Below are positions 1 through 64,000 of a DNA stretch of 64,000 bases, in pieces. Under the pieces are notes generated by a model. It was not told the origin of the DNA. It did no database searches and worked only from the letters and a program-made list of their open reading frames with translations. This DNA is from a bacterium (GTDB lineage Bacteria > Patescibacteriota > Minisyncoccia > Phycocordibacterales > UBA12088). The stretch spans positions 701-64,700 of the forward strand of contig QKEV01000003.1 of assembly GCA_003252295.1 (NCBI GenBank), written 5' to 3'. Position 1 is the stretch's first letter, and each line of letters opens with the position of its first letter. Made by a program: the position numbers and the translations under genes.

Positions 1-3000
1 ACAAATGACACCCTCGAATTCATCAAGTGTAATGATGACTCCTGTTCGGATACTATCCAGCGTACGCTTGATGATGGTGGTGGAACAGACGTTGTTGGTG
101 GATACACCTCCATTGCCATCGGCACTGATGGCTTCCCGGTTGTGAGCTATCACGATAACACAAACGGCACTTTTGAATTCATCAAGTGTAACGACGTTTC
201 CTGTTCCGATGTTACCCAACGTACATTACATAGTACCGGAGGTGGGGGAGATGTTGGTGAGCACACCTCCATCACCACAGGTGTCGATGGTTTCCCGGTC
301 ATGATTTACCTTGATGTTAAAAATTATGAACTCGAGTTCATAAAGTGTAACGATGCTTCTTGTTCTGATGCTATACAACGTACGCTTGATGTTCCATATA
401 ATGTTAATTTGTACTATACCTCTATTGCCATCGGCACTGATGGCTTCCCAGTCATGAGTTACAGTAGCAATACAAGCCACTCCCTTGAATTTTTCAAATG
501 CAACTCCCTCGACTGTGCTCCAACAGGTTCATCGACCGCTCAACTCATAAACGACAACTCTGACCTCGACTACTACCTTGATAATGATGAGTACTCTGCC
601 ATAGCTTCGGATGATAGTACCTACGATGTACTCCGTGCAGGTACGAGTACCATGGGAGCAGTTGTGGCAAACAGCATCAACACGAACAGTACTGATCAGA
701 TACGGGTGACCTGGGATGGGCAGATAAGCGTTGCAACCACAACGAGCATACAGCTGTACAACTACAACAGTGACGGATGGGAAACACTCGATTCAAGTAC
801 GAGTCCTGCACCAGACACCGACTTTACCCTACAAGCAGTGCAGAGTACTTCTGTTGCTGACTACTACGATGTCTCTGATACGGTGACCGCACGTGTGATC
901 ATTGGTACCACCACGGACTACACCGAACTTAGTACCGACCAGCTCCTCATTGAAATGTCAGATGCATTCGTACGTGCCACCACTACCCAACGTGCCTACA
1001 TGTTCTACAACGACAACAACGGTGGTGTAGGGAGCAGTACTGTTCGGAGTGGAGCAAGTACGAGTACCGCCATCACAGGCGTCAAGAAAGGAGAACGTAT
1101 GGTGGTACGTCTCCAACTCGATACTGATGGGAATGATACCACTGCAGGTACGAGCACCCACACGTACCGCCTCCAATGGGAGAACTACACCGACGCACTG
1201 GGAACATGGAACGATCTCTCGACCACTACCGACATAGCATGGTCACTCTCGTATGACGGTGCACGATGGGGAAGAGGAGGACCGATACCACTTGCAACGA
1301 GTACCGGCTCCATAGACACCTGTAGCGGTAGTGCAACGTACGAAGGAGGACAGTTTGTGGCAGGCTTTGCTACAACAACCGCAGTAGCATTCCTCCCTGA
1401 TCAATGTAAAGACCTCGCCTACGCCATACACACCGGCAACGCTAAGCTCGGCAAGCAGTACCGACTCCGTGTCATTAACGGTGACGACTCAGAAGACCTT
1501 GCAACTGCAGGAGGAGCGTACAGTACCTACCCAACCTTCACGATCGAGAGTGCGACGAGTACACGGTACAGTAAGATGAGTAAGGGTGGGGAAGTGGCTA
1601 CTGTTCTTGATGATGGTGGGGAGGTGAATGATGTTGGTAAGCACGCCTCCATTGCCATTGGCACTGATGGTTTTCCGGTTATAACCTACCATGACAATAC
1701 TGACTATGATCTGGAATTTATCAAATGTAACGACCTTTCCTGCTCCGATACCACACAGCGCACGCTTGATGATGGTGGGGGTGTGAATGATGTTGGTGTG
1801 GCCACCTCTATTACTATTGGCACTGATGGTTTTCCGGTTATAACCTACCATGACAATACTGACCATGATCTGGAATTCATCAAGTGTAATGACGTTTCCT
1901 GCTCCGACACGACTCAGCGTACGCTTGATAGTGATAATTTATCTGGCCTGTACAACTCCATTGTCATCGGTACTGATGGATTCCCAGTGGTAAGCTATTT
2001 TGATGGACTCCTCAGCTTCATCAAATGTAACGACCTTTCCTGCTCCGATACCACCCAGCGTATCATTGATAATGGTGGTATGGTGAATACTGTTGGTGTG
2101 ACCACCTCTATTACTATCGGCACTGATGGTTTTCCGGTTATAACCTATTATGACGATACTGACTATGATCTGGAATTTATCAAGTGTAACGACGTTTTCT
2201 GCTCCGACACGACTCAGCGTACGCTTGATGATGGTGGTGGACAAATGGTTGGTTCCGCAACCTCCATTGCTATCGGCACTGATGGTTTTCCGGTTATAAC
2301 CTACCATAACAATACTGACTATGATCTGGAATTTATCAAGTGTAACGACGTTTCCTGCTCCGACACGACTCAGCGTACGCTTGATGATGGTGGTTACGCC
2401 ACCTCCATCACCATCGGCACTGACGGTTTTCTTGTGGTCAGTTACTATAATGATGCAACTGACCATGGTCTTGAATTCATCAAGTGTAATGACGTTTCCT
2501 GCTCCGACACGACTCAGCGTACGCTTGATAGTGATAATTTATCTGGCCTGTACAACTCCATTGTCATCGGTACTGATGGATTCCCAGTTATAAGTTACTA
2601 TAATGACACTGACAATAATCTTAATTTACTCAAATGCAACTCCCTCGACTGTGCCCCAACCGGTTCCTCGACCGCTCAACTCATAAACGACAACTCTGAC
2701 CTCGACTACTACCTCGACAACGACGAGTACAGTGCAGTAGGGAGTGACGATAGCACCTACGATGTAGTACGAGCAGGCACGAGTACCCTCGGAGCATTCG
2801 TCTTCAAGAAAAAGCACACGAACAGTACGGATAACATAGAAGCTACCTGGGACGGGCAGGTGAGTGACTCAGCTACCACCTCACTACAGATATACAACTA
2901 CACTTCAGAGAGTTGGGAGACACTTGAGTCAAGCTCTACGCCGGTAACCGATACCGACTTTACCCTAAACGGCACACAGTCCACTTCACTTGCTGACTAC

Positions 3001-3636
3001 TATGACCCGAGCAATGTCGCTACGCTACGCGTGCTCGTTGGTACCACCACCAACTACACCGAGCTCAGCAGTGACCTCGTGAGTGTCGTCTTTACCTCAG
3101 GATCATCCTTCACCTTTGCAACTGACATTTCCGGTTTCGGTGATATCAATGAAGGGGAGTACCGTGTTGCAACAGCAACGATCTCCATTAGTACTGAAAA
3201 CGAAGCAGGTTACAACGTGTCACTCATTTCTAATGATCGTACCATTACTGATACGTCTATGGACCTCACCACTGATGCTTCTGTAGGTATCATTGACCGT
3301 TTCGAGTGGTTGTCAGGAGCAGCAACAACCAGTGCGGGGAATGCCGTAAACATCGTACCTGGTAATGAGTTCTTGGCATTCCGTGTTATGACCGCAAGTG
3401 GCTCAGTGCCGTTTCTTGCACCAGACTGGTGGGGTACCGACGACACACTCTTCTCCATAAACAACCTCTGGGCAGGTATCGCGAGCTCAAGTGCTGGAAA
3501 CATTCAGATAGGGAACAGTAGTGTCGCTGCACCTTCCACAGAGTATGGCACCGTACAGTTCTACCTCGATGTACCATCGACACAGAAGACAGGATCGTAT
3601 ACTGGTGACATTACCTTTACGGTTATTGCGAATTAG
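1..3636 (+). CDS. giant tandem-repeat cell-surface protein (5' end lies upstream of window)
   Basis: Frame 1 is open from nt 1 and nt 1-141 already encode a repeat unit. At least ten 46-54 aa repeats share the consensus DGG..DVG..TSI.IGTDGFPVI.Y.DNTD.DLEFIKCND.SCSDTTQRTLD. Two copies of a ~160-aa module (nt 481-960 and 2617-3090) are present. The C-terminal ~170 aa is shared with the next ORF. Antisense ORFs in the track are repeat shadows. Confidence 0.75.
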   Translation, partial: TNDTLEFIKCNDDSCSDTIQRTLDDGGGTDVVGGYTSIAIGTDGFPVVSYHDNTNGTFEFIKCNDVSCSDVTQRTLHSTGGGGDVGEHTSITTGVDGFPVMIYLDVKNYELEFIKCNDASCSDAIQRTLDVPYNVNLYYTSIAIGTDGFPVMSYSSNTSHSLEFFKCNSLDCAPTGSSTAQLINDNSDLDYYLDNDEYSAIASDDSTYDVLRAGTSTMGAVVANSINTNSTDQIRVTWDGQISVATTTSIQLYNYNSDGWETLDSSTSPAPDTDFTLQAVQSTSVADYYDVSDTVTARVIIGTTTDYTELSTDQLLIEMSDAFVRATTTQRAYMFYNDNNGGVGSSTVRSGASTSTAITGVKKGERMVVRLQLDTDGNDTTAGTSTHTYRLQWENYTDALGTWNDLSTTTDIAWSLSYDGARWGRGGPIPLATSTGSIDTCSGSATYEGGQFVAGFATTTAVAFLPDQCKDLAYAIHTGNAKLGKQYRLRVINGDDSEDLATAGGAYSTYPTFTIESATSTRYSKMSKGGEVATVLDDGGEVNDVGKHASIAIGTDGFPVITYHDNTDYDLEFIKCNDLSCSDTTQRTLDDGGGVNDVGVATSITIGTDGFPVITYHDNTDHDLEFIKCNDVSCSDTTQRTLDSDNLSGLYNSIVIGTDGFPVVSYFDGLLSFIKCNDLSCSDTTQRIIDNGGMVNTVGVTTSITIGTDGFPVITYYDDTDYDLEFIKCNDVFCSDTTQRTLDDGGGQMVGSATSIAIGTDGFPVITYHNNTDYDLEFIKCNDVSCSDTTQRTLDDGGYATSITIGTDGFLVVSYYNDATDHGLEFIKCNDVSCSDTTQRTLDSDNLSGLYNSIVIGTDGFPVISYYNDTDNNLNLLKCNSLDCAPTGSSTAQLINDNSDLDYYLDNDEYSAVGSDDSTYDVVRAGTSTLGAFVFKKKHTNSTDNIEATWDGQVSDSATTSLQIYNYTSESWETLESSSTPVTDTDFTLNGTQSTSLADYYDPSNVATLRVLVGTTTNYTELSSDLVSVVFTSGSSFTFATDISGFGDINEGEYRVATATISISTENEAGYNVSLISNDRTITDTSMDLTTDASVGIIDRFEWLSGAATTSAGNAVNIVPGNEFLAFRVMTASGSVPFLAPDWWGTDDTLFSINNLWAGIASSSAGNIQIGNSSVAAPSTEYGTVQFYLDVPSTQKTGSYTGDITFTVIAN

Positions 3637-3788
3637 TGAGTAATCACATTTACTAAGCAATACAAAGGTAGTTTAGTAAATATTTATCAACAGGTGTGAT
3701 AAAAAAGTGTTCAGGTGCGTGGTATATTTAACCCAATACAAGGAGTATGCACTATCCCTTGCCATATTTAGTTTTTTAAAAAATAATC

Positions 3789-4484
3789 ATGCAGACACAA
3801 ATAATAAAATTCTCCAAGTTGCTTGAAAATGAAGTACAACTTGCAGGAGTATCTTTTTTGATTGCTTCTCTTATATTTGTCATGTCTTTTAGTTTTATTG
3901 CTTTTGGACAAGACTCATCAGGAGAAACACTTACCGTAACTGTACTAGAAGCTATGACCTTCACAACAGATGTGAGTGGTTTTGGTGATCTTACTCCAGG
4001 TACACCAAAATATGCAACCACGACAACTAATGTAGTTACAAATTCTGGTTCTGGTTTCAATCTTACATTATCAGGTGATGATCAGGGTACTACTGATACG
4101 GTAATGGATCTTACCACTGATGATACTGTTGGTATCACTGACCAGGAAGAGTGGGTTGCTGGAGCAGCAACAACTACAGCAGGAAATGCAGTGCTTGTTG
4201 GAGCACTTGATAACTCAGGAGATGTGCTTGCGTTTCGTATGATGACCGCATCCGGTACGGCAGAGGTCATTTCTACTAGCTGGTGGGGTGCTGATGATAC
4301 AGCTGGTAATGCACTCTGGGCAGGTATTGCTAGCTCAACGGTTGAAAGACAAATAGGAAACAGCTCTGTGTACTCATCTTCTGCAGCGGTAAACACTGTT
4401 CAGTACTACCTCGATGTACCAGCTTCACAGCAAACTGGTTCATACGATGGTGGTGTTACGTACACGGCAACAGCAAATATATAG
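3789..4484 (+). CDS. small secreted protein sharing the C-terminal domain of the giant repeat protein
   Basis: N-terminal hydrophobic signal/anchor (VSFLIASLIFVMSFSFIAFG). Residues ~55-231 align with the last ~175 aa of ORF 1..3636, sharing DVSGFGD, MDLTTD, AGAATT.AGNAV, LAFRMMTASG, WWG.DD, LWAGIASS, QIGNSSV and QYYLDVP..Q.TGSY. Confidence 0.7.
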   Translation: MQTQIIKFSKLLENEVQLAGVSFLIASLIFVMSFSFIAFGQDSSGETLTVTVLEAMTFTTDVSGFGDLTPGTPKYATTTTNVVTNSGSGFNLTLSGDDQGTTDTVMDLTTDDTVGITDQEEWVAGAATTTAGNAVLVGALDNSGDVLAFRMMTASGTAEVISTSWWGADDTAGNALWAGIASSTVERQIGNSSVYSSSAAVNTVQYYLDVPASQQTGSYDGGVTYTATANI

Positions 4485-4592
4485 AAATTCTGAACTGTTT
4501 TTGCCACAGTAGTGCTATTTTGACTATATCGACGCTGCTGTGTTGTCGTGCTACGATTTAAGCAATAACGGGTTAGTTGTACTGAGTGGCTA

Positions 4593-5555
4593 TTGAAAAA
4601 AATGGATCAATCACGCATAACATTATTGAAAGCATTGAAACAAAAACTGCAAACCCTGTTTGCAGTTTTTGCGTGCCTCATGCTCGCTGGTTCATTTGCA
4701 ACACCAGTGCATGCTGCAGTTGGTGTAAAAATACAGCCAATCAAGGTTTCGACAACAATAGATAAGGGGGCAGAATCTGTTGGATACATCACACTTACTA
4801 ACGAGAGTGATCAGCCGGAGGGTATCATAGTTGAAACTGCGGTTGAGGACTTTGTTCCACTTGAGGGTGGTTCAAATATTAACTTTGTCTCTAGAACTGA
4901 GGGACTTACCACAGCTGCTGATTGGATAACCCTTGATGTTCCTGAAACATTTGAACTTGCTCCCGGAGAACAGAAAAAGGTAAAGTACACCATACGTGCT
5001 CCGGAAGATGCAGAGCCAGGAAGTCACTTTAGTGTCGTGTTCTTTAAGGCATTAAAGAAGGATGATGAAGGGCAATTGAAGGTGGGAACACGAGTTGGTT
5101 CACTATTCTTTATTACGGTACCAGGAAACTATGAGCAGAAGGGTGAGATAGAAAGCTTTACTGCACCAGAATTTATACAGCGAGGTCCAGTTCCATTCAC
5201 CATACATTTCAAAAATACCGGTACCGTGCACTTTGAACCAAAAGGTACCATTGTGATAAAGAATATGTTTGGTAAGCAGGTTGCTGAGGTCCCTGTTGAG
5301 GGGCAGGTAGTGCTTCCTACCGGAGCCCGAGATCTTAATGCACAATGGAGTCCTTCAGGACTCATTGCAGGGAAGTATACAGCATCACTCTCTATAACTG
5401 ATGGTGCTGGTGAGGTGCTTACCGCACAGGATGTCACCTTTATTGCCTTTCCTATTTGGTATGCGGTTATCTTCTTCCTGATCTTTATCTTTATCTACTT
5501 GTTGCTTCGCTTCTTCCGAAAGCATGTGAACATTTCTATCTCGGTTGGTAAGTAA
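4593..5555 (+). CDS. secreted beta-rich protein with C-terminal TM anchor (DUF916/CscA-like architecture, tentative)
   Basis: Signal peptide ending AVHA, a ~260-aa ectodomain and a C-terminal TM (FPIWYAVIFFLIFIFIYLLL) with a basic tail. The architecture resembles WxL-interacting DUF916 proteins. The family assignment is by pattern only. Confidence 0.55.
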   Translation: MKKMDQSRITLLKALKQKLQTLFAVFACLMLAGSFATPVHAAVGVKIQPIKVSTTIDKGAESVGYITLTNESDQPEGIIVETAVEDFVPLEGGSNINFVSRTEGLTTAADWITLDVPETFELAPGEQKKVKYTIRAPEDAEPGSHFSVVFFKALKKDDEGQLKVGTRVGSLFFITVPGNYEQKGEIESFTAPEFIQRGPVPFTIHFKNTGTVHFEPKGTIVIKNMFGKQVAEVPVEGQVVLPTGARDLNAQWSPSGLIAGKYTASLSITDGAGEVLTAQDVTFIAFPIWYAVIFFLIFIFIYLLLRFFRKHVNISISVGK

Positions 5556-5568
5556 TCAGTAAAACACT

Positions 5569-6696
5569 GTGTCTGATAACACACGAACAGTTTCAAAATG
5601 GAAGTTTTTTCCAGCATTTTTGTTGGTCATGTGCTGTTGGTTCTACACTGTGCATGCTCAGACGTTGCAGGAAAGTTCTGATGAGATGCTCATCGTAACC
5701 ATACTGGGAGACACGGCATGTAGTGATGGGGTAGATAATGATGGTGACACTTTCATTGATTTTCCGAATGACCCAGGGTGTGGTTCATATACTGATGACG
5801 ATGAGAATGATGCTCCGATACCACAGTGTAGTGATGGGATAGATAATGATTCTGATGGTCTTATTGATTACCCAAATGATACTGGGTGTGATGATGCAAA
5901 TGATGATAATGAGTATGTGTACTCACCCCCACCTTCAGGGGGAAGTGGTGGAAGCGGGGGGAGTTCCCCAGACAAGACTGCAGTGCGGTTTAGAGGATTA
6001 ACATTTCCTGAAGCGGAGCTCTCTCTTTTGAAGAGTGGTCAGGTGATTGAGACTGATACAGCAAACTCGCTTGGTGAGTTTGATTTGCGCTTAAGTGACC
6101 TTGCTGAAGGGCAGTACAACTTTGTGATTTTTGGTATAGATTCTGAGGAATTGCGCTCTGAAACGAGCGCATTCAATGTTTCTATTGAGGAAGATGTAAC
6201 CACGTCTGTGACTGGTATTTACATGCCACCAACCATACGCCTTGATAAAATACAGGTTAAAAATGGAAACATACTTACCGTTGATGGATACGCTATGCCA
6301 TATGCTGAAGTCTATCTATATGTTGATGGGGATATAGACACGGTTGGTGTTGCAACATCGAGTGCTGCTGGAAAATGGCTGTATGAGTTAAATACTGGCA
6401 GTATTGGATATGGTGACCATACAATACGTGCACAAGCTGTGAAAGGTTCGTTTGAAAGCATGCTTTCAAATTCACTCTCATTCAAGATTGGTCTGAGTGA
6501 TATATTCCAAACGGTAACAGATTCATGTGGATCAGTTGCTGACGTAAACTATGACTGCCGAGTAAACTTGATAGATTTTTCTATTGTGGCTTTTTGGTAC
6601 AAGAAGGATGGTGCGCCATCAAATGTTGATATCAATAATGACGGGGTGGTGGATATAAAGGACTTTAGTATTATGGCGTATCATTGGACGGGGTAA
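5569..6696 (+). CDS. secreted protein with Cys-framed Asp-rich Ca-binding-like repeats and C-terminal dockerin type I domain
   Basis: Signal peptide present. Two copies of CSDG.DND.D..ID.PNDPGC. A Gly/Ser linker and an Ig-like middle region follow. The C-terminus carries a duplicated dockerin motif: DVNYDCRVNLIDFSIV and DINNDGVVDIKDFSIM, matching D.N.DG.V...D...I. Confidence 0.7.
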   Translation: MSDNTRTVSKWKFFPAFLLVMCCWFYTVHAQTLQESSDEMLIVTILGDTACSDGVDNDGDTFIDFPNDPGCGSYTDDDENDAPIPQCSDGIDNDSDGLIDYPNDTGCDDANDDNEYVYSPPPSGGSGGSGGSSPDKTAVRFRGLTFPEAELSLLKSGQVIETDTANSLGEFDLRLSDLAEGQYNFVIFGIDSEELRSETSAFNVSIEEDVTTSVTGIYMPPTIRLDKIQVKNGNILTVDGYAMPYAEVYLYVDGDIDTVGVATSSAAGKWLYELNTGSIGYGDHTIRAQAVKGSFESMLSNSLSFKIGLSDIFQTVTDSCGSVADVNYDCRVNLIDFSIVAFWYKKDGAPSNVDINNDGVVDIKDFSIMAYHWTG

Positions 6697-6706
6697 TAGG
6701 ATTTGT

Positions 6707-7621
6707 ATGTATAGAGTTCTATTTTTACAACTAGCTATCATCCATACATTACTGTTTTGTATATGCACGACTCCGCTCTATGCAGCTACGTACTACTTTG
6801 ATCCAGTGCATAATGAGGTAGGTGAAGGACAGGTCAATGAGGTTGCTGTACTCGTGAATACAAATGGTGAATATATTAATGCGTTTGAGGGTGCGGTAGT
6901 GATTCCTGATACTGTTTCAGTGGTAGATGTGAAGACAAATGACTCTGTTGTTGACCTTTGGCTCAGTGCCCCGGCGTTAACTGACGGTCGTATTACATTT
7001 TCCGGTATCGTACCGGGTGGTTTTGATGGTATTCGTTCAGCGTATGGTGATGAACGCAAATCTGGCATTTTGTTGCGTATTGTATACAAGGGTGAACATG
7101 TTGGATCTGAATCATTTATGTTTGAAGACATGAAAGCATACCTGCATGATGGTAAAGCAACTGAAGCTGAAGTTGACCTTGTCCCTGCTGTAGTTGATGT
7201 GGTGAGAGGGGGAATAAAAAGAGAAGAAACAGAAAAAAAAGATACCGTAAAACCTGAAGTATTTGAGCCATATATTGTCCAAGACAATGCACTTGCCGAT
7301 AGTGCTTACGTTGTTGTATTCCACACAAGCGATAGAGGTAGTGGTGTTGCTTACTATGAGGTGTCCGAGACTTCAACAGGAGAGAAAAAGTGGGTACGTG
7401 CAAATTCACCATTTGTACTCAAGTATCAAACTTGCTCAAATGATGTGTACGTGAAGGCCGTTGACTATGCAGGCAATGAACGTGTTGTACAAGCGGTTTG
7501 TGGGGAGGATGGTAGAATCGTTCAAGCATTTTCAGTACTGCCAAAATGGTTCTGGTATGTAGCAGCTCTACTATTTGTTTTGCTACTATTTGTGTATATT
7601 CGTCGTTCTCGTACTGGCTAG
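6707..7621 (+). CDS. membrane-anchored cohesin-like domain protein
   Basis: Signal peptide. The N-terminal domain (VNEVAVLVNTNGEYINAFEGAVVIPDTVSVVDV...ITFSGIV) resembles a cohesin fold and is paralogous to the N-terminal domain of the next ORF. A Y_Y_Y/Ig-like module (VYVKAVDYAGNE) and a C-terminal TM (WFWYVAALLFVLLLFVYI) follow. Confidence 0.55.
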   Translation: MYRVLFLQLAIIHTLLFCICTTPLYAATYYFDPVHNEVGEGQVNEVAVLVNTNGEYINAFEGAVVIPDTVSVVDVKTNDSVVDLWLSAPALTDGRITFSGIVPGGFDGIRSAYGDERKSGILLRIVYKGEHVGSESFMFEDMKAYLHDGKATEAEVDLVPAVVDVVRGGIKREETEKKDTVKPEVFEPYIVQDNALADSAYVVVFHTSDRGSGVAYYEVSETSTGEKKWVRANSPFVLKYQTCSNDVYVKAVDYAGNERVVQAVCGEDGRIVQAFSVLPKWFWYVAALLFVLLLFVYIRRSRTG

Positions 7622-7642
7622 TTAGGGTACACTGTAAGTACT

Positions 7643-9388
7643 ATGAGGTTATCTCGTGTTCTTTGGGCGTTTCTCTTTGTGTTACTGTTTGGGTTTGGAA
7701 CTGTTGCAGATGCTGCAACAATGTTTCCTTCACCCACTTCTGGAGAAAAAACAGTGGGGGCAGTGTTTTCTTTAAAGGTGTACGTTGAAAGCTCGTCACA
7801 AGCGATGAATGCAGCTGGTGCAACGCTGTCTTTTCCTACTGACATTCTTGAGGTTGTGTCGGTGAGTAGAGAAGATTCTATTATAAATCTATGGATACAA
7901 GAACCGACATTTAGTAATACATATGGAACGGTAAAGTTTGAAGGAATCGTTTTTGATCCTGGATTTAAGGGTGCTAGTGGGCAGGTAATCACGGTTCATT
8001 TTCGAGCGAAGAAAATCGGGGTGGCTCCTATTACACTCGATTCCGGGACAGTGCTTGCTAATGATGGTATGGCAACAGAAATCCTCACTGGTACGAAGAA
8101 AGCATCATACTCAATCGTTGCTCCAAGTGCTGTTGAGGTGGCACCATCGCCAGTGGTAGTGGATCCGGTGACAACACAGGTGAACCTCCCAGCACCGGTT
8201 ATTGTCTCAGATACACATCCTGACCAAGATGCTTGGTACAGTAACGGTAACCCTCATTTTTCATGGAAGAACGATAAAGGGGTTACAGCAGTTCGTACAC
8301 TTATAGACAGGGATTCTAACTCTGTTCCAACAGTGGTGTACGATCCTCCTGTAGAGGAGAAGCAAGTGCAAGATCTTGAAGATGGTGTTTGGTACTTCCA
8401 TGTACAAAGTAAGGATGAGAATGGTTGGGGTGGAATTGCACACTATGCGGTACATATAGATACAGAAAAACCACATGATCTCACTATAACCGAAATTGAA
8501 AAGATCGACACAACTACACCAACTGCTGGGTTTACTTTGAATGCTCAAGATGAGGTTTCTGGTATAGATTACTACGAGATTGAAGTAGGTGGTGAGACAG
8601 TTACTTGGAAGCCGGGAAGAGAAGCATTCATAACTTCCGTACTTGAACCGGGAGAATACACGCTTAATGTAAAAGTATTTGATCAAGCAGGAAATGTTAC
8701 TGGTGGTTGGGCAAAGTTCACTATTGAAGGAATTCCAACACCTACAGTTGATGGTACAGTGACAGAGATTACCGCAGGGGAATCCTTTGAGATACGCGGG
8801 AAAGTCACCCAAGGTACTCAGGTAGTGTATGCATACATTACTGATAGATTTGGTGAAGTGTACGAGTTCTCTACTTCTGATATAGCTCAAGATGGATCTT
8901 TTGTGCTCATGGTACAGGGTACACTTTCGCCAGGTGAGTACGTTGTGACACTGGTGGCTGAAGATGGGCAAGGTGCAAGAAGTAGAGAGAGTGGTAAGTT
9001 ACCTTTAACAGTACTCATCCCAGGTTTGTTTGGTCTGACAGTAATGGAGGTGTTGTATATAATTTGCGCTCTCATACTTCTCGTGTTGGTACTCTTTACC
9101 CTACTTATTTTCCGTCATAGGAAAACAGAGCATCTCATCAAGCATCTTGGAAAGGGTGTAGACGAGATGGATAAAAGTGTCGTAAAGGCAGCGGCTCTCC
9201 TCAAGAGTGATATTTCAAAACAGGTTGATGACATAAAAAACAAACGGTCAAGCGGTAAACTGACAAAAACAGAACGAGATCTTGTTGTTACCATGCAGCA
9301 GGACATGGCTGATCTTGAAAGGTATCTTAAGAAACAGATTACTGAAGTAGAAGAATTGCTTGGCAAAGAAGAGGAAAAAGAGGGCTAG
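7643..9388 (+). CDS. membrane-anchored cohesin-like domain protein with Ig-like modules and cytoplasmic coiled-coil tail
   Basis: Signal peptide. A cohesin-like N-terminal domain (VGAVFSLKVYVESS...ATLSFPTDILEVVSVS...VKFEGIV). Ig/Y_Y_Y-like modules (GVWYFHVQSKDENGW). TM LFGLTVMEVLYIICALILLVLVLFTLLIF, then a ~90-aa charged coiled-coil tail. Confidence 0.55.
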   Translation: MRLSRVLWAFLFVLLFGFGTVADAATMFPSPTSGEKTVGAVFSLKVYVESSSQAMNAAGATLSFPTDILEVVSVSREDSIINLWIQEPTFSNTYGTVKFEGIVFDPGFKGASGQVITVHFRAKKIGVAPITLDSGTVLANDGMATEILTGTKKASYSIVAPSAVEVAPSPVVVDPVTTQVNLPAPVIVSDTHPDQDAWYSNGNPHFSWKNDKGVTAVRTLIDRDSNSVPTVVYDPPVEEKQVQDLEDGVWYFHVQSKDENGWGGIAHYAVHIDTEKPHDLTITEIEKIDTTTPTAGFTLNAQDEVSGIDYYEIEVGGETVTWKPGREAFITSVLEPGEYTLNVKVFDQAGNVTGGWAKFTIEGIPTPTVDGTVTEITAGESFEIRGKVTQGTQVVYAYITDRFGEVYEFSTSDIAQDGSFVLMVQGTLSPGEYVVTLVAEDGQGARSRESGKLPLTVLIPGLFGLTVMEVLYIICALILLVLVLFTLLIFRHRKTEHLIKHLGKGVDEMDKSVVKAAALLKSDISKQVDDIKNKRSSGKLTKTERDLVVTMQQDMADLERYLKKQITEVEELLGKEEEKEG

Positions 9389-9480
9389 AAACTTAGGTAT
9401 CTATCCTTAATTACCCTTTACTGTAGTTTCTTGTAATAGAGATACTGCTGTAGGGGGTAGTTTTTGCTATACTTTCAGCA

Positions 9481-10182
9481 ATGAGAGAAGAACATGTTAT
9501 ATCGTACACATCCATACTCAAGGCATTTATTGTTTTTGTTGTTGGAGTTTCAGTTCTAGTTGCAGTTCAACTTTTTTCTGAGGAGAGTGAGGAAGATACC
9601 GGTACAGGTACACAAACTCAACAGGAGGAAACTGTTGCAAAAGAGACCGGGACACAAAAAACTAAAACACAAGGGAATGTAGATTGGAAAACATACGTTA
9701 GTGACGGCAAGATATTTCAAATACAGTATCCTGGAGAGTACTACTATGTGCGAGAGAAAACGAATGGAGCAGAAATGGTAAATATTTTTGAAGAAGATGA
9801 GTACAACAGGGCATATCGTGAGGCGCAGCAGACGTGTGTGGAGCGAGGTGAATCAGATTGTTCGGTGTACTACTCTCGTACAAGTTCAATGCTGATCGTC
9901 ATAAAGGATGATGGTAGAACAATCAAAGAGTATGCAAACATTTATGGTGCAACAAACAAAACCTGTACTGTAGGAGGGAAAAAAGGTTTATGCACCGTTG
10001 CATCTGGTTATACTGACCCAATACCGTATTTTTTGTATGAAGAGAATGGGAAAGTAGTGATATTTTCTAATGTAGGGACAGCCCAGAAACCAAGCGTTCC
10101 TCTGCCAACAGTTGATCCTCGAAGTAGTTTACTTAAAGACGAACGGGAACAAATAGTAGGTACGTTCCGTTTTTTGAAGTAA
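9481..10182 (+). CDS. hypothetical N-terminally anchored extracytoplasmic protein
   Basis: N-terminal TM (ILKAFIVFVVGVSVLVAVQLF), an acidic/Thr linker and a 6-Cys globular region. Last gene of the surface cluster, followed by a terminator. Confidence 0.45.
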   Translation: MREEHVISYTSILKAFIVFVVGVSVLVAVQLFSEESEEDTGTGTQTQQEETVAKETGTQKTKTQGNVDWKTYVSDGKIFQIQYPGEYYYVREKTNGAEMVNIFEEDEYNRAYREAQQTCVERGESDCSVYYSRTSSMLIVIKDDGRTIKEYANIYGATNKTCTVGGKKGLCTVASGYTDPIPYFLYEENGKVVIFSNVGTAQKPSVPLPTVDPRSSLLKDEREQIVGTFRFLK

Positions 10183-10206
10183 TTTATCACCTTACAAAAA
10201 GTTAAA

Positions 10207-10240
10207 ACAAAAAAGCTGGAGAAATCTCCAGCTTTTTTAA
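10207..10240 (+). terminator. bidirectional intrinsic terminator
   Basis: aaaaaaGCTGGAGAaatcTCTCCAGCtttttt: a perfect 10-bp stem flanked by an A-run and a T-run. Confidence 0.7.
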
Positions 10241-10341
10241 AATGAGCGCTCCAAGAGTGTATATGGCTAGCTTAATGTCAGAGCCATCCGTTTTTTTTCT
10301 GGGTTTTGCTATAGAAGCAATGTTTATTTCGTCTTTTCTGT

Positions 10342-10383
10342 TTGGGCTGTTTGATGGGCTGTTTGATGGGCTGTTTAGGTGGG
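10342..10383. repeat. 12-bp tandem repeat (gggctgtttgat x3.3)
   Basis: Direct tandem copies are visible in the sequence. The overlapping 60-aa ORF (MGCLMGCLMGCL) is an artefact of the repeat. Confidence 0.8.
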
Positions 10384-11037
10384 ATACCCAAAGATAACAT
10401 AGCAGTCAGTAGTGACCTTAATCATAAGACTCTTGGAGGCGCGATTCGTTCTGATAGCAGGGTAGCAAAATTACTTTGTATGTCAAATGGGATTATTAAC
10501 ACGTATACAAAAAAGAACCGGTAGTACAACTTGTACTACCGGCAAATACTGCCCAGTGTTTTGAAGCAGATAGATGAGGGGGCGCTCTATACTATCTGTT
10601 GAGAGGACACTAAACAGTAGTTTAGAATTGCCTCCAGTGAGGGTGAATGTTGATCTGATGTTTCAGAGCCCGTTTCATATGCAGAAGTGAGCGCTCGTTG
10701 CATGTACTGTACTGGACTACAGAGCATAGATGACTTCAACAATTCCCCCCGCTGGGGCAATGTCGTTTTCTGTGCGCAAGAATATATGATAATGTTTATT
10801 TGTCAATAGTATAGAAATAAAAAAATGATACCATAGCAGATGGAGTAGTTTTCCCACTAGTTGGTGAGGTTACGGCTCACCAAGGTGTCGTAGACGTCAA
10901 AAGGGCAGTCATAGTGATGTGACTGCCTTGTCTGTTGCATAGGCATATTGACCAAAAAGGTGAATCACCATATAGTCGAGAGAGGCACTATTACAAAGTA
11001 ATAGTACATTACTAAAAGAACTGGAAAGGGGTGCGAC

Positions 11038-11259
11038 ATGGTGCATTGTGGTGTTACATCGCGTACTGATGATTGGGAGAAGCAAGTGGTCTTTTTTGAG
11101 GAAGTTGGTGATAAAGAACTTAATGAGTTGTGTGCCGTTTTGAAAAAATGTAGAGAAGGCGAAGGTAATATACAAATAGTGAGAGAGCAGGCATATTATC
11201 TCATGGGAAAACATCCAACCAACATCCGCATTCTGCATTTTTGCAAACATCTTAATTAA
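11038..11259 (+). CDS. hypothetical small protein (orphan)
   Basis: 73-aa ORF in an AT-rich island with no recognisable motif. It overlaps an antisense ORF, and which strand is coding is uncertain. Confidence 0.25.
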   Translation: MVHCGVTSRTDDWEKQVVFFEEVGDKELNELCAVLKKCREGEGNIQIVREQAYYLMGKHPTNIRILHFCKHLN

Positions 11260-11293
11260 AACCGTTTGTTGAAATATTCATGCCGGAGTACAT

Positions 11294-11776
11294 ATGCTTA
11301 CTCCGGTTGTTTTATTAATTGTTATGTTTGACAAATACAAATACGATTGTATTTTAAAAACAGGATTAATATACAAAAAAACTTCAAACAGGAAGGGGGA
11401 TTACATGCAAGACTATATCTTGGTAACAAAAGCTGTTGCTACTGGGAGAGTATACATGACAACGTATTTTCAACCTGATAATGAAAAGGCTTTTCTAGAG
11501 GCAGAACGATTGTGTAGCACTCAAACAGACAATGAGGTTGTGTTTATAGGTAGGGTGGAAGAGTTAACATTAGATTTCAAACGTTATGTCGACAAGAATG
11601 ACTTTCCTTACCAGTATAGACAGTTGGTTCAACGATACAATGAACTAGAAAATAAAGAGGAAGGTGGTCTAGGAATACTTGCTGATGCAGTGTTGTTGGG
11701 TGAACAATTTCCTAATGAAAGCCTTATAATACATTTTGTAAATTTTTTGAAAGGACGTTTGAGGATGCATATGTAG
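11294..11776 (+). CDS. hypothetical protein (orphan; likely start at Met 11406)
   Basis: 160-aa ORF. The internal Met (MQDYILVTKAV) follows a GGAAGGGGG RBS-like stretch. No recognisable domain. A hairpin lies downstream at 11794-11810. Confidence 0.35.
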   Translation: MLTPVVLLIVMFDKYKYDCILKTGLIYKKTSNRKGDYMQDYILVTKAVATGRVYMTTYFQPDNEKAFLEAERLCSTQTDNEVVFIGRVEELTLDFKRYVDKNDFPYQYRQLVQRYNELENKEEGGLGILADAVLLGEQFPNESLIIHFVNFLKGRLRMHM

Positions 11777-11793
11777 TCGTTCAATGGTAGCGA

Positions 11794-11825
11794 CCCCGTC
11801 ACAAGCGGGGTTGCATTCTTTTTTA
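11794..11825 (+). terminator. possible intrinsic terminator
   Basis: CCCCGtcacaagCGGGG stem followed by a T-run 7 nt further on. The spacing is sub-optimal. Confidence 0.35.
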
Positions 11826-12032
11826 CTTTCCTGTATAGTGCTTGAGCTGATAGATTTTGCTGCGTAGAGCAGTAGAGCCATGTCTCAAGAGAGACCACTG
11901 GACAAAAAGCCGTACGGGTGTTTGTTCAGTACAGGCTTTATTTATTTAAGCTAAACTAATAACGATTGTGGCGACTATAGTTTACTTATCCTTTAGGATA
12001 GCAATACGACCTAAAAAGGTTTAGTACAAAAC

Positions 12033-12641
12033 ATGAAATTTATTCTTGCAACAAAAGAAAACATGACACAGGTCTTCGATGAAGAAGGTCGTGTTCATCC
12101 TGCTACTGTATTGAATGCGGGTCCAAACACCGTAACACAGATAAAGACAGATGAAACTGATGGCTACCGTGCAGTACAGGTTGGTTTTATGGATAGGAAA
12201 GAAAAGCGTGTGCACAAGGCACAGCGCCCAAAGGGGCTTTTCCGCTACTTCCGAGAGTTCCGAGCAAAAAATGGCGAAGCATTAGATTTTGAGACAGGGA
12301 AGATCATTACTGTAGATGAGGCATTTGCAGTAGGAGATAAAATCGCAGTTTCAGGACTTTCAAAAGCAAAGGGATTTCAGGGCGTAGTTAAGCGACATAA
12401 TTTTGCTGGTGGTCCACGAACACATGGTCAGAAGCATACCGAGCGTTCACCTGGATCAATTGGTGGAGGACTTCGTTCTCGTGTACCAAAGGGTATGCGC
12501 ATGGCGGGGCGTACCGGTGGAGAACGTGTTACAGTAAAGAATCTCACAGTAGTTGCTGTAGATAAGGAAAATAACCGGCTCATAGTCGAAGGAGCTGTTC
12601 CAGGCAGACGAGGTACACTTATTGAGGTAAGAGGTATATAA
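12033..12641 (+). CDS. rplC: 50S ribosomal protein L3
   Basis: MKFILATKENMTQVFDEEGRVHPATVL...GFQGVVKRHNFAGGPRTHGQ is a uL3 signature. Confidence 0.95.
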   Translation: MKFILATKENMTQVFDEEGRVHPATVLNAGPNTVTQIKTDETDGYRAVQVGFMDRKEKRVHKAQRPKGLFRYFREFRAKNGEALDFETGKIITVDEAFAVGDKIAVSGLSKAKGFQGVVKRHNFAGGPRTHGQKHTERSPGSIGGGLRSRVPKGMRMAGRTGGERVTVKNLTVVAVDKENNRLIVEGAVPGRRGTLIEVRGI

Positions 12642-12642
12642 C

Positions 12643-13323
12643 ATGGAAGCAAAGGTATACAACAAAGAAGGAAAAGAGGCAGGAAAGGTAACATTACCTG
12701 AAAGCGTCTTCGGTGTAGCATGGAACGATGATTTGGTGCATCAGGTAGTAGTCGCAATGCAGGCAAATGCGCGTATTCCATGGGCACATACAAAAGATCG
12801 TAGTGAGGTGCAGGGTACTGGCAAAAAACCATGGAAACAGAAGGGGACAGGAAGTGCACGACATGGCTCTAGACGGTCACCTATCTGGCGAACAGGAGGT
12901 GTTGCACATGGTCCACGAAATGAGAAGAGCTACAAGCAGAAAATAAACCGCAAGATGCGTTCAAATGCACTCTTTGCAGTACTTTCAAAGAAGTATGCAG
13001 ATGGTGAAGTACTTTTTGTAGATACATTGAGCTTTAATGAACCAAAGACAAAGGATGCAAAAGCATCACTCACTGCACTTGCGAGTGTGAAGGGATTTGA
13101 GGAACTTAAGACAAAACGTAAGAATGCAGCACTCATTGCAATGGTTGATAGTGATGATGCGGTTACAAAGAGTTTTCAGAATATGGGCAACGTGACACTC
13201 GAAGGTGTACGTAACCTAAACCCAGTTGATCTTCTTAAGAACAAGTACCTCGTGCTTGTTGGAGGGGAACATGCGGTGAAGGTTATTGAAAGCCGAGTTG
13301 GTACAACTAAGGAGAGTAAATAG
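12643..13323 (+). CDS. rplD: 50S ribosomal protein L4
   Basis: KPWKQKGTGSARHGSRRSPIWRTGGVAHGP matches the uL4 core. The start overlaps the rplC stop. Confidence 0.95.
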   Translation: MEAKVYNKEGKEAGKVTLPESVFGVAWNDDLVHQVVVAMQANARIPWAHTKDRSEVQGTGKKPWKQKGTGSARHGSRRSPIWRTGGVAHGPRNEKSYKQKINRKMRSNALFAVLSKKYADGEVLFVDTLSFNEPKTKDAKASLTALASVKGFEELKTKRKNAALIAMVDSDDAVTKSFQNMGNVTLEGVRNLNPVDLLKNKYLVLVGGEHAVKVIESRVGTTKESK

Positions 13324-13327
13324 AGGT

Positions 13328-13735
13328 ATGGCGATTTTCAATAAAAAAGAAGAAAAGAAGGAAACAAAGAAGCCAGTGGCAAAGAGAAAGGCTGCTCCTG
13401 TAAAGGAAAAGAAGGCAATAAAGCCAAAGAGCGATGCTGGGGCAAACCTTACAAAGGCACCAGGACGTATCATCAAGGCGCCTGTCATTACTGAGAAGGC
13501 GGTAAAAATGACCATGCAGAATGCATACGTGTTTGAAGTAGCGATGGATGCCACAAAGAACGATGTAAAAACTGCGGTACGTGCGCTCTACAAGGTAGAT
13601 CCTGTAAAGGTGAATATGGTACGAAAGAATCCACGTGCGTATGTAGCACGCTTCCGTAACCGACGTGGCGTTAAGTCAGGTATAAAGAAAGCATATGTTT
13701 TTCTCAAGAAGGGAGAAAAAATTGATCTTGCATAA
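13328..13735 (+). CDS. rplW: 50S ribosomal protein L23 (Lys/Ala-rich N-terminal extension)
   Basis: C-terminal ITEKAVKMTMQNAYVFEVAMDATKNDVKTAVRALYKV is uL23. Start Met at 13328 follows the rplD stop. The ORF track starts earlier, in overlap. Confidence 0.9.
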   Translation: MAIFNKKEEKKETKKPVAKRKAAPVKEKKAIKPKSDAGANLTKAPGRIIKAPVITEKAVKMTMQNAYVFEVAMDATKNDVKTAVRALYKVDPVKVNMVRKNPRAYVARFRNRRGVKSGIKKAYVFLKKGEKIDLA

Positions 13736-13740
13736 ATAGT

Positions 13741-14586
13741 ATGAAAAAGTATCGACCAACAACTGCATCACGAAGACACATGACCACTCGTTCGTACAAG
13801 AGTGTTGTCACTAAGAGTACACCACACAAGAAGCTCACAAAGGGTGGAAAGCGTGCTATGGGACGCAACAGTCAAGGACGTATCACGAGCCGTCATAAAG
13901 GAGGAGGTCATAAGCGATCCTATCGAACTATTGATTTCAAGATGGAGAAGGTAAACATTCCTGCACGCGTGGAGACTATAGAGTATGATCCAAACCGCAG
14001 TGCGTATATTGCACTCATCTGCTACCGTGATGGAGAACGACGTTACATCATTGCACACAAAGATATGAAGGTGGATGACACGTTCATTTGTTCAGAGGAT
14101 GCAAAACCAGAGGCAGGTGTACGTATGCCACTTCGTGAGATACCTATTGGTTCTGAAGTGCACAACATTGAGACAAAACCTGGAGCAGGAGCAAAGCTTA
14201 TTCGTAGCGCTGGAAATGCTGCAACTATTCTTGCTCAGGATGGAACGCATACACATATCAAAATGCCTTCAAGTGAGGTGCGGAAGATAAACTCAGCAGC
14301 TTGGGCAACTATTGGTGTGGTTTCAAATTCAGAACATCAACTCATTACTTTAGGAAAAGCAGGACGAAGTCGATGGCTAGGAAAACGACCGACTGTTCGA
14401 GGTAATGCAATGAACCCAGTTGACCATCCACATGGAGGTGGAGAAGGACGACAGGGACGAGGACATCGACGAGCACGCAGTATCTTTGGTAAACCAACCG
14501 GTAAGGGTCATAAGACTCGAAAACCAAAGAAATACAGCGATTCACTCATCGTAACTCGCCGTAAGGTAGGTAAGAGGAGAAAATAG
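13741..14586 (+). CDS. rplB: 50S ribosomal protein L2
   Basis: GGGHKRSYRTIDF...NPVDHPHGGGEGR is a uL2 signature. Confidence 0.95.
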   Translation: MKKYRPTTASRRHMTTRSYKSVVTKSTPHKKLTKGGKRAMGRNSQGRITSRHKGGGHKRSYRTIDFKMEKVNIPARVETIEYDPNRSAYIALICYRDGERRYIIAHKDMKVDDTFICSEDAKPEAGVRMPLREIPIGSEVHNIETKPGAGAKLIRSAGNAATILAQDGTHTHIKMPSSEVRKINSAAWATIGVVSNSEHQLITLGKAGRSRWLGKRPTVRGNAMNPVDHPHGGGEGRQGRGHRRARSIFGKPTGKGHKTRKPKKYSDSLIVTRRKVGKRRK

Positions 14587-14661
14587 TAGTAATTGACAAG
14601 GGTTTGAGCGTTAAGTACTATAGTGCCCACGTTCAAACACTGAAAGAAAACAACAAGTAAC

Positions 14662-15000
14662 ATGTCACGATCACTTAAAAAAGGACCATATGTAGACCCA
14701 CGAGTCTTAAAGAAGATTGCAGGGAAGAAACCACAGGAGACGGGTGTTATTAAGACGTGGTCTCGAAGCTGCACTATCAGTCCAGAAATGGTTGGGTTCA
14801 CCTTTGGGGTACATAATGGAAAGGATCATATTGATGTGCTCTGTACCGAGGAAATGGTTGGACATAAACTTGGAGAGTTCTCACCTTCAACGAAATTCCT
14901 ACGACACGGAGGTAAGATCCAGAAAGAGCTTGAGCAGGCTCGAAAGGAGGCTGAGATTGCTGCAGCAAAGGCAGCTAAAGCAGCAGCGGCATCAAAATAG
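14662..15000 (+). CDS. rpsS: 30S ribosomal protein S19 (Ala/Lys-rich C-terminal tail)
   Basis: [19 protein letters not shown]...[12 protein letters not shown] is uS19. An extra [13 protein letters not shown] tail follows. Confidence 0.95.
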
Positions 15001-15011
15001 TATAGTATATC

Positions 15012-15476
15012 ATGCGAGCATTTCTTAAAAACAACAGACAAGCGCCACGTAAAGTTCGACTTATTGCACGAGCGGTCATTGGTAAAGACGTTGCTACAGC
15101 AGTAGCAGAACTTTCCATGATGCCAAACAAAGGTGCACGCACCTTGAAGAAGCTCATTGACTCTGCAGCAGCGAATGCACGACAGAACGATGTGAGTATC
15201 AAGAACGAGGATCTTATGGTAAAAAATATTACTGTAGACAAAGGTTCAGTGTATGTACGATACATGCCACGTGCTTTTGGTCGAGCAACACCGCTACATC
15301 GTGAGAATTCACATATTCGTGTGACACTTGAACTTAAGAATGGTAAGCAGGTTGTAACTGATGCAAAAGTTTCAGAGAAGAAAGAGGAAGTAAAGAAGGA
15401 AATGAAAGAAGAGAAGAAAACAGAAACTAAGAAGGAGAAAAAAACTGACGAAAAGAAGAATAAAGAAGACAAATAA
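15012..15476 (+). CDS. rplV: 50S ribosomal protein L22 (Lys/Glu-rich C-terminal extension)
   Basis: APRKVRLIARAVIGKDVATAVAEL...GKQV is uL22. A ~45-aa KKEEVKKEMKEEKK tail follows. Confidence 0.93.
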   Translation: MRAFLKNNRQAPRKVRLIARAVIGKDVATAVAELSMMPNKGARTLKKLIDSAAANARQNDVSIKNEDLMVKNITVDKGSVYVRYMPRAFGRATPLHRENSHIRVTLELKNGKQVVTDAKVSEKKEEVKKEMKEEKKTETKKEKKTDEKKNKEDK

Positions 15477-15514
15477 CAATTACTAAGAATCAATAACGCA
15501 ACACGCAAAGAATT

Positions 15515-16237
15515 ATGACGCACGTAGCACACCCATACGCACAGAGACTTGGAATCATTCGCGACTGGAAGTCGAGGTGGTTTGTGCGTGACCGTGCACA
15601 ATTTAAGGAGTTTCTTAAGACTGATACGATGCTTCGTTCTTGGCTTAAGAAGCGACTTAAGGGAATGTATGTTGCAGATATTGAGATCGAGCGCGGTGCA
15701 AGCATGCTTCGCATTATCGTAAAGACCGCACGTCCTGGTATGCTCATTGGACGAAGTGGTGAGGGTGTACAGAAGCTTCATAAAGAAATTGCAAAGAAGT
15801 TGAACGCTTTGAAGCTCACAGAAATGCCAGAGGTAAAACTTGATATTGAGGAGGTACGCAACCCAGAGGCAAGTGCACAAATTGTTGCTGAAATGGTAGT
15901 TGAAAGTCTTGAGAAGCGTATGCCATTTAGGCGAGTTTTGAAGCAGACGATTGATAAGGTTATTGCTAATCGTGAAGTAAAGGGAGTACGTATTGCACTT
16001 GCAGGACGTATTGGAGGAGCAGAAATGAGTCGACGTGAGGAGATCAAGAAGGGTCGTGTACCACTTCAGACACTCCGTGCAGATATTGACTTTGCTAAAG
16101 CTGAGGCGTACCTTGCCTACACTGGTCTTGTTGGAGTAAAGGTTTGGATCTACAAGGGTGAGATATTTGAAGGAGATGATCAAAAGGTAAATCAGCCAAA
16201 GGAACAGAATCGAAATAATCGAAGGAATAGTAGATAG
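15515..16237 (+). CDS. rpsC: 30S ribosomal protein S3
   Basis: KH domain (IIVKTARPGMLIGRSGEGVQKL) and a uS3 C-terminal domain. Confidence 0.95.
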   Translation: MTHVAHPYAQRLGIIRDWKSRWFVRDRAQFKEFLKTDTMLRSWLKKRLKGMYVADIEIERGASMLRIIVKTARPGMLIGRSGEGVQKLHKEIAKKLNALKLTEMPEVKLDIEEVRNPEASAQIVAEMVVESLEKRMPFRRVLKQTIDKVIANREVKGVRIALAGRIGGAEMSRREEIKKGRVPLQTLRADIDFAKAEAYLAYTGLVGVKVWIYKGEIFEGDDQKVNQPKEQNRNNRRNSR

Positions 16238-16246
16238 TAAAGTAGT

Positions 16247-16669
16247 ATGTTGTTACCAAGAAAAACAAAGTACAGGAAGTTGTTCAGAAAGCGAGACTCT
16301 ATTCAGTATCGTCATGCTGCAACACGTGGAACAAAGGTAAACTTTGGTTCATATGGCATGAAGGCTGCTGAGCAAGGACGTATCCGCAGCAACCAGATTG
16401 AGGCAGCTCGACGAACCATGAACCGAGCAATGGGAAAAACAGGTCGTGTTTGGATTCGTATCTTCCCAGATAGACCATATACTCAGAAGGCAGCAGAGGT
16501 AGGTATGGGTAAAGGTAAGGGAGATGTGCAGGCATATGAAGCACCGGTGCTTACAGGACGTGTACTCTTTGAGATTGATGGTGTTGATGAGGCTACTGCA
16601 CGTGAAGCTATTCGAAAGGGTGGTGCAAAGCTTCCGATTAAAACTAAGTTTGTAATTCGAGAAGGATAA
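16247..16669 (+). CDS. rplP: 50S ribosomal protein L16
   Basis: MLLPRKTKYRK...RGTKVNFGSYGMKA is uL16. Confidence 0.95.
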   Translation: MLLPRKTKYRKLFRKRDSIQYRHAATRGTKVNFGSYGMKAAEQGRIRSNQIEAARRTMNRAMGKTGRVWIRIFPDRPYTQKAAEVGMGKGKGDVQAYEAPVLTGRVLFEIDGVDEATAREAIRKGGAKLPIKTKFVIREG

Positions 16670-16670
16670 T

Positions 16671-16916
16671 ATGGCTAAGAAGGAAACATTTACAAATAAA
16701 GATGAAAAGGAACTCAAGAAGATCCTCGCTGAGAAGCGGGAGGCATTACGAGATTTCCGTTTCAATATGAAGGGTAGTCGTGTGCGAAATACCAAAGAGG
16801 GTTCAGCATTTCGAAAAGATATTGCACGCATCCTTCAGGTACTTGCTGCAAATGAAAAGAAAGTTCAGAATGAGGTTTCTACCACAGATGAACAAGAAAA
16901 AAGTCAAAATAAATAA
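16671..16916 (+). CDS. rpmC: 50S ribosomal protein L29
   Basis: MAKKETFTNKDEKELKKILAEKREALRDFRF is uL29. Confidence 0.9.
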   Translation: MAKKETFTNKDEKELKKILAEKREALRDFRFNMKGSRVRNTKEGSAFRKDIARILQVLAANEKKVQNEVSTTDEQEKSQNK

Positions 16917-16921
16917 CACGT

Positions 16922-17179
16922 ATGAGTAAAGAAGAGACAACAGTAGTAAAGAAGAGAAGGGAGCTGCGAGGTGTAGTTGTATCAGACAAGATGCAGGACA
17001 CCGTAGTAGTTGCGGTAACACGTTTTGTTAAGCACCCTAAGTACCGCAAGTTCATCAAGCGTGTTAAGAAATTCCATGCACATAACCCTGAGAACAAGGT
17101 GAAGGCAGGAGACAAGGTAACCATTCGAGAATGCAAACCAATTAGTAAGACCAAACGTTTTGAAGTAGTAAACGACTAA
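16922..17179 (+). CDS. rpsQ: 30S ribosomal protein S17
   Basis: RRELRGVVVSDKMQDTVVVAVTRFVKHPKYRKFIKR is uS17. Confidence 0.93.
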   Translation: MSKEETTVVKKRRELRGVVVSDKMQDTVVVAVTRFVKHPKYRKFIKRVKKFHAHNPENKVKAGDKVTIRECKPISKTKRFEVVND

Positions 17180-17190
17180 GTTAATTCAGT

Positions 17191-17562
17191 ATGATACAGC
17201 CACAGTCCATAGTAAAAATAGCAGACAATACGGGAGCCAAGATCGGACGTGTCTTCAAGGTGCTCGGAGGATCAAAGAGGCGTTACGCACGTGTAGGAGA
17301 CTTGGTGGTTATTTCTGTACAGGTTGCTGAGCCACGAAAAATGGTAAAGAAGAAGGACGTGCTTCATGCAGTTGTTGTTCGCTCTAAGCAGCCAACCCGA
17401 CGTGCAGATGGTTCATACATTAAGTTTGATGAGAATGCTGTCGTGATTGTAGACAAGGATAAGAAAGAGCCAAAGGCTAACAGAGTATTTGGTCCTATTC
17501 CACGAGAGGTTTCTGAAGCAGGTTACCAGCGTATTGCCTCAATGGCACCAGAAGTACTATAG
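17191..17562 (+). CDS. rplN: 50S ribosomal protein L14
   Basis: [21 protein letters not shown] is uL14. Confidence 0.95.
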
Positions 17563-17566
17563 AACT

Positions 17567-17884
17567 ATGAAGATTCACAAAGACGACAAGGTAATGATTA
17601 TCGCTGGTAAAGATAAGGGGAAGACCGGTAAGGTGCTCCGAGCTCTACCACGTGAGGATATGGTTATCGTAGAGGGTATGAACATCCAGAAGCGACACCA
17701 GAAGACCAAGAAGAACACGAAGCAGGGTGGAGGACTCGTGGATGTATCAGCACCTATCCATGTTTCAAATGTTCAGCTTATTGATCCAAAGACCAGTAAG
17801 CCAACACGAGTCGGTGTAGTGAAGGATGATGCGGGAAAGAAGAATGTTCGTGTAGCAAAGAAGAGTGGTACTAAACTTAAGTAA
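17567..17884 (+). CDS. rplX: 50S ribosomal protein L24
   Basis: [24 protein letters not shown] carries the uL24 KOW motif. Start Met lies just after the rplN stop. The ORF track begins earlier, in overlap. Confidence 0.93.
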
Positions 17885-17890
17885 AAAATT

Positions 17891-18454
17891 ATGCAGACAT
17901 ATTCAGAAAAGATAGCTTCAGTATTTGAGACCTTACAGGGTGATTTTGGATACACCAACAAGATGCAGGCTCCAAAGATTGAGAAGATTGTGATTTCAAC
18001 CGGTATTGGTAAGATTGCTGATGCAAAAAAGATTGAGCTCATCCAAGACAGGATGGCAAAGTTCACTGGTCAGAAGAGTGCTGCACGTCCTGCTCGAGTG
18101 AGTATCGCAAGCTTTAAGCTTCGTGAGGGTGACATTGTTGGTTACCAGACAACACTTCGCGGTGACCGTATGCAGGACTTTTTCGAGAAGTTGGTGCATG
18201 TTGCACTTCCTCGAATGCGTGACTTCCGTGGTCTGAAGCCAACAGCTATTGATGAGCTTGGTAACATCACGATTGGCATTCCAGAGCACACTATTTTCCC
18301 AGAGACTTCAGACGAGGATCAGCAGAACGTGTTCGGTATCGCTATCACTATCGTTACCACCGCAAAGACCAAGAAAGAGGCAGAAGCGTTCCTTCGCCAC
18401 ATGGGGGTACCGCTCAAGGTGATGGAAGAAGTGCAAAAGAAAAAGAAGGCGTAA
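17891..18454 (+). CDS. rplE: 50S ribosomal protein L5
   Basis: KIEKIVISTGIG...GYQTTLRGDRMQDFFEKL is uL5. Confidence 0.95.
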   Translation: MQTYSEKIASVFETLQGDFGYTNKMQAPKIEKIVISTGIGKIADAKKIELIQDRMAKFTGQKSAARPARVSIASFKLREGDIVGYQTTLRGDRMQDFFEKLVHVALPRMRDFRGLKPTAIDELGNITIGIPEHTIFPETSDEDQQNVFGIAITIVTTAKTKKEAEAFLRHMGVPLKVMEEVQKKKKA

Positions 18455-18466
18455 ACTCATTTTTTT

Positions 18467-18495
18467 AAACAAAACAATAACCACCCGAAAGGGTG
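18467..18495 (+). terminator. intrinsic terminator after rplE
   Basis: aACCACCCgaaaGGGTGGTTatttatg: perfect 8-bp stem with a GAAA loop, then a T-rich stretch. Confidence 0.75.
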
Positions 18496-18601
18496 GTTAT
18501 TTATGTATCGAACTGCTAGTGGTGATGTAGACAGATTAAATTTATACTGTACTGTAGCAAACAGGAGAGCTGAAACATAACAATAATCAGGAGGAGTCGC
18601 T

Positions 18602-18892
18602 ATGATACATGGGATATCGTATGTACATAATGAACCTGAAACAAAGTTTCAAGCATGGAGGGATTTTGTTCTTACGGTCGTGGGTTTCTTCATACTTCAA
18701 TTGTACATTTTGGGAATATTTTCCAATGGTATCATTATGTTGCTGAAGCTTGATACCAATCCAAACATGACAGTTGGAGTCGCTTGTTTGTTGGTACTAA
18801 TCGGTTTTTTCGGTTCATTTATTTGGCCATTACTCTTTTGGGCTGAAATTAAAAGATCTTTTCGTGTTACACAAAATTTTTCAAAAGTTTGA
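18602..18892 (+). CDS. hypothetical small membrane protein
   Basis: 96-aa ORF with two or three hydrophobic helices, followed by a strong terminator. Sits inside the r-protein operon insertion. Confidence 0.4.
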   Translation: MIHGISYVHNEPETKFQAWRDFVLTVVGFFILQLYILGIFSNGIIMLLKLDTNPNMTVGVACLLVLIGFFGSFIWPLLFWAEIKRSFRVTQNFSKV

Positions 18893-18901
18893 TTATCGTG
18901 C

Positions 18902-18941
18902 CCCCTTAGAGACAAGTCTCTGAGGGGGTGTATGTTTTTGT
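18902..18941 (+). terminator. intrinsic terminator
   Basis: CCCCCttAGAGACaaGTCTCTgaGGGGG hairpin followed by tgtatgttttt. Confidence 0.75.
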
Positions 18942-19182
18942 CTAATTTGTACAAGTTACATGGTATCGATGCTGTATAATAATGACATCATGGTTATTGA
19001 TATTGAATTGACGCTCAATAGGTTTGGTTTTGGAAAGATTGCTGAGAATAAGTTTCAGCTTCTCTTTTTACGTTTTTCACACTGGAACATACCGGGCAAG
19101 TACTCGGTTTCTTTTGAGGTAAACTGGCGAAGTGAGGCACTACAGTAATCTATTGTGTGAAAGGATCCTTTGTATACAGGTT

Positions 19183-19215
19183 AAGCCACCCCCTTGGGGG
19201 TGGCTTTGTTTCTTC
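19183..19215 (+). terminator. intrinsic terminator-like hairpin
   Basis: AAGCCACCCCCttgGGGGGTGGCTT followed by tgtttcttc. Confidence 0.6.
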
Positions 19216-19228
19216 AGTTAAAAGAGTA

Positions 19229-19489
19229 TTAGTGGGTGCCATGAACATCTTTTGTTAGTATGGCGATTTCTTGAAGAGGTATTTCAAGTGTTTTGTATAC
19301 CTCCTGAATTTCTTCTGCACTGATACTTCCATTGTTAAACAACTTATCTAGTGCTCCAGCAACAAAGTAGCGGGCATAGTACTGCTTGTTTGATTTGATA
19401 TACTCCTCAAGTTTGAGTTGACTTTTCTCGTCAAGATACTTCATTGACAAAATACGTAGCACATCATCACTTACCGTAGTGGTCCTCAT
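19229..19489 (-). CDS. hypothetical protein
   Basis: 86-aa ORF on the minus strand with no motif recognised. Lies within the insertion. Confidence 0.35.
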   Translation of the reverse strand: MRTTTVSDDVLRILSMKYLDEKSQLKLEEYIKSNKQYYARYFVAGALDKLFNNGSISAEEIQEVYKTLEIPLQEIAILTKDVHGTH

Positions 19490-19614
19490 ATAACACCTCC
19501 AAGGTACAGGTTCTCTTTACTGTTGTTTATACAATAGTAACAAAATGTATGCAATGTGAAAGAAAATGGGCGGGTACAACGTATAATAAAGCAGTCAGAA
19601 TTAATAATTTTTTT

Positions 19615-21357
19615 ATGGATATATTTAAGAATACTTGGGTACAGCGTATTGGCGCCTTTTTTATTGCTTTGACCTTTGTAGGTGCAATATACATTTTCTT
19701 CTTTGGAGGTGAAGATGAGACGGTTGCATCTGCAAAAGTGGTACAGACTGTTGACAAGGGAACTGTTTCGACGAGTATAGAAACCACTGGGGAAATAGAA
19801 GCTGCAGAAGTGCTCGATCTCGACGTGTACAAGCTTGCCGAACGTATAGATGCGGTTGGTATAAGTAATGGTGTACATGTAGAAGAAGGTGACCTTCTTT
19901 TTGCGTTTGATCAGAGTGATGTAGACATAGAGATATCAGCATCACAAATAGATGTTGATGAAGCAGAGCTTGCACTTGAAATACAGCAACAGGAGTCCGG
20001 TGACATAAATACCAGTATCACAAGTTTAAAAAATGAGATAGCGTTACTGGAAACAGATCTCGCAGGGTATCCAGATGACAAAAATGACACACTGCGTGAT
20101 TTTTTGAATGAAAATATTGAAGCAGTCTCAAGTGATGATAGGTATGATGTACAAGTAGACAAGACTGCACCAACGATAGGTGGCTATTACAACAGTACAA
20201 TAGAGGGTGAGTATCACATAAAGATATTTGCCTCAAGTGAGGAATCTGGTTACTCATATACTTTGAGTGGTCTTGAAAGTGGTACATACCCAGTCTACCT
20301 CAACACAAAAGTAAATCTTGGGACACGTGGTCTGACTATTACATTCACCTCAACTGACATACGAGCTCGTGATGAGTGGGTAGTGTCTTTACCTAATACA
20401 GGAGCTTCAGAGTATCCAGAGAACCTTAAGGATTACCAAGATGCTATTGAACGAATTGATGAGAGTATTGAGAGTGATACAGTCTCACTTGCAAACAAGA
20501 AGACACAACTTTCTCAGGCTGAGCGTGGTGACACTTCGTTTCAGCGTCAACTTGATGTTGAGAGTGCAAAGCTTGCCGTAAGCCGTGCATATGTGGATCT
20601 TCAGGATAAGGTGGCTGAGCAAGATGAACGGTACATAGTTGCACCATTCTCCGGAACAGTTGTGGGAATGGAGAATGTTGTTGTGGGTGCAACACCCACC
20701 AAGGATAGTGATGATCCGGTAACCTTTGGTTCACTCATTTCTGATGAGTTCCATGCAACATTCTCACTTGGTGCTAGTGATATAGATAAGGTGAGTGTAG
20801 GGCAGAAGGTTGAAGTTACACTCACGTCAGTTTCTGGAAGTGAGCCACTTACTGCAGAGATAGTGGAGGTGAGTTCATTGCCTGACTCAAGTACGGTTGC
20901 ACAGTATGAGGTGAAGGCACTCATTACAGAGGTGCCAGAAGGTATTAACCTTCGTGATGGTCTGCTTGCCGATATTGCCATTATTCAAGAAGAAAAGGAG
21001 GATGTATTGCGAGTACCTTCTTCAGCGGTAACGTATAGCGGCACACAGGCACAGGTTACAGTGCTTGAAGATCTATCAGATACTGAGCTCAAGCAGATAG
21101 AGCGAATGGGTATCCTTCGTGTTACTGATACTTCCACCTTTACCTCGTATGCGAAAGATGTTGAGATTGGTCTCATCGGACAGTACTATGTCGAGATACT
21201 CTCAGGTCTTGAAGAAGGTGATATTATTTCAGTGAGCAGTGTCTCTGTTTCTACAGAAGAGGATACATCAGTAGTCGATGATGCACGTATGGGACCGGGA
21301 GGTGGTGGTGGTAGTCCTCCTGCGGGAGCAGCGGCGATGGGTGCTATGAGAGGATAG
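19615..21357 (+). CDS. efflux membrane-fusion (periplasmic adaptor) protein, HlyD/MacA-like
   Basis: N-terminal TM (IGAFFIALTFVGAIYIFFF), a biotinyl/lipoyl-like hairpin (VHVEEGDLLFAFDQSD), a long coiled coil and a beta-barrel region (VAPFSGTVVGMEN). The operon continues into an ABC ATPase and an FtsX-like permease. Start chosen at Met 19615 (MDIFKNTW). Confidence 0.7.
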   Translation: MDIFKNTWVQRIGAFFIALTFVGAIYIFFFGGEDETVASAKVVQTVDKGTVSTSIETTGEIEAAEVLDLDVYKLAERIDAVGISNGVHVEEGDLLFAFDQSDVDIEISASQIDVDEAELALEIQQQESGDINTSITSLKNEIALLETDLAGYPDDKNDTLRDFLNENIEAVSSDDRYDVQVDKTAPTIGGYYNSTIEGEYHIKIFASSEESGYSYTLSGLESGTYPVYLNTKVNLGTRGLTITFTSTDIRARDEWVVSLPNTGASEYPENLKDYQDAIERIDESIESDTVSLANKKTQLSQAERGDTSFQRQLDVESAKLAVSRAYVDLQDKVAEQDERYIVAPFSGTVVGMENVVVGATPTKDSDDPVTFGSLISDEFHATFSLGASDIDKVSVGQKVEVTLTSVSGSEPLTAEIVEVSSLPDSSTVAQYEVKALITEVPEGINLRDGLLADIAIIQEEKEDVLRVPSSAVTYSGTQAQVTVLEDLSDTELKQIERMGILRVTDTSTFTSYAKDVEIGLIGQYYVEILSGLEEGDIISVSSVSVSTEEDTSVVDDARMGPGGGGGSPPAGAAAMGAMRG

Positions 21358-21358
21358 T

Positions 21359-22054
21359 ATGAACACCGAGACAAACAACATTGTTACCCTTGAACATGTA
21401 CATAAAGAGTTTGTACTCAGTAAAGCGGTTACGGTGAAGGTCCTCAATGATATTAACCTGACCATAAAAGAGGGAGAGCTTGTAGCGATTATTGGTCCGT
21501 CAGGTTCAGGTAAGTCTACCCTTATGAACCTCATTGGTTGTTTAGACACACCGTCAACGGGAACATACCTCTTCAATGGAAAAAATGTCGGTACAATGGA
21601 TGATGATGCACTTGCTGAACTTCGTTCTACTGAAATAAGTTTTATTTTTCAATCATTTCATTTGCTGCAGGGAAAGAGTGTGTACCAGAATGTCATGTTG
21701 CCACTTCAGTACCAACGTACCTTCAAGGGTGATTACAGGGAGAAGGTTGAAAAGGCGCTCAAGGAAGCAGATATGCCTGAAAACAGGTGGAACTATAAAC
21801 CAAACTTACTTTCAGGAGGTCAACGACAAAGAGTAGCAATAGCACGTGCACTTGTCGCGCAACCAAAACTACTTCTTGCTGATGAGCCAACCGGTAACCT
21901 TGATAGTAAAACAGGTGAGAATGTACTGGATGCATTGATCAAACTCAATAGGGAGCATGGTACAACAGTGGTTATCGTGACACATGATAACAGTATCACT
22001 GAAGTGGTTGATAGGACTATTCGAATAGTAGATGGGTTAATACAACAAGATTAG
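21359..22054 (+). CDS. ABC transporter ATP-binding protein (MacB/LolD/FtsE-like)
   Basis: Walker A GPSGSGKST, signature LSGGQRQRVAIARAL and Walker B LLLADEPTGNLD. Confidence 0.88.
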   Translation: MNTETNNIVTLEHVHKEFVLSKAVTVKVLNDINLTIKEGELVAIIGPSGSGKSTLMNLIGCLDTPSTGTYLFNGKNVGTMDDDALAELRSTEISFIFQSFHLLQGKSVYQNVMLPLQYQRTFKGDYREKVEKALKEADMPENRWNYKPNLLSGGQRQRVAIARALVAQPKLLLADEPTGNLDSKTGENVLDALIKLNREHGTTVVIVTHDNSITEVVDRTIRIVDGLIQQD

Positions 22055-22160
22055 TACCTGTCCCGTTAGAAATTATTGATTACTCGCAAGAACAAGTAAT
22101 AGAGATTAAAAACGGGGTTTATACAATAAAAATAATTATTAGAGGATAATTTCTAATGGG

Positions 22161-23342
22161 ATGAAACTGAGACATATAGTACAGGAAGGTGGGCAAGCAC
22201 TACATGCAAACAAGCTCCGTAGTGCGCTCACAATCATAGGTATCGTTGTTGGTATCTTTGCGGTAACTGCCATGTTAGCACTTGGTGAAGGTCTTTCGCA
22301 GAACATTGAAGACAGGATCAGCTCTATGTCCTCAGGAGATATTTCTGTGCAAGGTGATCTTACTATGACTGATTTTGAATGGATACGAAGTCAGTTGTAC
22401 ACAGAGGATGTGGTTGCTACATTGAGTTCGAGTAATCCTACAGTCATTATTTCTGGAACAGAGTACAGTGTCTCTGTTTCAAGTCCATTTGGTGATTATT
22501 TAGACGCTAATGATCTTGATATTACGAAGGGTGAAGTGTATGACTTCAATGATCCGGAGTATGAAGAGAAAGTGGTTATTGTGAGCTCTAGTCTTGAGGA
22601 TGCTGTTGTTGAAGATGGGGGACAGAGTATTTTAAATCAGAAGATTTCTATTGGTGGGTTGCAGTACACAGTGATCGGTATCTTCGAGGAGAGTAGTTCT
22701 GGTTTCATGAGGAATGATGGCACGGCTTACATACCGTACAAGGCAGCGGTGGGTAATGTTTCCAATACGAGCAACTTTAGTAGTATGGCAGTATACCTCG
22801 TTGATTCTTCGTACTATGAGATAGCAGGAAAGCATATACTTGAGGGGTTGAATGCCTCACGACACCTCTCCCTTGATAGTGAGGACCTTTTCAGTGTTTC
22901 AACTGCACAATCTATGATTGAGTCGGTACAGGAAACTTCAGCTATGATTAGTCTCTTCCTTGGTGTGGTAGGAGGTATTGCACTCTTTGTAGGAGGTATC
23001 GGCACCATGAACATGATGCTCACATCGGTTACTGAACGTACAAAAGAAATTGGGCTCAGGAAAGCGATTGGTGCACGAAACAGAGATATTCTCCTGCAGA
23101 TACTCGCAGAGTCAGTGTTCCTTACTATGATAGGAGGCATCATTGGTATTCTCATTACTTATATTGTTTCAATAGTGGCAAACAAAATGCTTGGAGATTC
23201 AAGCACGCTCTCACTTGTAGTATCTAGTGGTGTGGTTATCTTTGCTACATCAGTAGCCATTGCTGTGGGTGTCATCTTTGGACTCTACCCAGCGCGTAAT
23301 GCGAGTAAGCTCCAGCCTGTGGATGCATTAAGAACAGAGTAA
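22161..23342 (+). CDS. ABC transporter permease, FtsX/MacB-like
   Basis: N-terminal TM, a large periplasmic domain and a C-terminal 3-TM FtsX-like domain (GLRKAIGARNRDILLQILAESVFLTMIGGIIG). Confidence 0.8.
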   Translation: MKLRHIVQEGGQALHANKLRSALTIIGIVVGIFAVTAMLALGEGLSQNIEDRISSMSSGDISVQGDLTMTDFEWIRSQLYTEDVVATLSSSNPTVIISGTEYSVSVSSPFGDYLDANDLDITKGEVYDFNDPEYEEKVVIVSSSLEDAVVEDGGQSILNQKISIGGLQYTVIGIFEESSSGFMRNDGTAYIPYKAAVGNVSNTSNFSSMAVYLVDSSYYEIAGKHILEGLNASRHLSLDSEDLFSVSTAQSMIESVQETSAMISLFLGVVGGIALFVGGIGTMNMMLTSVTERTKEIGLRKAIGARNRDILLQILAESVFLTMIGGIIGILITYIVSIVANKMLGDSSTLSLVVSSGVVIFATSVAIAVGVIFGLYPARNASKLQPVDALRTE

Positions 23343-23385
23343 AACAAATGCACCCCGCAGAGACTTCTCTGCGGGGGTAAGTAGT
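23343..23385. terminator. bidirectional terminator between convergent genes
   Basis: taaaacaaatgcaCCCCGCAGAGActtcTCTCTGCGGGGgtaagtag: perfect 11-bp stem with A-rich upstream and T-rich downstream flanks on both strands. Confidence 0.75.
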
Positions 23386-23391
23386 TTGTAC

Positions 23392-23826
23392 TCATGCCTC
23401 AATTGTCTTTGCAATATGCACCCATGCATCAAACACGATGTCAGGAAGATCCTGTCTTCCATCAAGCAGTGCCACGTATGCCCAGGTAGGAAGCTTCTCA
23501 ACATTAAGGGTTTGAATAGCATTCACCATTGCTTCTTCGATCCACTGTTCCAAGTTGCCACTACCTGCTGCATTCTCCCACATGTTCAAGAGCTGTAGGT
23601 AGGTGAAAGGTCTGGTGTGATGTATATCCCTACACATTACGAGAAGTTTTTCTTCGATGGTTTCTATGTCCCACTCATCTCTGAATAGTATCTTTTGTAT
23701 CTGTAATACTGTTTCAAGATCGTCTATGGTATTGCATTTACCAAGTATTGTTTCCAAATCTTCTTCTTTGAGCTCAGAAGTTGGTTCCAAGAAGTAGCTT
23801 GCAAGTTTTCGTTTCAGTGTTTCCAT
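23392..23826 (-). CDS. hypothetical acidic cytoplasmic protein (144 aa)
   Basis: Start chosen at Met of METLKRKL because a GGAGG sits 5 nt upstream on the minus strand (plus-strand acctcc at 23831-23836). The ORF track extends to a TTG at 23883. No domain recognised. Confidence 0.45.
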   Translation of the reverse strand: METLKRKLASYFLEPTSELKEEDLETILGKCNTIDDLETVLQIQKILFRDEWDIETIEEKLLVMCRDIHHTRPFTYLQLLNMWENAAGSGNLEQWIEEAMVNAIQTLNVEKLPTWAYVALLDGRQDLPDIVFDAWVHIAKTIEA

Positions 23827-23923
23827 AAATACCTCCATTGTAGTGTTTAGAGATGTACTTCGGTTTCTCATTGCAGAATACAATATGTACTTACATAAGC
23901 AATATATGGCAGTCTGAAAACAT

Positions 23924-23952
23924 TTGACAAAGTAAACGCAAACTGCTACTAT
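23924..23952 (+). promoter_or_regulatory. sigma70-like promoter for rpsZ-secY half-operon
   Basis: TTGACA, a 17-nt spacer (aagtaaacgcaaactgc), then TACTAT. Sits ~105 nt upstream of rpsZ. Confidence 0.5.
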
Positions 23953-24057
23953 GCCTCAACGTTTGGAATATACCCAGCGTAAACGGTAGAGAAAAGTCAC
24001 TTTGATACTCTCTCTACGCGTGATGCTCCTCGGGGCATTTTATATTTGCAAAAAGTT

Positions 24058-24243
24058 ATGGCAAAAAAATCAGTAATAGCAAGATCACAAAAAAAACCAA
24101 AATTCGAAACACGTAAGGTGAATCGATGTTTTCGTTGTGGTCGTGGAAAGGGGTTCATGCGAGATTTTGATCTCTGCCGAATCTGTTTCCGTGAATTAGC
24201 AAACGAAGGCCATATTCCTGGTATTAGAAAGAGCTCTTGGTAG
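24058..24243 (+). CDS. rpsZ: 30S ribosomal protein S14 type Z (zinc-ribbon form)
   Basis: MAKKSVIARSQKKPKF...CFRCGRGKGFMRDFDLCRICFRE carries C-x2-C...C-x2-C. It is 61 aa long. Confidence 0.93.
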   Translation: MAKKSVIARSQKKPKFETRKVNRCFRCGRGKGFMRDFDLCRICFRELANEGHIPGIRKSSW

Positions 24244-24247
24244 ACCT

Positions 24248-24643
24248 ATGACGACAGATCCTATTTCAGACATGATAATTCGCATCAAGAACGCCTCAAT
24301 GGCGGGTAAAGATGTGGTTTCCATGCCTCAATCAAAAATAAAAGTTGCTATTGCAGAAAAGCTAAAAGAGCGTGGTATCGTGAGTGATATTGCAACTCGA
24401 GGCAAGAATATTGATAAAACTATTGAACTCACACTCACTCGCAATGAGCGTGGTGTATACAAGTTCCGCGATGTAAAGCGTGTTTCAAAGCCAGGATGCC
24501 GTGTGTACTTCAGTGTGCATGACATTCGTCCTGTAATGGGTGGTTCTGGAGCACTTGTTATCTCTACACCAAAGGGTGTTCTCTTTGGCGACGAGGCACG
24601 TAAGGAAAAAGTAGGAGGTGAACCCCTCTTTGAAATTTGGTAA
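24248..24643 (+). CDS. rpsH: 30S ribosomal protein S8
   Basis: DPISDMIIRIKNASMAGKDVV is uS8. Confidence 0.95.
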   Translation: MTTDPISDMIIRIKNASMAGKDVVSMPQSKIKVAIAEKLKERGIVSDIATRGKNIDKTIELTLTRNERGVYKFRDVKRVSKPGCRVYFSVHDIRPVMGGSGALVISTPKGVLFGDEARKEKVGGEPLFEIW

Positions 24644-24649
24644 AGGCAT

Positions 24650-25183
24650 ATGAGTCGTATAGGAAAAAAACCAATAGAACTACCAGCAAAAACAGAAGTT
24701 TCTGTGGCGGATGGGGTACTCACTGTAAAGGGCCCGCTTGGTACACTTACAAAAGATATACATCCATACGTGGAGGTAGAGGTGAAAGATGGTAAGGTGA
24801 CTGTTACACCAAAGAATGAGACTCGTCTTGCACAGGCACTCTGGGGAACCTTTGCTTCACATGCAAGTAATATGATTGCTGGTGTGAACAAGGAGTACTC
24901 AAAGAAGCTTATTCTTGATGGTGTAGGTTATCGAATGGCGGTGCAGGGTAACGACCTTGTATTGAATATTGGTTTCTCACATCAGGTACACATGGCTATT
25001 CCATCTGGTATTACAGCAACGGTAGAAAAGAATGAGTTGACTATTGCAGGTATTGATAAGGATGTGGTTGGACAATTTTCAGCAAACATTCGTGCAAAGA
25101 AAAAGCCAGAACCATACAAAGGTAAGGGCTTCCATTACAGCGATGAGGTTATTATCCGTAAGCAGGGTAAGAAAGCAGTATAG
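24650..25183 (+). CDS. rplF: 50S ribosomal protein L6
   Basis: MSRIGKKPIELPAKTEVSV...VKGPLGTL is uL6. Confidence 0.95.
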   Translation: MSRIGKKPIELPAKTEVSVADGVLTVKGPLGTLTKDIHPYVEVEVKDGKVTVTPKNETRLAQALWGTFASHASNMIAGVNKEYSKKLILDGVGYRMAVQGNDLVLNIGFSHQVHMAIPSGITATVEKNELTIAGIDKDVVGQFSANIRAKKKPEPYKGKGFHYSDEVIIRKQGKKAV

Positions 25184-25189
25184 TAGCGT

Positions 25190-25537
25190 ATGAATAAAGT
25201 ATCTAAAAAACAGCAGAGGACACAACGACACAACCGTATTCGTGCACGCATTATTGGTACAAAAGAACGTCCACGACTTTGTGTGTTTCGTTCAAACCGT
25301 TTTCTCTATGGACAGCTCATTGATGATGAGAATGGTGTAACACTTGCTGCAATTGACACAAAGAAGATAACAGGAGCGACTCCACGTGAACGTGCAGCAA
25401 AAGCAGGAGCTGCTATTGCTGAGGCAGGAAAGAAAGCAGGGGTAGAGAAGGTGGTGTTTGACCGTGGAGGTTTCCTCTTTATAGGAGCTATTAAGGAGTT
25501 CGCAGACAGTGCAAGAAGCGCAGGTCTACAGTTTTAA
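25190..25537 (+). CDS. rplR: 50S ribosomal protein L18
   Basis: RLCVFRSNRFLYGQLIDDENGVTLAAIDT is uL18. Confidence 0.93.
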   Translation: MNKVSKKQQRTQRHNRIRARIIGTKERPRLCVFRSNRFLYGQLIDDENGVTLAAIDTKKITGATPRERAAKAGAAIAEAGKKAGVEKVVFDRGGFLFIGAIKEFADSARSAGLQF

Positions 25538-25548
25538 TAAAAAGAGTC

Positions 25549-26193
25549 ATGAACGAAGAAGCAACACAGAAAACAGAAAACAAAGCAGCAGCACCAGCAG
25601 GTGACCGACAGGACGCAAGAAATCATCGAGGCGGTGATCGTGGTCGCAGGTCTCGACGTGTGCGACGCCCACGTGTACGCAGCGAGTTTGACAACAAAAT
25701 TCTTGGTATTCGACGTGTAACTCGTGTGGTTGCTGGAGGACGACGATTCTCTTTCAGTGTGACGATGGTTATTGGAAACGGAAAAGGTCAGGTTGGTGTA
25801 GGACTCGGTAAGGCTTCTGATACTGCACTTGCTATTGAGAAGGCAACTCGTGACGCAAAGAAAAATCTTATTACGGTACCACTTACACCAGATGCTTCTC
25901 TTCCACATGAGACGCAAGCGAAGTACGATGCTTCAGAGGTGCTACTCATTCCTACACCTGGAAAGGGATTTAAAGCAGGTAGTGCGGTACGTACTGTTCT
26001 TGAAATGGCTGGTGTAAAGCACGTATCAGCAAAGATTCTTTCTCGAAGCAAGAACCCACTCAACAACGCTCAAGCAACTATTGCAGCATTGAAGAGTCTT
26101 CGACCAATTGCAGGGAAGACACAGAAAGGTGCACCAACAGGTGAAAAGGGAAAGGGTGCTAAGAATGCAGCAGATAAAAAAGAGAGTAAGTAA
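25549..26193 (+). CDS. rpsE: 30S ribosomal protein S5 (Arg-rich N-terminal and Lys-rich C-terminal extensions)
   Basis: RRVTRVVAGGRRFSFSVTMVIGNGKGQVGVGLGKASD is the uS5 core. Extra termini are present. Confidence 0.93.
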   Translation: MNEEATQKTENKAAAPAGDRQDARNHRGGDRGRRSRRVRRPRVRSEFDNKILGIRRVTRVVAGGRRFSFSVTMVIGNGKGQVGVGLGKASDTALAIEKATRDAKKNLITVPLTPDASLPHETQAKYDASEVLLIPTPGKGFKAGSAVRTVLEMAGVKHVSAKILSRSKNPLNNAQATIAALKSLRPIAGKTQKGAPTGEKGKGAKNAADKKESK

Positions 26194-26205
26194 CATTTTC
26201 TGACT

Positions 26206-26658
26206 ATGCAATTACACAACATTAAAAAAGCAAGCAGCAACAAAGAAGCACGACGAATAGGCCGTGGTGGAAAGCGTGGAAAGACAAGCGGTCGCGGACA
26301 CAAGGGACAGAAGTCACGTGCTGGACATCGTATTCGTCCTGCTGAGCGTGACATGATAAAGAAGATTCCAAAACTTCGAGGACATGGTAAGAATCGAGCA
26401 CGTACCGTAAATGTAGATCGTATTCGACCGGTAGCAGTGAACCTCAAGAATCTTGAAGTTGCCTTTGCTGATGGAGATAGAGTTGATCCAAAGACACTTG
26501 TTGCGAAGGGTCAGGTTCGTACTAAGGCGGGACGTGTTCCAACGGTGAAGATACTTGGAATGGGAAAACTTACCAAGAAGGTCACAGTTGCAAACTGTGA
26601 GGTTTCAAAGACGGCACGCGAGGCAATAGAAAAAGCTGGAGGAACGATACTTTCTTAG
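26206..26658 (+). CDS. rplO: 50S ribosomal protein L15
   Basis: GRGGKRGKTSGRGHKGQKSRAG is uL15. It follows rpsE directly, with no rpmD (L30) between them. Confidence 0.93.
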   Translation: MQLHNIKKASSNKEARRIGRGGKRGKTSGRGHKGQKSRAGHRIRPAERDMIKKIPKLRGHGKNRARTVNVDRIRPVAVNLKNLEVAFADGDRVDPKTLVAKGQVRTKAGRVPTVKILGMGKLTKKVTVANCEVSKTAREAIEKAGGTILS

Positions 26659-26710
26659 TACACCACAAAATGAACTAGAAAGTTGTTCCTCAAACATATA
26701 GACTAGTGAA

Positions 26711-27985
26711 ATGATAGGAGCATTCATACAAAAACTTAAACTAACTTTTGCAGACAGGGGACTTCGAACACGTATTTTATTTGTGCTCGGAGCGCTTGCT
26801 GCTTTTCGTATTCTCGGAACCATACCTATCCCAGGTGTGGATGTTGACCAGTTGACTGCCTTCCTGAGTAGCAATGAGTTTCTTGGACTCATGAACATGT
26901 TCTCTGGTGGTGGTCTCTCTAAGCTCTCTATTGTGATGCTTGGAGTAAGTCCATACATTACTGCGAGTATTATCATGCAGCTCTTGAGCATCATGTCTCC
27001 TTCTATTAAGGCACTCTACAGTGAGGAGGGAGAAGCAGGGCGACAGAAGTTTACCCAGTACTCACGTATGCTTACTGTACCGCTCGCACTTGTACAGGCA
27101 TTTGGTTTTCTCATGTTACTCTCACGACAGGGTGTGGTGACCAACCTTACGCCATTCAGCTTTATTGTGAACATGACCGTTATGGTTGCTGGTTCTATAC
27201 TTCTCATGTGGATCGGTGAGCTCATCAGTGAGTTTGGTATAGGAAATGGTGTGTCACTCCTCATCTTTGCAGGTATCGTTGCTTCACTCCCTACTACTAT
27301 GCAGAATATCTACCTCTCATTTGACGTATCACAGATCCCGATGATTATTGCCTTTATCGTTGTTGCACTCTTGGTAACTGCGGCAGTGGTTATCATTACT
27401 GAAGCAGAGCGACCTGTACCGGTTACGTACGCAAAGCAGGTTCGTGGAGGTAAGAGTTATGGAGGTGTTTCAACCTACATTCCACTTCGAGTGAACCAAG
27501 CTGGTGTTATTCCTATCATCTTTGCACTTTCAATAATCCTCTTCCCACAGATGATATTGAGCTTCCTCCAGGGTGCGTCTAATCCTGCACTTGCGAGTTT
27601 TGCAACAACTGCACTTGGCTACATTACCAACCAATGGATATACGGCGGTGTGTACTTCGTGCTCGTATTTTTCTTTACCTACTTCTACACAGCAGTAACC
27701 TTTGACCCACAGTCAATGGCAAACAACCTTCAGAAGTCTGGTGCTTTTGTGCCAGGAGTTCGACCGGGTGGGGCAACTGCTGAGTATATTGGTAACATCA
27801 TTACTCGTATTACACTGGTTGGTGCACTCTTCCTTGGTGTCATTGCAATCCTGCCAATGATCATGCAGGGTATCACAGGGTTTGGTTCATTTGCTGTAGG
27901 TGGTACAGCCCTCTTGATCGCAGTTTCAGTGGTGTTGGATCTAGTCCGCAAAGTCGACGCCCAAATCAGTATCAGAGAATATTAG
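26711..27985 (+). CDS. secY: preprotein translocase subunit SecY
   Basis: 10-TM protein with the SecY N-terminus (LRTRILFVLGALAAFRILGTIPIPGVD) and a conserved C-terminus. Confidence 0.95.
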   Translation: MIGAFIQKLKLTFADRGLRTRILFVLGALAAFRILGTIPIPGVDVDQLTAFLSSNEFLGLMNMFSGGGLSKLSIVMLGVSPYITASIIMQLLSIMSPSIKALYSEEGEAGRQKFTQYSRMLTVPLALVQAFGFLMLLSRQGVVTNLTPFSFIVNMTVMVAGSILLMWIGELISEFGIGNGVSLLIFAGIVASLPTTMQNIYLSFDVSQIPMIIAFIVVALLVTAAVVIITEAERPVPVTYAKQVRGGKSYGGVSTYIPLRVNQAGVIPIIFALSIILFPQMILSFLQGASNPALASFATTALGYITNQWIYGGVYFVLVFFFTYFYTAVTFDPQSMANNLQKSGAFVPGVRPGGATAEYIGNIITRITLVGALFLGVIAILPMIMQGITGFGSFAVGGTALLIAVSVVLDLVRKVDAQISIREY

Positions 27986-28003
27986 TGCTTAGTTTTTAGC
28001 ACA

Positions 28004-28090
28004 CTGCTGTGTTGCTCTTCATAAAACGAAACTCACCGTACACTCAGTACGGCTCGTTTCTTTTTACTCGAGCGCCTTGCATTGCATCTA
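28004..28090 (+). repeat. intergenic repeat family, copy 1
   Basis: Shares CTG.GTTGCT, a hairpin (CCGTACactcaGTACGG) and CGAGCGCCTTGcATTgCATC with copies at 32674, 33498 and 54722. Confidence 0.6.
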
Positions 28091-28147
28091 AAAACTAAAC
28101 CCTTGGTTATGTGCAAGGTGAAAAATTGTTTACTTCGAGTCTGGATT

Positions 28148-28200
28148 TGAGTACGGTTCGTTTTCTTTTATTTGCATACCTTGACCTGCACTTGAAAATT
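28148..28200 (+). repeat. intergenic repeat family, partial copy 2 (3' half only)
   Basis: GAGTACGGTTCGTTTTCTTTTaTTTGCATACCTTGaCcTGCAcTTG parallels the 3' half of copy 1. Confidence 0.5.
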
Positions 28201-28205
28201 TGAGT

Positions 28206-29204
28206 TTAATCTTTGCTTTCGAAAAAAAACGATTCGATGCTTCTTGCTTGAATGCTTTTTTTTGTGTTTAAAAACCATGAATGCTGAATATGTGGTAGTT
28301 TGAGTAACCGTTTTTTTGCTTTGACTTTGTTCTCATCAGTACCGCTCTCAGTAGTTTTTTCCTCAGCAACATCTTCCTTGGTAGCAGTGTCTTCAGTGGT
28401 AGCGTTTTTGTTAACTACATCCTCAGTATCTCTAACGGCAGTGTCCTCAGGGCTGCTGTTCTCGTCGGTGGCGTCTTCGATGGTGATGTGTTTAGTGGTA
28501 GCATCCTTTGTGGCTTTGTCGCTCTTAGGGGTAATATCTTCAACAGGTATATGGGTTACGGTAGTAGCACTTTTGGTGGCAGTGTCCTCAGTAACACTCT
28601 TGGGTTTAGTTTTCTTAGTTATTTCTAGTATTGCCCAGTGTTGTTCATCTACGTGTATAGGCGCATGACCAGGTAGGGTGCGTAGGAATAGTTGGTACGT
28701 TTCTTCAATGGCATCCTCAACACTCTTGATTGAGGTAACATTGGGTCGTTCTTTCATTGCCGTTTCCATGGTGTCATACAGGTCGTTGATCTCCCCCATG
28801 TCATCTTCAGTCAGTTTTGGGGAACCCTCTTCACCCCAGCAGCCACGCTTAAGTAAGCGTTCAATTGCTTGTTTCCTTTCTATGTCTAGGTACACCTCAA
28901 AGAAAGGCACTTCTATTTCCTGTGCGATGTTTTCAAACACCTCTGCATCCTTTGGTTCGGTAAGCAGGTAGGGAAGTAGTACGTCGTATCCTGCTTCAAG
29001 TTGGTTTTTTACGATAGACTTGGTGTGTTCAAACACCAATCGTCTTGCCTTGTCTTCCTGTTCTCTCCATCCCCCCATCATGCTAATGATTTGATCTCCC
29101 TCAAAAGCCATGGAGAGAGGATGTTCATCTGTGTATTTTTTAGACAAGGTTGTTTTCCCGCTTGAGGCAAAACCATACAGTAGTATTAGTTTTGGTGTAT
29201 TCAT
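28206..29204 (-). CDS. P-loop kinase-like NTPase (AAA_33/zeta-toxin-like fold) with long acidic Thr/Asp/Glu/Lys-rich repetitive tail
   Basis: N-terminal Walker A (LLYGFASSGKTTLSKKY) and a ~180-aa kinase-like core. The C-terminal ~150 aa is low-complexity with TEDTATK repeated three times. Confidence 0.55.
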   Translation of the reverse strand: MNTPKLILLYGFASSGKTTLSKKYTDEHPLSMAFEGDQIISMMGGWREQEDKARRLVFEHTKSIVKNQLEAGYDVLLPYLLTEPKDAEVFENIAQEIEVPFFEVYLDIERKQAIERLLKRGCWGEEGSPKLTEDDMGEINDLYDTMETAMKERPNVTSIKSVEDAIEETYQLFLRTLPGHAPIHVDEQHWAILEITKKTKPKSVTEDTATKSATTVTHIPVEDITPKSDKATKDATTKHITIEDATDENSSPEDTAVRDTEDVVNKNATTEDTATKEDVAEEKTTESGTDENKVKAKKRLLKLPHIQHSWFLNTKKSIQARSIESFFFESKD

Positions 29205-29266
29205 GCACCAAGTATACCAGACACATGCATGGTTTTACTCACAGGAGTATAATGAGAAACGTGTGT

Positions 29267-30070
29267 ATGTCTGAAGATGTAAACAAGTACAGCATAGAGG
29301 TTACAGACTTAGTGAAGCAGTTTGGTGACTTTACTGCGGTGAAGGGTGTGAGTTTTAGCGTGAGGCAGGGCAGTATCTTTGCATTCTTAGGACCAAACGG
29401 TGCAGGGAAGACGACGACCATTAAGATGCTCACGACGCTTTTGAAGCCGACAAGTGGTACTGTACAGCTGAATGGTATAGACCCGACCAAGAACCAGGAC
29501 ACGGCACGTAAGTCATTTGGTATCGTCTTTCAGGATCAGAGTGTTGATGAGGAGCTCACGGCATACGAGAACATGTACTTCCACGCCATGCTCTATGGTG
29601 TGGAACGCATACGAGCACAAGCAATGATAACTGAGCTCCTCACAGAGTTTGAACTCATTGAGCGCAAGGATAGTTTGGTAAAAGAGTTCTCTGGAGGAAT
29701 GCGACGACGGCTTGAGATAGCTCGTTCGTTCTTGCATGAGCCAAACATCATCTTTCTCGATGAGCCAACACTTGGACTCGACCCTCAGACGAGAGCAAAG
29801 CTGTGGGCGCACGTGTTAAAACTGAACAAGGAAAAAGGGGTGACTGTATTTCTCACGACACACTACATGGAGGAAGCAGAACGTATGGCAGACCAGGTGG
29901 CAGTCATAGACCATGGGGCTATTCTCGCTCAAGGTACGGTAGATGAGATAAAAGAGGAAGCAGGAGCAGAGACGCTCGAGCAAGCGTTTCTGGATATGAC
30001 TGGACGAGACATCCGTGAGAGTGAGGCAACAGGTCTTGAACGAATGCGTAACTTTAAGAGGAGGAGATAA
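29267..30070 (+). CDS. ABC transporter ATP-binding protein (ABC-2/DrrA-like)
   Basis: Walker A GPNGAGKTT, signature FSGGMRRRLEIARSF and Walker B IIFLDEPTLGLD. Start at Met of MSEDVNKYSIEV. An alternative ATG lies at 29252. Confidence 0.85.
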   Translation: MSEDVNKYSIEVTDLVKQFGDFTAVKGVSFSVRQGSIFAFLGPNGAGKTTTIKMLTTLLKPTSGTVQLNGIDPTKNQDTARKSFGIVFQDQSVDEELTAYENMYFHAMLYGVERIRAQAMITELLTEFELIERKDSLVKEFSGGMRRRLEIARSFLHEPNIIFLDEPTLGLDPQTRAKLWAHVLKLNKEKGVTVFLTTHYMEEAERMADQVAVIDHGAILAQGTVDEIKEEAGAETLEQAFLDMTGRDIRESEATGLERMRNFKRRR

Positions 30071-30075
30071 AACAT

Positions 30076-30822
30076 ATGGGAGTAATACATATACTTTGGC
30101 TACGACAAATAAAGCGATACCTTCGTTCACGGGCTCGCATGCTTGGTTCGCTTGCTCAACCACTTCTGTTTTTTGTAGCACTCGGTTTTGGTTTCGGTCC
30201 TGTCTTTGAGCAGGCTGGCAACGGCAGCTACATACAGTTTTTAGCACCAGGAGTTATTGCAATGTCAGTGATGTTCACTTCAGTGTTCTCCGGTATCGAC
30301 CTCATTTGGGATAAGCAGTTTGGTTTTCTGAAGGAGACCCTCGTTGCCCCTGTCTCTAGGGTGAAGATTTTATTTGGACGAACACTTGGTGCAGCAACGG
30401 TAGCTATGATGCAGGGATGCCTCGTGTTCCTCCTCACGTTCTTGTTTGGTTTTCGACCTGAGAACATGCTCTACTTACCGCTCGCGTTTCTCTTTATGGC
30501 ATTCATTGCTTTTCTCTTTACGGCACTCGGTACTGCACTCGCGTCGTTAGTGAATGATATGCACGCATTTCCAATGATCATGAACTTCTTGGTAATGCCA
30601 CTCTTCTTCCTCTCAGGCGCACTCTTTCCACTTGAGAACCTTCCCGCGGGAATCCGCTACGCTACCTATGGAAACCCGCTTCGCTATGGAGTCGATGGGC
30701 TCCATATAAGTATGAGTGGTCTTGAGGGTATTGGAATCATGGCAGACATGGGTACACTTTTAGTGTTTATTGTAGCGATCATGGGGTTGGGTGTGTATCT
30801 GTTCAAACGCATTGAGATTTAA
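30076..30822 (+). CDS. ABC-2 family transporter permease
   Basis: 6-TM protein with an ABC-2 type motif. Translationally coupled to the upstream ATPase. Confidence 0.75.
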   Translation: MGVIHILWLRQIKRYLRSRARMLGSLAQPLLFFVALGFGFGPVFEQAGNGSYIQFLAPGVIAMSVMFTSVFSGIDLIWDKQFGFLKETLVAPVSRVKILFGRTLGAATVAMMQGCLVFLLTFLFGFRPENMLYLPLAFLFMAFIAFLFTALGTALASLVNDMHAFPMIMNFLVMPLFFLSGALFPLENLPAGIRYATYGNPLRYGVDGLHISMSGLEGIGIMADMGTLLVFIVAIMGLGVYLFKRIEI

Positions 30823-30918
30823 CGTCAAAATATTGACAAAAACTTAATAAAATGTTATAAATAAAAAGGTTTGTAAACAAGTATAGCGAAGAACAATAGA
30901 ATCCTTTGGAGGTGTACA

Positions 30919-31143
30919 ATGTTTAAAATTTTGATATTTATCGCACTTTTTGGACCTGACCCATGTATGAATGGTTGCTTCTACACCGGAATGCGACCAC
31001 AACCAGAATTTCTTGGTTTTTCTGATGTAAATATTCAAGCAACCTTTGAAACAGAGGAACTCTGTACGCAGGCAGGAGAGAAATTGACCTCTGCGGACGG
31101 TCGGTTTCCAAATGTGAGGTTTGATTGTGTTCAGGTGAAGTAA
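30919..31143 (+). CDS. hypothetical small secreted 4-Cys protein
   Basis: 74-aa ORF with an N-terminal hydrophobic stretch (MFKILIFIALFG) and four Cys. A hairpin lies downstream. Confidence 0.3.
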   Translation: MFKILIFIALFGPDPCMNGCFYTGMRPQPEFLGFSDVNIQATFETEELCTQAGEKLTSADGRFPNVRFDCVQVK

Positions 31144-31155
31144 GTAGTGACTTCT

Positions 31156-31187
31156 TACCCCGTAGATGTATGTGTATCTGCGGGGTA
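31156..31187 (+). terminator. terminator-like hairpin
   Basis: ACCCCGTAGATgtatgtgtATCTGCGGGGT: 11-bp stem with one G-U pair. The T-run is weak. Confidence 0.45.
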
Positions 31188-31280
31188 TTAATGTGCAAAA
31201 AAATGTGAGTGTGGTAAAGTTAGTTATGTTTTTGCGTTACATGTTGAGCGCAAAAGCATTTTTTAGTTTAGTATATTGAT

Positions 31281-31835
31281 ATGGATTTAAAGACAGCTAT
31301 TTTGATAGGCCCATCTGGTTGCGGAAAGGGTACGCAGGCAAAGATGCTCGTTGAGCATCTAGAACAGCATGATACAGAGCATCCGGTGCGTTATCTACAA
31401 ACAGGTGAGAACTTTCGTAAGTTTATGGAGGGTGACTCGTACGTGCAGAGAAGGATCAAGGAAGCTCTCTCGGAAGGTAAGCTTGCACCTGGTTTTCTCC
31501 CTATATACATTTGGAGCCAACTTTTTATAGATAACATTACTGGTGATGATCATCTTGTGTGTGATGGATTTCCAAGACGTGCAGAGGAGTCTCCTATACT
31601 GCACAGTGCCTTCGAGTTTCTAGGACGTGAAAAACCAACAGTCATCCTCTTTGAAGTAGATGATGACGTACTCATTGAGCGTTTGGTGAACGGAAGAAAG
31701 CGTTTTGACGACACACCGGAGGGAGTTGCTGAACGACTTCGATTTTTCCGAAAAGATGTATCACTTGCCATCAAGTTTTTCGAAGAGCATCCGTACTACA
31801 ACGTGGTGCGAATCAATGGTGCGAATCAATGGTAA
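31281..31835 (+). CDS. adk: adenylate kinase (short form), 3' end disrupted by a 13-bp tandem duplication
   Basis: P-loop GPSGCGKGTQA. The ORF ends ...VVRINGANQW. Deleting one copy of gtgcgaatcaatg (31808-31833) restores ...RINGNQTPEEVHQDILKALDIG, ending at 31890. Confidence 0.85.
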   Translation: MDLKTAILIGPSGCGKGTQAKMLVEHLEQHDTEHPVRYLQTGENFRKFMEGDSYVQRRIKEALSEGKLAPGFLPIYIWSQLFIDNITGDDHLVCDGFPRRAEESPILHSAFEFLGREKPTVILFEVDDDVLIERLVNGRKRFDDTPEGVAERLRFFRKDVSLAIKFFEEHPYYNVVRINGANQW

Positions 31836-31901
31836 CCAGACACCGGAAGAGGTACATCAAGATATACTCAAAGCGCTCGATATTGGATAAGTAAAAGAAA
31901 G

Positions 31902-32659
31902 ATGGCAAAGATAAAATCATCAGAAGACATAGAAGCACTGAAAGACCTTGGTAAGCGACATGCTGAAGTGTTGGCTGAGGTGGCAGCTGCTGTACGTCCC
32001 GGAGTTACCTCACGTGAGCTCGAAGCACTCACCGATAAGCTCATTACTGCAAAAGGTGATGAACCTGCATTCAAGAACTACAAACCGTACGGTGCATCAC
32101 GACCATATCCGTGTGCACTCTGTATTGCTCCAAATGATACCGTCGTGCACGGCATACCGACAGAAATAGACTACACAGCACAAGAGGGAGACATTGTCGG
32201 ACTTGATATTGGTATACGACGAGGTAACTACTACATTGACGCTGGAATGACTGTTCCTGTTGGAAAAATAGATGAGAAGACCAAGAAGCTGCTCTACGTT
32301 ACCAAGGAAGCGCTCATGCGAGGTATTGATGAGGCGCGTGCAGGAAACCATGTAGGTGATATTGGCTATGCGATAGAACAGTATGTACGAAAGCAGGGGT
32401 ACGGACTCGTGCGTGAGCTCTGCGGGCATGGTGTAGGTCACAGTATCCATGAAGAGCCACAGGTGCCAAACTTCGGTGCACGTGGTACAGGAGAACTCCT
32501 AGAACCAGGTATGGTGCTTGCTATAGAACCGATGGTAAATGAGGGAAGAGGGGCAGTGACGGGTACTCGGTTGAGACACTCGATGGAAGTCGCAGTGCAC
32601 ACTTTGAACATGATGTGGTTATAACCGATGGTGAACCTATTATCCTTACCTCTTGGTAA
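31902..32659 (+). CDS. map: methionine aminopeptidase type I, with apparent -1 frameshift near 32553-32568
   Basis: MAP core residues are present (HGIP, DIGI..G.Y.D, HSIHEEP, EPM). The called ORF ends at 32624 with a non-homologous tail. The -1 frame from ~32553 encodes the canonical C-terminus GSDGYSVETLDGSRSAHFEHDVVITDGEPIILTSW, stopping at 32657-32659. Confidence 0.85.
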
Positions 32660-32673
32660 GACCGTCTATTTGG

Positions 32674-32760
32674 CGAACTTCTGCGTTACTTCAGTCGCTC
32701 GTATGTTCACCGTATAATCAATACGGCTCACATACTCGCTCCCTCGTGCCTTGAACTTCG
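32674..32760 (+). repeat. intergenic repeat family, copy 3
   Basis: CGAACTTCTGCGTTACTTCAGTCGCTCGTATGTTCACCGTATaatcaATACGGCTCACATACTCGCTCCCTCGTGCCTTGAACTTCG. Confidence 0.65.
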
Positions 32761-32870
32761 CTCAAATATACAATCTTACAATTGCAGTTGTGGAGATAAC
32801 AGGTATACTACGCACATATTTTTAGCAAATGTGTGCGTTTTTAAGTACGCACGGAAAGAAGATAAAAGAT

Positions 32871-33479
32871 ATGGCATCAGAATCATCAAAAGAACGTACG
32901 TTTGTCATCATCAAACCAGATGGTGTACAGCGTTCTCTCATCGGAGAGGTTATTAAGCGCTTTGAGCGAGTAGGACTCAAGCTCGTAGGACTCAGGTTTG
33001 AGGTACCGGAGGCAGGTAAGATCGAGGAGCACTACACACTTGATCCAAAGTGGAAAGAGAACGTAGGAACAAAAGCTATTGAATCATACAAAAAGAAGGG
33101 TCAGCAACCACCTTCAGAGGATCCTATTGAGATAGGAAACTTGGTTGTTGAACGTCTAAAGAAATACATGACGAGTGGTCCGGTTGTGCTCATGGCATGG
33201 CAGGGGGCACACTCTGTTGAGCTCATCCGAAAGCTTGTCGGTGGTACTGAGCCACGAAGTAGCGACGTCGGTACTATCCGCGGTGACTATGTGTTAGACA
33301 GTTACATGATGGCAGACACCGATGACCGAGCAATACGAAATCTCATTCATGCATCAGGAAGTGTAGAGGAGGCGACGCAAGAACTTGCACTATGGTTTGG
33401 TGAGGAAGAACTTGTAAACTACAAGCTTGTTCAGGAGGGGATACTATATGACGTAAACCTTGACGGCATCCTTGAGTAG
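32871..33479 (+). CDS. ndk: nucleoside diphosphate kinase (long form with ~40-aa insertion)
   Basis: ERTFVIIKPDGVQRSLIGEVIKRFE, ...GSDS.. and HASGS (active-site His region). Start at Met 32871. Confidence 0.85.
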   Translation: MASESSKERTFVIIKPDGVQRSLIGEVIKRFERVGLKLVGLRFEVPEAGKIEEHYTLDPKWKENVGTKAIESYKKKGQQPPSEDPIEIGNLVVERLKKYMTSGPVVLMAWQGAHSVELIRKLVGGTEPRSSDVGTIRGDYVLDSYMMADTDDRAIRNLIHASGSVEEATQELALWFGEEELVNYKLVQEGILYDVNLDGILE

Positions 33480-33497
33480 CTAAAACTTGCATACTTA

Positions 33498-33588
33498 ACG
33501 AACTTCTGCGTTGCTTCGGTCGTTCGTATGTTCACCGTATATTGAATACGGCTCACATACTCACTTCCTCGCGCCTTGAATTTCATCT
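33498..33588 (+). repeat. intergenic repeat family, copy 4
   Basis: CGAACTTCTGCGTTGCTTCGGTCGTTCGTATGTTCACCGTATattgaATACGGCTCACATACTCACTTCCTCGCGCCTTGAATTTCATC. Confidence 0.65.
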
Positions 33589-33653
33589 AAGTATGTAAGT
33601 TTTACAGCAGGTGTTTTTTTGGAAAGTCTTGTATATAAAAATTTTGTTGACGT

Positions 33654-33683
33654 AAAAGCCGATGTGTTTTCACATCGGCTTTT
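33654..33683. terminator. bidirectional intrinsic terminator
   Basis: aaaaGCCGATGTGttttCACATCGGCtttt: perfect 9-bp stem flanked by A and T runs. Confidence 0.75.
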
Positions 33684-33689
33684 ACTAAT

Positions 33690-33895
33690 TTACACTAGGG
33701 TAACCGGTGCTATACTTTATGTGGGTGTAGGAACATATTGTCCACAAAAGCACTGCAAGGGAGCCGGTATAGACACGCGCTAATGGGGATCAACCAGATC
33801 ATCAGCAATGCGAGTCCACTAGGCACCCACCTAGGTACACTAGGGCAGTAATGTTTCTCACCCCGTAAAGAATCGCCTCACGGCGGTTTTTTACG
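33690..33895 (+). promoter_or_regulatory. candidate structured 5' leader or small RNA ending in a terminator 22 nt before the downstream start codon
   Basis: ~200-nt ORF-free stretch between two terminators, rich in CCTAGG/CTAGG palindromes. It ends with aATCGCCtcacGGCGGTtttttt (33871-33892). Its class is not identifiable by eye. Confidence 0.25.
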
Positions 33896-33916
33896 TTCTA
33901 TGCTACACTGGTTACC

Positions 33917-34390
33917 ATGCAAAATATTGAAGAGAATAAAGAAGGGAAGGTTATCGCAAAAAGTGTTGCGACGAGTATAGAACTGCAACAGGAGCACATA
34001 CTAAAACTTCTCTTTGTACTCATCTGGGTACTCACCTTTGTGCATATAGTAGCTGAGTACTACTTCTTGTACTGGCGGTTACCGTGGTTTGATATTGTCA
34101 CCCATTTCTTAGGAGGAATATGGGTTGGTCTTGCGGTTATTTGGTTTTACTATTACTCAGGGTACTTACGACCACCTGTTTTTCCAGGGAAGAATATGGT
34201 GTGGACCGTACTTGGCCTTGGTCTCGCTATTGGACTCTTGTGGGAAGGATATGAGGTTGCTGTATGGCTTTTGAGTGGTGCAGGTTTACCATCACCCTAC
34301 ATGCCTGATACTGTGCTTGATATCATAGTCGATGTCGCAGGGGTACTGGTCAGTGCTTTCTTGAGTCAAAAGATGATACTCAAAAAGTAA
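33917..34390 (+). CDS. hypothetical 4-TM membrane protein
   Basis: 157-aa ORF with four hydrophobic helices and a strong terminator downstream. No family recognised. Confidence 0.5.
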   Translation: MQNIEENKEGKVIAKSVATSIELQQEHILKLLFVLIWVLTFVHIVAEYYFLYWRLPWFDIVTHFLGGIWVGLAVIWFYYYSGYLRPPVFPGKNMVWTVLGLGLAIGLLWEGYEVAVWLLSGAGLPSPYMPDTVLDIIVDVAGVLVSAFLSQKMILKK

Positions 34391-34418
34391 TACTCTTTAC
34401 GTTGTCGTAAACAAAAAA

Positions 34419-34446
34419 ACCTGACGAGTGCCAGGTTTTTTGTTTG
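34419..34446. terminator. bidirectional intrinsic terminator
   Basis: aaaaaaACCTGacgagtgCCAGGTtttttg serves the convergent membrane-protein gene and rplT. Confidence 0.7.
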
Positions 34447-34458
34447 ATCGTAAAAAGT

Positions 34459-34803
34459 TTATTTAACTTGTTCAACAACCCTATCGAATGTTTCTTTTTC
34501 ATCCTTTGCTAGCTCTGCAAGCATTTTCCTGTTGAGACCGAAGTTCTTATCCTTGAGCATTTTTATGAACTTGCTGTATGAGAGTTCGTGCTCCTTGAGT
34601 GCTGCATTGATGCGTACAGTCCAGAGTGCTCGAAAGTCTCCCTTCTTCTTCCTTCGGTGTTGGAATGCGTGGTTACCAGCATGTGCTAGTACCTCAGTTG
34701 CCTGTCGCTCCTTCTTACGAATGTTTCCGCGCATACCCTTGGTCTTTGCAAGGACATTTTTGCGGCGCTTGAGCTTTGTGGTTCCTCGTTTTACTCGTGA
34801 CAT
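34459..34803 (-). CDS. rplT: 50S ribosomal protein L20
   Basis: MSRVKRGTTKLKRRKNVLAKTKGMRG...FRALWTVRINAA is bL20. Confidence 0.95.
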   Translation of the reverse strand: MSRVKRGTTKLKRRKNVLAKTKGMRGNIRKKERQATEVLAHAGNHAFQHRRKKKGDFRALWTVRINAALKEHELSYSKFIKMLKDKNFGLNRKMLAELAKDEKETFDRVVEQVK

Positions 34804-34827
34804 AGTGAATTCTGATTATCTAAACAA

Positions 34828-35010
34828 TTATCCTTTAAGATGGCGCCCAATTTTCTTTGGTGTAAGGGTGATAGTACTACCACTACGATTACGTTTTAGC
34901 TGCTTCTGTCGACGCTCTTGAGCATTGAAGTGGTTTCCGCCTGGATTACGCACCAAAAGTTTACCTTTTGGACTTACGCGAACTCGTTTTGTGTATGATT
35001 TGTTTGCCAT
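34828..35010 (-). CDS. rpmI: 50S ribosomal protein L35
   Basis: MANKSYTKRVRVSPKGKLLVRNPGGNHF is bL35. Confidence 0.9.
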   Translation of the reverse strand: MANKSYTKRVRVSPKGKLLVRNPGGNHFNAQERRQKQLKRNRSGSTITLTPKKIGRHLKG

Positions 35011-35011
35011 A

Positions 35012-35680
35012 TTACTCTGTTATATTGTCTACTTTTGCAGATAAAATTTCTTTGTTAGCTTTCTTTTTTTCTTTCTTTTCTTTTTTTGTTGCCATTGCTC
35101 GTTCTTGCATTTTCTCTTTGAGCTCTTCTTTCGTTGGTGCTGGTTTTGTTTTATCTCGTTCTATTGTGCAACTGAATCCTTTTGGGCTTTTCTTTATTGG
35201 GTCAGCTATCTTGTAGGGAACGAGGAGCATCTCAAGGAATCGTTCAAGTCGCTCTGTAAGAAAGGCTGGTTCCATGTACTTGTATCGCCCCCAAAGAAAG
35301 AGATCCACTTTGACACGATGTCCTTCAAGGAGCCATTTCTGAATACGATCAGCTTTGAGTTCCTTGTCTCGCTCTCCTGTACCTATTTTTACCTGTGCAA
35401 CCTTGGTTTCAGTAGTGCTTGATTTAGCGCGAACTTCCCGCTGTTTCTTCTTTTGCTCGTACGTGAATTTACCATAATCAGTGATTTTTGCAACTGGCGG
35501 TACGGCTTTTGCAGACACAACAATGAGGTCTAGTTCATACTCTTCTGCTTTGGCCATTGCCTCCCTTTTTGACATAACACCAAGGTTTTCTCCCTCAGGT
35601 CCCATAACACGAAGTTCATGGGCACGTATCTCATGGTTTATCTGTACTTTATTTGGATCTTCTTTTCGCTGATTATACAT
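35012..35680 (-). CDS. infC: translation initiation factor IF-3 (Lys-rich C-terminal extension)
   Basis: INHEIRAHELRVMGPEGENLGVMS...DLIVVS and a C-terminal IF3 domain. Start chosen at MYNQRK. The open frame continues upstream to 35944 but that region is not IF3-like. Confidence 0.8.
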   Translation of the reverse strand: MYNQRKEDPNKVQINHEIRAHELRVMGPEGENLGVMSKREAMAKAEEYELDLIVVSAKAVPPVAKITDYGKFTYEQKKKQREVRAKSSTTETKVAQVKIGTGERDKELKADRIQKWLLEGHRVKVDLFLWGRYKYMEPAFLTERLERFLEMLLVPYKIADPIKKSPKGFSCTIERDKTKPAPTKEELKEKMQERAMATKKEKKEKKKANKEILSAKVDNITE

Positions 35681-35807
35681 AATCAAATACACCACATATA
35701 TATGGTGCACCGCACTATACCATATATATAGTGTTTTTGCTATTGTTTTTGACTTCGTCAAGAGTGAGCGGTGACAGTGGTACTGTTTTACGCTATACTT
35801 CGAAGTC

Positions 35808-37763
35808 ATGAGTGAACTACAAAATAAACCGTCACCAGAGGGAAACAATGGAGGAAAGAAAGGTGACCCAAACCAGAAGTTTGAGCCAACGAAGCAGTTT
35901 TGGATGAATTTACTTATTACCTTTTTAATTCTATTCGGACTCACCAGTGTCTTTTCTCTATTTGCAGAAAGTAGTACAAAAACAGAGGAAATACCGTTTT
36001 CAGCAGTGATTTATGACATACGACAGGGTACGGTAGACAAGATAGCGGTAGAGGGTGAACAACTTACCGTTACGTACAAGAAAGCACACGAAGCGGACGA
36101 GGCGGTAGTGAAAGTTTCCAAGAAAGAGGCAGGTACGTCTGTTTCAGAATCACTAGCAAACTACGGACTCGACACAGATACGATCCAAGCGGTGGTAATA
36201 GACATAGTCGAAGAAAGTGGTTTTCGTTTTTGGTTTGTACAGTTGGCACCATTTATCTTCCCACTCTTCTTTATCTTGATACTCATGTGGTTCTTGATGC
36301 GTCAGGTAAAGGGAGCCGGTATGCAAGCGTTTACCTTTGGTCAGAGTAAGGCACGTGTTATCGACCCAGCAGACAAAGGGCAGCGTATCACCTTTAAGGA
36401 TGTTGCTGGTGCCAAGGAGGCAAAAGAAGAGCTCACAGAGATAGTAGATTTCTTGAAGAATCCAAAGAAATTTATTGATATTGGTGCACGCATTCCGAAG
36501 GGAGTTCTCCTTATGGGTTCACCGGGAACAGGAAAGACGTTGCTCGCACGAGCAGTTTCAGGTGAAGCGAACGTACCATTCTTTACTATTTCAGGTAGTG
36601 AGTTTGTAGAGCTCTTCGTAGGAGTTGGAGCAAGTCGTGTACGTGACCTCTTTAAGATGGCAAAGAAGGCAGCACCAGCGATCATTTTTATTGATGAGAT
36701 AGACGCTGTTGGACGCGTTCGTGGTACCGGTGTTGGTGGAGGAAACGATGAACGTGAGCAAACACTGAATCAGATTCTTGTTGAGATGGATGGCTTTGAG
36801 CCAAATGAAAAGCTCATCATTATGGCAGCTACCAACCGACCAGATGTACTCGACCCGGCACTCTTGCGACCTGGACGTTTCGATAGACGCGTCATGATAG
36901 ATTTGCCGGACAGGAATGACCGAGAGGCAATTCTGCAGGTGCATTCTCGCAAGAAGCCGCTTGGTGAAGATGTGAACATGCGTACCATCGCTGAGCGCAC
37001 CGTTGGTTTCTCAGGTGCTGATCTGCAGAACCTCATGAATGAGGGAGCTATCCTAGCGGCACGAGAGAACAGAAAGAAGATAACCCAGTACGACCTCATA
37101 CGTTCTATTGAAAAGGTGATGCTTGGTCCTGAACGCAAGAGTCATGTGCTCAACAACAAGGAGAAGGAGATAACGGCATACCATGAGGCAGGACATGCAC
37201 TCGTTGGTTCAGTATTGCCGTACGCTGACCCGGTACATAAGATATCTATCATCAGTCGTGGACGTGCTGCCGGGTACACCCTCACACTACCGTTTCAAGA
37301 CAAGCGTATGCAGAGCAAGAAGCAGTTCAAAGATGACATCGCAAAGACGCTCGGTGGTTACGTAGCAGAAGAGTTGGTATTTGATGACCTTACAACAGGT
37401 GCATCGAATGATCTACAGGTTTTGACCGCACTTGCGCGCAACATGGTGGCTCGATGGGGGATGAGTGAGAAGATAGGTCCACTTGCGCTCGACTCAGATG
37501 GCGGACAGACCATGTTTGGTCCGGGTATCGTTGGTAAGGAGTACTCTGACAAGGTGGCAATGGAGATCGATGCAGAAGTCCACCGTATCATTGATGAGGC
37601 ATACGGTATTGCAAAGGAGGTACTCACCACACACCGTAAGGCACTTGATGCAATAGCGAAGAAGCTTGTTGAGGTTGAGACGATTGAGCGAGAAGATTTT
37701 GAGCAGTTACTTGTGTTGCACGGTATAGAGCCAAAGCAGGATGTAAACAAAGAAGAAAAGTAA
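35808..37763 (+). CDS. ftsH: ATP-dependent zinc metalloprotease FtsH
   Basis: Two N-terminal TMs, AAA Walker [18 protein letters not shown], and the zinc motif HEAGHAL. Confidence 0.95.
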
Positions 37764-37770
37764 TATTACA

Positions 37771-37803
37771 AAAAAACAGACCCGAGAGGGTCTGTTTTTT
37801 TGT
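37771..37803. terminator. bidirectional intrinsic terminator
   Basis: aaaaaaaCAGACCCgagaGGGTCTGttttttt. Confidence 0.8.
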
Positions 37804-37981
37804 GTGGGTATGTGAGTGGGAGCACAGAGGTATATTTTCAATATAGTTTCTACATTCGTATCCTACAAAAACATGTGTGCGTGTTGTCTATTATGGTACA
37901 AGAAATTAGAAAGTAGACAGGACTTGCATCTCCCTACGGTCGAGATCCTACGTTTACATAGTCGCTACACTCCTTGTAAAC

Positions 37982-38011
37982 GTGGACCAAAGGTTCGAGT
38001 CCTGCTGCACG
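37982..38011 (+). other. degenerate tRNA 3'-end-like fragment (T-arm plus acceptor) in inverted orientation relative to the adjacent tRNA
   Basis: CAAAGGTTCGAGTCCTGCTGCACGAAG versus tRNA CCCAGGTTCGAGTCCTGGTGCGCGCA. No complete cloverleaf could be built. Flanked by 9-bp hairpins at 37950-37983 and 38015-38050. Confidence 0.3.
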
Positions 38012-38064
38012 AAGAAACACTAATACCTGCAATGCTATCCGCATTACAGGCGTAGTGTATCTAG

Positions 38065-38137
38065 TGCGCGCACCAGGACTCGAACCTGGGACCACAGAGG
38101 TATAAGCTCTGCGCTCTACCAACTGAGCTATACGCGC
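38065..38137 (-). tRNA. tRNA with anticodon TAT (reads AUA; tRNA-Ile(UAU)-type)
   Basis: Manual fold of the reverse complement gives a 73-nt cloverleaf. Acceptor GCGCGTA/TGCGCGC, D-arm GCTC-AGTTGGTA-GAGC, anticodon arm CAGAG-CTTATAC-CTCTG, T-arm CCAGG-TTCGAGT-CCTGG, discriminator A. No encoded CCA. Confidence 0.75.
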
Positions 38138-38272
38138 ATTGGCAGTAGTGGGTACACTATATACCATCTCACAAACATAGCAAAACATTTGTTATTGACC
38201 TGTGCTGTATATACGGTATTCTCTGAAGCAGATAACAACTGCTTACTAAAGGAGAGAAAAAGGAGGTCAGGT

Positions 38273-38593
38273 ATGGCACGATTGATTAAGGATATCGAAG
38301 ATGACCTAAGTTTTTTTAAACTTGGTGAGTATTTTAAGTACGGTCTCTTAATATGGACTGGTACTGGACACAAGTGTCCAGGTTGTAGTGAAGTTGCATA
38401 TGGGTATATGCTTGCTAAAACTGCAGCGATTGCAGTGTTTGATGACACCATGTACTTTGAGGATGTGGATGATTTGTGGGGGGATATAGAATACATATAC
38501 TGTCCGGTTTGTGGTCTTGATTCACATACTATCGTGAAGGAGTTTGAAGAGGATTGCCTTCCTCTACAAGCAGATGAACCAATCATTAAATGA
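38273..38593 (+). CDS. hypothetical small zinc-ribbon protein (CPGC...CPVC)
   Basis: Start at MARLIKD, preceded by AAGGAGGT. Two CxxC pairs lie ~45 aa apart. Confidence 0.45.
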   Translation: MARLIKDIEDDLSFFKLGEYFKYGLLIWTGTGHKCPGCSEVAYGYMLAKTAAIAVFDDTMYFEDVDDLWGDIEYIYCPVCGLDSHTIVKEFEEDCLPLQADEPIIK

Positions 38594-38600
38594 TTATAAA

Positions 38601-38690
38601 AATATGAGCGCATGGTGTGAAAACATTATGCGCTTTAGGTATATAATTAATTACATACCTAATTATATAATTAATTATGTACCTACTCAA
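38601..38690. repeat. AT-rich palindromic repeat cluster between convergent genes
   Basis: Hairpin GAGCGCATggtgtgaaaacattATGCGCT, then nested imperfect palindromes AGGTATATAATTAATTACATACCT and ATACCTAATTATATAATTAATTATGTACCT. Confidence 0.5.
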
Positions 38691-40830
38691 AGTGGATTTT
38701 ATCCATCTTGTGCTGCAGTGCGGTTTTTAGTACAGGGTACTTCCTAAGTGTCGGATCGTTTGATGCAAGTGCCTGTGCTTCAGTGCGAGCGATCTCAACC
38801 ATCTTGAGGTTCTTGAGTGCCTCCATACCAAGGTCGGTGAGCCCTGACTGACTCCTGCCGTAGAGTTCACCCGGTCCACGGATCTTCAGGTCCATTTCAG
38901 CAAGTTCAAAACCATTCTTTGCTTTTGTGAATGCTTTGAGTCGTGTCGTGGTATTACCCTCACTCGTGAGTGCGTAGCAGTACGCTTGATGGTTGGAACG
39001 CACCACACGACCTCGAAGTTGGTGGAGTTGAGCAAGTCCGAAGCGTTCAGCTCCTTCTATAATAATGACAGTAGCATTAGGGACATTCACTCCTACCTCG
39101 ACTACGGACGTAGCAACGAGTATGTCTATCTCATGGTTCAAGAGTGCTTGCATGGTAGCCTCTTTCTCTTTTGGTTTCATTTGTCCGTGGAGCACCTCGA
39201 CACGATAGCCACTAAACTCTTTTGTTTTGAGTTTGTGTGCCTCAGCGAGCACTGACTTTGTCTGAAGTGTTTCGACCTTTTTTGGATCTGGTTCATCAAT
39301 GCGCGGGCAAATGACGTATGCCTGTCGACCGGCATCAAGCTCTCTCCGTACTGCTGTATACATTGCCGTTCTTCCTGTCTTACTTACAATGTTTGTGATG
39401 ATTGGTTTCCTCCCAGGAGGCATTTCATCGAGTATGGTAAGGTCGAGGTCACCGTAGAGTGTGAGTGCGAGAGTACGAGGGATGGGGGTGGCAGTCATAG
39501 AGAGTAAATGGGGAAGGAGGTTATCTTTCTGTGTGAGTACTTGGCGCTGGTGCGTACCAAACCTATGCTGTTCATCTATGATGACGAGTCCAAGGTCACG
39601 AAACTGTATTGTTTTTTGTATGAGTGAGTGGGTACCTATGAGTACTGCTATTTCACCGTTTTTTACCCATTTCAAGAGCTGGGTCTTTGAGATCTTTGTT
39701 GACTCAGTGTTGTTCACCTTTGAAGGATACTTTTTACACCCGCTTGAGGTAATGAGTCCTATCTGTATGGGGAGGTGGTTGAAGAGTTCTATAAAAGACT
39801 TGAAGTGTTGTTCGGCAAGTATTTCAGTAGGTGCCATGTAGGCAACTTGGAGTGTGGCAGAGGGTCGTTCCGTAGGTGGTGTTTTCACAACAGCGTACGC
39901 TGCGGCAGCAGCAACCACGGTCTTTCCCGACCCAACATCTCCTTCGAGGAGGCGACTCATAGCAGGGGCAGTTTCTATGTCTGAGAGAATAGCGTCGACT
40001 GCACTTTTTTGTCCATTGGTGAGCGTGAAGGGAAGTGTCTGTAGAAATACATCAGCATGAACTTTTGCCTTTGGTATGGAGTAGGTCTTCTGTTTTTCTG
40101 TTGCTAACCGGTCCCTGTGTCGAGCGAGCTGTATGAGAAAGATATCCTCAAAGGAGAAACGTTTGCGTGCAGCTGTGGCGTGCTCTTTCTTTTTCGGTTG
40201 ATGTATCCATACGAGTGCCTTTTGTAACTCAGGAAGTTTGTATGCTGTGAGTATGTACTCTGGTAGTACTTCATTGATCTCATCAATAACCTCTCTGTTA
40301 CTGAGTACTTTTGCTATCGCATGACGAAACCAGCGTGACGTGATACCTCTGCTTTCCGGATAAAAGGCAAAAATATCACCATCGTCACTTTCTGTTTGGA
40401 ATATCGTACCTTCACTACCAAGTGGCAGCTCCGCAACGCGTTCCACCTCGGGGTTTGCGATGTAGAGTGAACCCTTGCCCTCAACTCTACCGCTCACCTT
40501 TACCATAAAGCCATCTTGGTACATCTTGGCAATGTAAGGCTGGTTGAACCACATGAGCTTTACTCGTCCCGTACCGTCCTCGAGCCATGCCTCACTCATA
40601 GGGCGTTTACTCTTCCAAGCACGTCGTGTCTCAGGTTTTCGCAGGGTGCCGTAGAGTATGGCATCAGTTCCAGCAACCAAACCCTCGACTGTTTTTTGAT
40701 CTCCTGCATTTTCGTAGCGGTGAGGGAAGTGATAGAGCAGGTCTTGTATCGTAACAATCTTCAATCGTGCGAGTGCTTTTTTCTGAGCATCTTGCAAGCG
40801 AAAACGGTTTTCTACTACATCGGTGAGCAT
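38683..40830 (-). CDS. recG: ATP-dependent DNA helicase RecG
   Basis: N-terminal wedge domain. Helicase motifs GDVGSGKT, DEQHRFG, SMTATPIPRTL and QLRGRVVRS. Confidence 0.92.
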   Translation of the reverse strand: MLTDVVENRFRLQDAQKKALARLKIVTIQDLLYHFPHRYENAGDQKTVEGLVAGTDAILYGTLRKPETRRAWKSKRPMSEAWLEDGTGRVKLMWFNQPYIAKMYQDGFMVKVSGRVEGKGSLYIANPEVERVAELPLGSEGTIFQTESDDGDIFAFYPESRGITSRWFRHAIAKVLSNREVIDEINEVLPEYILTAYKLPELQKALVWIHQPKKKEHATAARKRFSFEDIFLIQLARHRDRLATEKQKTYSIPKAKVHADVFLQTLPFTLTNGQKSAVDAILSDIETAPAMSRLLEGDVGSGKTVVAAAAAYAVVKTPPTERPSATLQVAYMAPTEILAEQHFKSFIELFNHLPIQIGLITSSGCKKYPSKVNNTESTKISKTQLLKWVKNGEIAVLIGTHSLIQKTIQFRDLGLVIIDEQHRFGTHQRQVLTQKDNLLPHLLSMTATPIPRTLALTLYGDLDLTILDEMPPGRKPIITNIVSKTGRTAMYTAVRRELDAGRQAYVICPRIDEPDPKKVETLQTKSVLAEAHKLKTKEFSGYRVEVLHGQMKPKEKEATMQALLNHEIDILVATSVVEVGVNVPNATVIIIEGAERFGLAQLHQLRGRVVRSNHQAYCYALTSEGNTTTRLKAFTKAKNGFELAEMDLKIRGPGELYGRSQSGLTDLGMEALKNLKMVEIARTEAQALASNDPTLRKYPVLKTALQHKMDKIHFE

Positions 40831-40977
40831 ACAAGGTAGTATAGCAACATTTGTATTTTATACTGCTTATCCACAATAAATACAGAAACCTGTAAATATG
40901 TAACATGGAAAATAGTACAATGTTGGTACGTGTATTTACATATATAGTTTTACTAGTGTTTATAATATTGAGTATTT

Positions 40978-42486
40978 ATGAATGAACAAGAACATGTTCC
41001 GATGCAAGAGGAACACGCAGAGGAACATTCTCCAGAAACATCACAGCAGGAGAAGGGGGGAAAGGAATCTCGCCTTACATGGATCGTAGTAGGGGTGGTT
41101 GCAGTGCTTGTGATCATCGCAGGTGTGGTTTTTTACCTACAAGGTGAACAGGGGCAACCTGTTGAACAACCTGCCGAGGTGGATTTGCAAGAAGTGGTCA
41201 CCATAAATGACCCGAAGGTAAAATCATGTGAAGATTTTGAGTACGATACTGATATGTACATTGAGGCACTAAATACTGGAAATGTTCAGTTGTGTCAGTG
41301 TATTACTGAAAATGAAGAACTCAAGAACACATGTATCAACGGTACGGCAGATGCAATAAAAATGCAGAATGCAGTAATGGCAATGAATGCAACACTCTGT
41401 GAGGAAATTACAGAAGAGTCAACAAAAGCGTACTGTGTACAGGTTGTAGAAGATGGAATCACCTATTTTAAAGAGAATGATCCCCAGGCACTTGCTAATA
41501 AACGCATGAATGCACATGACGAAGCAGCAATTACCGACTATGAAGCACTGCTTGAGGGAGAACCTGACAACCTAACAAACCTACTCAACTTGACACTTGC
41601 CTATGCGGAGAAGGGTCTTCGTGAGCAGGAGCAGGGGGGTGACCAGATACCATACGTTGAAAAGGCACTAGAAACAATAGAGAAAGCATTGGCAATCAGT
41701 GCTACCAGTTCAGAAGTGTACAGAGTGGAAGCGTACGTGTATGAGATACAACCTGATCTTGTAAAGGCGTTAGAGCTCTATGACAAGGCACTTGAAATAG
41801 ATCCAGAAAACATACTTGCGTATGCTGGTAAGGGACATGTACAGCGTATGATAGGACTTTTACCTGAAGCTTTAGAGAGTTTTAACAAAGCAGCAGAACT
41901 CGATACAGAAGATAGAGAGGCTGTGATATATACGAACCTTTGTAGCTTACTATACACAAAGGGTGACTTTGAAGAAGCTGTAAAGAACTGTTTGAAAGTG
42001 AGGGCAAATGAAGCTAGTGATAATGTGTACAAGGTGTCTGCTTTACGGAGTCTTGCAGAAATTGCAATGGCAAATGGAGATGCAGAAGCCGCAGAAGCGT
42101 ACCTTACGGAGGCTGTTGCAATCAAACCAGATGAATCAAACATCTATATTTTGTGGGCGACTCTCGACATTCTTAAAAAAGACTACAGTGCATCTGAAGA
42201 GCATGCACGTACTGCTGTTGCAAACAATCCAACGAGTGCACGAGCACAACTAGCACTTTCTCGTGCCTTATATATGCAGGATAGATACGAAGAATCAATT
42301 GGTATTGCAGAGGCAGGACTCGCACTCGTTGATAGTGATGTGTCGTTACTGATTCCTTCAAAAGATGCTGTAACAAAGGAGTTGTACTACTCAATTGCCT
42401 TCAACTACTATGAGATGGATGATACGGCAAACTATGAGAAGTATAGTCAGCTTGCTGAAGAGGCGTTTATTAGTGAACAACAATAG
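40978..42486 (+). CDS. membrane-anchored TPR-repeat protein
   Basis: Acidic N-terminus, a single TM (LTWIVVGVVAVLVIIAGVVFYL), then ~8 TPR-like repeats (AY..KG, ALELYDKALEIDPEN). Confidence 0.6.
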   Translation: MNEQEHVPMQEEHAEEHSPETSQQEKGGKESRLTWIVVGVVAVLVIIAGVVFYLQGEQGQPVEQPAEVDLQEVVTINDPKVKSCEDFEYDTDMYIEALNTGNVQLCQCITENEELKNTCINGTADAIKMQNAVMAMNATLCEEITEESTKAYCVQVVEDGITYFKENDPQALANKRMNAHDEAAITDYEALLEGEPDNLTNLLNLTLAYAEKGLREQEQGGDQIPYVEKALETIEKALAISATSSEVYRVEAYVYEIQPDLVKALELYDKALEIDPENILAYAGKGHVQRMIGLLPEALESFNKAAELDTEDREAVIYTNLCSLLYTKGDFEEAVKNCLKVRANEASDNVYKVSALRSLAEIAMANGDAEAAEAYLTEAVAIKPDESNIYILWATLDILKKDYSASEEHARTAVANNPTSARAQLALSRALYMQDRYEESIGIAEAGLALVDSDVSLLIPSKDAVTKELYYSIAFNYYEMDDTANYEKYSQLAEEAFISEQQ

Positions 42487-42487
42487 T

Positions 42488-43690
42488 ATGAAGAAAAACA
42501 TATTACTACCAATTGCTTTCGCGTTGCTTGCATTCTTCTTCGCTCCAAGTGAGACCGTACTTGCAACAGATATGTGCCTTAATAATATTGCGACATACAA
42601 CGCTGCATGTTGGACATGGGCTACAACTGGGTATTGGGATACAACCAGTACAGTATGTACCTGGACATGTGGGTACCCACTTTCGATTTGTACGAGAATT
42701 TCAGACGACTACCAAAGGTTTTGCCACAACACACCTTCAACATGTGAATCTATTTATCCAGGATTTACTTGTGGTCTATACTCTTCTCTCTGTCGTGATG
42801 ATTGTGGTAATGTAGATTGTGAAAACTCAGGTCGTTCTACCGGTGACACGCATATTGAAACAACATCAGTGTGGGTTACAGGTACAACGTATACATGTCA
42901 CTACTGGAAATGGGATGGAGGATTTGGTACTTGTGATGCTGCTGCTCAGAAGCAACCACGAACAGGGTACTGGACCTCAGTTGCTGGTCAGTCATGTAGT
43001 GATCAATTTGGGTATAGGTATTGCTGTGGTACACCGTCAGCAACCCTTTCGATTACAGAAAATCCTGTTACAGCAGAGTCACCTTTTGACATAGACTGGA
43101 CATTCAATGACACAGACTATAACAATCCAAATGGGTACGATTGTACCATTTACAACACGGGTGGCTACGATTTGAATTTGAACCCACCTTCACCATTGCC
43201 GGATTCATTTGTCCCTGGTGCTGGTAATGGTGGTACGGTGCAGGGTCTTATCAACTACCCTGGTCCATATCCTGGGTATCCACATGTGTACGAAATTAGC
43301 TGCACAAATCCACAGATTGCATGCCCTACCTATGCTACTCAGACGAGTACTACAGTTACCCCACTTCCGCTTGAAGCTCACATTATCTTTTCACAGGAAC
43401 CTGCAGCACCTACTACCACAGTGCAGATAACTGCTGATGTTCGTTATGGTGCACCATACATGACAACTGATGGAGCACCAGAAAATGATAACTACATGAT
43501 TTCTTGGTCTTCATCACCATCAATCCTTACTCTCGGTCCTGGTTGGTACTCACCAACACTCAAAAGCATATCACGACGCATTGGTGTAGTTGGACTCTAC
43601 GAGTTCACACTTACTGCTAGAGATAAATGGAACAATAGTACCACGACATCTAAGACGCTTGAGGTTGTTGATTACAGAGATCAGCAGTAG
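42488..43690 (+). CDS. secreted cysteine-rich protein of unknown function
   Basis: Signal peptide (MKKNILLPIAFALLAFFFAPSETVLA). ~30 Cys in the first 230 aa, W/Y/G-rich, with a Thr/Pro-rich beta-like C-terminal half. Confidence 0.55.
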   Translation: MKKNILLPIAFALLAFFFAPSETVLATDMCLNNIATYNAACWTWATTGYWDTTSTVCTWTCGYPLSICTRISDDYQRFCHNTPSTCESIYPGFTCGLYSSLCRDDCGNVDCENSGRSTGDTHIETTSVWVTGTTYTCHYWKWDGGFGTCDAAAQKQPRTGYWTSVAGQSCSDQFGYRYCCGTPSATLSITENPVTAESPFDIDWTFNDTDYNNPNGYDCTIYNTGGYDLNLNPPSPLPDSFVPGAGNGGTVQGLINYPGPYPGYPHVYEISCTNPQIACPTYATQTSTTVTPLPLEAHIIFSQEPAAPTTTVQITADVRYGAPYMTTDGAPENDNYMISWSSSPSILTLGPGWYSPTLKSISRRIGVVGLYEFTLTARDKWNNSTTTSKTLEVVDYRDQQ

Positions 43691-43823
43691 GAAAAGTAAA
43701 AAATCAATGAGTAGAAACAAGCTGGGTTATCCCAGCTTGTTTGTATTGACGAAGTTGTTTTATGTGGTATCCTTTGAAACTAGTTTATATTTGGGGTGGA
43801 ATGTAAAACAAAAGGGGGTAACT

Positions 43824-44228
43824 ATGACTTTAACAAGTGAAGAGAGGAAAGACCGTCTGCTTACCATAGTACAAGGAATGTTAAGTAGAGAGTTTCCTAC
43901 AGGAAGACCAACACGGTTGGGTTTGCATGAAGGTGTATCTGACGCAAAAGATATGGCAGATAGGGCAGTTGCCGATAGCGAAGTGCATCAGAATGCAGAA
44001 AACATCAAGAAGGGACAAGAACGTTACGACAGCCTTAAGTCTCTTGAAGCGAGGATAAGTAAGGGGGATCCAATCTACTGCAAAGAGTGCGATGAAGAGA
44101 TAGACCTGAAACGCTTTGAGGCGTACCCATTCAACCAGTTTTGTGTCGATTGCCAGGAAGTAAATGAGGCAAGAGATGGTGTCCCGCGCAAAACAGGTGG
44201 TTACGCGTTTTTGCCCGCTCGAGCGTAG
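43824..44228 (+). CDS. DksA/TraR family C4-type zinc-finger protein
   Basis: Coiled-coil N-terminus and C-terminal CKECDEEIDLKRFEAYPFNQFCVDCQ. Confidence 0.7.
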   Translation: MTLTSEERKDRLLTIVQGMLSREFPTGRPTRLGLHEGVSDAKDMADRAVADSEVHQNAENIKKGQERYDSLKSLEARISKGDPIYCKECDEEIDLKRFEAYPFNQFCVDCQEVNEARDGVPRKTGGYAFLPARA

Positions 44229-44256
44229 CTGAAATAGCATAGCACTCCAAATAGAT

Positions 44257-44287
44257 GACCGGCGACTTTGTGCGCCGGTCTTTTTTC
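44257..44287 (+). terminator. intrinsic terminator
   Basis: GACCGGCGactttgtGCGCCGGTCttttttcc. Confidence 0.8.
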
Positions 44288-44316
44288 CGCTTATTTATAA
44301 GGTATACTTGAGGTGT

Positions 44317-44850
44317 ATGTTCTACACAGGAAAAGGAGATGCAGGGGACACGAGTCTATTTGGAAGCAGTGAGCGTGTGTACAAAGACAGTGCGGTATGT
44401 GAAGCACTCGGCTCACTTGATGAACTCAATTCCTTCATAGGGTTCATTAAGAATGAGATCACTGACCTCAATGGTTTTGAACTTCGGGATGTTCTTGGAA
44501 CAGTGCAGCACAGTCTCTTTGCTATTCAAGGCGAGATTGCTGGTGCTGCAGTGCGGGTGACAGAGGAACGGGTAATAGAGCTTGAGGAGATCATTAATAG
44601 TATTGAAAAAACAGTGAGCCCTATCCACTCATTTGTTGTTCCTGGCACCACGAGAGTGTCAGCAGAGTTTGATCTCCTTCGTACCATGGTGCGCAAGGTT
44701 GAGCGACGTATCGTAACATTACAGCGATCCGGTGATGCAGCCATCTCTGACACGACACTCTCATACATAAACCGACTCTCATCGTTTTTTTATGCACTTG
44801 CGCGACTTGCAGAAGAAGGAAACGAACGAGAAGCTCCTTCGTACGAGTAA
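44317..44850 (+). CDS. ATP:cob(I)alamin adenosyltransferase, PduO-type family protein
   Basis: MFYTGKGDAGDTSLFGSSERVYKD...GSLDELNSFIGF matches the PduO/MMAB N-terminal signature. Confidence 0.75.
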   Translation: MFYTGKGDAGDTSLFGSSERVYKDSAVCEALGSLDELNSFIGFIKNEITDLNGFELRDVLGTVQHSLFAIQGEIAGAAVRVTEERVIELEEIINSIEKTVSPIHSFVVPGTTRVSAEFDLLRTMVRKVERRIVTLQRSGDAAISDTTLSYINRLSSFFYALARLAEEGNEREAPSYE

Positions 44851-44853
44851 GTA

Positions 44854-45156
44854 TTACTCTGCTGGAGTAATCATATCTGAGGTACTCGCAGTACTGCTAG
44901 CGGTCTCTGTTGAAGTTGTAGCTGTTGGTTCAGGTGTGCGTGGAAGAGAACCTTTTGGGCGAACTCCTGCTCCTGGAACAGCGTTTGGTGCTACTTGGGA
45001 GCTTGATTGTTCAATATTGTCGATACGTTCTAGTTCTTCAGCAGTAGGTGGGTTATAGGGAATTTCACTTTTTGTTTCTCTTACAAAAAAGTACCAGCTA
45101 AGCACACCTCCAAGGAGTAGTACAAGTAGTAATGTAATCAGATATTTTATATTCAT
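44854..45156 (-). CDS. hypothetical small membrane-anchored Pro/Thr/Ser-rich protein
   Basis: Start at MNIKYLITLLLVLLLGGVLSWYF with one TM and a low-complexity tail. Confidence 0.4.
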   Translation of the reverse strand: MNIKYLITLLLVLLLGGVLSWYFFVRETKSEIPYNPPTAEELERIDNIEQSSSQVAPNAVPGAGVRPKGSLPRTPEPTATTSTETASSTASTSDMITPAE

Positions 45157-45280
45157 GGGTAAAGTATAGCGTGAAGGACAGTAACTCACAAACACTCGAT
45201 TTTTTACTATATTTGTGTAGTATGTGACCTAGGTGAAGTTGAGTACTAATACTAGTAACTACGTATTTAAGGAGAATGCA

Positions 45281-46240
45281 ATGAAAGGAAAACGGGTAGG
45301 TATTATCGGCAGAGGAAAAATTGGTTCTTCTTTGTATGAAAAATTTACAGGTTTAGGAGCTACTATTGCTTTTTATTATGGTAGAAGTGAAGAAGTATTA
45401 TTTGCTTCCACACTACGCGAAAACGGAATAGACGGGGTATTTCTTGCTATTCCTACTACTGATAAGGGGATATCTGCGGCTCGCTACATTGAAACGAGTG
45501 TTAATGCCGGTATTCCTATTTTTACCTGCGAGAAGGGTGCGCTTGCTTACCATGCTCACAAGTTTAAAAAGAGACTTCCTGAATTTGGTTACTCTGCTGC
45601 GGTAGGTGGTGGTACCATGATATTGCCATACCTTACACAGAGAATGCGTGGAGGTAAACAAGAAGTGACTATTCGTGGTGTTATGAACGGTACACTGAAC
45701 TATATATTTGATCAGGTATCGCGTGGTGTGACGCTTGGTGCAGCTAGTTCTGAAGCTGAACGCCTTGGATTTGCGGAACCCGGAGCAACTAATGTGTTGA
45801 GTCTGATAAATGGTGAGCTTGCGGATGTATCCATGAAAGCTTGTGTTTTGCACAACGTTGCACTTTCGCATGAAGAGGTTATTACACCAGATGTACTCGA
45901 CACTTCTTACTTGAGCGATGAAGAACTTGAGGCGATTGGCGAGCCGGGCAGTGGTTATCGGTTAGTTATTTCATTTACTAAAAGACTCAAAAAAGAAGAT
46001 AGTGATGCGATACATGTTTTCTCTCATGCTACAGGAGAGGGGTGGTACATCCAAGGTCAATTTGTGCGAGCAAACGGTTCAAGTAGGTATGCTTGGTTAC
46101 CCGTTGGTGTCGAGAACGTTCTTGTTGTAGAGGAAGGGAAACTTGGTATCGACGGAAGGTACCGACTCTATGGAGATGGTGCTGGTGCTGGTCCAACAAC
46201 GAGTGCAATGATCAACGAATTTGCTTCATGGAAGAAGTAG
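45281..46240 (+). CDS. hom: homoserine dehydrogenase (short form, no ACT domain)
   Basis: NAD-binding VGIIGRGKIGSS, catalytic region VMNGTLNYIF, and C-terminal LYGDGAGAGPTTSAMINE. Confidence 0.75.
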   Translation: MKGKRVGIIGRGKIGSSLYEKFTGLGATIAFYYGRSEEVLFASTLRENGIDGVFLAIPTTDKGISAARYIETSVNAGIPIFTCEKGALAYHAHKFKKRLPEFGYSAAVGGGTMILPYLTQRMRGGKQEVTIRGVMNGTLNYIFDQVSRGVTLGAASSEAERLGFAEPGATNVLSLINGELADVSMKACVLHNVALSHEEVITPDVLDTSYLSDEELEAIGEPGSGYRLVISFTKRLKKEDSDAIHVFSHATGEGWYIQGQFVRANGSSRYAWLPVGVENVLVVEEGKLGIDGRYRLYGDGAGAGPTTSAMINEFASWKK

Positions 46241-46287
46241 AGGTGTTTGAATTTATAGCCTTACAAGGTCCCATACTGTGGGACCTT

Positions 46288-46941
46288 TTAGTGTGCCACA
46301 GCAACACAAAGCACATTTTTTGCACCTGCTTGCACGAGTACTCTTTTGGCGCTCTGTAGTGTTGCACCGGTTGTAACAACATCATCAAGTAGAATAATGT
46401 CCATACCCTTAATATTTTTTGTAACTGTAAATGCCTGGTGCATATTTTTTACACGAGCAGTTTTACTTTTTTGATGTGCCTGTGACGGGGTGTTTTTTAT
46501 ACGTATGAGTGTACTGGTATCTAAAGTAACGTTTTTGCTTTCCATGGCATTAATAAGTGCTTGAGCAATACGTTCTACCTGATTGTAACCACGCTCACGA
46601 TACTTTTTTCTGTGAAGTGGTATAGGTATGAGTACTGGTTTTAGATACTCCTCATACATGTTTTTCTCGGCGATTTCTTCGGAAAGGAATGGAGCGAGTG
46701 CTTGACCGAGTACAACTGGGGCATGTATGTAGCCATAGTACTTGGCAGTACGTATGAGCGTGTATACGTAACGATGTTTGTAAGGGAAGGGTGCAAAAAA
46801 AGATGGCTGTGTGTCAGTAAAGGTTCTGTTTACTAGTTGCTGCAAGTGTGCACTCTTTATTTGTTTACATAGGAGTAGTTGTTCATCTTTAGGGAAAATG
46901 AGTTCATATAATGAAAGGAGTAGGGAGAATAGCTTGTCCAT
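46288..46941 (-). CDS. ComF-family phosphoribosyltransferase-domain protein
   Basis: C-terminal PRTase motif MDIILLDDVVTTGATLQSAKRVLVQAGAKNV. The N-terminus has no Cys zinc finger. Confidence 0.6.
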   Translation of the reverse strand: MDKLFSLLLSLYELIFPKDEQLLLCKQIKSAHLQQLVNRTFTDTQPSFFAPFPYKHRYVYTLIRTAKYYGYIHAPVVLGQALAPFLSEEIAEKNMYEEYLKPVLIPIPLHRKKYRERGYNQVERIAQALINAMESKNVTLDTSTLIRIKNTPSQAHQKSKTARVKNMHQAFTVTKNIKGMDIILLDDVVTTGATLQSAKRVLVQAGAKNVLCVAVAH

Positions 46942-47004
46942 GTAAAAAGTCTATCTTTACTCAGGTGGTATGCGCTATACTAAAGTACACACAAGAAACA
47001 GGAT

Positions 47005-48159
47005 ATGGATCTATCGTTTTTGGATCAGGCGAAAAAAATGTTCGAAAAAAAGGTTCTCTCACGCGGTGTTGAGAGTGTTTTGGGTATCGACATTGGTTCA
47101 TCTGCAATAAAATTAGTGCAGTTAAAAAGTAGTCAAGGAACAGCTACGCTTGAGACGTACGGTGAGATATCACTTGGTCCCTATGCAGAGAAGGAGGTGG
47201 GACAGGCAACCAACTTGCCACCTGAAAAGCTTGCAGAAGCTCTGAAAACACTCATTACCGAGGCCAATGTTACCACTGATGTTTGTGGTGTATCAGTTCC
47301 TTTTGCCTCAAGTTTAGTGAAACTCATTGAGGTCCCTCCACTTGATCTGAAAAAACTTCAGACAGTAGTACCAATTGAAGCAAGAAAGTACATACCAGTA
47401 CCTATTTCTGAAGTGCAGCTCGATTACTTTATTATTCCTGAGACCGAACAGAAGCTATTTCTTGGTGCGAAAAATATCAATGATGCGGAAGGTCAAGAGC
47501 TCAAGAATCGAATGGTGCTCATTGTGGCAATGCATAATGATATTTTGAGGAGGTATACAGAAACCATTAAGGTAGCAGGGTTAAATGCCGAGTTCTTTGA
47601 GATCGAGGTATTTTCAAATATACGCTCTACTGTTGCTCATAGTCTAGCACCAGTCGCAATAATTGACCTTGGTGCAACAACAAGCAAACTATACCTTGTC
47701 GAACTTGGTATCGTGCTTGCATCCCATGTCATCCCTGTTGGTTCTCAAGACATTACAAAGTCACTTGCAAAGAGTACACATATGACCATGGCAAAGGCAG
47801 AGGAGATCAAACGGCAGGCAGGTATACTTTCAGGGGTTGAGAATGGGGATGCTGCGCGCGTGTCACATGCAGCAACGCTTACCATGGAGCAGATCTTTGC
47901 TGAGGCGCGTAGGGTGCTACTTGGTTTTCAACGTAAGTACAACAAAGTCATCACTAAGGTGATCCTGACTGGAGGTGGTGCAACCCTCAAAGGGCTTCCT
48001 GAGTTTGCACGGCAGCAACTTGAGCTTGAGATCGAGGTGGCAAATCCTTTCCTGCATGTTCAGGCACCTTCCTTTTTACAGGACACATTGGAACAAGCGG
48101 GACCTGACTTTGCTGTGTCTGTTGGTCTTGCGCTCCGTGTTTTACATGATAGTAGGTAA
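47005..48159 (+). CDS. pilM: type IV pilus assembly protein PilM (actin-like ATPase fold)
   Basis: VLGIDIGSSAIKLVQL..., an FtsA/PilM-like fold, and its position ahead of pilNOP. Confidence 0.85.
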   Translation: MDLSFLDQAKKMFEKKVLSRGVESVLGIDIGSSAIKLVQLKSSQGTATLETYGEISLGPYAEKEVGQATNLPPEKLAEALKTLITEANVTTDVCGVSVPFASSLVKLIEVPPLDLKKLQTVVPIEARKYIPVPISEVQLDYFIIPETEQKLFLGAKNINDAEGQELKNRMVLIVAMHNDILRRYTETIKVAGLNAEFFEIEVFSNIRSTVAHSLAPVAIIDLGATTSKLYLVELGIVLASHVIPVGSQDITKSLAKSTHMTMAKAEEIKRQAGILSGVENGDAARVSHAATLTMEQIFAEARRVLLGFQRKYNKVITKVILTGGGATLKGLPEFARQQLELEIEVANPFLHVQAPSFLQDTLEQAGPDFAVSVGLALRVLHDSR

Positions 48160-48251
48160 TGTAGTGGATAAACCTTCCATGAAAATGGAGGTAGTGTGGG
48201 TATAATAGCAAGTGTGAGACTGTAGTAAGTTCATTAACGTACAACACTAGT

Positions 48252-49085
48252 ATGGATTCGAAATTTAATACTTCGTTCATTCCCAAAAAATCATTACAGG
48301 CGGATACTGGATCATCGTCTGGTGATAAGTACGTTAGCAGAAGAACTACTCACTATGGTCCAGGTTTTTTTCTCACCTTTCTCATTTTTGTAGCAAGTGT
48401 CGTTGCCTCTATAGGTGTTTTCGGCTACACCACTATTGTTAACAAGCAGATTGATGAGTACAAAAAAACACTCGATGAACAGCAAAACAAGTTTGATTCA
48501 GCTGTTGTGGATGAGTTGATACGTGCAGAAAGCAGGATAGAGAACGCAAAAGACCTAGTGGTAAACCATACCATATTGACTCAGTTGCTTAGTAAACTTG
48601 AAGCAATAACACTACGTAGAATTCAATACACCGAATTAACTTATGTAGATGAAACTGATGCACAACCGTTATTAACCCTCTTGGGTATTGCAGAGAGTTA
48701 TAAGAGTGTTGCGCAACAGACAACTGTATTTCGAAATGATAATCTGATCCATAATCCTATTATGGTGGAGCTTGAGAAGAGTAATGATACAGATGATGTC
48801 ACCTTTGCTCTCGAGGCAAGTGTTGATGAGAAACTCATTTCATTTTCTGCTACGCTTGCTGAGGATCGATTTGGCAGGAATGCTTTTGTGAATGGTGCCA
48901 ATACATCAACATCAGTCAACGCTAGTGGTGCTACAACGGTTAATACTGGTAATACAACAGTTACGACTGGTAATGGTAATACTTCTGTTACAACTGACAA
49001 TGCTACTGTTGACGTTACTGGTAATGGTGCAAACGTTATTGTTAACGATGGAGCAACAGAAACAGTTGTTAATACTTCAAATTAG
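48252..49085 (+). CDS. pilN: PilN-like bitopic protein with Thr/Asn/Gly-rich repetitive C-terminal tail
   Basis: Single TM (FFLTFLIFVASVVASIGVFGY), a coiled coil, and the TTVNTGNTTVTTGNGNTSVTT tail. Confidence 0.6.
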   Translation: MDSKFNTSFIPKKSLQADTGSSSGDKYVSRRTTHYGPGFFLTFLIFVASVVASIGVFGYTTIVNKQIDEYKKTLDEQQNKFDSAVVDELIRAESRIENAKDLVVNHTILTQLLSKLEAITLRRIQYTELTYVDETDAQPLLTLLGIAESYKSVAQQTTVFRNDNLIHNPIMVELEKSNDTDDVTFALEASVDEKLISFSATLAEDRFGRNAFVNGANTSTSVNASGATTVNTGNTTVTTGNGNTSVTTDNATVDVTGNGANVIVNDGATETVVNTSN

Positions 49086-49087
49086 AT

Positions 49088-49684
49088 ATGTCTAGAGTTT
49101 TAGTTCCAGTTTTACTCATAATTGTTTCTGCAGGACTTCTTTTTTCTTATATAAAACCTGCGTACGAAAACTTACAGGAGTTTAAGTTCCAAGAAGCAGA
49201 ACTCGTGGAAGCTATCGAAGATGCTGAAAGGTTGATGGAGGGGTATCAGGGTCTCTTGCGCGACAAGAGTAGTATCTCTGAAGAGAATCAACGTGATTTG
49301 GAAAAGATACTCCCTGATGCTATTGACGTGGTGCAACTCATTGTTGATCTTGATGTACTGACACAAGAAAATAAACTTGAAATCAAATCTTTTGAAATAC
49401 CATACATTGACAGAGAAGCAGTAATGAGTGGTGCACAGCTTTCGAATAAGACAAGGAGTAACCAGAAGCAGGGAAATGGTCCAGTTGGTAGTGCTGTTCT
49501 TACTGTTGAGGTAACAGGAGACTATGATAACTTCAAGGCGTTTCTTCTTGATATAGAGAGAAGTGTTGCTTTGGTTGATGCCACACTGCTCGATATACAG
49601 GTTCCTAACGAGTTTAAACCTGGAACAGATAAAGATATTACCTACACTGTTGGTTTACAAGCGTATTGGTTAAAAGCTGAATAA
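49088..49684 (+). CDS. pilO: PilO-like bitopic protein
   Basis: N-terminal TM, a coiled coil and the pilO position. Confidence 0.6.
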   Translation: MSRVLVPVLLIIVSAGLLFSYIKPAYENLQEFKFQEAELVEAIEDAERLMEGYQGLLRDKSSISEENQRDLEKILPDAIDVVQLIVDLDVLTQENKLEIKSFEIPYIDREAVMSGAQLSNKTRSNQKQGNGPVGSAVLTVEVTGDYDNFKAFLLDIERSVALVDATLLDIQVPNEFKPGTDKDITYTVGLQAYWLKAE

Positions 49685-49689
49685 AATAT

Positions 49690-49989
49690 ATGTCTGGAAA
49701 CATCAAACATATCTTTGCACTCATTATACTCATTCTTGTAGCAGGGGGTTTCTACATGCTTGCTCAGAGTGACACGATGTTTAAAGGAAGTCAGCAACGT
49801 TCAGAGGAGATTGCAGCGGAAACTGCACGATTACAGCAAGAAGTTATTGCTCCGCTACGACGACTTACTGGAGTGACAATAGATACAAATTTTTTCTCGA
49901 GCAAAGAGTATACTGCACTTACCTACAAGGGGGAAAGTTTACCTGAACCGGTTGTACAGAGAAACAATCCATTCGAATCGTTACGATAG
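49690..49989 (+). CDS. PilP-like small anchored protein
   Basis: N-terminal TM and a C-terminal RNNPFESL motif. Occupies the pilP position. Confidence 0.4.
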   Translation: MSGNIKHIFALIILILVAGGFYMLAQSDTMFKGSQQRSEEIAAETARLQQEVIAPLRRLTGVTIDTNFFSSKEYTALTYKGESLPEPVVQRNNPFESLR

Positions 49990-50039
49990 TTAAGGGTTGT
50001 TACTCTTTGTTTGTTTATTAAGGTTAGAAGTATTGCTCT

Positions 50040-51941
50040 GTGTTTAATTTGCTACCATTACTTGAGAGAAAAGGAATCATCACCGAGAGTGATGTTATGG
50101 CTATCTCAGATGAGCTGCAAAGCGGTGAAAAGACACTTGAGGATCTTTTGAGAGACCGTGGTATCTCTGATGAGGACATACTTGCAACAAAAGGTGAGCA
50201 CTGGGATATTCCTGTTCGTTCCTTGCAGGATGATATTATTCCCTATGAGACACTGCAGTACATATCTGAAGAGTCTGCTAAACACTACCATGTACTTCCT
50301 CTTGCACTCATAGATAATGTTCTTGAGGTTGGTATTGTCGACCCTGATAATATTGATGCTCTTGATGCACTTAACTTCATTTCAACAAAACAAGGTGTTC
50401 CGTTTAAGGTGTTTCTCATAAGCGAACGTGATTACAAGAGGGGGTTAGAGATGTATAGTGGACTCTCGAGTCAGGTGAGCAGGGCACTTACTAAACTTGA
50501 AGAAGATGAGTCAGCAAAAGAAACTGGTTCAGTAGCGCGTGTAGGTCAAGAAAGGGAAACACAGAATTTGGATGATCTTGAGGAAACAGTGCAAGCAGCT
50601 GAGAATAAGGGAGGTAATACAGATATTCGTGAGGAGGCTCCAGTAACAAAAATTGTTGCCACCATTTTAAGGAGTGCAATTGATGCACGTACTTCTGATA
50701 TTCATATAGAACCAGAGTATGAGGAAACGAGGGTGCGTTTTCGAGTTGACGGTGTACTCAACAAGTCACTGGTGCTGCCTGCAAAAGTGCAGAGTGCTGT
50801 CATAGCACGTGTAAAGATCCTTGCTGGTATTAAACTTGATGAGAAACGTAAACCTCAAGATGGACGTTTTTCTGCAACAATAAACGGTAGACGGGTAGAT
50901 TTTCGTGTTTCTACCATGCCTGTGTACTACGGTGAAAAGGCAGTGCTTCGTATTCTTGATAGTGAACGAAGTAGTGTGACCCTTGAAGATCTCGGTATGA
51001 GTGAGGGACAACTGGCATACGTGAAGCGTGCTGTTGCTGCACCGTATGGCATGATCCTCATAACAGGTCCAACAGGTTCTGGTAAATCAACAACACTCTA
51101 TGCAATGCTCAATGAGGTAGATAGAGACAAGAAAAATGTACTCTCGCTTGAAGATCCTGTTGAGTACAACATTAAAGGGGTGAGTCAGTCACAAATGCGA
51201 CCTGAGATTGGATACACCTTTGCGGCCGGTATACGAAGTGTTTTGCGACAGGATCCAGACATCATCATGGTTGGTGAGATTCGTGATAAAGAAACAGCTC
51301 AGCTTGCTGTGCAGGCAGCTCTTACTGGACACTTAGTACTCTCAACACTGCATACCAATAATGCTGCAGGCGCAGTGCCACGTTTGGTAGATATGGGTGT
51401 TGATCCGTATCTTCTCGCTCCAACACTAGACCTTATTGTTGCTCAACGTTTGGTGCGTCGTATTTGTCCTGATTCAGGCAAGAAGATTCCGATTGAAGGT
51501 CAGATAAGGAGGATGATAGATAATGATTTTGCTGATCTTCCAGAAAAATATAAAAAAGAACTTCTCCCAGACGCAAAGGAGGTTTTGGCAATTCAACCAT
51601 CGAGTAACTGTCCAACAGGAACACGCGGACGGCTTGGTGTGTATGAGATGTTAGAAATTAACGAAGAGATACGGGCAGCCATACTTGATGGTGGTGAAGA
51701 GGAGAAGGTGTTTGGTATTGCACGTAAAAATGGAATGATAACACTCAAGGAGGATACTATTGTTAAATCTATGAAAAAACTCATACCGTGGGAGGAAGTT
51801 GCTCAGATCGGAGGACTTATGGATATTGAAGCAGAGTTTGGCATTGGTGAAGAAAAGGAAGAGGTTGAGGAGAAACAGCAAGACGAGGATGAAGCTAAAG
51901 GTAAGGATAACCTTGAGACAAATGAGCTAGACTTAGTATAA
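50040..51941 (+). CDS. pilB: type IV pilus assembly ATPase PilB (GspE family) with acidic C-terminal extension
   Basis: N-terminal GSPII_E_N domain. Walker A GPTGSGKSTTL, Asp box, His box HLVLSTLHTN and tetracysteine CPDSG...CPTG. Confidence 0.92.
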   Translation: MFNLLPLLERKGIITESDVMAISDELQSGEKTLEDLLRDRGISDEDILATKGEHWDIPVRSLQDDIIPYETLQYISEESAKHYHVLPLALIDNVLEVGIVDPDNIDALDALNFISTKQGVPFKVFLISERDYKRGLEMYSGLSSQVSRALTKLEEDESAKETGSVARVGQERETQNLDDLEETVQAAENKGGNTDIREEAPVTKIVATILRSAIDARTSDIHIEPEYEETRVRFRVDGVLNKSLVLPAKVQSAVIARVKILAGIKLDEKRKPQDGRFSATINGRRVDFRVSTMPVYYGEKAVLRILDSERSSVTLEDLGMSEGQLAYVKRAVAAPYGMILITGPTGSGKSTTLYAMLNEVDRDKKNVLSLEDPVEYNIKGVSQSQMRPEIGYTFAAGIRSVLRQDPDIIMVGEIRDKETAQLAVQAALTGHLVLSTLHTNNAAGAVPRLVDMGVDPYLLAPTLDLIVAQRLVRRICPDSGKKIPIEGQIRRMIDNDFADLPEKYKKELLPDAKEVLAIQPSSNCPTGTRGRLGVYEMLEINEEIRAAILDGGEEEKVFGIARKNGMITLKEDTIVKSMKKLIPWEEVAQIGGLMDIEAEFGIGEEKEEVEEKQQDEDEAKGKDNLETNELDLV

Positions 51942-51949
51942 TAGGGTAT

Positions 51950-52348
51950 ATGACAGAGAACAAAACAAAAAAAATATGCATAGTCGATGACGATCCATTT
52001 CTCCTCGATATGTACAATCTCAAGTTTCAACAGTCAGGGTATGATGTCACCTGTTTTACTGACAGTACACAAGCGGTTGAAGCAATGCACACTGGCGGTA
52101 GTTTTGATGCTGTATTGCTTGACTTAGTAATGCCGAAGATCGATGGTTTTGAGGTTTTAAAAACGATTCGAGAAGAGAACCTCTGTGGTGATAAAGTTGC
52201 CGTTATTATTTTGAGCAACCAGGGACAGGAGAAGGATATTGCTCGTGCTGAGGAGTTTGGTATAGATGGATATCTCATTAAAGCAAATACACTTCCTTCT
52301 GAGGTCCTTGAGTACGTTGAAGGATTGCTTAACAAGAAAGCACAGTAG
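51950..52348 (+). CDS. single-domain response regulator (CheY/PilH-like receiver)
   Basis: KICIVDDDPFLLDMY...LLDLVMPKIDGFEVL...DGYLIK with conserved D, D, T and K positions. Confidence 0.8.
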   Translation: MTENKTKKICIVDDDPFLLDMYNLKFQQSGYDVTCFTDSTQAVEAMHTGGSFDAVLLDLVMPKIDGFEVLKTIREENLCGDKVAVIILSNQGQEKDIARAEEFGIDGYLIKANTLPSEVLEYVEGLLNKKAQ

Positions 52349-52403
52349 GTAGTGGAGTGGGTGGGAATGTTCCTGCTCTTTATATAAAAAAGTACCTTTT
52401 AGT

Positions 52404-53486
52404 ATGACAAAAACAAGCTTAGAAACACATAAAACAACACTGGATGAATTTGCCGGTATTGTATTAAACGAGAAAGCATCGGACTTGCATATCAATGCTT
52501 TTTATAAGCCAACAATACGTGTTTCTGGGGCACTTTTACCACTAACGAACTACGAGGAGTGTACTCATGAGGATACAGCAGAGTATCTTGCTCTCATGCT
52601 TAATGAGGAGCAGCGTGAGGTGTTTGATCAAACAAAAGAGATTGATTTTTCATACTATAATGAACAACATAAGGTGCGTTTTCGAGGTAATGCCTGCATA
52701 CAGCGTGGTGCTGTATCTATTGCACTGCGTCTTATTCCAACAAAGATACAGACAATTACCGACCTTGGACTTCCTGAGGTGCTCCTTGAGTTTACTAACA
52801 GAAGACAAGGTTTTTTCTTGGTGGTTGGTCCTGTCGGACAAGGTAAGTCAACAACACTTGCATCTCTTATTGAGTACGTGAACCAGACTCGTGCAGCTCA
52901 TATCGTTACTATTGAGGATCCTATTGAGTTCATCTATACCCCAAAACAGTGCATCATTGACCAACGTGAGGTAAAGCTCGATACTGATTCTTTTGAAGCA
53001 GGTCTCTACAGTGCATTTCGACAGGACATGGATGTTATTCTTGTTGGTGAGATGCGTGGTAACGAAGCTATAGCCGCTGCGGTGACGGCAGCAGAAACAG
53101 GACACCTTGTATTTTCAACACTGCATACCAACAATGCTTCACAGACCATCGATCGTATTGTTGACTCGTTTCCTTCACATCAGCAAGATCAGATACGTGT
53201 ACAGCTTGCAGGAAGCTTAACAGGTATCTTTTCAATACGTTTGATACAGAGGATAGAGGGTGGACTTGTACCAGCATATGAGCTTCTCGTAAACACACGA
53301 GCAGTATCAAACATGATACGAGAACGCAGAACACATGAGATAGACACTATGATTGAGACTGGTTCAGAGGACGGTATGATAAGTATGAATAATGTACTCA
53401 CGAAGCTTGTACGTACCGGAGAGATAAGTGTAGAGAATGCACTTGCAGCATCCTTTGATCCTAAAGGTCTAGAACGATTACTATAA
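52404..53486 (+). CDS. pilT: twitching motility ATPase PilT
   Basis: Walker A GPVGQGKSTTL, IVTIEDPIEF and HLVFSTLHTNNA. Confidence 0.9.
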   Translation: MTKTSLETHKTTLDEFAGIVLNEKASDLHINAFYKPTIRVSGALLPLTNYEECTHEDTAEYLALMLNEEQREVFDQTKEIDFSYYNEQHKVRFRGNACIQRGAVSIALRLIPTKIQTITDLGLPEVLLEFTNRRQGFFLVVGPVGQGKSTTLASLIEYVNQTRAAHIVTIEDPIEFIYTPKQCIIDQREVKLDTDSFEAGLYSAFRQDMDVILVGEMRGNEAIAAAVTAAETGHLVFSTLHTNNASQTIDRIVDSFPSHQQDQIRVQLAGSLTGIFSIRLIQRIEGGLVPAYELLVNTRAVSNMIRERRTHEIDTMIETGSEDGMISMNNVLTKLVRTGEISVENALAASFDPKGLERLL

Positions 53487-53490
53487 AACT

Positions 53491-54699
53491 ATGCTATTTA
53501 GATACAAAGCATTAGACAAAACAGGGAAAGAGCAGGAGGGAACCATTGAGACGGTAAACGAGGATACTGCTATTGCTGCACTGCAACGTAACGGTCTTAT
53601 TATCGTCAGCATTGAGCCTGCAGATAAAAAAGATTTTTTGCATGGTGACATTACTCTTTTTGAAACAGTTTCCACGAAAGAGATAGTTATTCTCTCACGC
53701 CAGCTTGCTACCCTCTTTGAGGCACAGGTGAGTGCGCTTCGTGTGTTTCGTTTACTTGGTTCCGAGGCATCTAACCCTCTCGTTCGAAAATCACTGACAC
53801 AGGTTGCAGAGGATATACAAGGTGGTATGTCTATCAGTAAGTCGATGGCAAAACATCCAAGGATATTTTCTTCTTTCTACTGCAACATGGTACTGGCTGG
53901 TGAAGAGACTGGTCGCCTAGAGGAAACCTTTAATCACCTCGCTGACTACATTGATAGGAATTATGCAGTGGTGAGTAAAGCGCAGCATGCAATGATCTAC
54001 CCTGGTTTCATCATGCTCACCTTTGTTGGTGTGATGGTGGCAATGCTTACCTTTGTTATCCCAAATCTCGCAGGTATGCTTACCGAGTCTGGAGCAGAAA
54101 TACCAACATACACGAAGATCGTCCTTACCTTAAGTGATTTGTTTGTAAACTATGGCTTACTCCTCTTCCTCTTTCTGGCAGGGTTGATTGTTGCCACCTG
54201 GCAGTACAGTAAAACAAATTCAGGGAAGCAGTACTTTGACAGGTTGAAGATCGATATACCGCTTGTAGGAAGTCTCTACCAAAAACTCTTTCTCTCTCGA
54301 CTTGCTGATAACCTTGCCACTATGCTCTTGAGCGGCATTGCCATGGTGCAGGCAATAGAAATCACCTCAGCTGTTGTTGAGAATGTGTACTATGAAAAGA
54401 TACTTCTTGAGGCGCGTGATGAGATCAAAAATGGTGCGAGTATCTCAAAAGCTTTCAGTAGACATCCAGAAATACCGACTATTATGATACAGATGATGCG
54501 AGTAGGAGAGGAGACAGGTGAACTTTCAAACATTTTGAAGACACTTGCAAAATTCTACACTCGTGAGGTTGAGAACACCGTTGATACACTCGTAGGCCTC
54601 ATGGAGCCGATCATGATCATTATGCTTGCTGGTGGTGTTGGAACGCTCGTTGCTTCTGTTATCATGCCTATCTATCAGGTTACGATGACTATGGGCTAA
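53491..54699 (+). CDS. pilC: type IV pilus platform protein PilC (GspF family)
   Basis: Two GspF repeats (LATLFEAQVSALRVF, LADNLATMLLSGIAMVQAI) and three TMs. Confidence 0.9.
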   Translation: MLFRYKALDKTGKEQEGTIETVNEDTAIAALQRNGLIIVSIEPADKKDFLHGDITLFETVSTKEIVILSRQLATLFEAQVSALRVFRLLGSEASNPLVRKSLTQVAEDIQGGMSISKSMAKHPRIFSSFYCNMVLAGEETGRLEETFNHLADYIDRNYAVVSKAQHAMIYPGFIMLTFVGVMVAMLTFVIPNLAGMLTESGAEIPTYTKIVLTLSDLFVNYGLLLFLFLAGLIVATWQYSKTNSGKQYFDRLKIDIPLVGSLYQKLFLSRLADNLATMLLSGIAMVQAIEITSAVVENVYYEKILLEARDEIKNGASISKAFSRHPEIPTIMIQMMRVGEETGELSNILKTLAKFYTREVENTVDTLVGLMEPIMIIMLAGGVGTLVASVIMPIYQVTMTMG

Positions 54700-54721
54700 T
54701 TTGAAGAAATTGCTTGGATAA

Positions 54722-54805
54722 TTTCTGCGTTACTGCAATCATTCAAACATTCACTGTATAAAAAATACAGCTCATGTTTTCATTTCTTTGCGCCTTGAAC
54801 TTACC
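54722..54805 (+). repeat. intergenic repeat family, copy 5 (diverged) between pilC and major pilin gene
   Basis: TTCTGCGTTACTGCAATCATTCAAACATTCACTGTATaaaaaATACAGCTCATGTTTTCATTTCTTTGCGCCTTGAACTT. The hairpin carries compensatory C-G to U-A changes. Confidence 0.6.
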
Positions 54806-55134
54806 ACAAGCAATCTCTTCAAATATTAAGATATATTTTTGCAAACACCTTCAGTAACTGCGTCCTCAACTTACTCGTAGTGTTATTCGTCTGCCCTCCA
54901 AAGCTTTATGTGAAGGTGGGTTATCTCAACCTTTACTTAAAAAACCACTCTCAGTACGTTTTGTTTTATTGGCTCAATATTTAATTTCAAATTAAAAAGT
55001 AACCTAGGTTTTCCCCAAAAAACTACATAGTATTGTTCAAAGGGGTAAGGTGGGGCGGTATACTGTAGGTACTCTAAGCACACAGAGTTTTTGCGTTTAG
55101 TAAAAAATTATTAGTACTTTATTTAACAATAACT

Positions 55135-55566
55135 ATGTATAAAAAACTAACACGAGGTTTTACATTGATTGAGTTGCTCGTTGTGATCGCCATCATTGGT
55201 ATCCTTGCCTCAGTGGTACTTGCGTCACTCGGTGACCAGCGTTCAAAGGCACGTGCAACTGCAGCACTGCAGTCAGCTCGAAGTACACTCCCTGCACTCA
55301 TTATTTGTAAGAGTGATGGAGGTAGCCTTCTTACTCCTACAGCTCTTGGGGGAACTGGAAATGTGGTATGTGATGATGTAAACATTACTGCTACTGAATG
55401 GCCAGAGTTGCCAGCAGGTTGGGAGTACACTGTTGCAAGCTTTGACGGTAGTACTGACTTAGATGGTAATACCAGTATTGATAACTTCAGTTTCGTTTTG
55501 GCTGACACCGATGCGGGAAGCACCCGATCAGTATCTTGTGATCAGGACGGATGTGAGTACCTCTAG
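55135..55566 (+). CDS. type IV pilin (candidate major pilin)
   Basis: Class III signal MYKKLTRGFTLIELLVVIAIIGILASVVL, with a Cys pair near the C-terminus. Confidence 0.85.
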   Translation: MYKKLTRGFTLIELLVVIAIIGILASVVLASLGDQRSKARATAALQSARSTLPALIICKSDGGSLLTPTALGGTGNVVCDDVNITATEWPELPAGWEYTVASFDGSTDLDGNTSIDNFSFVLADTDAGSTRSVSCDQDGCEYL

Positions 55567-55688
55567 AATTTCCTAATTTCTTAGCATTACACACAAAAAG
55601 CACCTTTGGTGCTTTTTGTGTGTGGGCAGAACTTGTTACGTGCAGGGTCTATTCTCGGGTACAATGGTACGTACAAATAAAAAGACAC

Positions 55689-56528
55689 ATGTTTATTTTT
55701 CTTTCACATATTCATTTCGTTTTTGCATTTCTTTTAGGTGTTGCTATAGGAAGTTTTTTGAACGTAGTAGTGCTACGTCGAGAAAAAGAAGAAGCTGTAA
55801 CGGGAAGGAGTCACTGCATGCACTGTGGTAAGGTGCTCAGGTGGTATGAGCTTGTACCAGTACTGTCGTACGTTAAACAAATGGGAAGGTGTACAGGTTG
55901 TAAAGAGAAACTCTCAGTGCAGTACCCACTTGTGGAACTCATAACAGGAATACTCTTTACACTCGTCGTTGGTGCGCTTTTTGGCAGAGTAGGGAGTGCA
56001 GTGACACTAGGTATGCCAACAGGACTTGAGCTTGTGTTGCATTGGACTATTTGGTCGTTGTTTATCGCAATTACCGTCTACGATATTCGCACCAAACTTA
56101 TTCCTGATGTCTTTTCATATACACTCGCAGTGTCTGCTTTTGCACTCCTCTTTGTGCAGGGTGGTGTATTCATGCTTCCAAGCTACGTGGAAATACTAGC
56201 AGGACCGTTTCTCTTTTTGCCGTTCTACCTGCTCTGGAAGGTGTCAGATGGTCACTGGCTCGGCTTGGGAGATGGAAAGCTTGCTCTTGGTATAGGGTGG
56301 TTTCTTGGACTGAGTTTAGGAGGCACTGCGATCATGTTTGCGTTTTGGATTGGAGCAGTGGTTTCAGTGGGTATCATTGCATTTCAAAAGTTTACACAAT
56401 CTTTACAAGGGAAAAGGGTTGGAGAGCAACTGACCCTGAAAAGTGAAATACCATTTGGACCGTTCCTTGTACTTGGTGCGCTCATTGTCTACCTAACCCA
56501 TGTAAATCTTTTTGCGCAGCTGCTCTAG
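55689..56528 (+). CDS. pilD: prepilin peptidase PilD (A24 family)
   Basis: N-terminal zinc-binding CMHCGK...CTGCK and an 8-TM core with conserved Asp residues (VYDIRTKLIPD). Start at Met 55689. Confidence 0.88.
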   Translation: MFIFLSHIHFVFAFLLGVAIGSFLNVVVLRREKEEAVTGRSHCMHCGKVLRWYELVPVLSYVKQMGRCTGCKEKLSVQYPLVELITGILFTLVVGALFGRVGSAVTLGMPTGLELVLHWTIWSLFIAITVYDIRTKLIPDVFSYTLAVSAFALLFVQGGVFMLPSYVEILAGPFLFLPFYLLWKVSDGHWLGLGDGKLALGIGWFLGLSLGGTAIMFAFWIGAVVSVGIIAFQKFTQSLQGKRVGEQLTLKSEIPFGPFLVLGALIVYLTHVNLFAQLL

Positions 56529-56579
56529 GTGTTGACGACTGGCTTGTCGCAAGGTGCCGTACCTTGCTACAGTTAGGGT

Positions 56580-57065
56580 ATGAAGAAACAAAAAAGTGCA
56601 TTTACCATGAGAGGATTCACACTCATGGAGCTCATGACGGTGATAGCTATTATCGGTATTCTTGCTGCGGTCGTTTTCCCAAGTTTGTCAGATTCGAAAG
56701 CGAAGGCACGTGACTCAGAACGTGTTACAGATTTAGGTCAAATAGCGATAGCTGTTGAGCTCTACTATAGTACTTGCAAAGAGTATCCGGCTACATTCGC
56801 TAATGCAGCGAGCAATGGTTGTACTGGATCAGTAAAACTTGAAGATTTCATCGATACATCGACTGTAGCAGATCCAATAAATGCTACACAGGATGGAGTT
56901 ACGTATACGTATACGTATGCAGTTGAGACTACCAATTATTCATCATACAGAATTCAAGCAGTACTCGAAAAAGGAGGTGGAGTACTCGATAACAGCTCCA
57001 GTGTTCCGAGTTGGAATGCTGGGATCTGTGATAAAACTGCCAACGAGTATTGTAAGGGTAGGTAG
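56580..57065 (+). CDS. type IV pilin-like protein (minor pilin)
   Basis: MRGFTLMELMTVIAIIGILAAVVFPSL prepilin signal. Confidence 0.8.
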   Translation: MKKQKSAFTMRGFTLMELMTVIAIIGILAAVVFPSLSDSKAKARDSERVTDLGQIAIAVELYYSTCKEYPATFANAASNGCTGSVKLEDFIDTSTVADPINATQDGVTYTYTYAVETTNYSSYRIQAVLEKGGGVLDNSSSVPSWNAGICDKTANEYCKGR

Positions 57066-57070
57066 ACAAC

Positions 57071-57634
57071 ATGAGTACCAAGTACACAAAAGGTTTTACG
57101 CTAATCGAGCTTGTTGTTGTGCTCGGTATACTTGTTGGTCTGGGTGGTACGCTACTTTTACAGGGTAGTGGTGCGAGGGATAGGATGAAGGTGCAACGGG
57201 CAGCAGTGCAGCTCAAAGCAGCGATCATAGAGGCACAAGCATTGGGGAACAGTGGACGCATCTTTACACCTGAGGGAGTACCTTATGATGAAAAACTCGA
57301 CTACGACAGAGGCTACGGTATCTATGTGGAAGAGGGTGATGATTTTATTACCATGTATGGAGGAGATGGGGATGGTACTGGTCCAAATGATGAGGTGTAC
57401 GATGTCGATAATACGTATGAAGTGGTTACGTTTGAAAGCGGGGTAGAAGTTGATGACGTGTCTGTTGGTGGTAATAGAGTGCAGATTTTCTTTCGGAGAG
57501 GGGAAAGTGGTGCGTTGATTTTTAAAACAAATAGCTCTGTTCTTCAAAGTAATGTAACTATTACACTTGCCTTAAACGATGCAAGTGCAAAAGTATTCGT
57601 AAATGAGGCAGGGTTGGTTTATATTGAAGAGTAG
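57071..57634 (+). CDS. type IV minor pilin-like protein
   Basis: KGFTLIELVVVLGILVGLGG prepilin signal. Confidence 0.75.
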   Translation: MSTKYTKGFTLIELVVVLGILVGLGGTLLLQGSGARDRMKVQRAAVQLKAAIIEAQALGNSGRIFTPEGVPYDEKLDYDRGYGIYVEEGDDFITMYGGDGDGTGPNDEVYDVDNTYEVVTFESGVEVDDVSVGGNRVQIFFRRGESGALIFKTNSSVLQSNVTITLALNDASAKVFVNEAGLVYIEE

Positions 57635-57637
57635 TGT

Positions 57638-58183
57638 ATGAACAGAAAAAGAAAACTAATACAGACAAAAGAAAAGGGTTCATTTCTCATTGAACTGCTC
57701 GTTGCGTTTTTCATTATTTCAATAGCAATGACTGTGGTGGTGGATACATTTGTTACCTCTCAACGATCCTACTACGTTGCTTCAGAAAAGGCTGACCTCA
57801 CCAGTTCGCTTGCGTTTTTGCTTGAAGATATGACGAGAGAGGCACGTGTGAGTACGAGCTTCACCTGTGCCTTGCCTCCATGCAGTGGTGCATCTGATTT
57901 CAAGATGACACACATAGTAGGGTTAAACAGTGCCGGTCCTAATGAAAATGTTCAGTATGTTTTGGTTAATGGTGCAACAAAGAAGATACAAAAGATGACC
58001 CCTGACGGTTTATTGCATGACATGACACCACCTGGAGTTGCTATAGATGATTTCATGGTGACCGTGCATGGTCAATCACCAAAAGATCCGATACGTGCCC
58101 AGGTATCACTTACGGCACACAGTGTTGAACGACCTGAACAGATTATTAACATTCAGACGTCGTACACGTCACGGAACTACTAG
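57638..58183 (+). CDS. type IV minor pilin-like protein
   Basis: KGSFLIELLVAFFIISIAMTVV prepilin-type N-terminus. Confidence 0.7.
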   Translation: MNRKRKLIQTKEKGSFLIELLVAFFIISIAMTVVVDTFVTSQRSYYVASEKADLTSSLAFLLEDMTREARVSTSFTCALPPCSGASDFKMTHIVGLNSAGPNENVQYVLVNGATKKIQKMTPDGLLHDMTPPGVAIDDFMVTVHGQSPKDPIRAQVSLTAHSVERPEQIINIQTSYTSRNY

Positions 58184-58184
58184 C

Positions 58185-58706
58185 ATGAAGAGGACATTGA
58201 AAGCAAAAGAAGAGGGAATGGTGCTGCTTGAGGCGATTGTTGCTGTTGGTGTGCTCACCACTATGTTTGCGGCGACCATGGCACTTTTCACCGCTTCGGT
58301 CACTGGGGTGAACTTAACCAACGATCAACTCATTGCAACGTACCTGGCACAGGATGCCATGGAACAGATCATTGCAAAAAACCAGTACAATTTTGATAAT
58401 GGTGAAGACTGGTTGTTCGATATGAATAACTGCTCGCTTGCTGGAGGTTGTGCACTTGATTACTTTTCAGCAGATGTGGACACATCACCGGAGAAGTGTG
58501 TTGATGCCAATAACTGCAAACTTTACTTTGAAAGTGGTGTATACACTACCACCGGGATAAATGAATCTCCATACACCCGCGTTACAACAATCTCACTTGA
58601 TGCCTTGAACCATCAAGCGGTTGTGGAGGTAGAAGTGTCATGGCTAAGTGGTGAAGATACTTTAACGTATACGCTTCGAAATATTTTATATGAGTACTTA
58701 CAGTAG
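58185..58706 (+). CDS. type IV minor pilin-like protein
   Basis: Start at MKRTLKAKEEGMVLLEAIVAVGVLTTMF, a prepilin-like N-terminus with Glu at +5. The ORF track starts upstream, in overlap. Confidence 0.7.
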   Translation: MKRTLKAKEEGMVLLEAIVAVGVLTTMFAATMALFTASVTGVNLTNDQLIATYLAQDAMEQIIAKNQYNFDNGEDWLFDMNNCSLAGGCALDYFSADVDTSPEKCVDANNCKLYFESGVYTTTGINESPYTRVTTISLDALNHQAVVEVEVSWLSGEDTLTYTLRNILYEYLQ

Positions 58707-60492
58707 TATGACAACACAGGTTGTATCTAAGCATGAAGAGAAGGGTGGCGGCTTCTCCCTCCTTTTGGTGGTGCTCGTAGGATCATTTATGCTCATCATT
58801 ACAATGGCGCTTGCTGACTATGCTCAACGTCTCGTAAGCTCACTGCAGGTACGTGGTGAGGCAGTCCAAGACCTCTATACTGCCGAGAGTGCTTTCGAGT
58901 GCGTTAAGTTCTGGATTAGACGAGACTACCGTCAGTTCAGTTACGTGGATGGTGGACCGTCTGAAGTAGCTGTTTGTAATGGGTATGAGTATGATTTTAA
59001 TCCAAGTTCCAGTACTGATACTGCTGGTGATGGTGTCGATCCTGAGTACTCAGGAAACACGGGGACTTTTCGGATACCGTTTAGTAGCACTGATCCAAAT
59101 GGTGCGGGAGTGTTTGTTGAGGTTGAACGCGATGCTATTGCGAGTGAGAAGCTGTTTAAAGGAATAATACGTGTCTACAGTCAGAGTAATGATGCATCAG
59201 GGATCAAAACTGCTGAACGATACCAAGAGTATACCTACATGATACTCTTTGGTGCCGATATTATGTTTGTTGTTGATACTTCAGGAAGTATTGATGCTGA
59301 CGATGGTACTGGAACGCAAAGTAGAGGATTGCGTTCCCCTGGTCTGAATGACTGGAACAAAATGCTTGATGCTGTGATTGATTCTGTTGGTCTATTGCAC
59401 CGTACGATTCCAGTACCTAAGATTGGTTTGCTCTCATATGGAACAGATGCTAGTGATACGGGTAATCGTGCTGGTGCGGCTTGTAGCGCTGAAATGTTTG
59501 GTTCAGAGTGTAATTGGCGTGAACCTGACGTAGTGTTGACCGATGATCTGACTAATCTCATTGATGACAGCGGTCCATTTGATATGCCAATAATGAACAA
59601 TCTTTCCTCAGATCCTCCTGCAACAAACCTTTCACTTGCAATATCTATAGCAGGAGCTGAGCTCATGGGTAGGTACTATCCACACTCGGAGTATGACCTA
59701 GGTACCACGGGGTGGAACTCAGGTGACTTTGAAAAAGCAGTGATGGGTGGGCAAGGTGTTGACTTCACTGACCTCCCGGCGCAATCACCTAACCGTGACA
59801 GTGATGATAGTCTTCATCCTGATGTTATGGTAATCGTTACCGACGGTGCACCAAACGGTATCATGTCAACCATGACGAGCGACTCTCTACCGAGAGATTT
59901 GTACGTGATGTCGGTAGATAACCTTGAAGATACCTCCACAACTCCTCATCTAAATAAGTTTGTTGATGGTGCGCATTTTATCCATAACTTCTATGATGTT
60001 GGTGACACTATGCTCTTCAGGACACCGTTCAATCCTGACGGCGCTTTTGGAACATTTGTACTAGATAAACCGGATGCCTCTGACCCGGATCAGCTACCAA
60101 CCCCGGATCTTTTCAGTTACCAGTGGTGTGATGATACGGAGTCAGAAAATCCACATGGCTACTTTAACAGTGTCCTACGGCTGAGGCATAATTATGCACC
60201 ATACTTTGCCATGTGTAATGCATCGACAATAGCTGATGTGCTCAAAGAAGATACGAATACGTCTGATCCAAATATCACTATTATTGGTATATACGTAAAT
60301 GGTGATATACCACTAGATGAAGATAACTTTAATGCGAATACGTGGCCAATAGAGGCAGTGTGGATGCATGAATACTTGGTATCTGAGACAGCATCAAGCG
60401 AAAAGTTATTTGCGCATATTGATAACTATGATGAGCTCGAAAGTGCATTGCTCTACCTTTTTGAGACGTTGACGCTTGAGGAGGCACGATAG
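58690..60492 (+). CDS. pilus-associated large protein with pseudopilin-like N-terminal TM and vWA (MIDAS) domain; candidate tip adhesin
   Basis: N-terminal hydrophobic segment (FSLLLVVLVGSFMLIITMALA). IMFVVDTSGSID matches the D.S.S MIDAS motif. ~600 aa, last gene of the pilin array. Confidence 0.6.
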   Translation: MSTYSSMTTQVVSKHEEKGGGFSLLLVVLVGSFMLIITMALADYAQRLVSSLQVRGEAVQDLYTAESAFECVKFWIRRDYRQFSYVDGGPSEVAVCNGYEYDFNPSSSTDTAGDGVDPEYSGNTGTFRIPFSSTDPNGAGVFVEVERDAIASEKLFKGIIRVYSQSNDASGIKTAERYQEYTYMILFGADIMFVVDTSGSIDADDGTGTQSRGLRSPGLNDWNKMLDAVIDSVGLLHRTIPVPKIGLLSYGTDASDTGNRAGAACSAEMFGSECNWREPDVVLTDDLTNLIDDSGPFDMPIMNNLSSDPPATNLSLAISIAGAELMGRYYPHSEYDLGTTGWNSGDFEKAVMGGQGVDFTDLPAQSPNRDSDDSLHPDVMVIVTDGAPNGIMSTMTSDSLPRDLYVMSVDNLEDTSTTPHLNKFVDGAHFIHNFYDVGDTMLFRTPFNPDGAFGTFVLDKPDASDPDQLPTPDLFSYQWCDDTESENPHGYFNSVLRLRHNYAPYFAMCNASTIADVLKEDTNTSDPNITIIGIYVNGDIPLDEDNFNANTWPIEAVWMHEYLVSETASSEKLFAHIDNYDELESALLYLFETLTLEEAR

Positions 60493-60553
60493 GTCTAGTT
60501 AGTAAGAAATTACCCCACGGCATGGACATGCATGTGGGGTTTTTGTGTAGTAA

Positions 60554-62575
<2,022 letters not shown>

Positions 62576-62608
62576 AGTATCGAACAACACTGTGCTATAG
62601 TCAGAGGC

Positions 62609-62893
62609 ATGATTTCAAAAGATGAGGTAAAGAAGATAGCTGAACTCGCACTTCTTGCTGTTGATGAAAAAGAACTCGATGCACTTACCAAGGAGATGGA
62701 CTCTATTTTAGAGTACGTTTCAGAGGTGAATGAGATAACCTCAGAGAGTGATGGTTCACACGAGGAGCCTGCATTGATCAATGTGATGCGCGAGGATGTT
62801 GCAACTAATGAGCCAGGTCAGTACACCAAAAAAATACTTGGTGAAGCACCTAGTACCGACGGAGATTACTTGACGGTAAAAAAGATTTTGTAA
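62609..62893 (+). CDS. gatC: Asp-tRNA(Asn)/Glu-tRNA(Gln) amidotransferase subunit C
   Basis: MISKDEVKKIAELALLAV..., the ~95-aa size, and its position before gatA. Confidence 0.85.
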   Translation: MISKDEVKKIAELALLAVDEKELDALTKEMDSILEYVSEVNEITSESDGSHEEPALINVMREDVATNEPGQYTKKILGEAPSTDGDYLTVKKIL

Positions 62894-62895
62894 CT

Positions 62896-64000
62896 ATGAT
62901 TGATACTGAAAAAGCAACAATACGTGAGGTTCGAGAAAAACTCGACGCAAAGGAGTTTACTGCTGTTGAGTTGGCACAAGCATACCTAGATGCTATAGAA
63001 AAAAAAGACAGCGAGATACATGCCTTTCTTGAGGTGTATGACGATGTCTTGGAACAAGCTAAGAAGGCAGATGAGCGAATCGCTAAAGGGGAGACAACAC
63101 CGCTCCTCGGCATACCCCTTGCAATCAAAGATAATATTCTCATTGAGGGAAGGAAGGTAAGTAGTGCATCTAAGATGCTAGAGAACTATACAGCGACGTA
63201 TGACGCGACAGTGATAACAAAACTTAAAGAGCAAGGTGCAGTGTTCCTAGGAAGGACAAACATGGATGAGTTTGCTATGGGTACCTCAACTGAAAATAGC
63301 GCCTTTGGACCTACCAAGAATCCGGTGGATACGACACGTGTTCCAGGGGGTTCATCGGGAGGTTCTGCGGCGGCAGTAAGGAGTGGTATGACGCTAGCTG
63401 CACTTGGTTCTGATACTGGTGGATCCATACGGCAACCGGCTGCGCTGTGTGGAATTGTTGGTATAAAACCAACGTACGGTTCTGTTTCTCGTCATGGTCT
63501 CATGGCTATGGGTAGTTCACTTGATGTGATTGGACCTCTTGCACGGTGTGTTGATGATGCAGAAATACTGTATAGTGCAATACGAGGTTGTGATGCAATG
63601 GATGCAACTACTGTACCAGACACAAGGAAACGTTTAGAGAAAAAGAAAAAGTATACAGTGGGTGTTCCGAGAGGATTCCTCGAGAAGGGTGTTGAAGCAG
63701 ATGTGCTTGAAAAATTTGAAGAAGGACTTGAGGCACTTCGTAAGGCAGGGCATGACGTTGTAGATATTGATCTGCCAAGTTTAAAGAATTCTCTTGCAAC
63801 GTACTACATTATTGTTCCAGCTGAAGTGAGTGCTAATCTTGCGCGTTTTGATGGTGTACGATACGGTCTGCATGTTGATGGTAAGGATAGGATAGATGAT
63901 TACAGGCAAACACGTGGTGCAGGATTTGGAAAAGAGGTGCGAAGAAGGATACTCATCGGTACGTACGTACTTTCTTCAGGGTACTACGATGCCTTTTACA
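62896..64000 (+). CDS. gatA: Asp-tRNA(Asn)/Glu-tRNA(Gln) amidotransferase subunit A (3' end beyond window)
   Basis: Amidase signature GGSSGGSAAAV, plus LLGIPLAIKDNI. The reading frame is still open at the window edge and is absent from the ORF track only because it has no stop. Confidence 0.9.
   Translation, partial: MIDTEKATIREVREKLDAKEFTAVELAQAYLDAIEKKDSEIHAFLEVYDDVLEQAKKADERIAKGETTPLLGIPLAIKDNILIEGRKVSSASKMLENYTATYDATVITKLKEQGAVFLGRTNMDEFAMGTSTENSAFGPTKNPVDTTRVPGGSSGGSAAAVRSGMTLAALGSDTGGSIRQPAALCGIVGIKPTYGSVSRHGLMAMGSSLDVIGPLARCVDDAEILYSAIRGCDAMDATTVPDTRKRLEKKKKYTVGVPRGFLEKGVEADVLEKFEEGLEALRKAGHDVVDIDLPSLKNSLATYYIIVPAEVSANLARFDGVRYGLHVDGKDRIDDYRQTRGAGFGKEVRRRILIGTYVLSSGYYDAFY

Follow-up and report, generated by a model that had tools for sequence, protein, structure and literature searches.

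Exporter and orphan genes between rplE and rpsZ in a Patescibacterium: a probable inter-operon hotspot with relocated native cargo

Gene content of the rplE-rpsZ interval

In the 64,000-nucleotide stretch of DNA analysed here (the window), which comes from a Paceibacteria-type Patescibacterium, the ribosomal protein genes rplE and rpsZ are separated by 5.6 kb (18455-24057), exactly the span given by a first-pass annotation. rplE (L5; 17891-18454, + strand; Pfam Ribosomal_L5/L5_C; NCBIfam L5, 192 bits) is probably the final gene of an upstream transcription unit, and rpsZ, encoding a type-Z S14 of 61 aa (24058-24243, +; NF005974, 104.7 bits), appears to open a downstream unit, rpsZ-rpsH-rplF-rplR-rpsE-rplO-secY. 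Its true start is the ATG at 24058, kept in relatives as ATGGCAAAAAAATC, with no Shine-Dalgarno sequence upstream. The gap is not an assembly artefact, since independent Logan contigs (SRR7216773) span each junction at 100% identity, one (L070) running from rplE to the adaptor gene described below and the other (L071) from the ATPase gene to rpsH. Six ORFs within it have gene support and a seventh, of 62 aa, is doubtful; its other signals are four hairpins of terminator type and a promoter, TTGACA-N17-TACTAT. The genes previously listed are all there, their number rising from five to six with ATPase and permease being separate genes.

Directly 3' of rplE is an 11-bp hairpin with a GAAA/TTTC loop (18476-18501, no strand assigned), a likely intrinsic terminator; a strong terminator had been placed at 18467-18495, and it is the position that needed correction. 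The further terminators that had been noted are also present. The first gene (18602-18892, +), with an AGGAGG RBS, encodes a 96-aa protein with two hydrophobic, probably TM, segments and no significant family match; its coding score is the top among the six frames, yet weak. Beyond a 15-bp terminator hairpin (18898-18931, +) comes the doubtful 62-aa ORF, or perhaps a small transcript (18960-19148, +), which lacks an RBS, is annotated as a gene in L070 and is followed by its own terminator of 10 bp, 7 of them GC pairs (19183-19206, +). Next is an 86-aa ORF (19229-19489, - strand; GGAGG RBS) divergent from the adaptor gene, for which frame 0 alone has a positive coding score. The homology search yielded for it a single distant match and nothing beyond, in L076 (36% identity, E 8e-13), where the homologue sits divergently upstream of a 77%-identical adaptor; this ORF appears to travel with the exporter operon.

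At the other end of the gap a gene divergent from rpsZ (23392-23826, -; GGAGG RBS), again with frame 0 alone positive in coding score, encodes an acidic ORFan of 144 aa (pI 4.47). Its AF2 model is uninformative (pLDDT 43), searches of 5.8 and 1.8 billion proteins returned zero homologues, and the earlier suggestion of an immunity protein or regulator gained no support. Between it and the convergent permease gene is a 10-bp hairpin with 8 GC pairs (23353-23376, no strand assigned), listed by the scan on the - strand only, whose position suggests a bidirectional role. The rpsZ promoter stands where it had been reported (23924-23952, +), with a TG upstream of its -10, and 18 nt before the rpsZ start lies a leader hairpin, GATGCTCC-TCGG-GGCATT, with a U-rich run (24022-24048, +).

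Between the divergent 86-aa ORF and this hairpin-bounded end lies the exporter operon. A MacA-like membrane-fusion adaptor of 580 aa (19615-21357, +) matches TIGR01730 (E 3.9e-21) with 75.4 bits, under the curated cut-off of 94.9 bits; its profile match is MacA (4dk1/5nik) and its AF2 model (pLDDT 81) has as best Foldseek match MacA in MacAB-TolC (E 6e-17). An ABC ATPase of the MacB/LolD/FtsE type follows (21359-22054, +; ABC_tran 1.7e-35; MacB NBD 2.2e-66), and then a MacB-type permease (22161-23342, +; MacB_PCD + FtsX) matching MacB (PDB 5gko, E 5e-50) and S. pneumoniae Spr0694-0695 (5xu1, E 8e-44). Family, profile and structure matches agree in bearing out the MacAB-like assignment first proposed. 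YknXYZ of B. subtilis is a MacAB-type tripartite ABC exporter. As in E. coli MacAB-TolC (5nik) and Spr0693-0694-0695 (5xu0/5xu1), permease, ATPase and an adjacent MacA-fold adaptor share one operon, and as in Gram-positive systems ATPase and permease are separate polypeptides. The adaptor departs from known MacAB-type systems in its length (580 versus ~370 aa), its N-terminal TM anchor, a beta domain of ~90 aa inserted at the alpha-hairpin tip, which is MacA's contact point with TolC, and a disordered Gly/Pro/Ala-rich tail. An outer-membrane channel would not be expected in Patescibacteria. The operon most likely encodes a pump working by MacB-type mechanotransmission, its hexameric adaptor anchored in the membrane, in a cell lacking an outer membrane.

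Two open junctions in the ribosomal protein cluster

The synteny comparison that the first-pass annotation had called for was made with 149 related loci (69 genome, 80 metagenome). As these were picked by rplE similarity, not phylogeny, the counts below are not of independent events. Only L2|S19 and L5|S14, of 16 junctions, stand open. The former exceeds 300 nt in 37/41 genome and 24/25 metagenome loci, and the latter in 41/55 and 35/39 respectively (76/94 together), with median spacings of 774 (genome) and 919 (metagenome) and a maximum of 9.1 kb. The remaining junctions give no case above 300 nt, except for L18|S5, where distances of 300-450 nt occur but none exceeds 1 kb; the probable cause is a variable N-terminus of S5 that tblastn does not align. 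L2|S19, the second lineage-wide cut, is compact in the window genome, whose 75-nt rplB|rpsS spacer carries its own TTGACA-17-TACTAT promoter (14593-14621, +). Compared with E. coli, both cuts fall inside single operons, rplB|rpsS in S10 and rplE|rpsN in spc.

Signals at these two junctions recur in the relatives and support the terminator and promoter calls made in the window. A terminator-like hairpin within 120 nt past the stop follows rplB in 58/66 (88%) and rplE in 92/136 (68%); by the same criterion the figure for the remaining genes is 0-7%, with rplO at 17%. The promoter motif, scored as TTGAC[AT]-N16-18-TAnnnT, lies upstream of rpsS in 57/98 (58%) and of S14 (rpsZ/N) in 45/94 (48%), and upstream of 14 other genes in 0-1%. 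Within the window, 26 terminator-like sites were counted at 12-30 kb, where shuffled sequence gives 12.2 +/- 3.0. These promoters and terminators are probably functional, conservation being what backs the consensus matches.

Among the relatives, 25/37 leaders of S14 and 17/48 of S19 contain a comparable promoter-proximal hairpin with a T-run, where ~1 would be expected. In E. coli the S10-operon leader undergoes L4-mediated attenuation at a hairpin and U-run upstream of rpsJ (background in PMC3616713). The rpsZ leader resembles it in having a GC hairpin and U-run between promoter and first ribosomal protein start codon; it is unlike it in that the hairpin is very short, starts ~8 nt past the -10 without a larger leader structure, and is not conserved in sequence. 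The hairpin had no Rfam match.

The rplE|rpsZ break is lineage-wide and older than its cargo; relatives whose junction is compact, at 44-85 nt, have the promoter already. In the nearest relatives, L001, L002 and L003, whose S14 is 85-90% identical, the gap measures 644, 230 and 80 nt, and relative to them the window's 5.6 kb is a derived insertion. It did not, as the earlier picture had it, split the supercluster: the cargo is derived, whereas the break is lineage-wide and precedes it. Universality in the lineage had been named as the sign of an old feature, and it is the break that proves near-universal, not the cargo.

Cargo turnover and the ancestral site of the exporter

With 60 aa as the minimum length, the 76 L5|S14 gaps hold 176 ORFs, which fall into 135 clusters, 113 of them restricted to one locus, counts that are inflated by some probably spurious ORFs in the relatives' gaps; each Pfam family occurs once. 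None of the window's gap genes recurs in the 149 related loci, save a distant ABC ATPase paralogue in L034 (34%), and none of these loci has DNA similarity to the gap. Pairs with common cargo number 8/14 at flank identities of at least 98%, 1/25 at 90-98% and 4/80 at 80-90%, so that cargo sharing tracks near-identity only. One pair of 97.3% identity (L009 and L085) has 7.7 kb against 0.5 kb. Where flanks are 93-99% identical, homology is lost within ~15 nt of the rplE stop and returns 170-230 nt before the tblastn match to S14; in the pair with L041, the only one followed in detail, this point is ~20 nt ahead of the promoter's -35. Between such flanks lie unrelated same-strand cassettes of comparable length (120-190 aa). 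Contigs break off less than 600 nt past rplE in nine cases, and in none do they break off before it. The other open junction, L2|S19, has conserved and stable residents (clusters of 24, 22 and 17 loci).

The exporter has relatives elsewhere. The adaptor family numbers at least 165 proteins, its organism-named members being Paceibacteria/Parcubacteria-type records. Orthologues in four independent relatives (identity 70-74% for the ATPase, 59-66% for the permease and 55-58% for the adaptor) lie between an MGMT-like gene upstream and a Cupin gene downstream. TspO is upstream in 4/4, and each contig that extends far enough has a T2SSE ATPase, PilB-like, on the downstream side. The assembly with the closest rplE is among these four, with the exporter at a non-ribosomal site. 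On the evidence of these orthologues the exporter is a native Paceibacteria operon with a different ancestral location, relocated or copied into the rplE|rpsZ slot.

A permissive spacer and its alternatives

We think it probable that the locus is an inter-operon hotspot with relocated native cargo, within a cluster of three units whose rplE|rpsZ spacer is permissive. The S10-spc supercluster of this Paceibacteria-type clade would consist of three transcription units (...rplB | rpsS...rplE | rpsZ...secY), rplB and rplE each being followed by a terminator, and rpsS and rpsZ each preceded by a sigma-70 promoter close to consensus. The downstream unit could then be expressed without needing read-through, for which reason the DNA from the rplE stop up to the promoter of rpsZ would be selectively permissive, a gene-flux hotspot where DNA is quickly gained, replaced and lost. 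The window's slot would combine three or more modules, each terminated independently: the gene for the small membrane protein, perhaps with a tiny transcript after it; the divergent pair of the 86-aa ORF and the adaptor-ATPase-permease operon; and the acidic ORFan. Permissiveness, not a dedicated recombination system, would account for the hotspot, and entry would be by illegitimate or homologous recombination, not by a mobile element. The three-unit model may not be clade-wide, because a consensus promoter is not recognisable before S14 in about half of the relatives, and in compact junctions the terminator-like hairpin is often downstream of the promoter, an order that a simple terminator-then-promoter model leaves unexplained.

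Comparative genomics has a general concept of integration hotspots, or flexible genomic islets, flanked by conserved core genes. The slot is like them in its conserved flanks, sharply bounded variable content, differences between near-identical strains and assembly breaks, and unlike them in lying within the gene cluster that bacteria conserve most, without tRNA or integrase, and in having no enrichment for defence genes. In published rearrangements of this cluster 67% of events trace to insertions, mostly without an obvious mobile element, and duplication with asymmetric loss or transposon-assisted recombination have been proposed as routes (PMC6735719; Brandis 2021, PMC8046335). Compared with those rearrangements, the cuts here are near-universal in the sampled clade, and the cargo of the rplE|rpsZ slot, mostly ORFans, is exchanged at the level of species. 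Our coverage of the literature, which was incomplete, found no published account of such a slot in Patescibacteria.

Could the sharp, recurrent boundaries, at the rplE stop and near the rpsZ promoter, instead mean a specific recombination mechanism? Cassettes would then be actively replaced, with the ultra-conserved rplE and rpsZ/rpsH as homology arms or the terminator and promoter hairpins as sites, and in the homology-arm version the recombining DNA would be taken up from related cells. The unrelated cassettes between near-identical flanks fit this, as do a duplicate, 64 nt long, of the 3' end of rplE within the L083 gap and the mixture of short Zn-type and long S14 isoforms across the clade, and the type IV pilus genes of the window (PilM, PilB-like) would be compatible with DNA uptake. 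We nonetheless hold it to be unlikely: no conserved boundary element was found beyond promoter and hairpin, and the parallel L2|S19 cut keeps its stable residents, so that conserved flanks and an operon boundary alone do not give hypervariability.

Less likely by some way is a mobile element, an island or transposon, inserted once into an intact rplE-rpsZ operon and bringing a foreign efflux system, as the absence of the cargo from all sampled relatives and an IS200-type Y1 transposase in one relative's gap might suggest. As first reported, there is no integrase or transposase, either in the gap or in a scan of ~45 ORFs from 0.1 to 52 kb; the gap has no terminal direct or inverted repeats, no ribosomal protein relic and no tRNA nearby, the sole one found being at 38064. 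Its composition is native and cannot be told apart from that of the remaining window (tetranucleotide correlation 0.907 against a window mean of 0.895), and the two orphans tested, of 144 and 86 aa, have neither phage-family matches nor viral-contig relatives. The age of the break and the Paceibacteria-type kin of the exporter, with orthologues in conserved chromosomal context, speak against it too.

That a MacB-type pump shields ribosomes against macrolide-like antibiotics, or shares its regulation with translation, as the naming of MacAB for macrolide export and the permease's top solved-structure match to MacB could invite one to suppose, is scarcely credible when terminators on both sides and a divergent control region of its own insulate the operon, its orthologues occupy a non-ribosomal neighbourhood and unrelated genes fill the slot in other genomes.

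Two cuts in the ribosomal protein cluster

The r-protein genes of the window follow one another as L3, L4, L23, L2, S19, L22, S3, L16, L29, S17, L14, L24 and L5, and after a gap resume as S14, S8, L6, L18, S5, L15 and SecY. L30 is lacking between S5 and L15, as is typical of CPR/Patescibacteria (PMC9297842), and the closest L5 relatives are MAGs labelled Patescibacteria, Paceibacterota, Kaiserbacteria and Nomurabacteria. Each junction of the cluster measures 1-75 nt with the sole exception of rplE|rpsZ, where 5,603 nt (18455-24057) separate the gene for L5 (17891-18454) from that for type-Z S14 (24058-24243). Misassembly is ruled out: the rplE-cargo and cargo-rpsZ junctions are spanned at 100% identity by two independent Logan contigs of SRR7216773, so the arrangement is not an assembly artefact.

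Relatives were reached through the L5 protein, species-representative genomes supplying 69 loci and metagenomes 80, and the spacing of 16 consecutive gene pairs was measured by tblastn. The L2|S19 junction (rplB|rpsS) is open by more than 300 nt in 37 of 41 genome loci and 24 of 25 metagenome loci, and L5|S14 likewise in 41/55 and 35/39, the spacing at the latter having medians of 774 nt (genomes) and 919 nt (metagenomes) and a maximum of 9.1 kb. No insertion was found at any other of the 16 pairs; L18|S5 is the only further junction with spacings above 300 nt, none of them above 1 kb, and these are probably due to a variable S5 N-terminus left unaligned by tblastn. A terminator-like hairpin within 120 nt past the stop codon accompanies rplB in 88% and rplE in 68% of loci; for rplO the share is 17%, and for eleven other genes it is 0-7%. 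In 58% of loci the 250 nt preceding rpsS contain the motif TTGAC[AT]-N16-18-TAnnnT, and in 48% of loci those preceding S14 do, the figure for fourteen other genes being 0-1%. Going by sequence and its conservation, the slot is thus predicted to be flanked by termination upstream and independent initiation downstream.

The first-pass annotation had taken the gap for an insertion that split the supercluster. The order of events has to be turned round, since the promoter motif is kept even where relatives have rplE|S14 spacers of just 44-85 nt (loci L003, L049, L056, L060 and L066), and the division into transcription units is therefore older than the insertions. Across this lineage the most conserved bacterial gene cluster has been partitioned anew, and one slot in it is hypervariable. 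On the best-supported reading the cluster would be transcribed as three units, with a permissive spacer between the rplE terminator and the rpsZ promoter; such a spacer would accept DNA without disturbing r-protein expression and so would accumulate and exchange genes, the slot of this genome having presumably taken in a native exporter operon (by translocation, or duplication and loss) and ORFans. The same logic has been set out for the invasion of inter-operon spacers in Gammaproteobacteria and Bacilli (PMC8046335), though the slot boundaries here are absent in E. coli and the turnover here is unusually fast. That model would now extend to breakpoints inside the S10 and spc operons, and the lineage offers a natural example of the dismantling of a conserved operon cluster, internal promoters and terminators coming first and gene invasion after. 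Full-text literature searches, of partial coverage, returned accounts of how rpsN isoforms are replaced and of insertions between operons in other phyla (PMC8046335 for the insertions) and none of S10-spc breakpoints in Patescibacteria.

An operon boundary alone is not enough for hypervariability, because the L2|S19 gap keeps conserved residents, with clusters spanning 24, 22 and 17 loci (DUF2103, a PG_binding_1 protein and DUF3298). In relatives that cut is 1-6 kb long with conserved residents, for instance at L010:2301-4759 and L039:805-1710. The window's own L2|S19 junction (14587-14661) is compact at 75 nt and has the same TTGACA-17-TACTAT promoter, at 14593-14621.

A native exporter and orphan genes in the slot

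The first-pass description of the gap stands overall, with six, perhaps seven, genes in place of the five it counted and a slight shift in the coordinates of the first hairpin, which lies immediately 3' of rplE at 18476-18501. Next on the plus strand come a 96-aa two-TM protein (18602-18892, AGGAGG RBS) with its terminator at 18898-18931, a doubtful 62-aa ORF (18960-19148) and a plus-strand terminator at 19183-19206. An 86-aa gene on the minus strand (19229-19489) precedes the plus-strand genes for a 580-aa MacA-like adaptor (19615-21357), an ABC ATPase (21359-22054) and a MacB_PCD+FtsX permease (22161-23342). A hairpin at 23353-23376 separates the permease gene from a convergent minus-strand gene for an acidic 144-aa protein (23392-23826; pI 4.47, GGAGG RBS), beyond which are the promoter TTGACA-17-TACTAT (23924-23952), a leader from about 23959 to 24057 that ends with a hairpin and U-run (24022-24048), and the rpsZ start at 24058. 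The island comprises three or more modules, each with a termination of its own, as would fit accumulation in steps.

What marks might a mobile element have left? The six gap proteins include no integrase, transposase or relaxase, and neither do the ORFs scanned between 0.1 and 52 kb, in keeping with the first-pass remark that the window holds no integrase or transposase; no flanking repeat pair (terminal inverted repeats, target-site duplication or att repeats) was found at the gap; the sole tRNA in the window is at 38064-38137. The comparison of composition that had been proposed proved unremarkable, with a GC of 0.412 for 18455-24057 vs 0.435 for the window and a tetranucleotide correlation of 0.907 vs 0.895 +/- 0.047 for other 5.6-kb segments, so that the gap does not stand apart in composition from the rest of the window. 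HMMs of L5, S14, L24 and S8 run against six-frame translations gave no significant r-protein relic in the window, and a 20-nt similarity between rplE (18002-18021) and the 62-aa ORF (19026-19045) is probably chance. Over 12-30 kb, Rfam in E-value mode gave nothing beyond a Phe-leader match that is below threshold and falls on the rplE terminator.

The cargo is ordinary, a MacAB-like exporter plus ORFans. In the permease a large extracytoplasmic MacB_PCD domain (PF12704, 5.3e-27) is flanked by a TM helix on its N-terminal side and the 3-TM bundle of FtsX on its C-terminal side (PF02687, 8.7e-22); the protein aligns with MacB residues 262-648 and matches the solved MacB structures PDB 5gko (E 5e-50) and 5xu1 (8e-44). 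Its cognate ATPase, encoded by a separate gene 106 nt upstream, matches ABC_tran (1.7e-35), the MacB NBD (2.2e-66) and LolD (1.8e-66), and its subfamily is left unassigned because all scores are below the equivalog cut-offs. The adaptor, from the same operon, has the MFP/HlyD fold, which comprises lipoyl, alpha-hairpin, beta-barrel and MP domains; TIGR01730 is matched at E 3.9e-21, below cut-off, the family profile matches MacA 4dk1 at 7e-9, and the AF2 model (pLDDT 81) retrieves MacA by Foldseek (9qgy_G, 6e-17; 5nik_D, 8e-16). That model predicts an N-terminal TM anchor, a confident beta domain of roughly 90 aa at the tip of the alpha-hairpin (residues about 169-258) and a disordered Gly/Pro/Ala-rich C-terminal tail. 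In the Paceibacteria adaptor family as a whole a beta-rich domain with many invariant Gly/Tyr/Ser/Trp positions is confidently predicted at this tip, the part of MacA that contacts TolC, and the disordered Gly/Pro/Ala-rich C-terminus is a family trait too. No OEP/TolC domain was found among the window ORFs scanned; Gram-positive homologues of the MacB-type exporter work without an outer-membrane duct. No precursor peptide, bacteriocin or biosynthetic gene was recognised adjoining the exporter, whose neighbours are ORFans.

The cargo is also native, and relocated or copied into the slot. The adaptor family, of roughly 580 aa and at least 165 members, includes Parcubacteria, Kaiserbacteria, Minisyncoccia or Paceibacteria records wherever a member is named by organism, most members carrying no name. 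Its best relatives on long contigs are the loci L072 (same assembly as the closest rplE, 82%), L073-L075 (including GW2011_GWA2_43_11) and L077/L078, in all of which an MGMT-like gene is followed by the adaptor-ATPase-permease operon and then by a Cupin gene, with TspO further upstream; L077/L078 have a 155-aa ORF between operon and Cupin gene. A PilB-like T2SSE gene lies downstream of the operon wherever the relative's contig extends far enough, and L072 and L073-L075 also hold response-regulator genes and a second exporter operon. Identity of the window's proteins to those of the relatives' operons is 55-58% for the adaptor, 70-74% for the ATPase and 59-66% for the permease, well above that to nearby paralogous operons. 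The 106-nt spacer between the window's ATPase and permease genes (22055-22160) has a 16-nt inverted repeat, 22061-22076 / 22146-22161, that is 94% complementary, and orthologous operons have a spacer of 51-125 nt at the same position.

As for the orphans, a short contig with a 77%-identical adaptor (L076) has, divergently upstream, a 36%-identical homologue of the 86-aa protein (E 8e-13, by tblastn), and therefore the 86-aa gene is real and accompanies the operon within this sub-lineage; a word-indexed search matched the 86-aa protein to itself only, and PHROGs and viral contigs gave nothing. The 144-aa gene has a positive in-frame coding score besides its GGAGG RBS. Its product matched itself only in the word-indexed search, itself and a spurious repeat-summed match (P0002) in full HMMER against 1.8 billion representatives, and nothing in PHROGs or viral contigs, and its single-sequence AF2 model is unusable (pLDDT 43).

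Elsewhere in the window the secY-adk order is interrupted at 27986-31280, a third break in the usual order, with a minus-strand AAA_33 kinase-like gene (28206-29204) and an ABC-2 transporter ATPase and permease (29150-30822) inside the interruption. Upstream of the r-protein genes, 3789-11776 has six or seven plus-strand ORFs without a confident family match, whose weak signals for Dockerin, Big_13 and PKD suggest secretion or a surface location, and a 1164-aa ORF at 142-3636 has no Pfam match.

Turnover of slot content among relatives

Between conserved flanks the slot content changes from relative to relative, an effect peculiar to the L5|S14 junction. In the first 69 loci 117 gap ORFs fall into 113 clusters; for the complete set of loci, 76 gaps yield 176 ORFs of 60 aa or more in 135 clusters, of which 113 occur at one locus only. 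Most of the 74 larger gap proteins of relatives have no family and each Pfam family is seen once, examples being an aromatic lyase, DUF475, TerC, NADAR, OmpA, thioredoxin, peptidase C39 and one IS200 transposase. The idea of a defence island fails, PADLOC giving on these 74 proteins a few isolated weak matches and no enrichment. The sole match of the window's gap genes in relatives is a distant ABC ATPase paralogue in locus L034 (34% identity), and at the DNA level no relative locus shows similarity to the window's gap.

Cargo is common to 8 of 14 pairs of loci at flank identity of 98% or more, to 1 of 25 at 90-98% and to 4 of 80 at 80-90%; loci L009 and L085, with flanks 97.3% identical, have gaps of 7.7 kb vs 0.5 kb. 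Within a species-level group of seven loci (L039, L041, L042, L045, L046, L144 and L155), whose flanks have 93-99% protein identity and about 90-94% DNA identity, every gap is 750-850 nt long and carries a different plus-strand ORFan of 120-190 aa without a Pfam match. DNA homology in this group ends within about 15 nt of the rplE stop and restarts 170-230 nt upstream of the tblastn S14 match, which in L041, the single pair worked through, places the restart about 20 nt before the promoter -35. Three of the seven (L039, L042 and L144) share one cassette family, at about 75% DNA identity vs about 90% or more for the flanks.

Contigs of the genome set end within 600 nt after rplE nine times and never within 600 nt before it, and those of the metagenome set within 300 nt after it 13 times vs 4 before, an excess that fits within-population heterogeneity. 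CPR/Patescibacteria binning, curation and phylogenetic placement take the S10-spc block to be one syntenic unit without breaks. That this clade has two systematic cuts in it, one of them hypervariable and a preferred contig break point, matters for MAG assembly and for concatenated r-protein markers, and the slot provides a compact, easily located site for studying the origin and turnover of ORFans in ultra-small genomes.

Seven loci (L016, L020, L029, L091, L112, L115 and L148) have rplE|S14 gaps of 380-960 nt without a frame longer than about 60-80 aa. Rfam gave no match on the ORF-poor gaps of eight relatives (including L020, L029 and the similar L017), and such gaps may represent cargo in decay or a non-coding transcript so far undescribed. 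The gap of L083 contains a 64-nt stretch that copies the rplE 3' end (L083:10710-10771), and a second rplE N-terminal fragment lies 4 kb downstream of rplE, at the contig end, in L024 (L024:13692-13832); these could be scars of recombination or duplication, or assembly artefacts of strain mixture.

Promoter-proximal hairpins in the S14 and S19 leaders

Relatives share a leader architecture in which the promoter is followed by a GC-rich hairpin of 4-8 bp, typically 8 nt past the -10, then a T-run and a start codon without a Shine-Dalgarno sequence. Since hairpin and T-run follow the promoter, this is a terminator-like element downstream of a promoter. It is present in 25/37 distinct S14 leaders and 17/48 S19 leaders, with about 1 expected from shuffles, and the stems comprise at least 15 (S14) and 11 (S19) different sequences; examples are the S14 leaders of L039-L046, L056 and L066 and the S19 leaders of L001-L005 and L039-L058. 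The element could act as an insulator that stops read-through from rplE or rplB, could attenuate the new transcript or could stabilise its 5' end. To our knowledge next to nothing has been established about gene regulation in these organisms, and the rpsS/rpsZ leader is a testable candidate for a regulatory or insulating element.

Is the spacer simply permissive, or is it more than passive? It is conceivable, though we consider it rather unlikely, that the Paceibacteria rplE|rpsZ spacer is a dedicated cassette-exchange slot, the extremely conserved r-protein genes serving as homology arms that admit DNA from diverged relatives, and the promoter-proximal hairpin and U-run insulating it, stopping upstream read-through and shaping the 5' ends of the rpsZ and rpsS mRNAs. 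Were that so, new genes, most of them ORFans, would enter these reduced genomes preferentially at the ribosomal cluster. Three-unit transcription with a permissive spacer is the reading we prefer.

In the window's rpsZ leader, which folds as three hairpins (z = -2.1), the hairpin and U-run are kept 18 nt before rpsZ and the promoter is 70 nt further upstream. A long conserved rpsZ leader was considered and discarded, the sequences of the window and of loci L001, L002, L003 and L049 aligning from the start codon onward only. Just downstream of the hotspot, among the S14 genes of loci L001-L158, different forms of S14 are interspersed in the clade: a short zinc-type S14 (about 61 aa, two CxxC) in 55 loci and an S14 of 80-89 aa without Cys pairs in 28. 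Some loci have S14 proteins that are 77-84% identical while their L5 proteins are just 54-61% identical.
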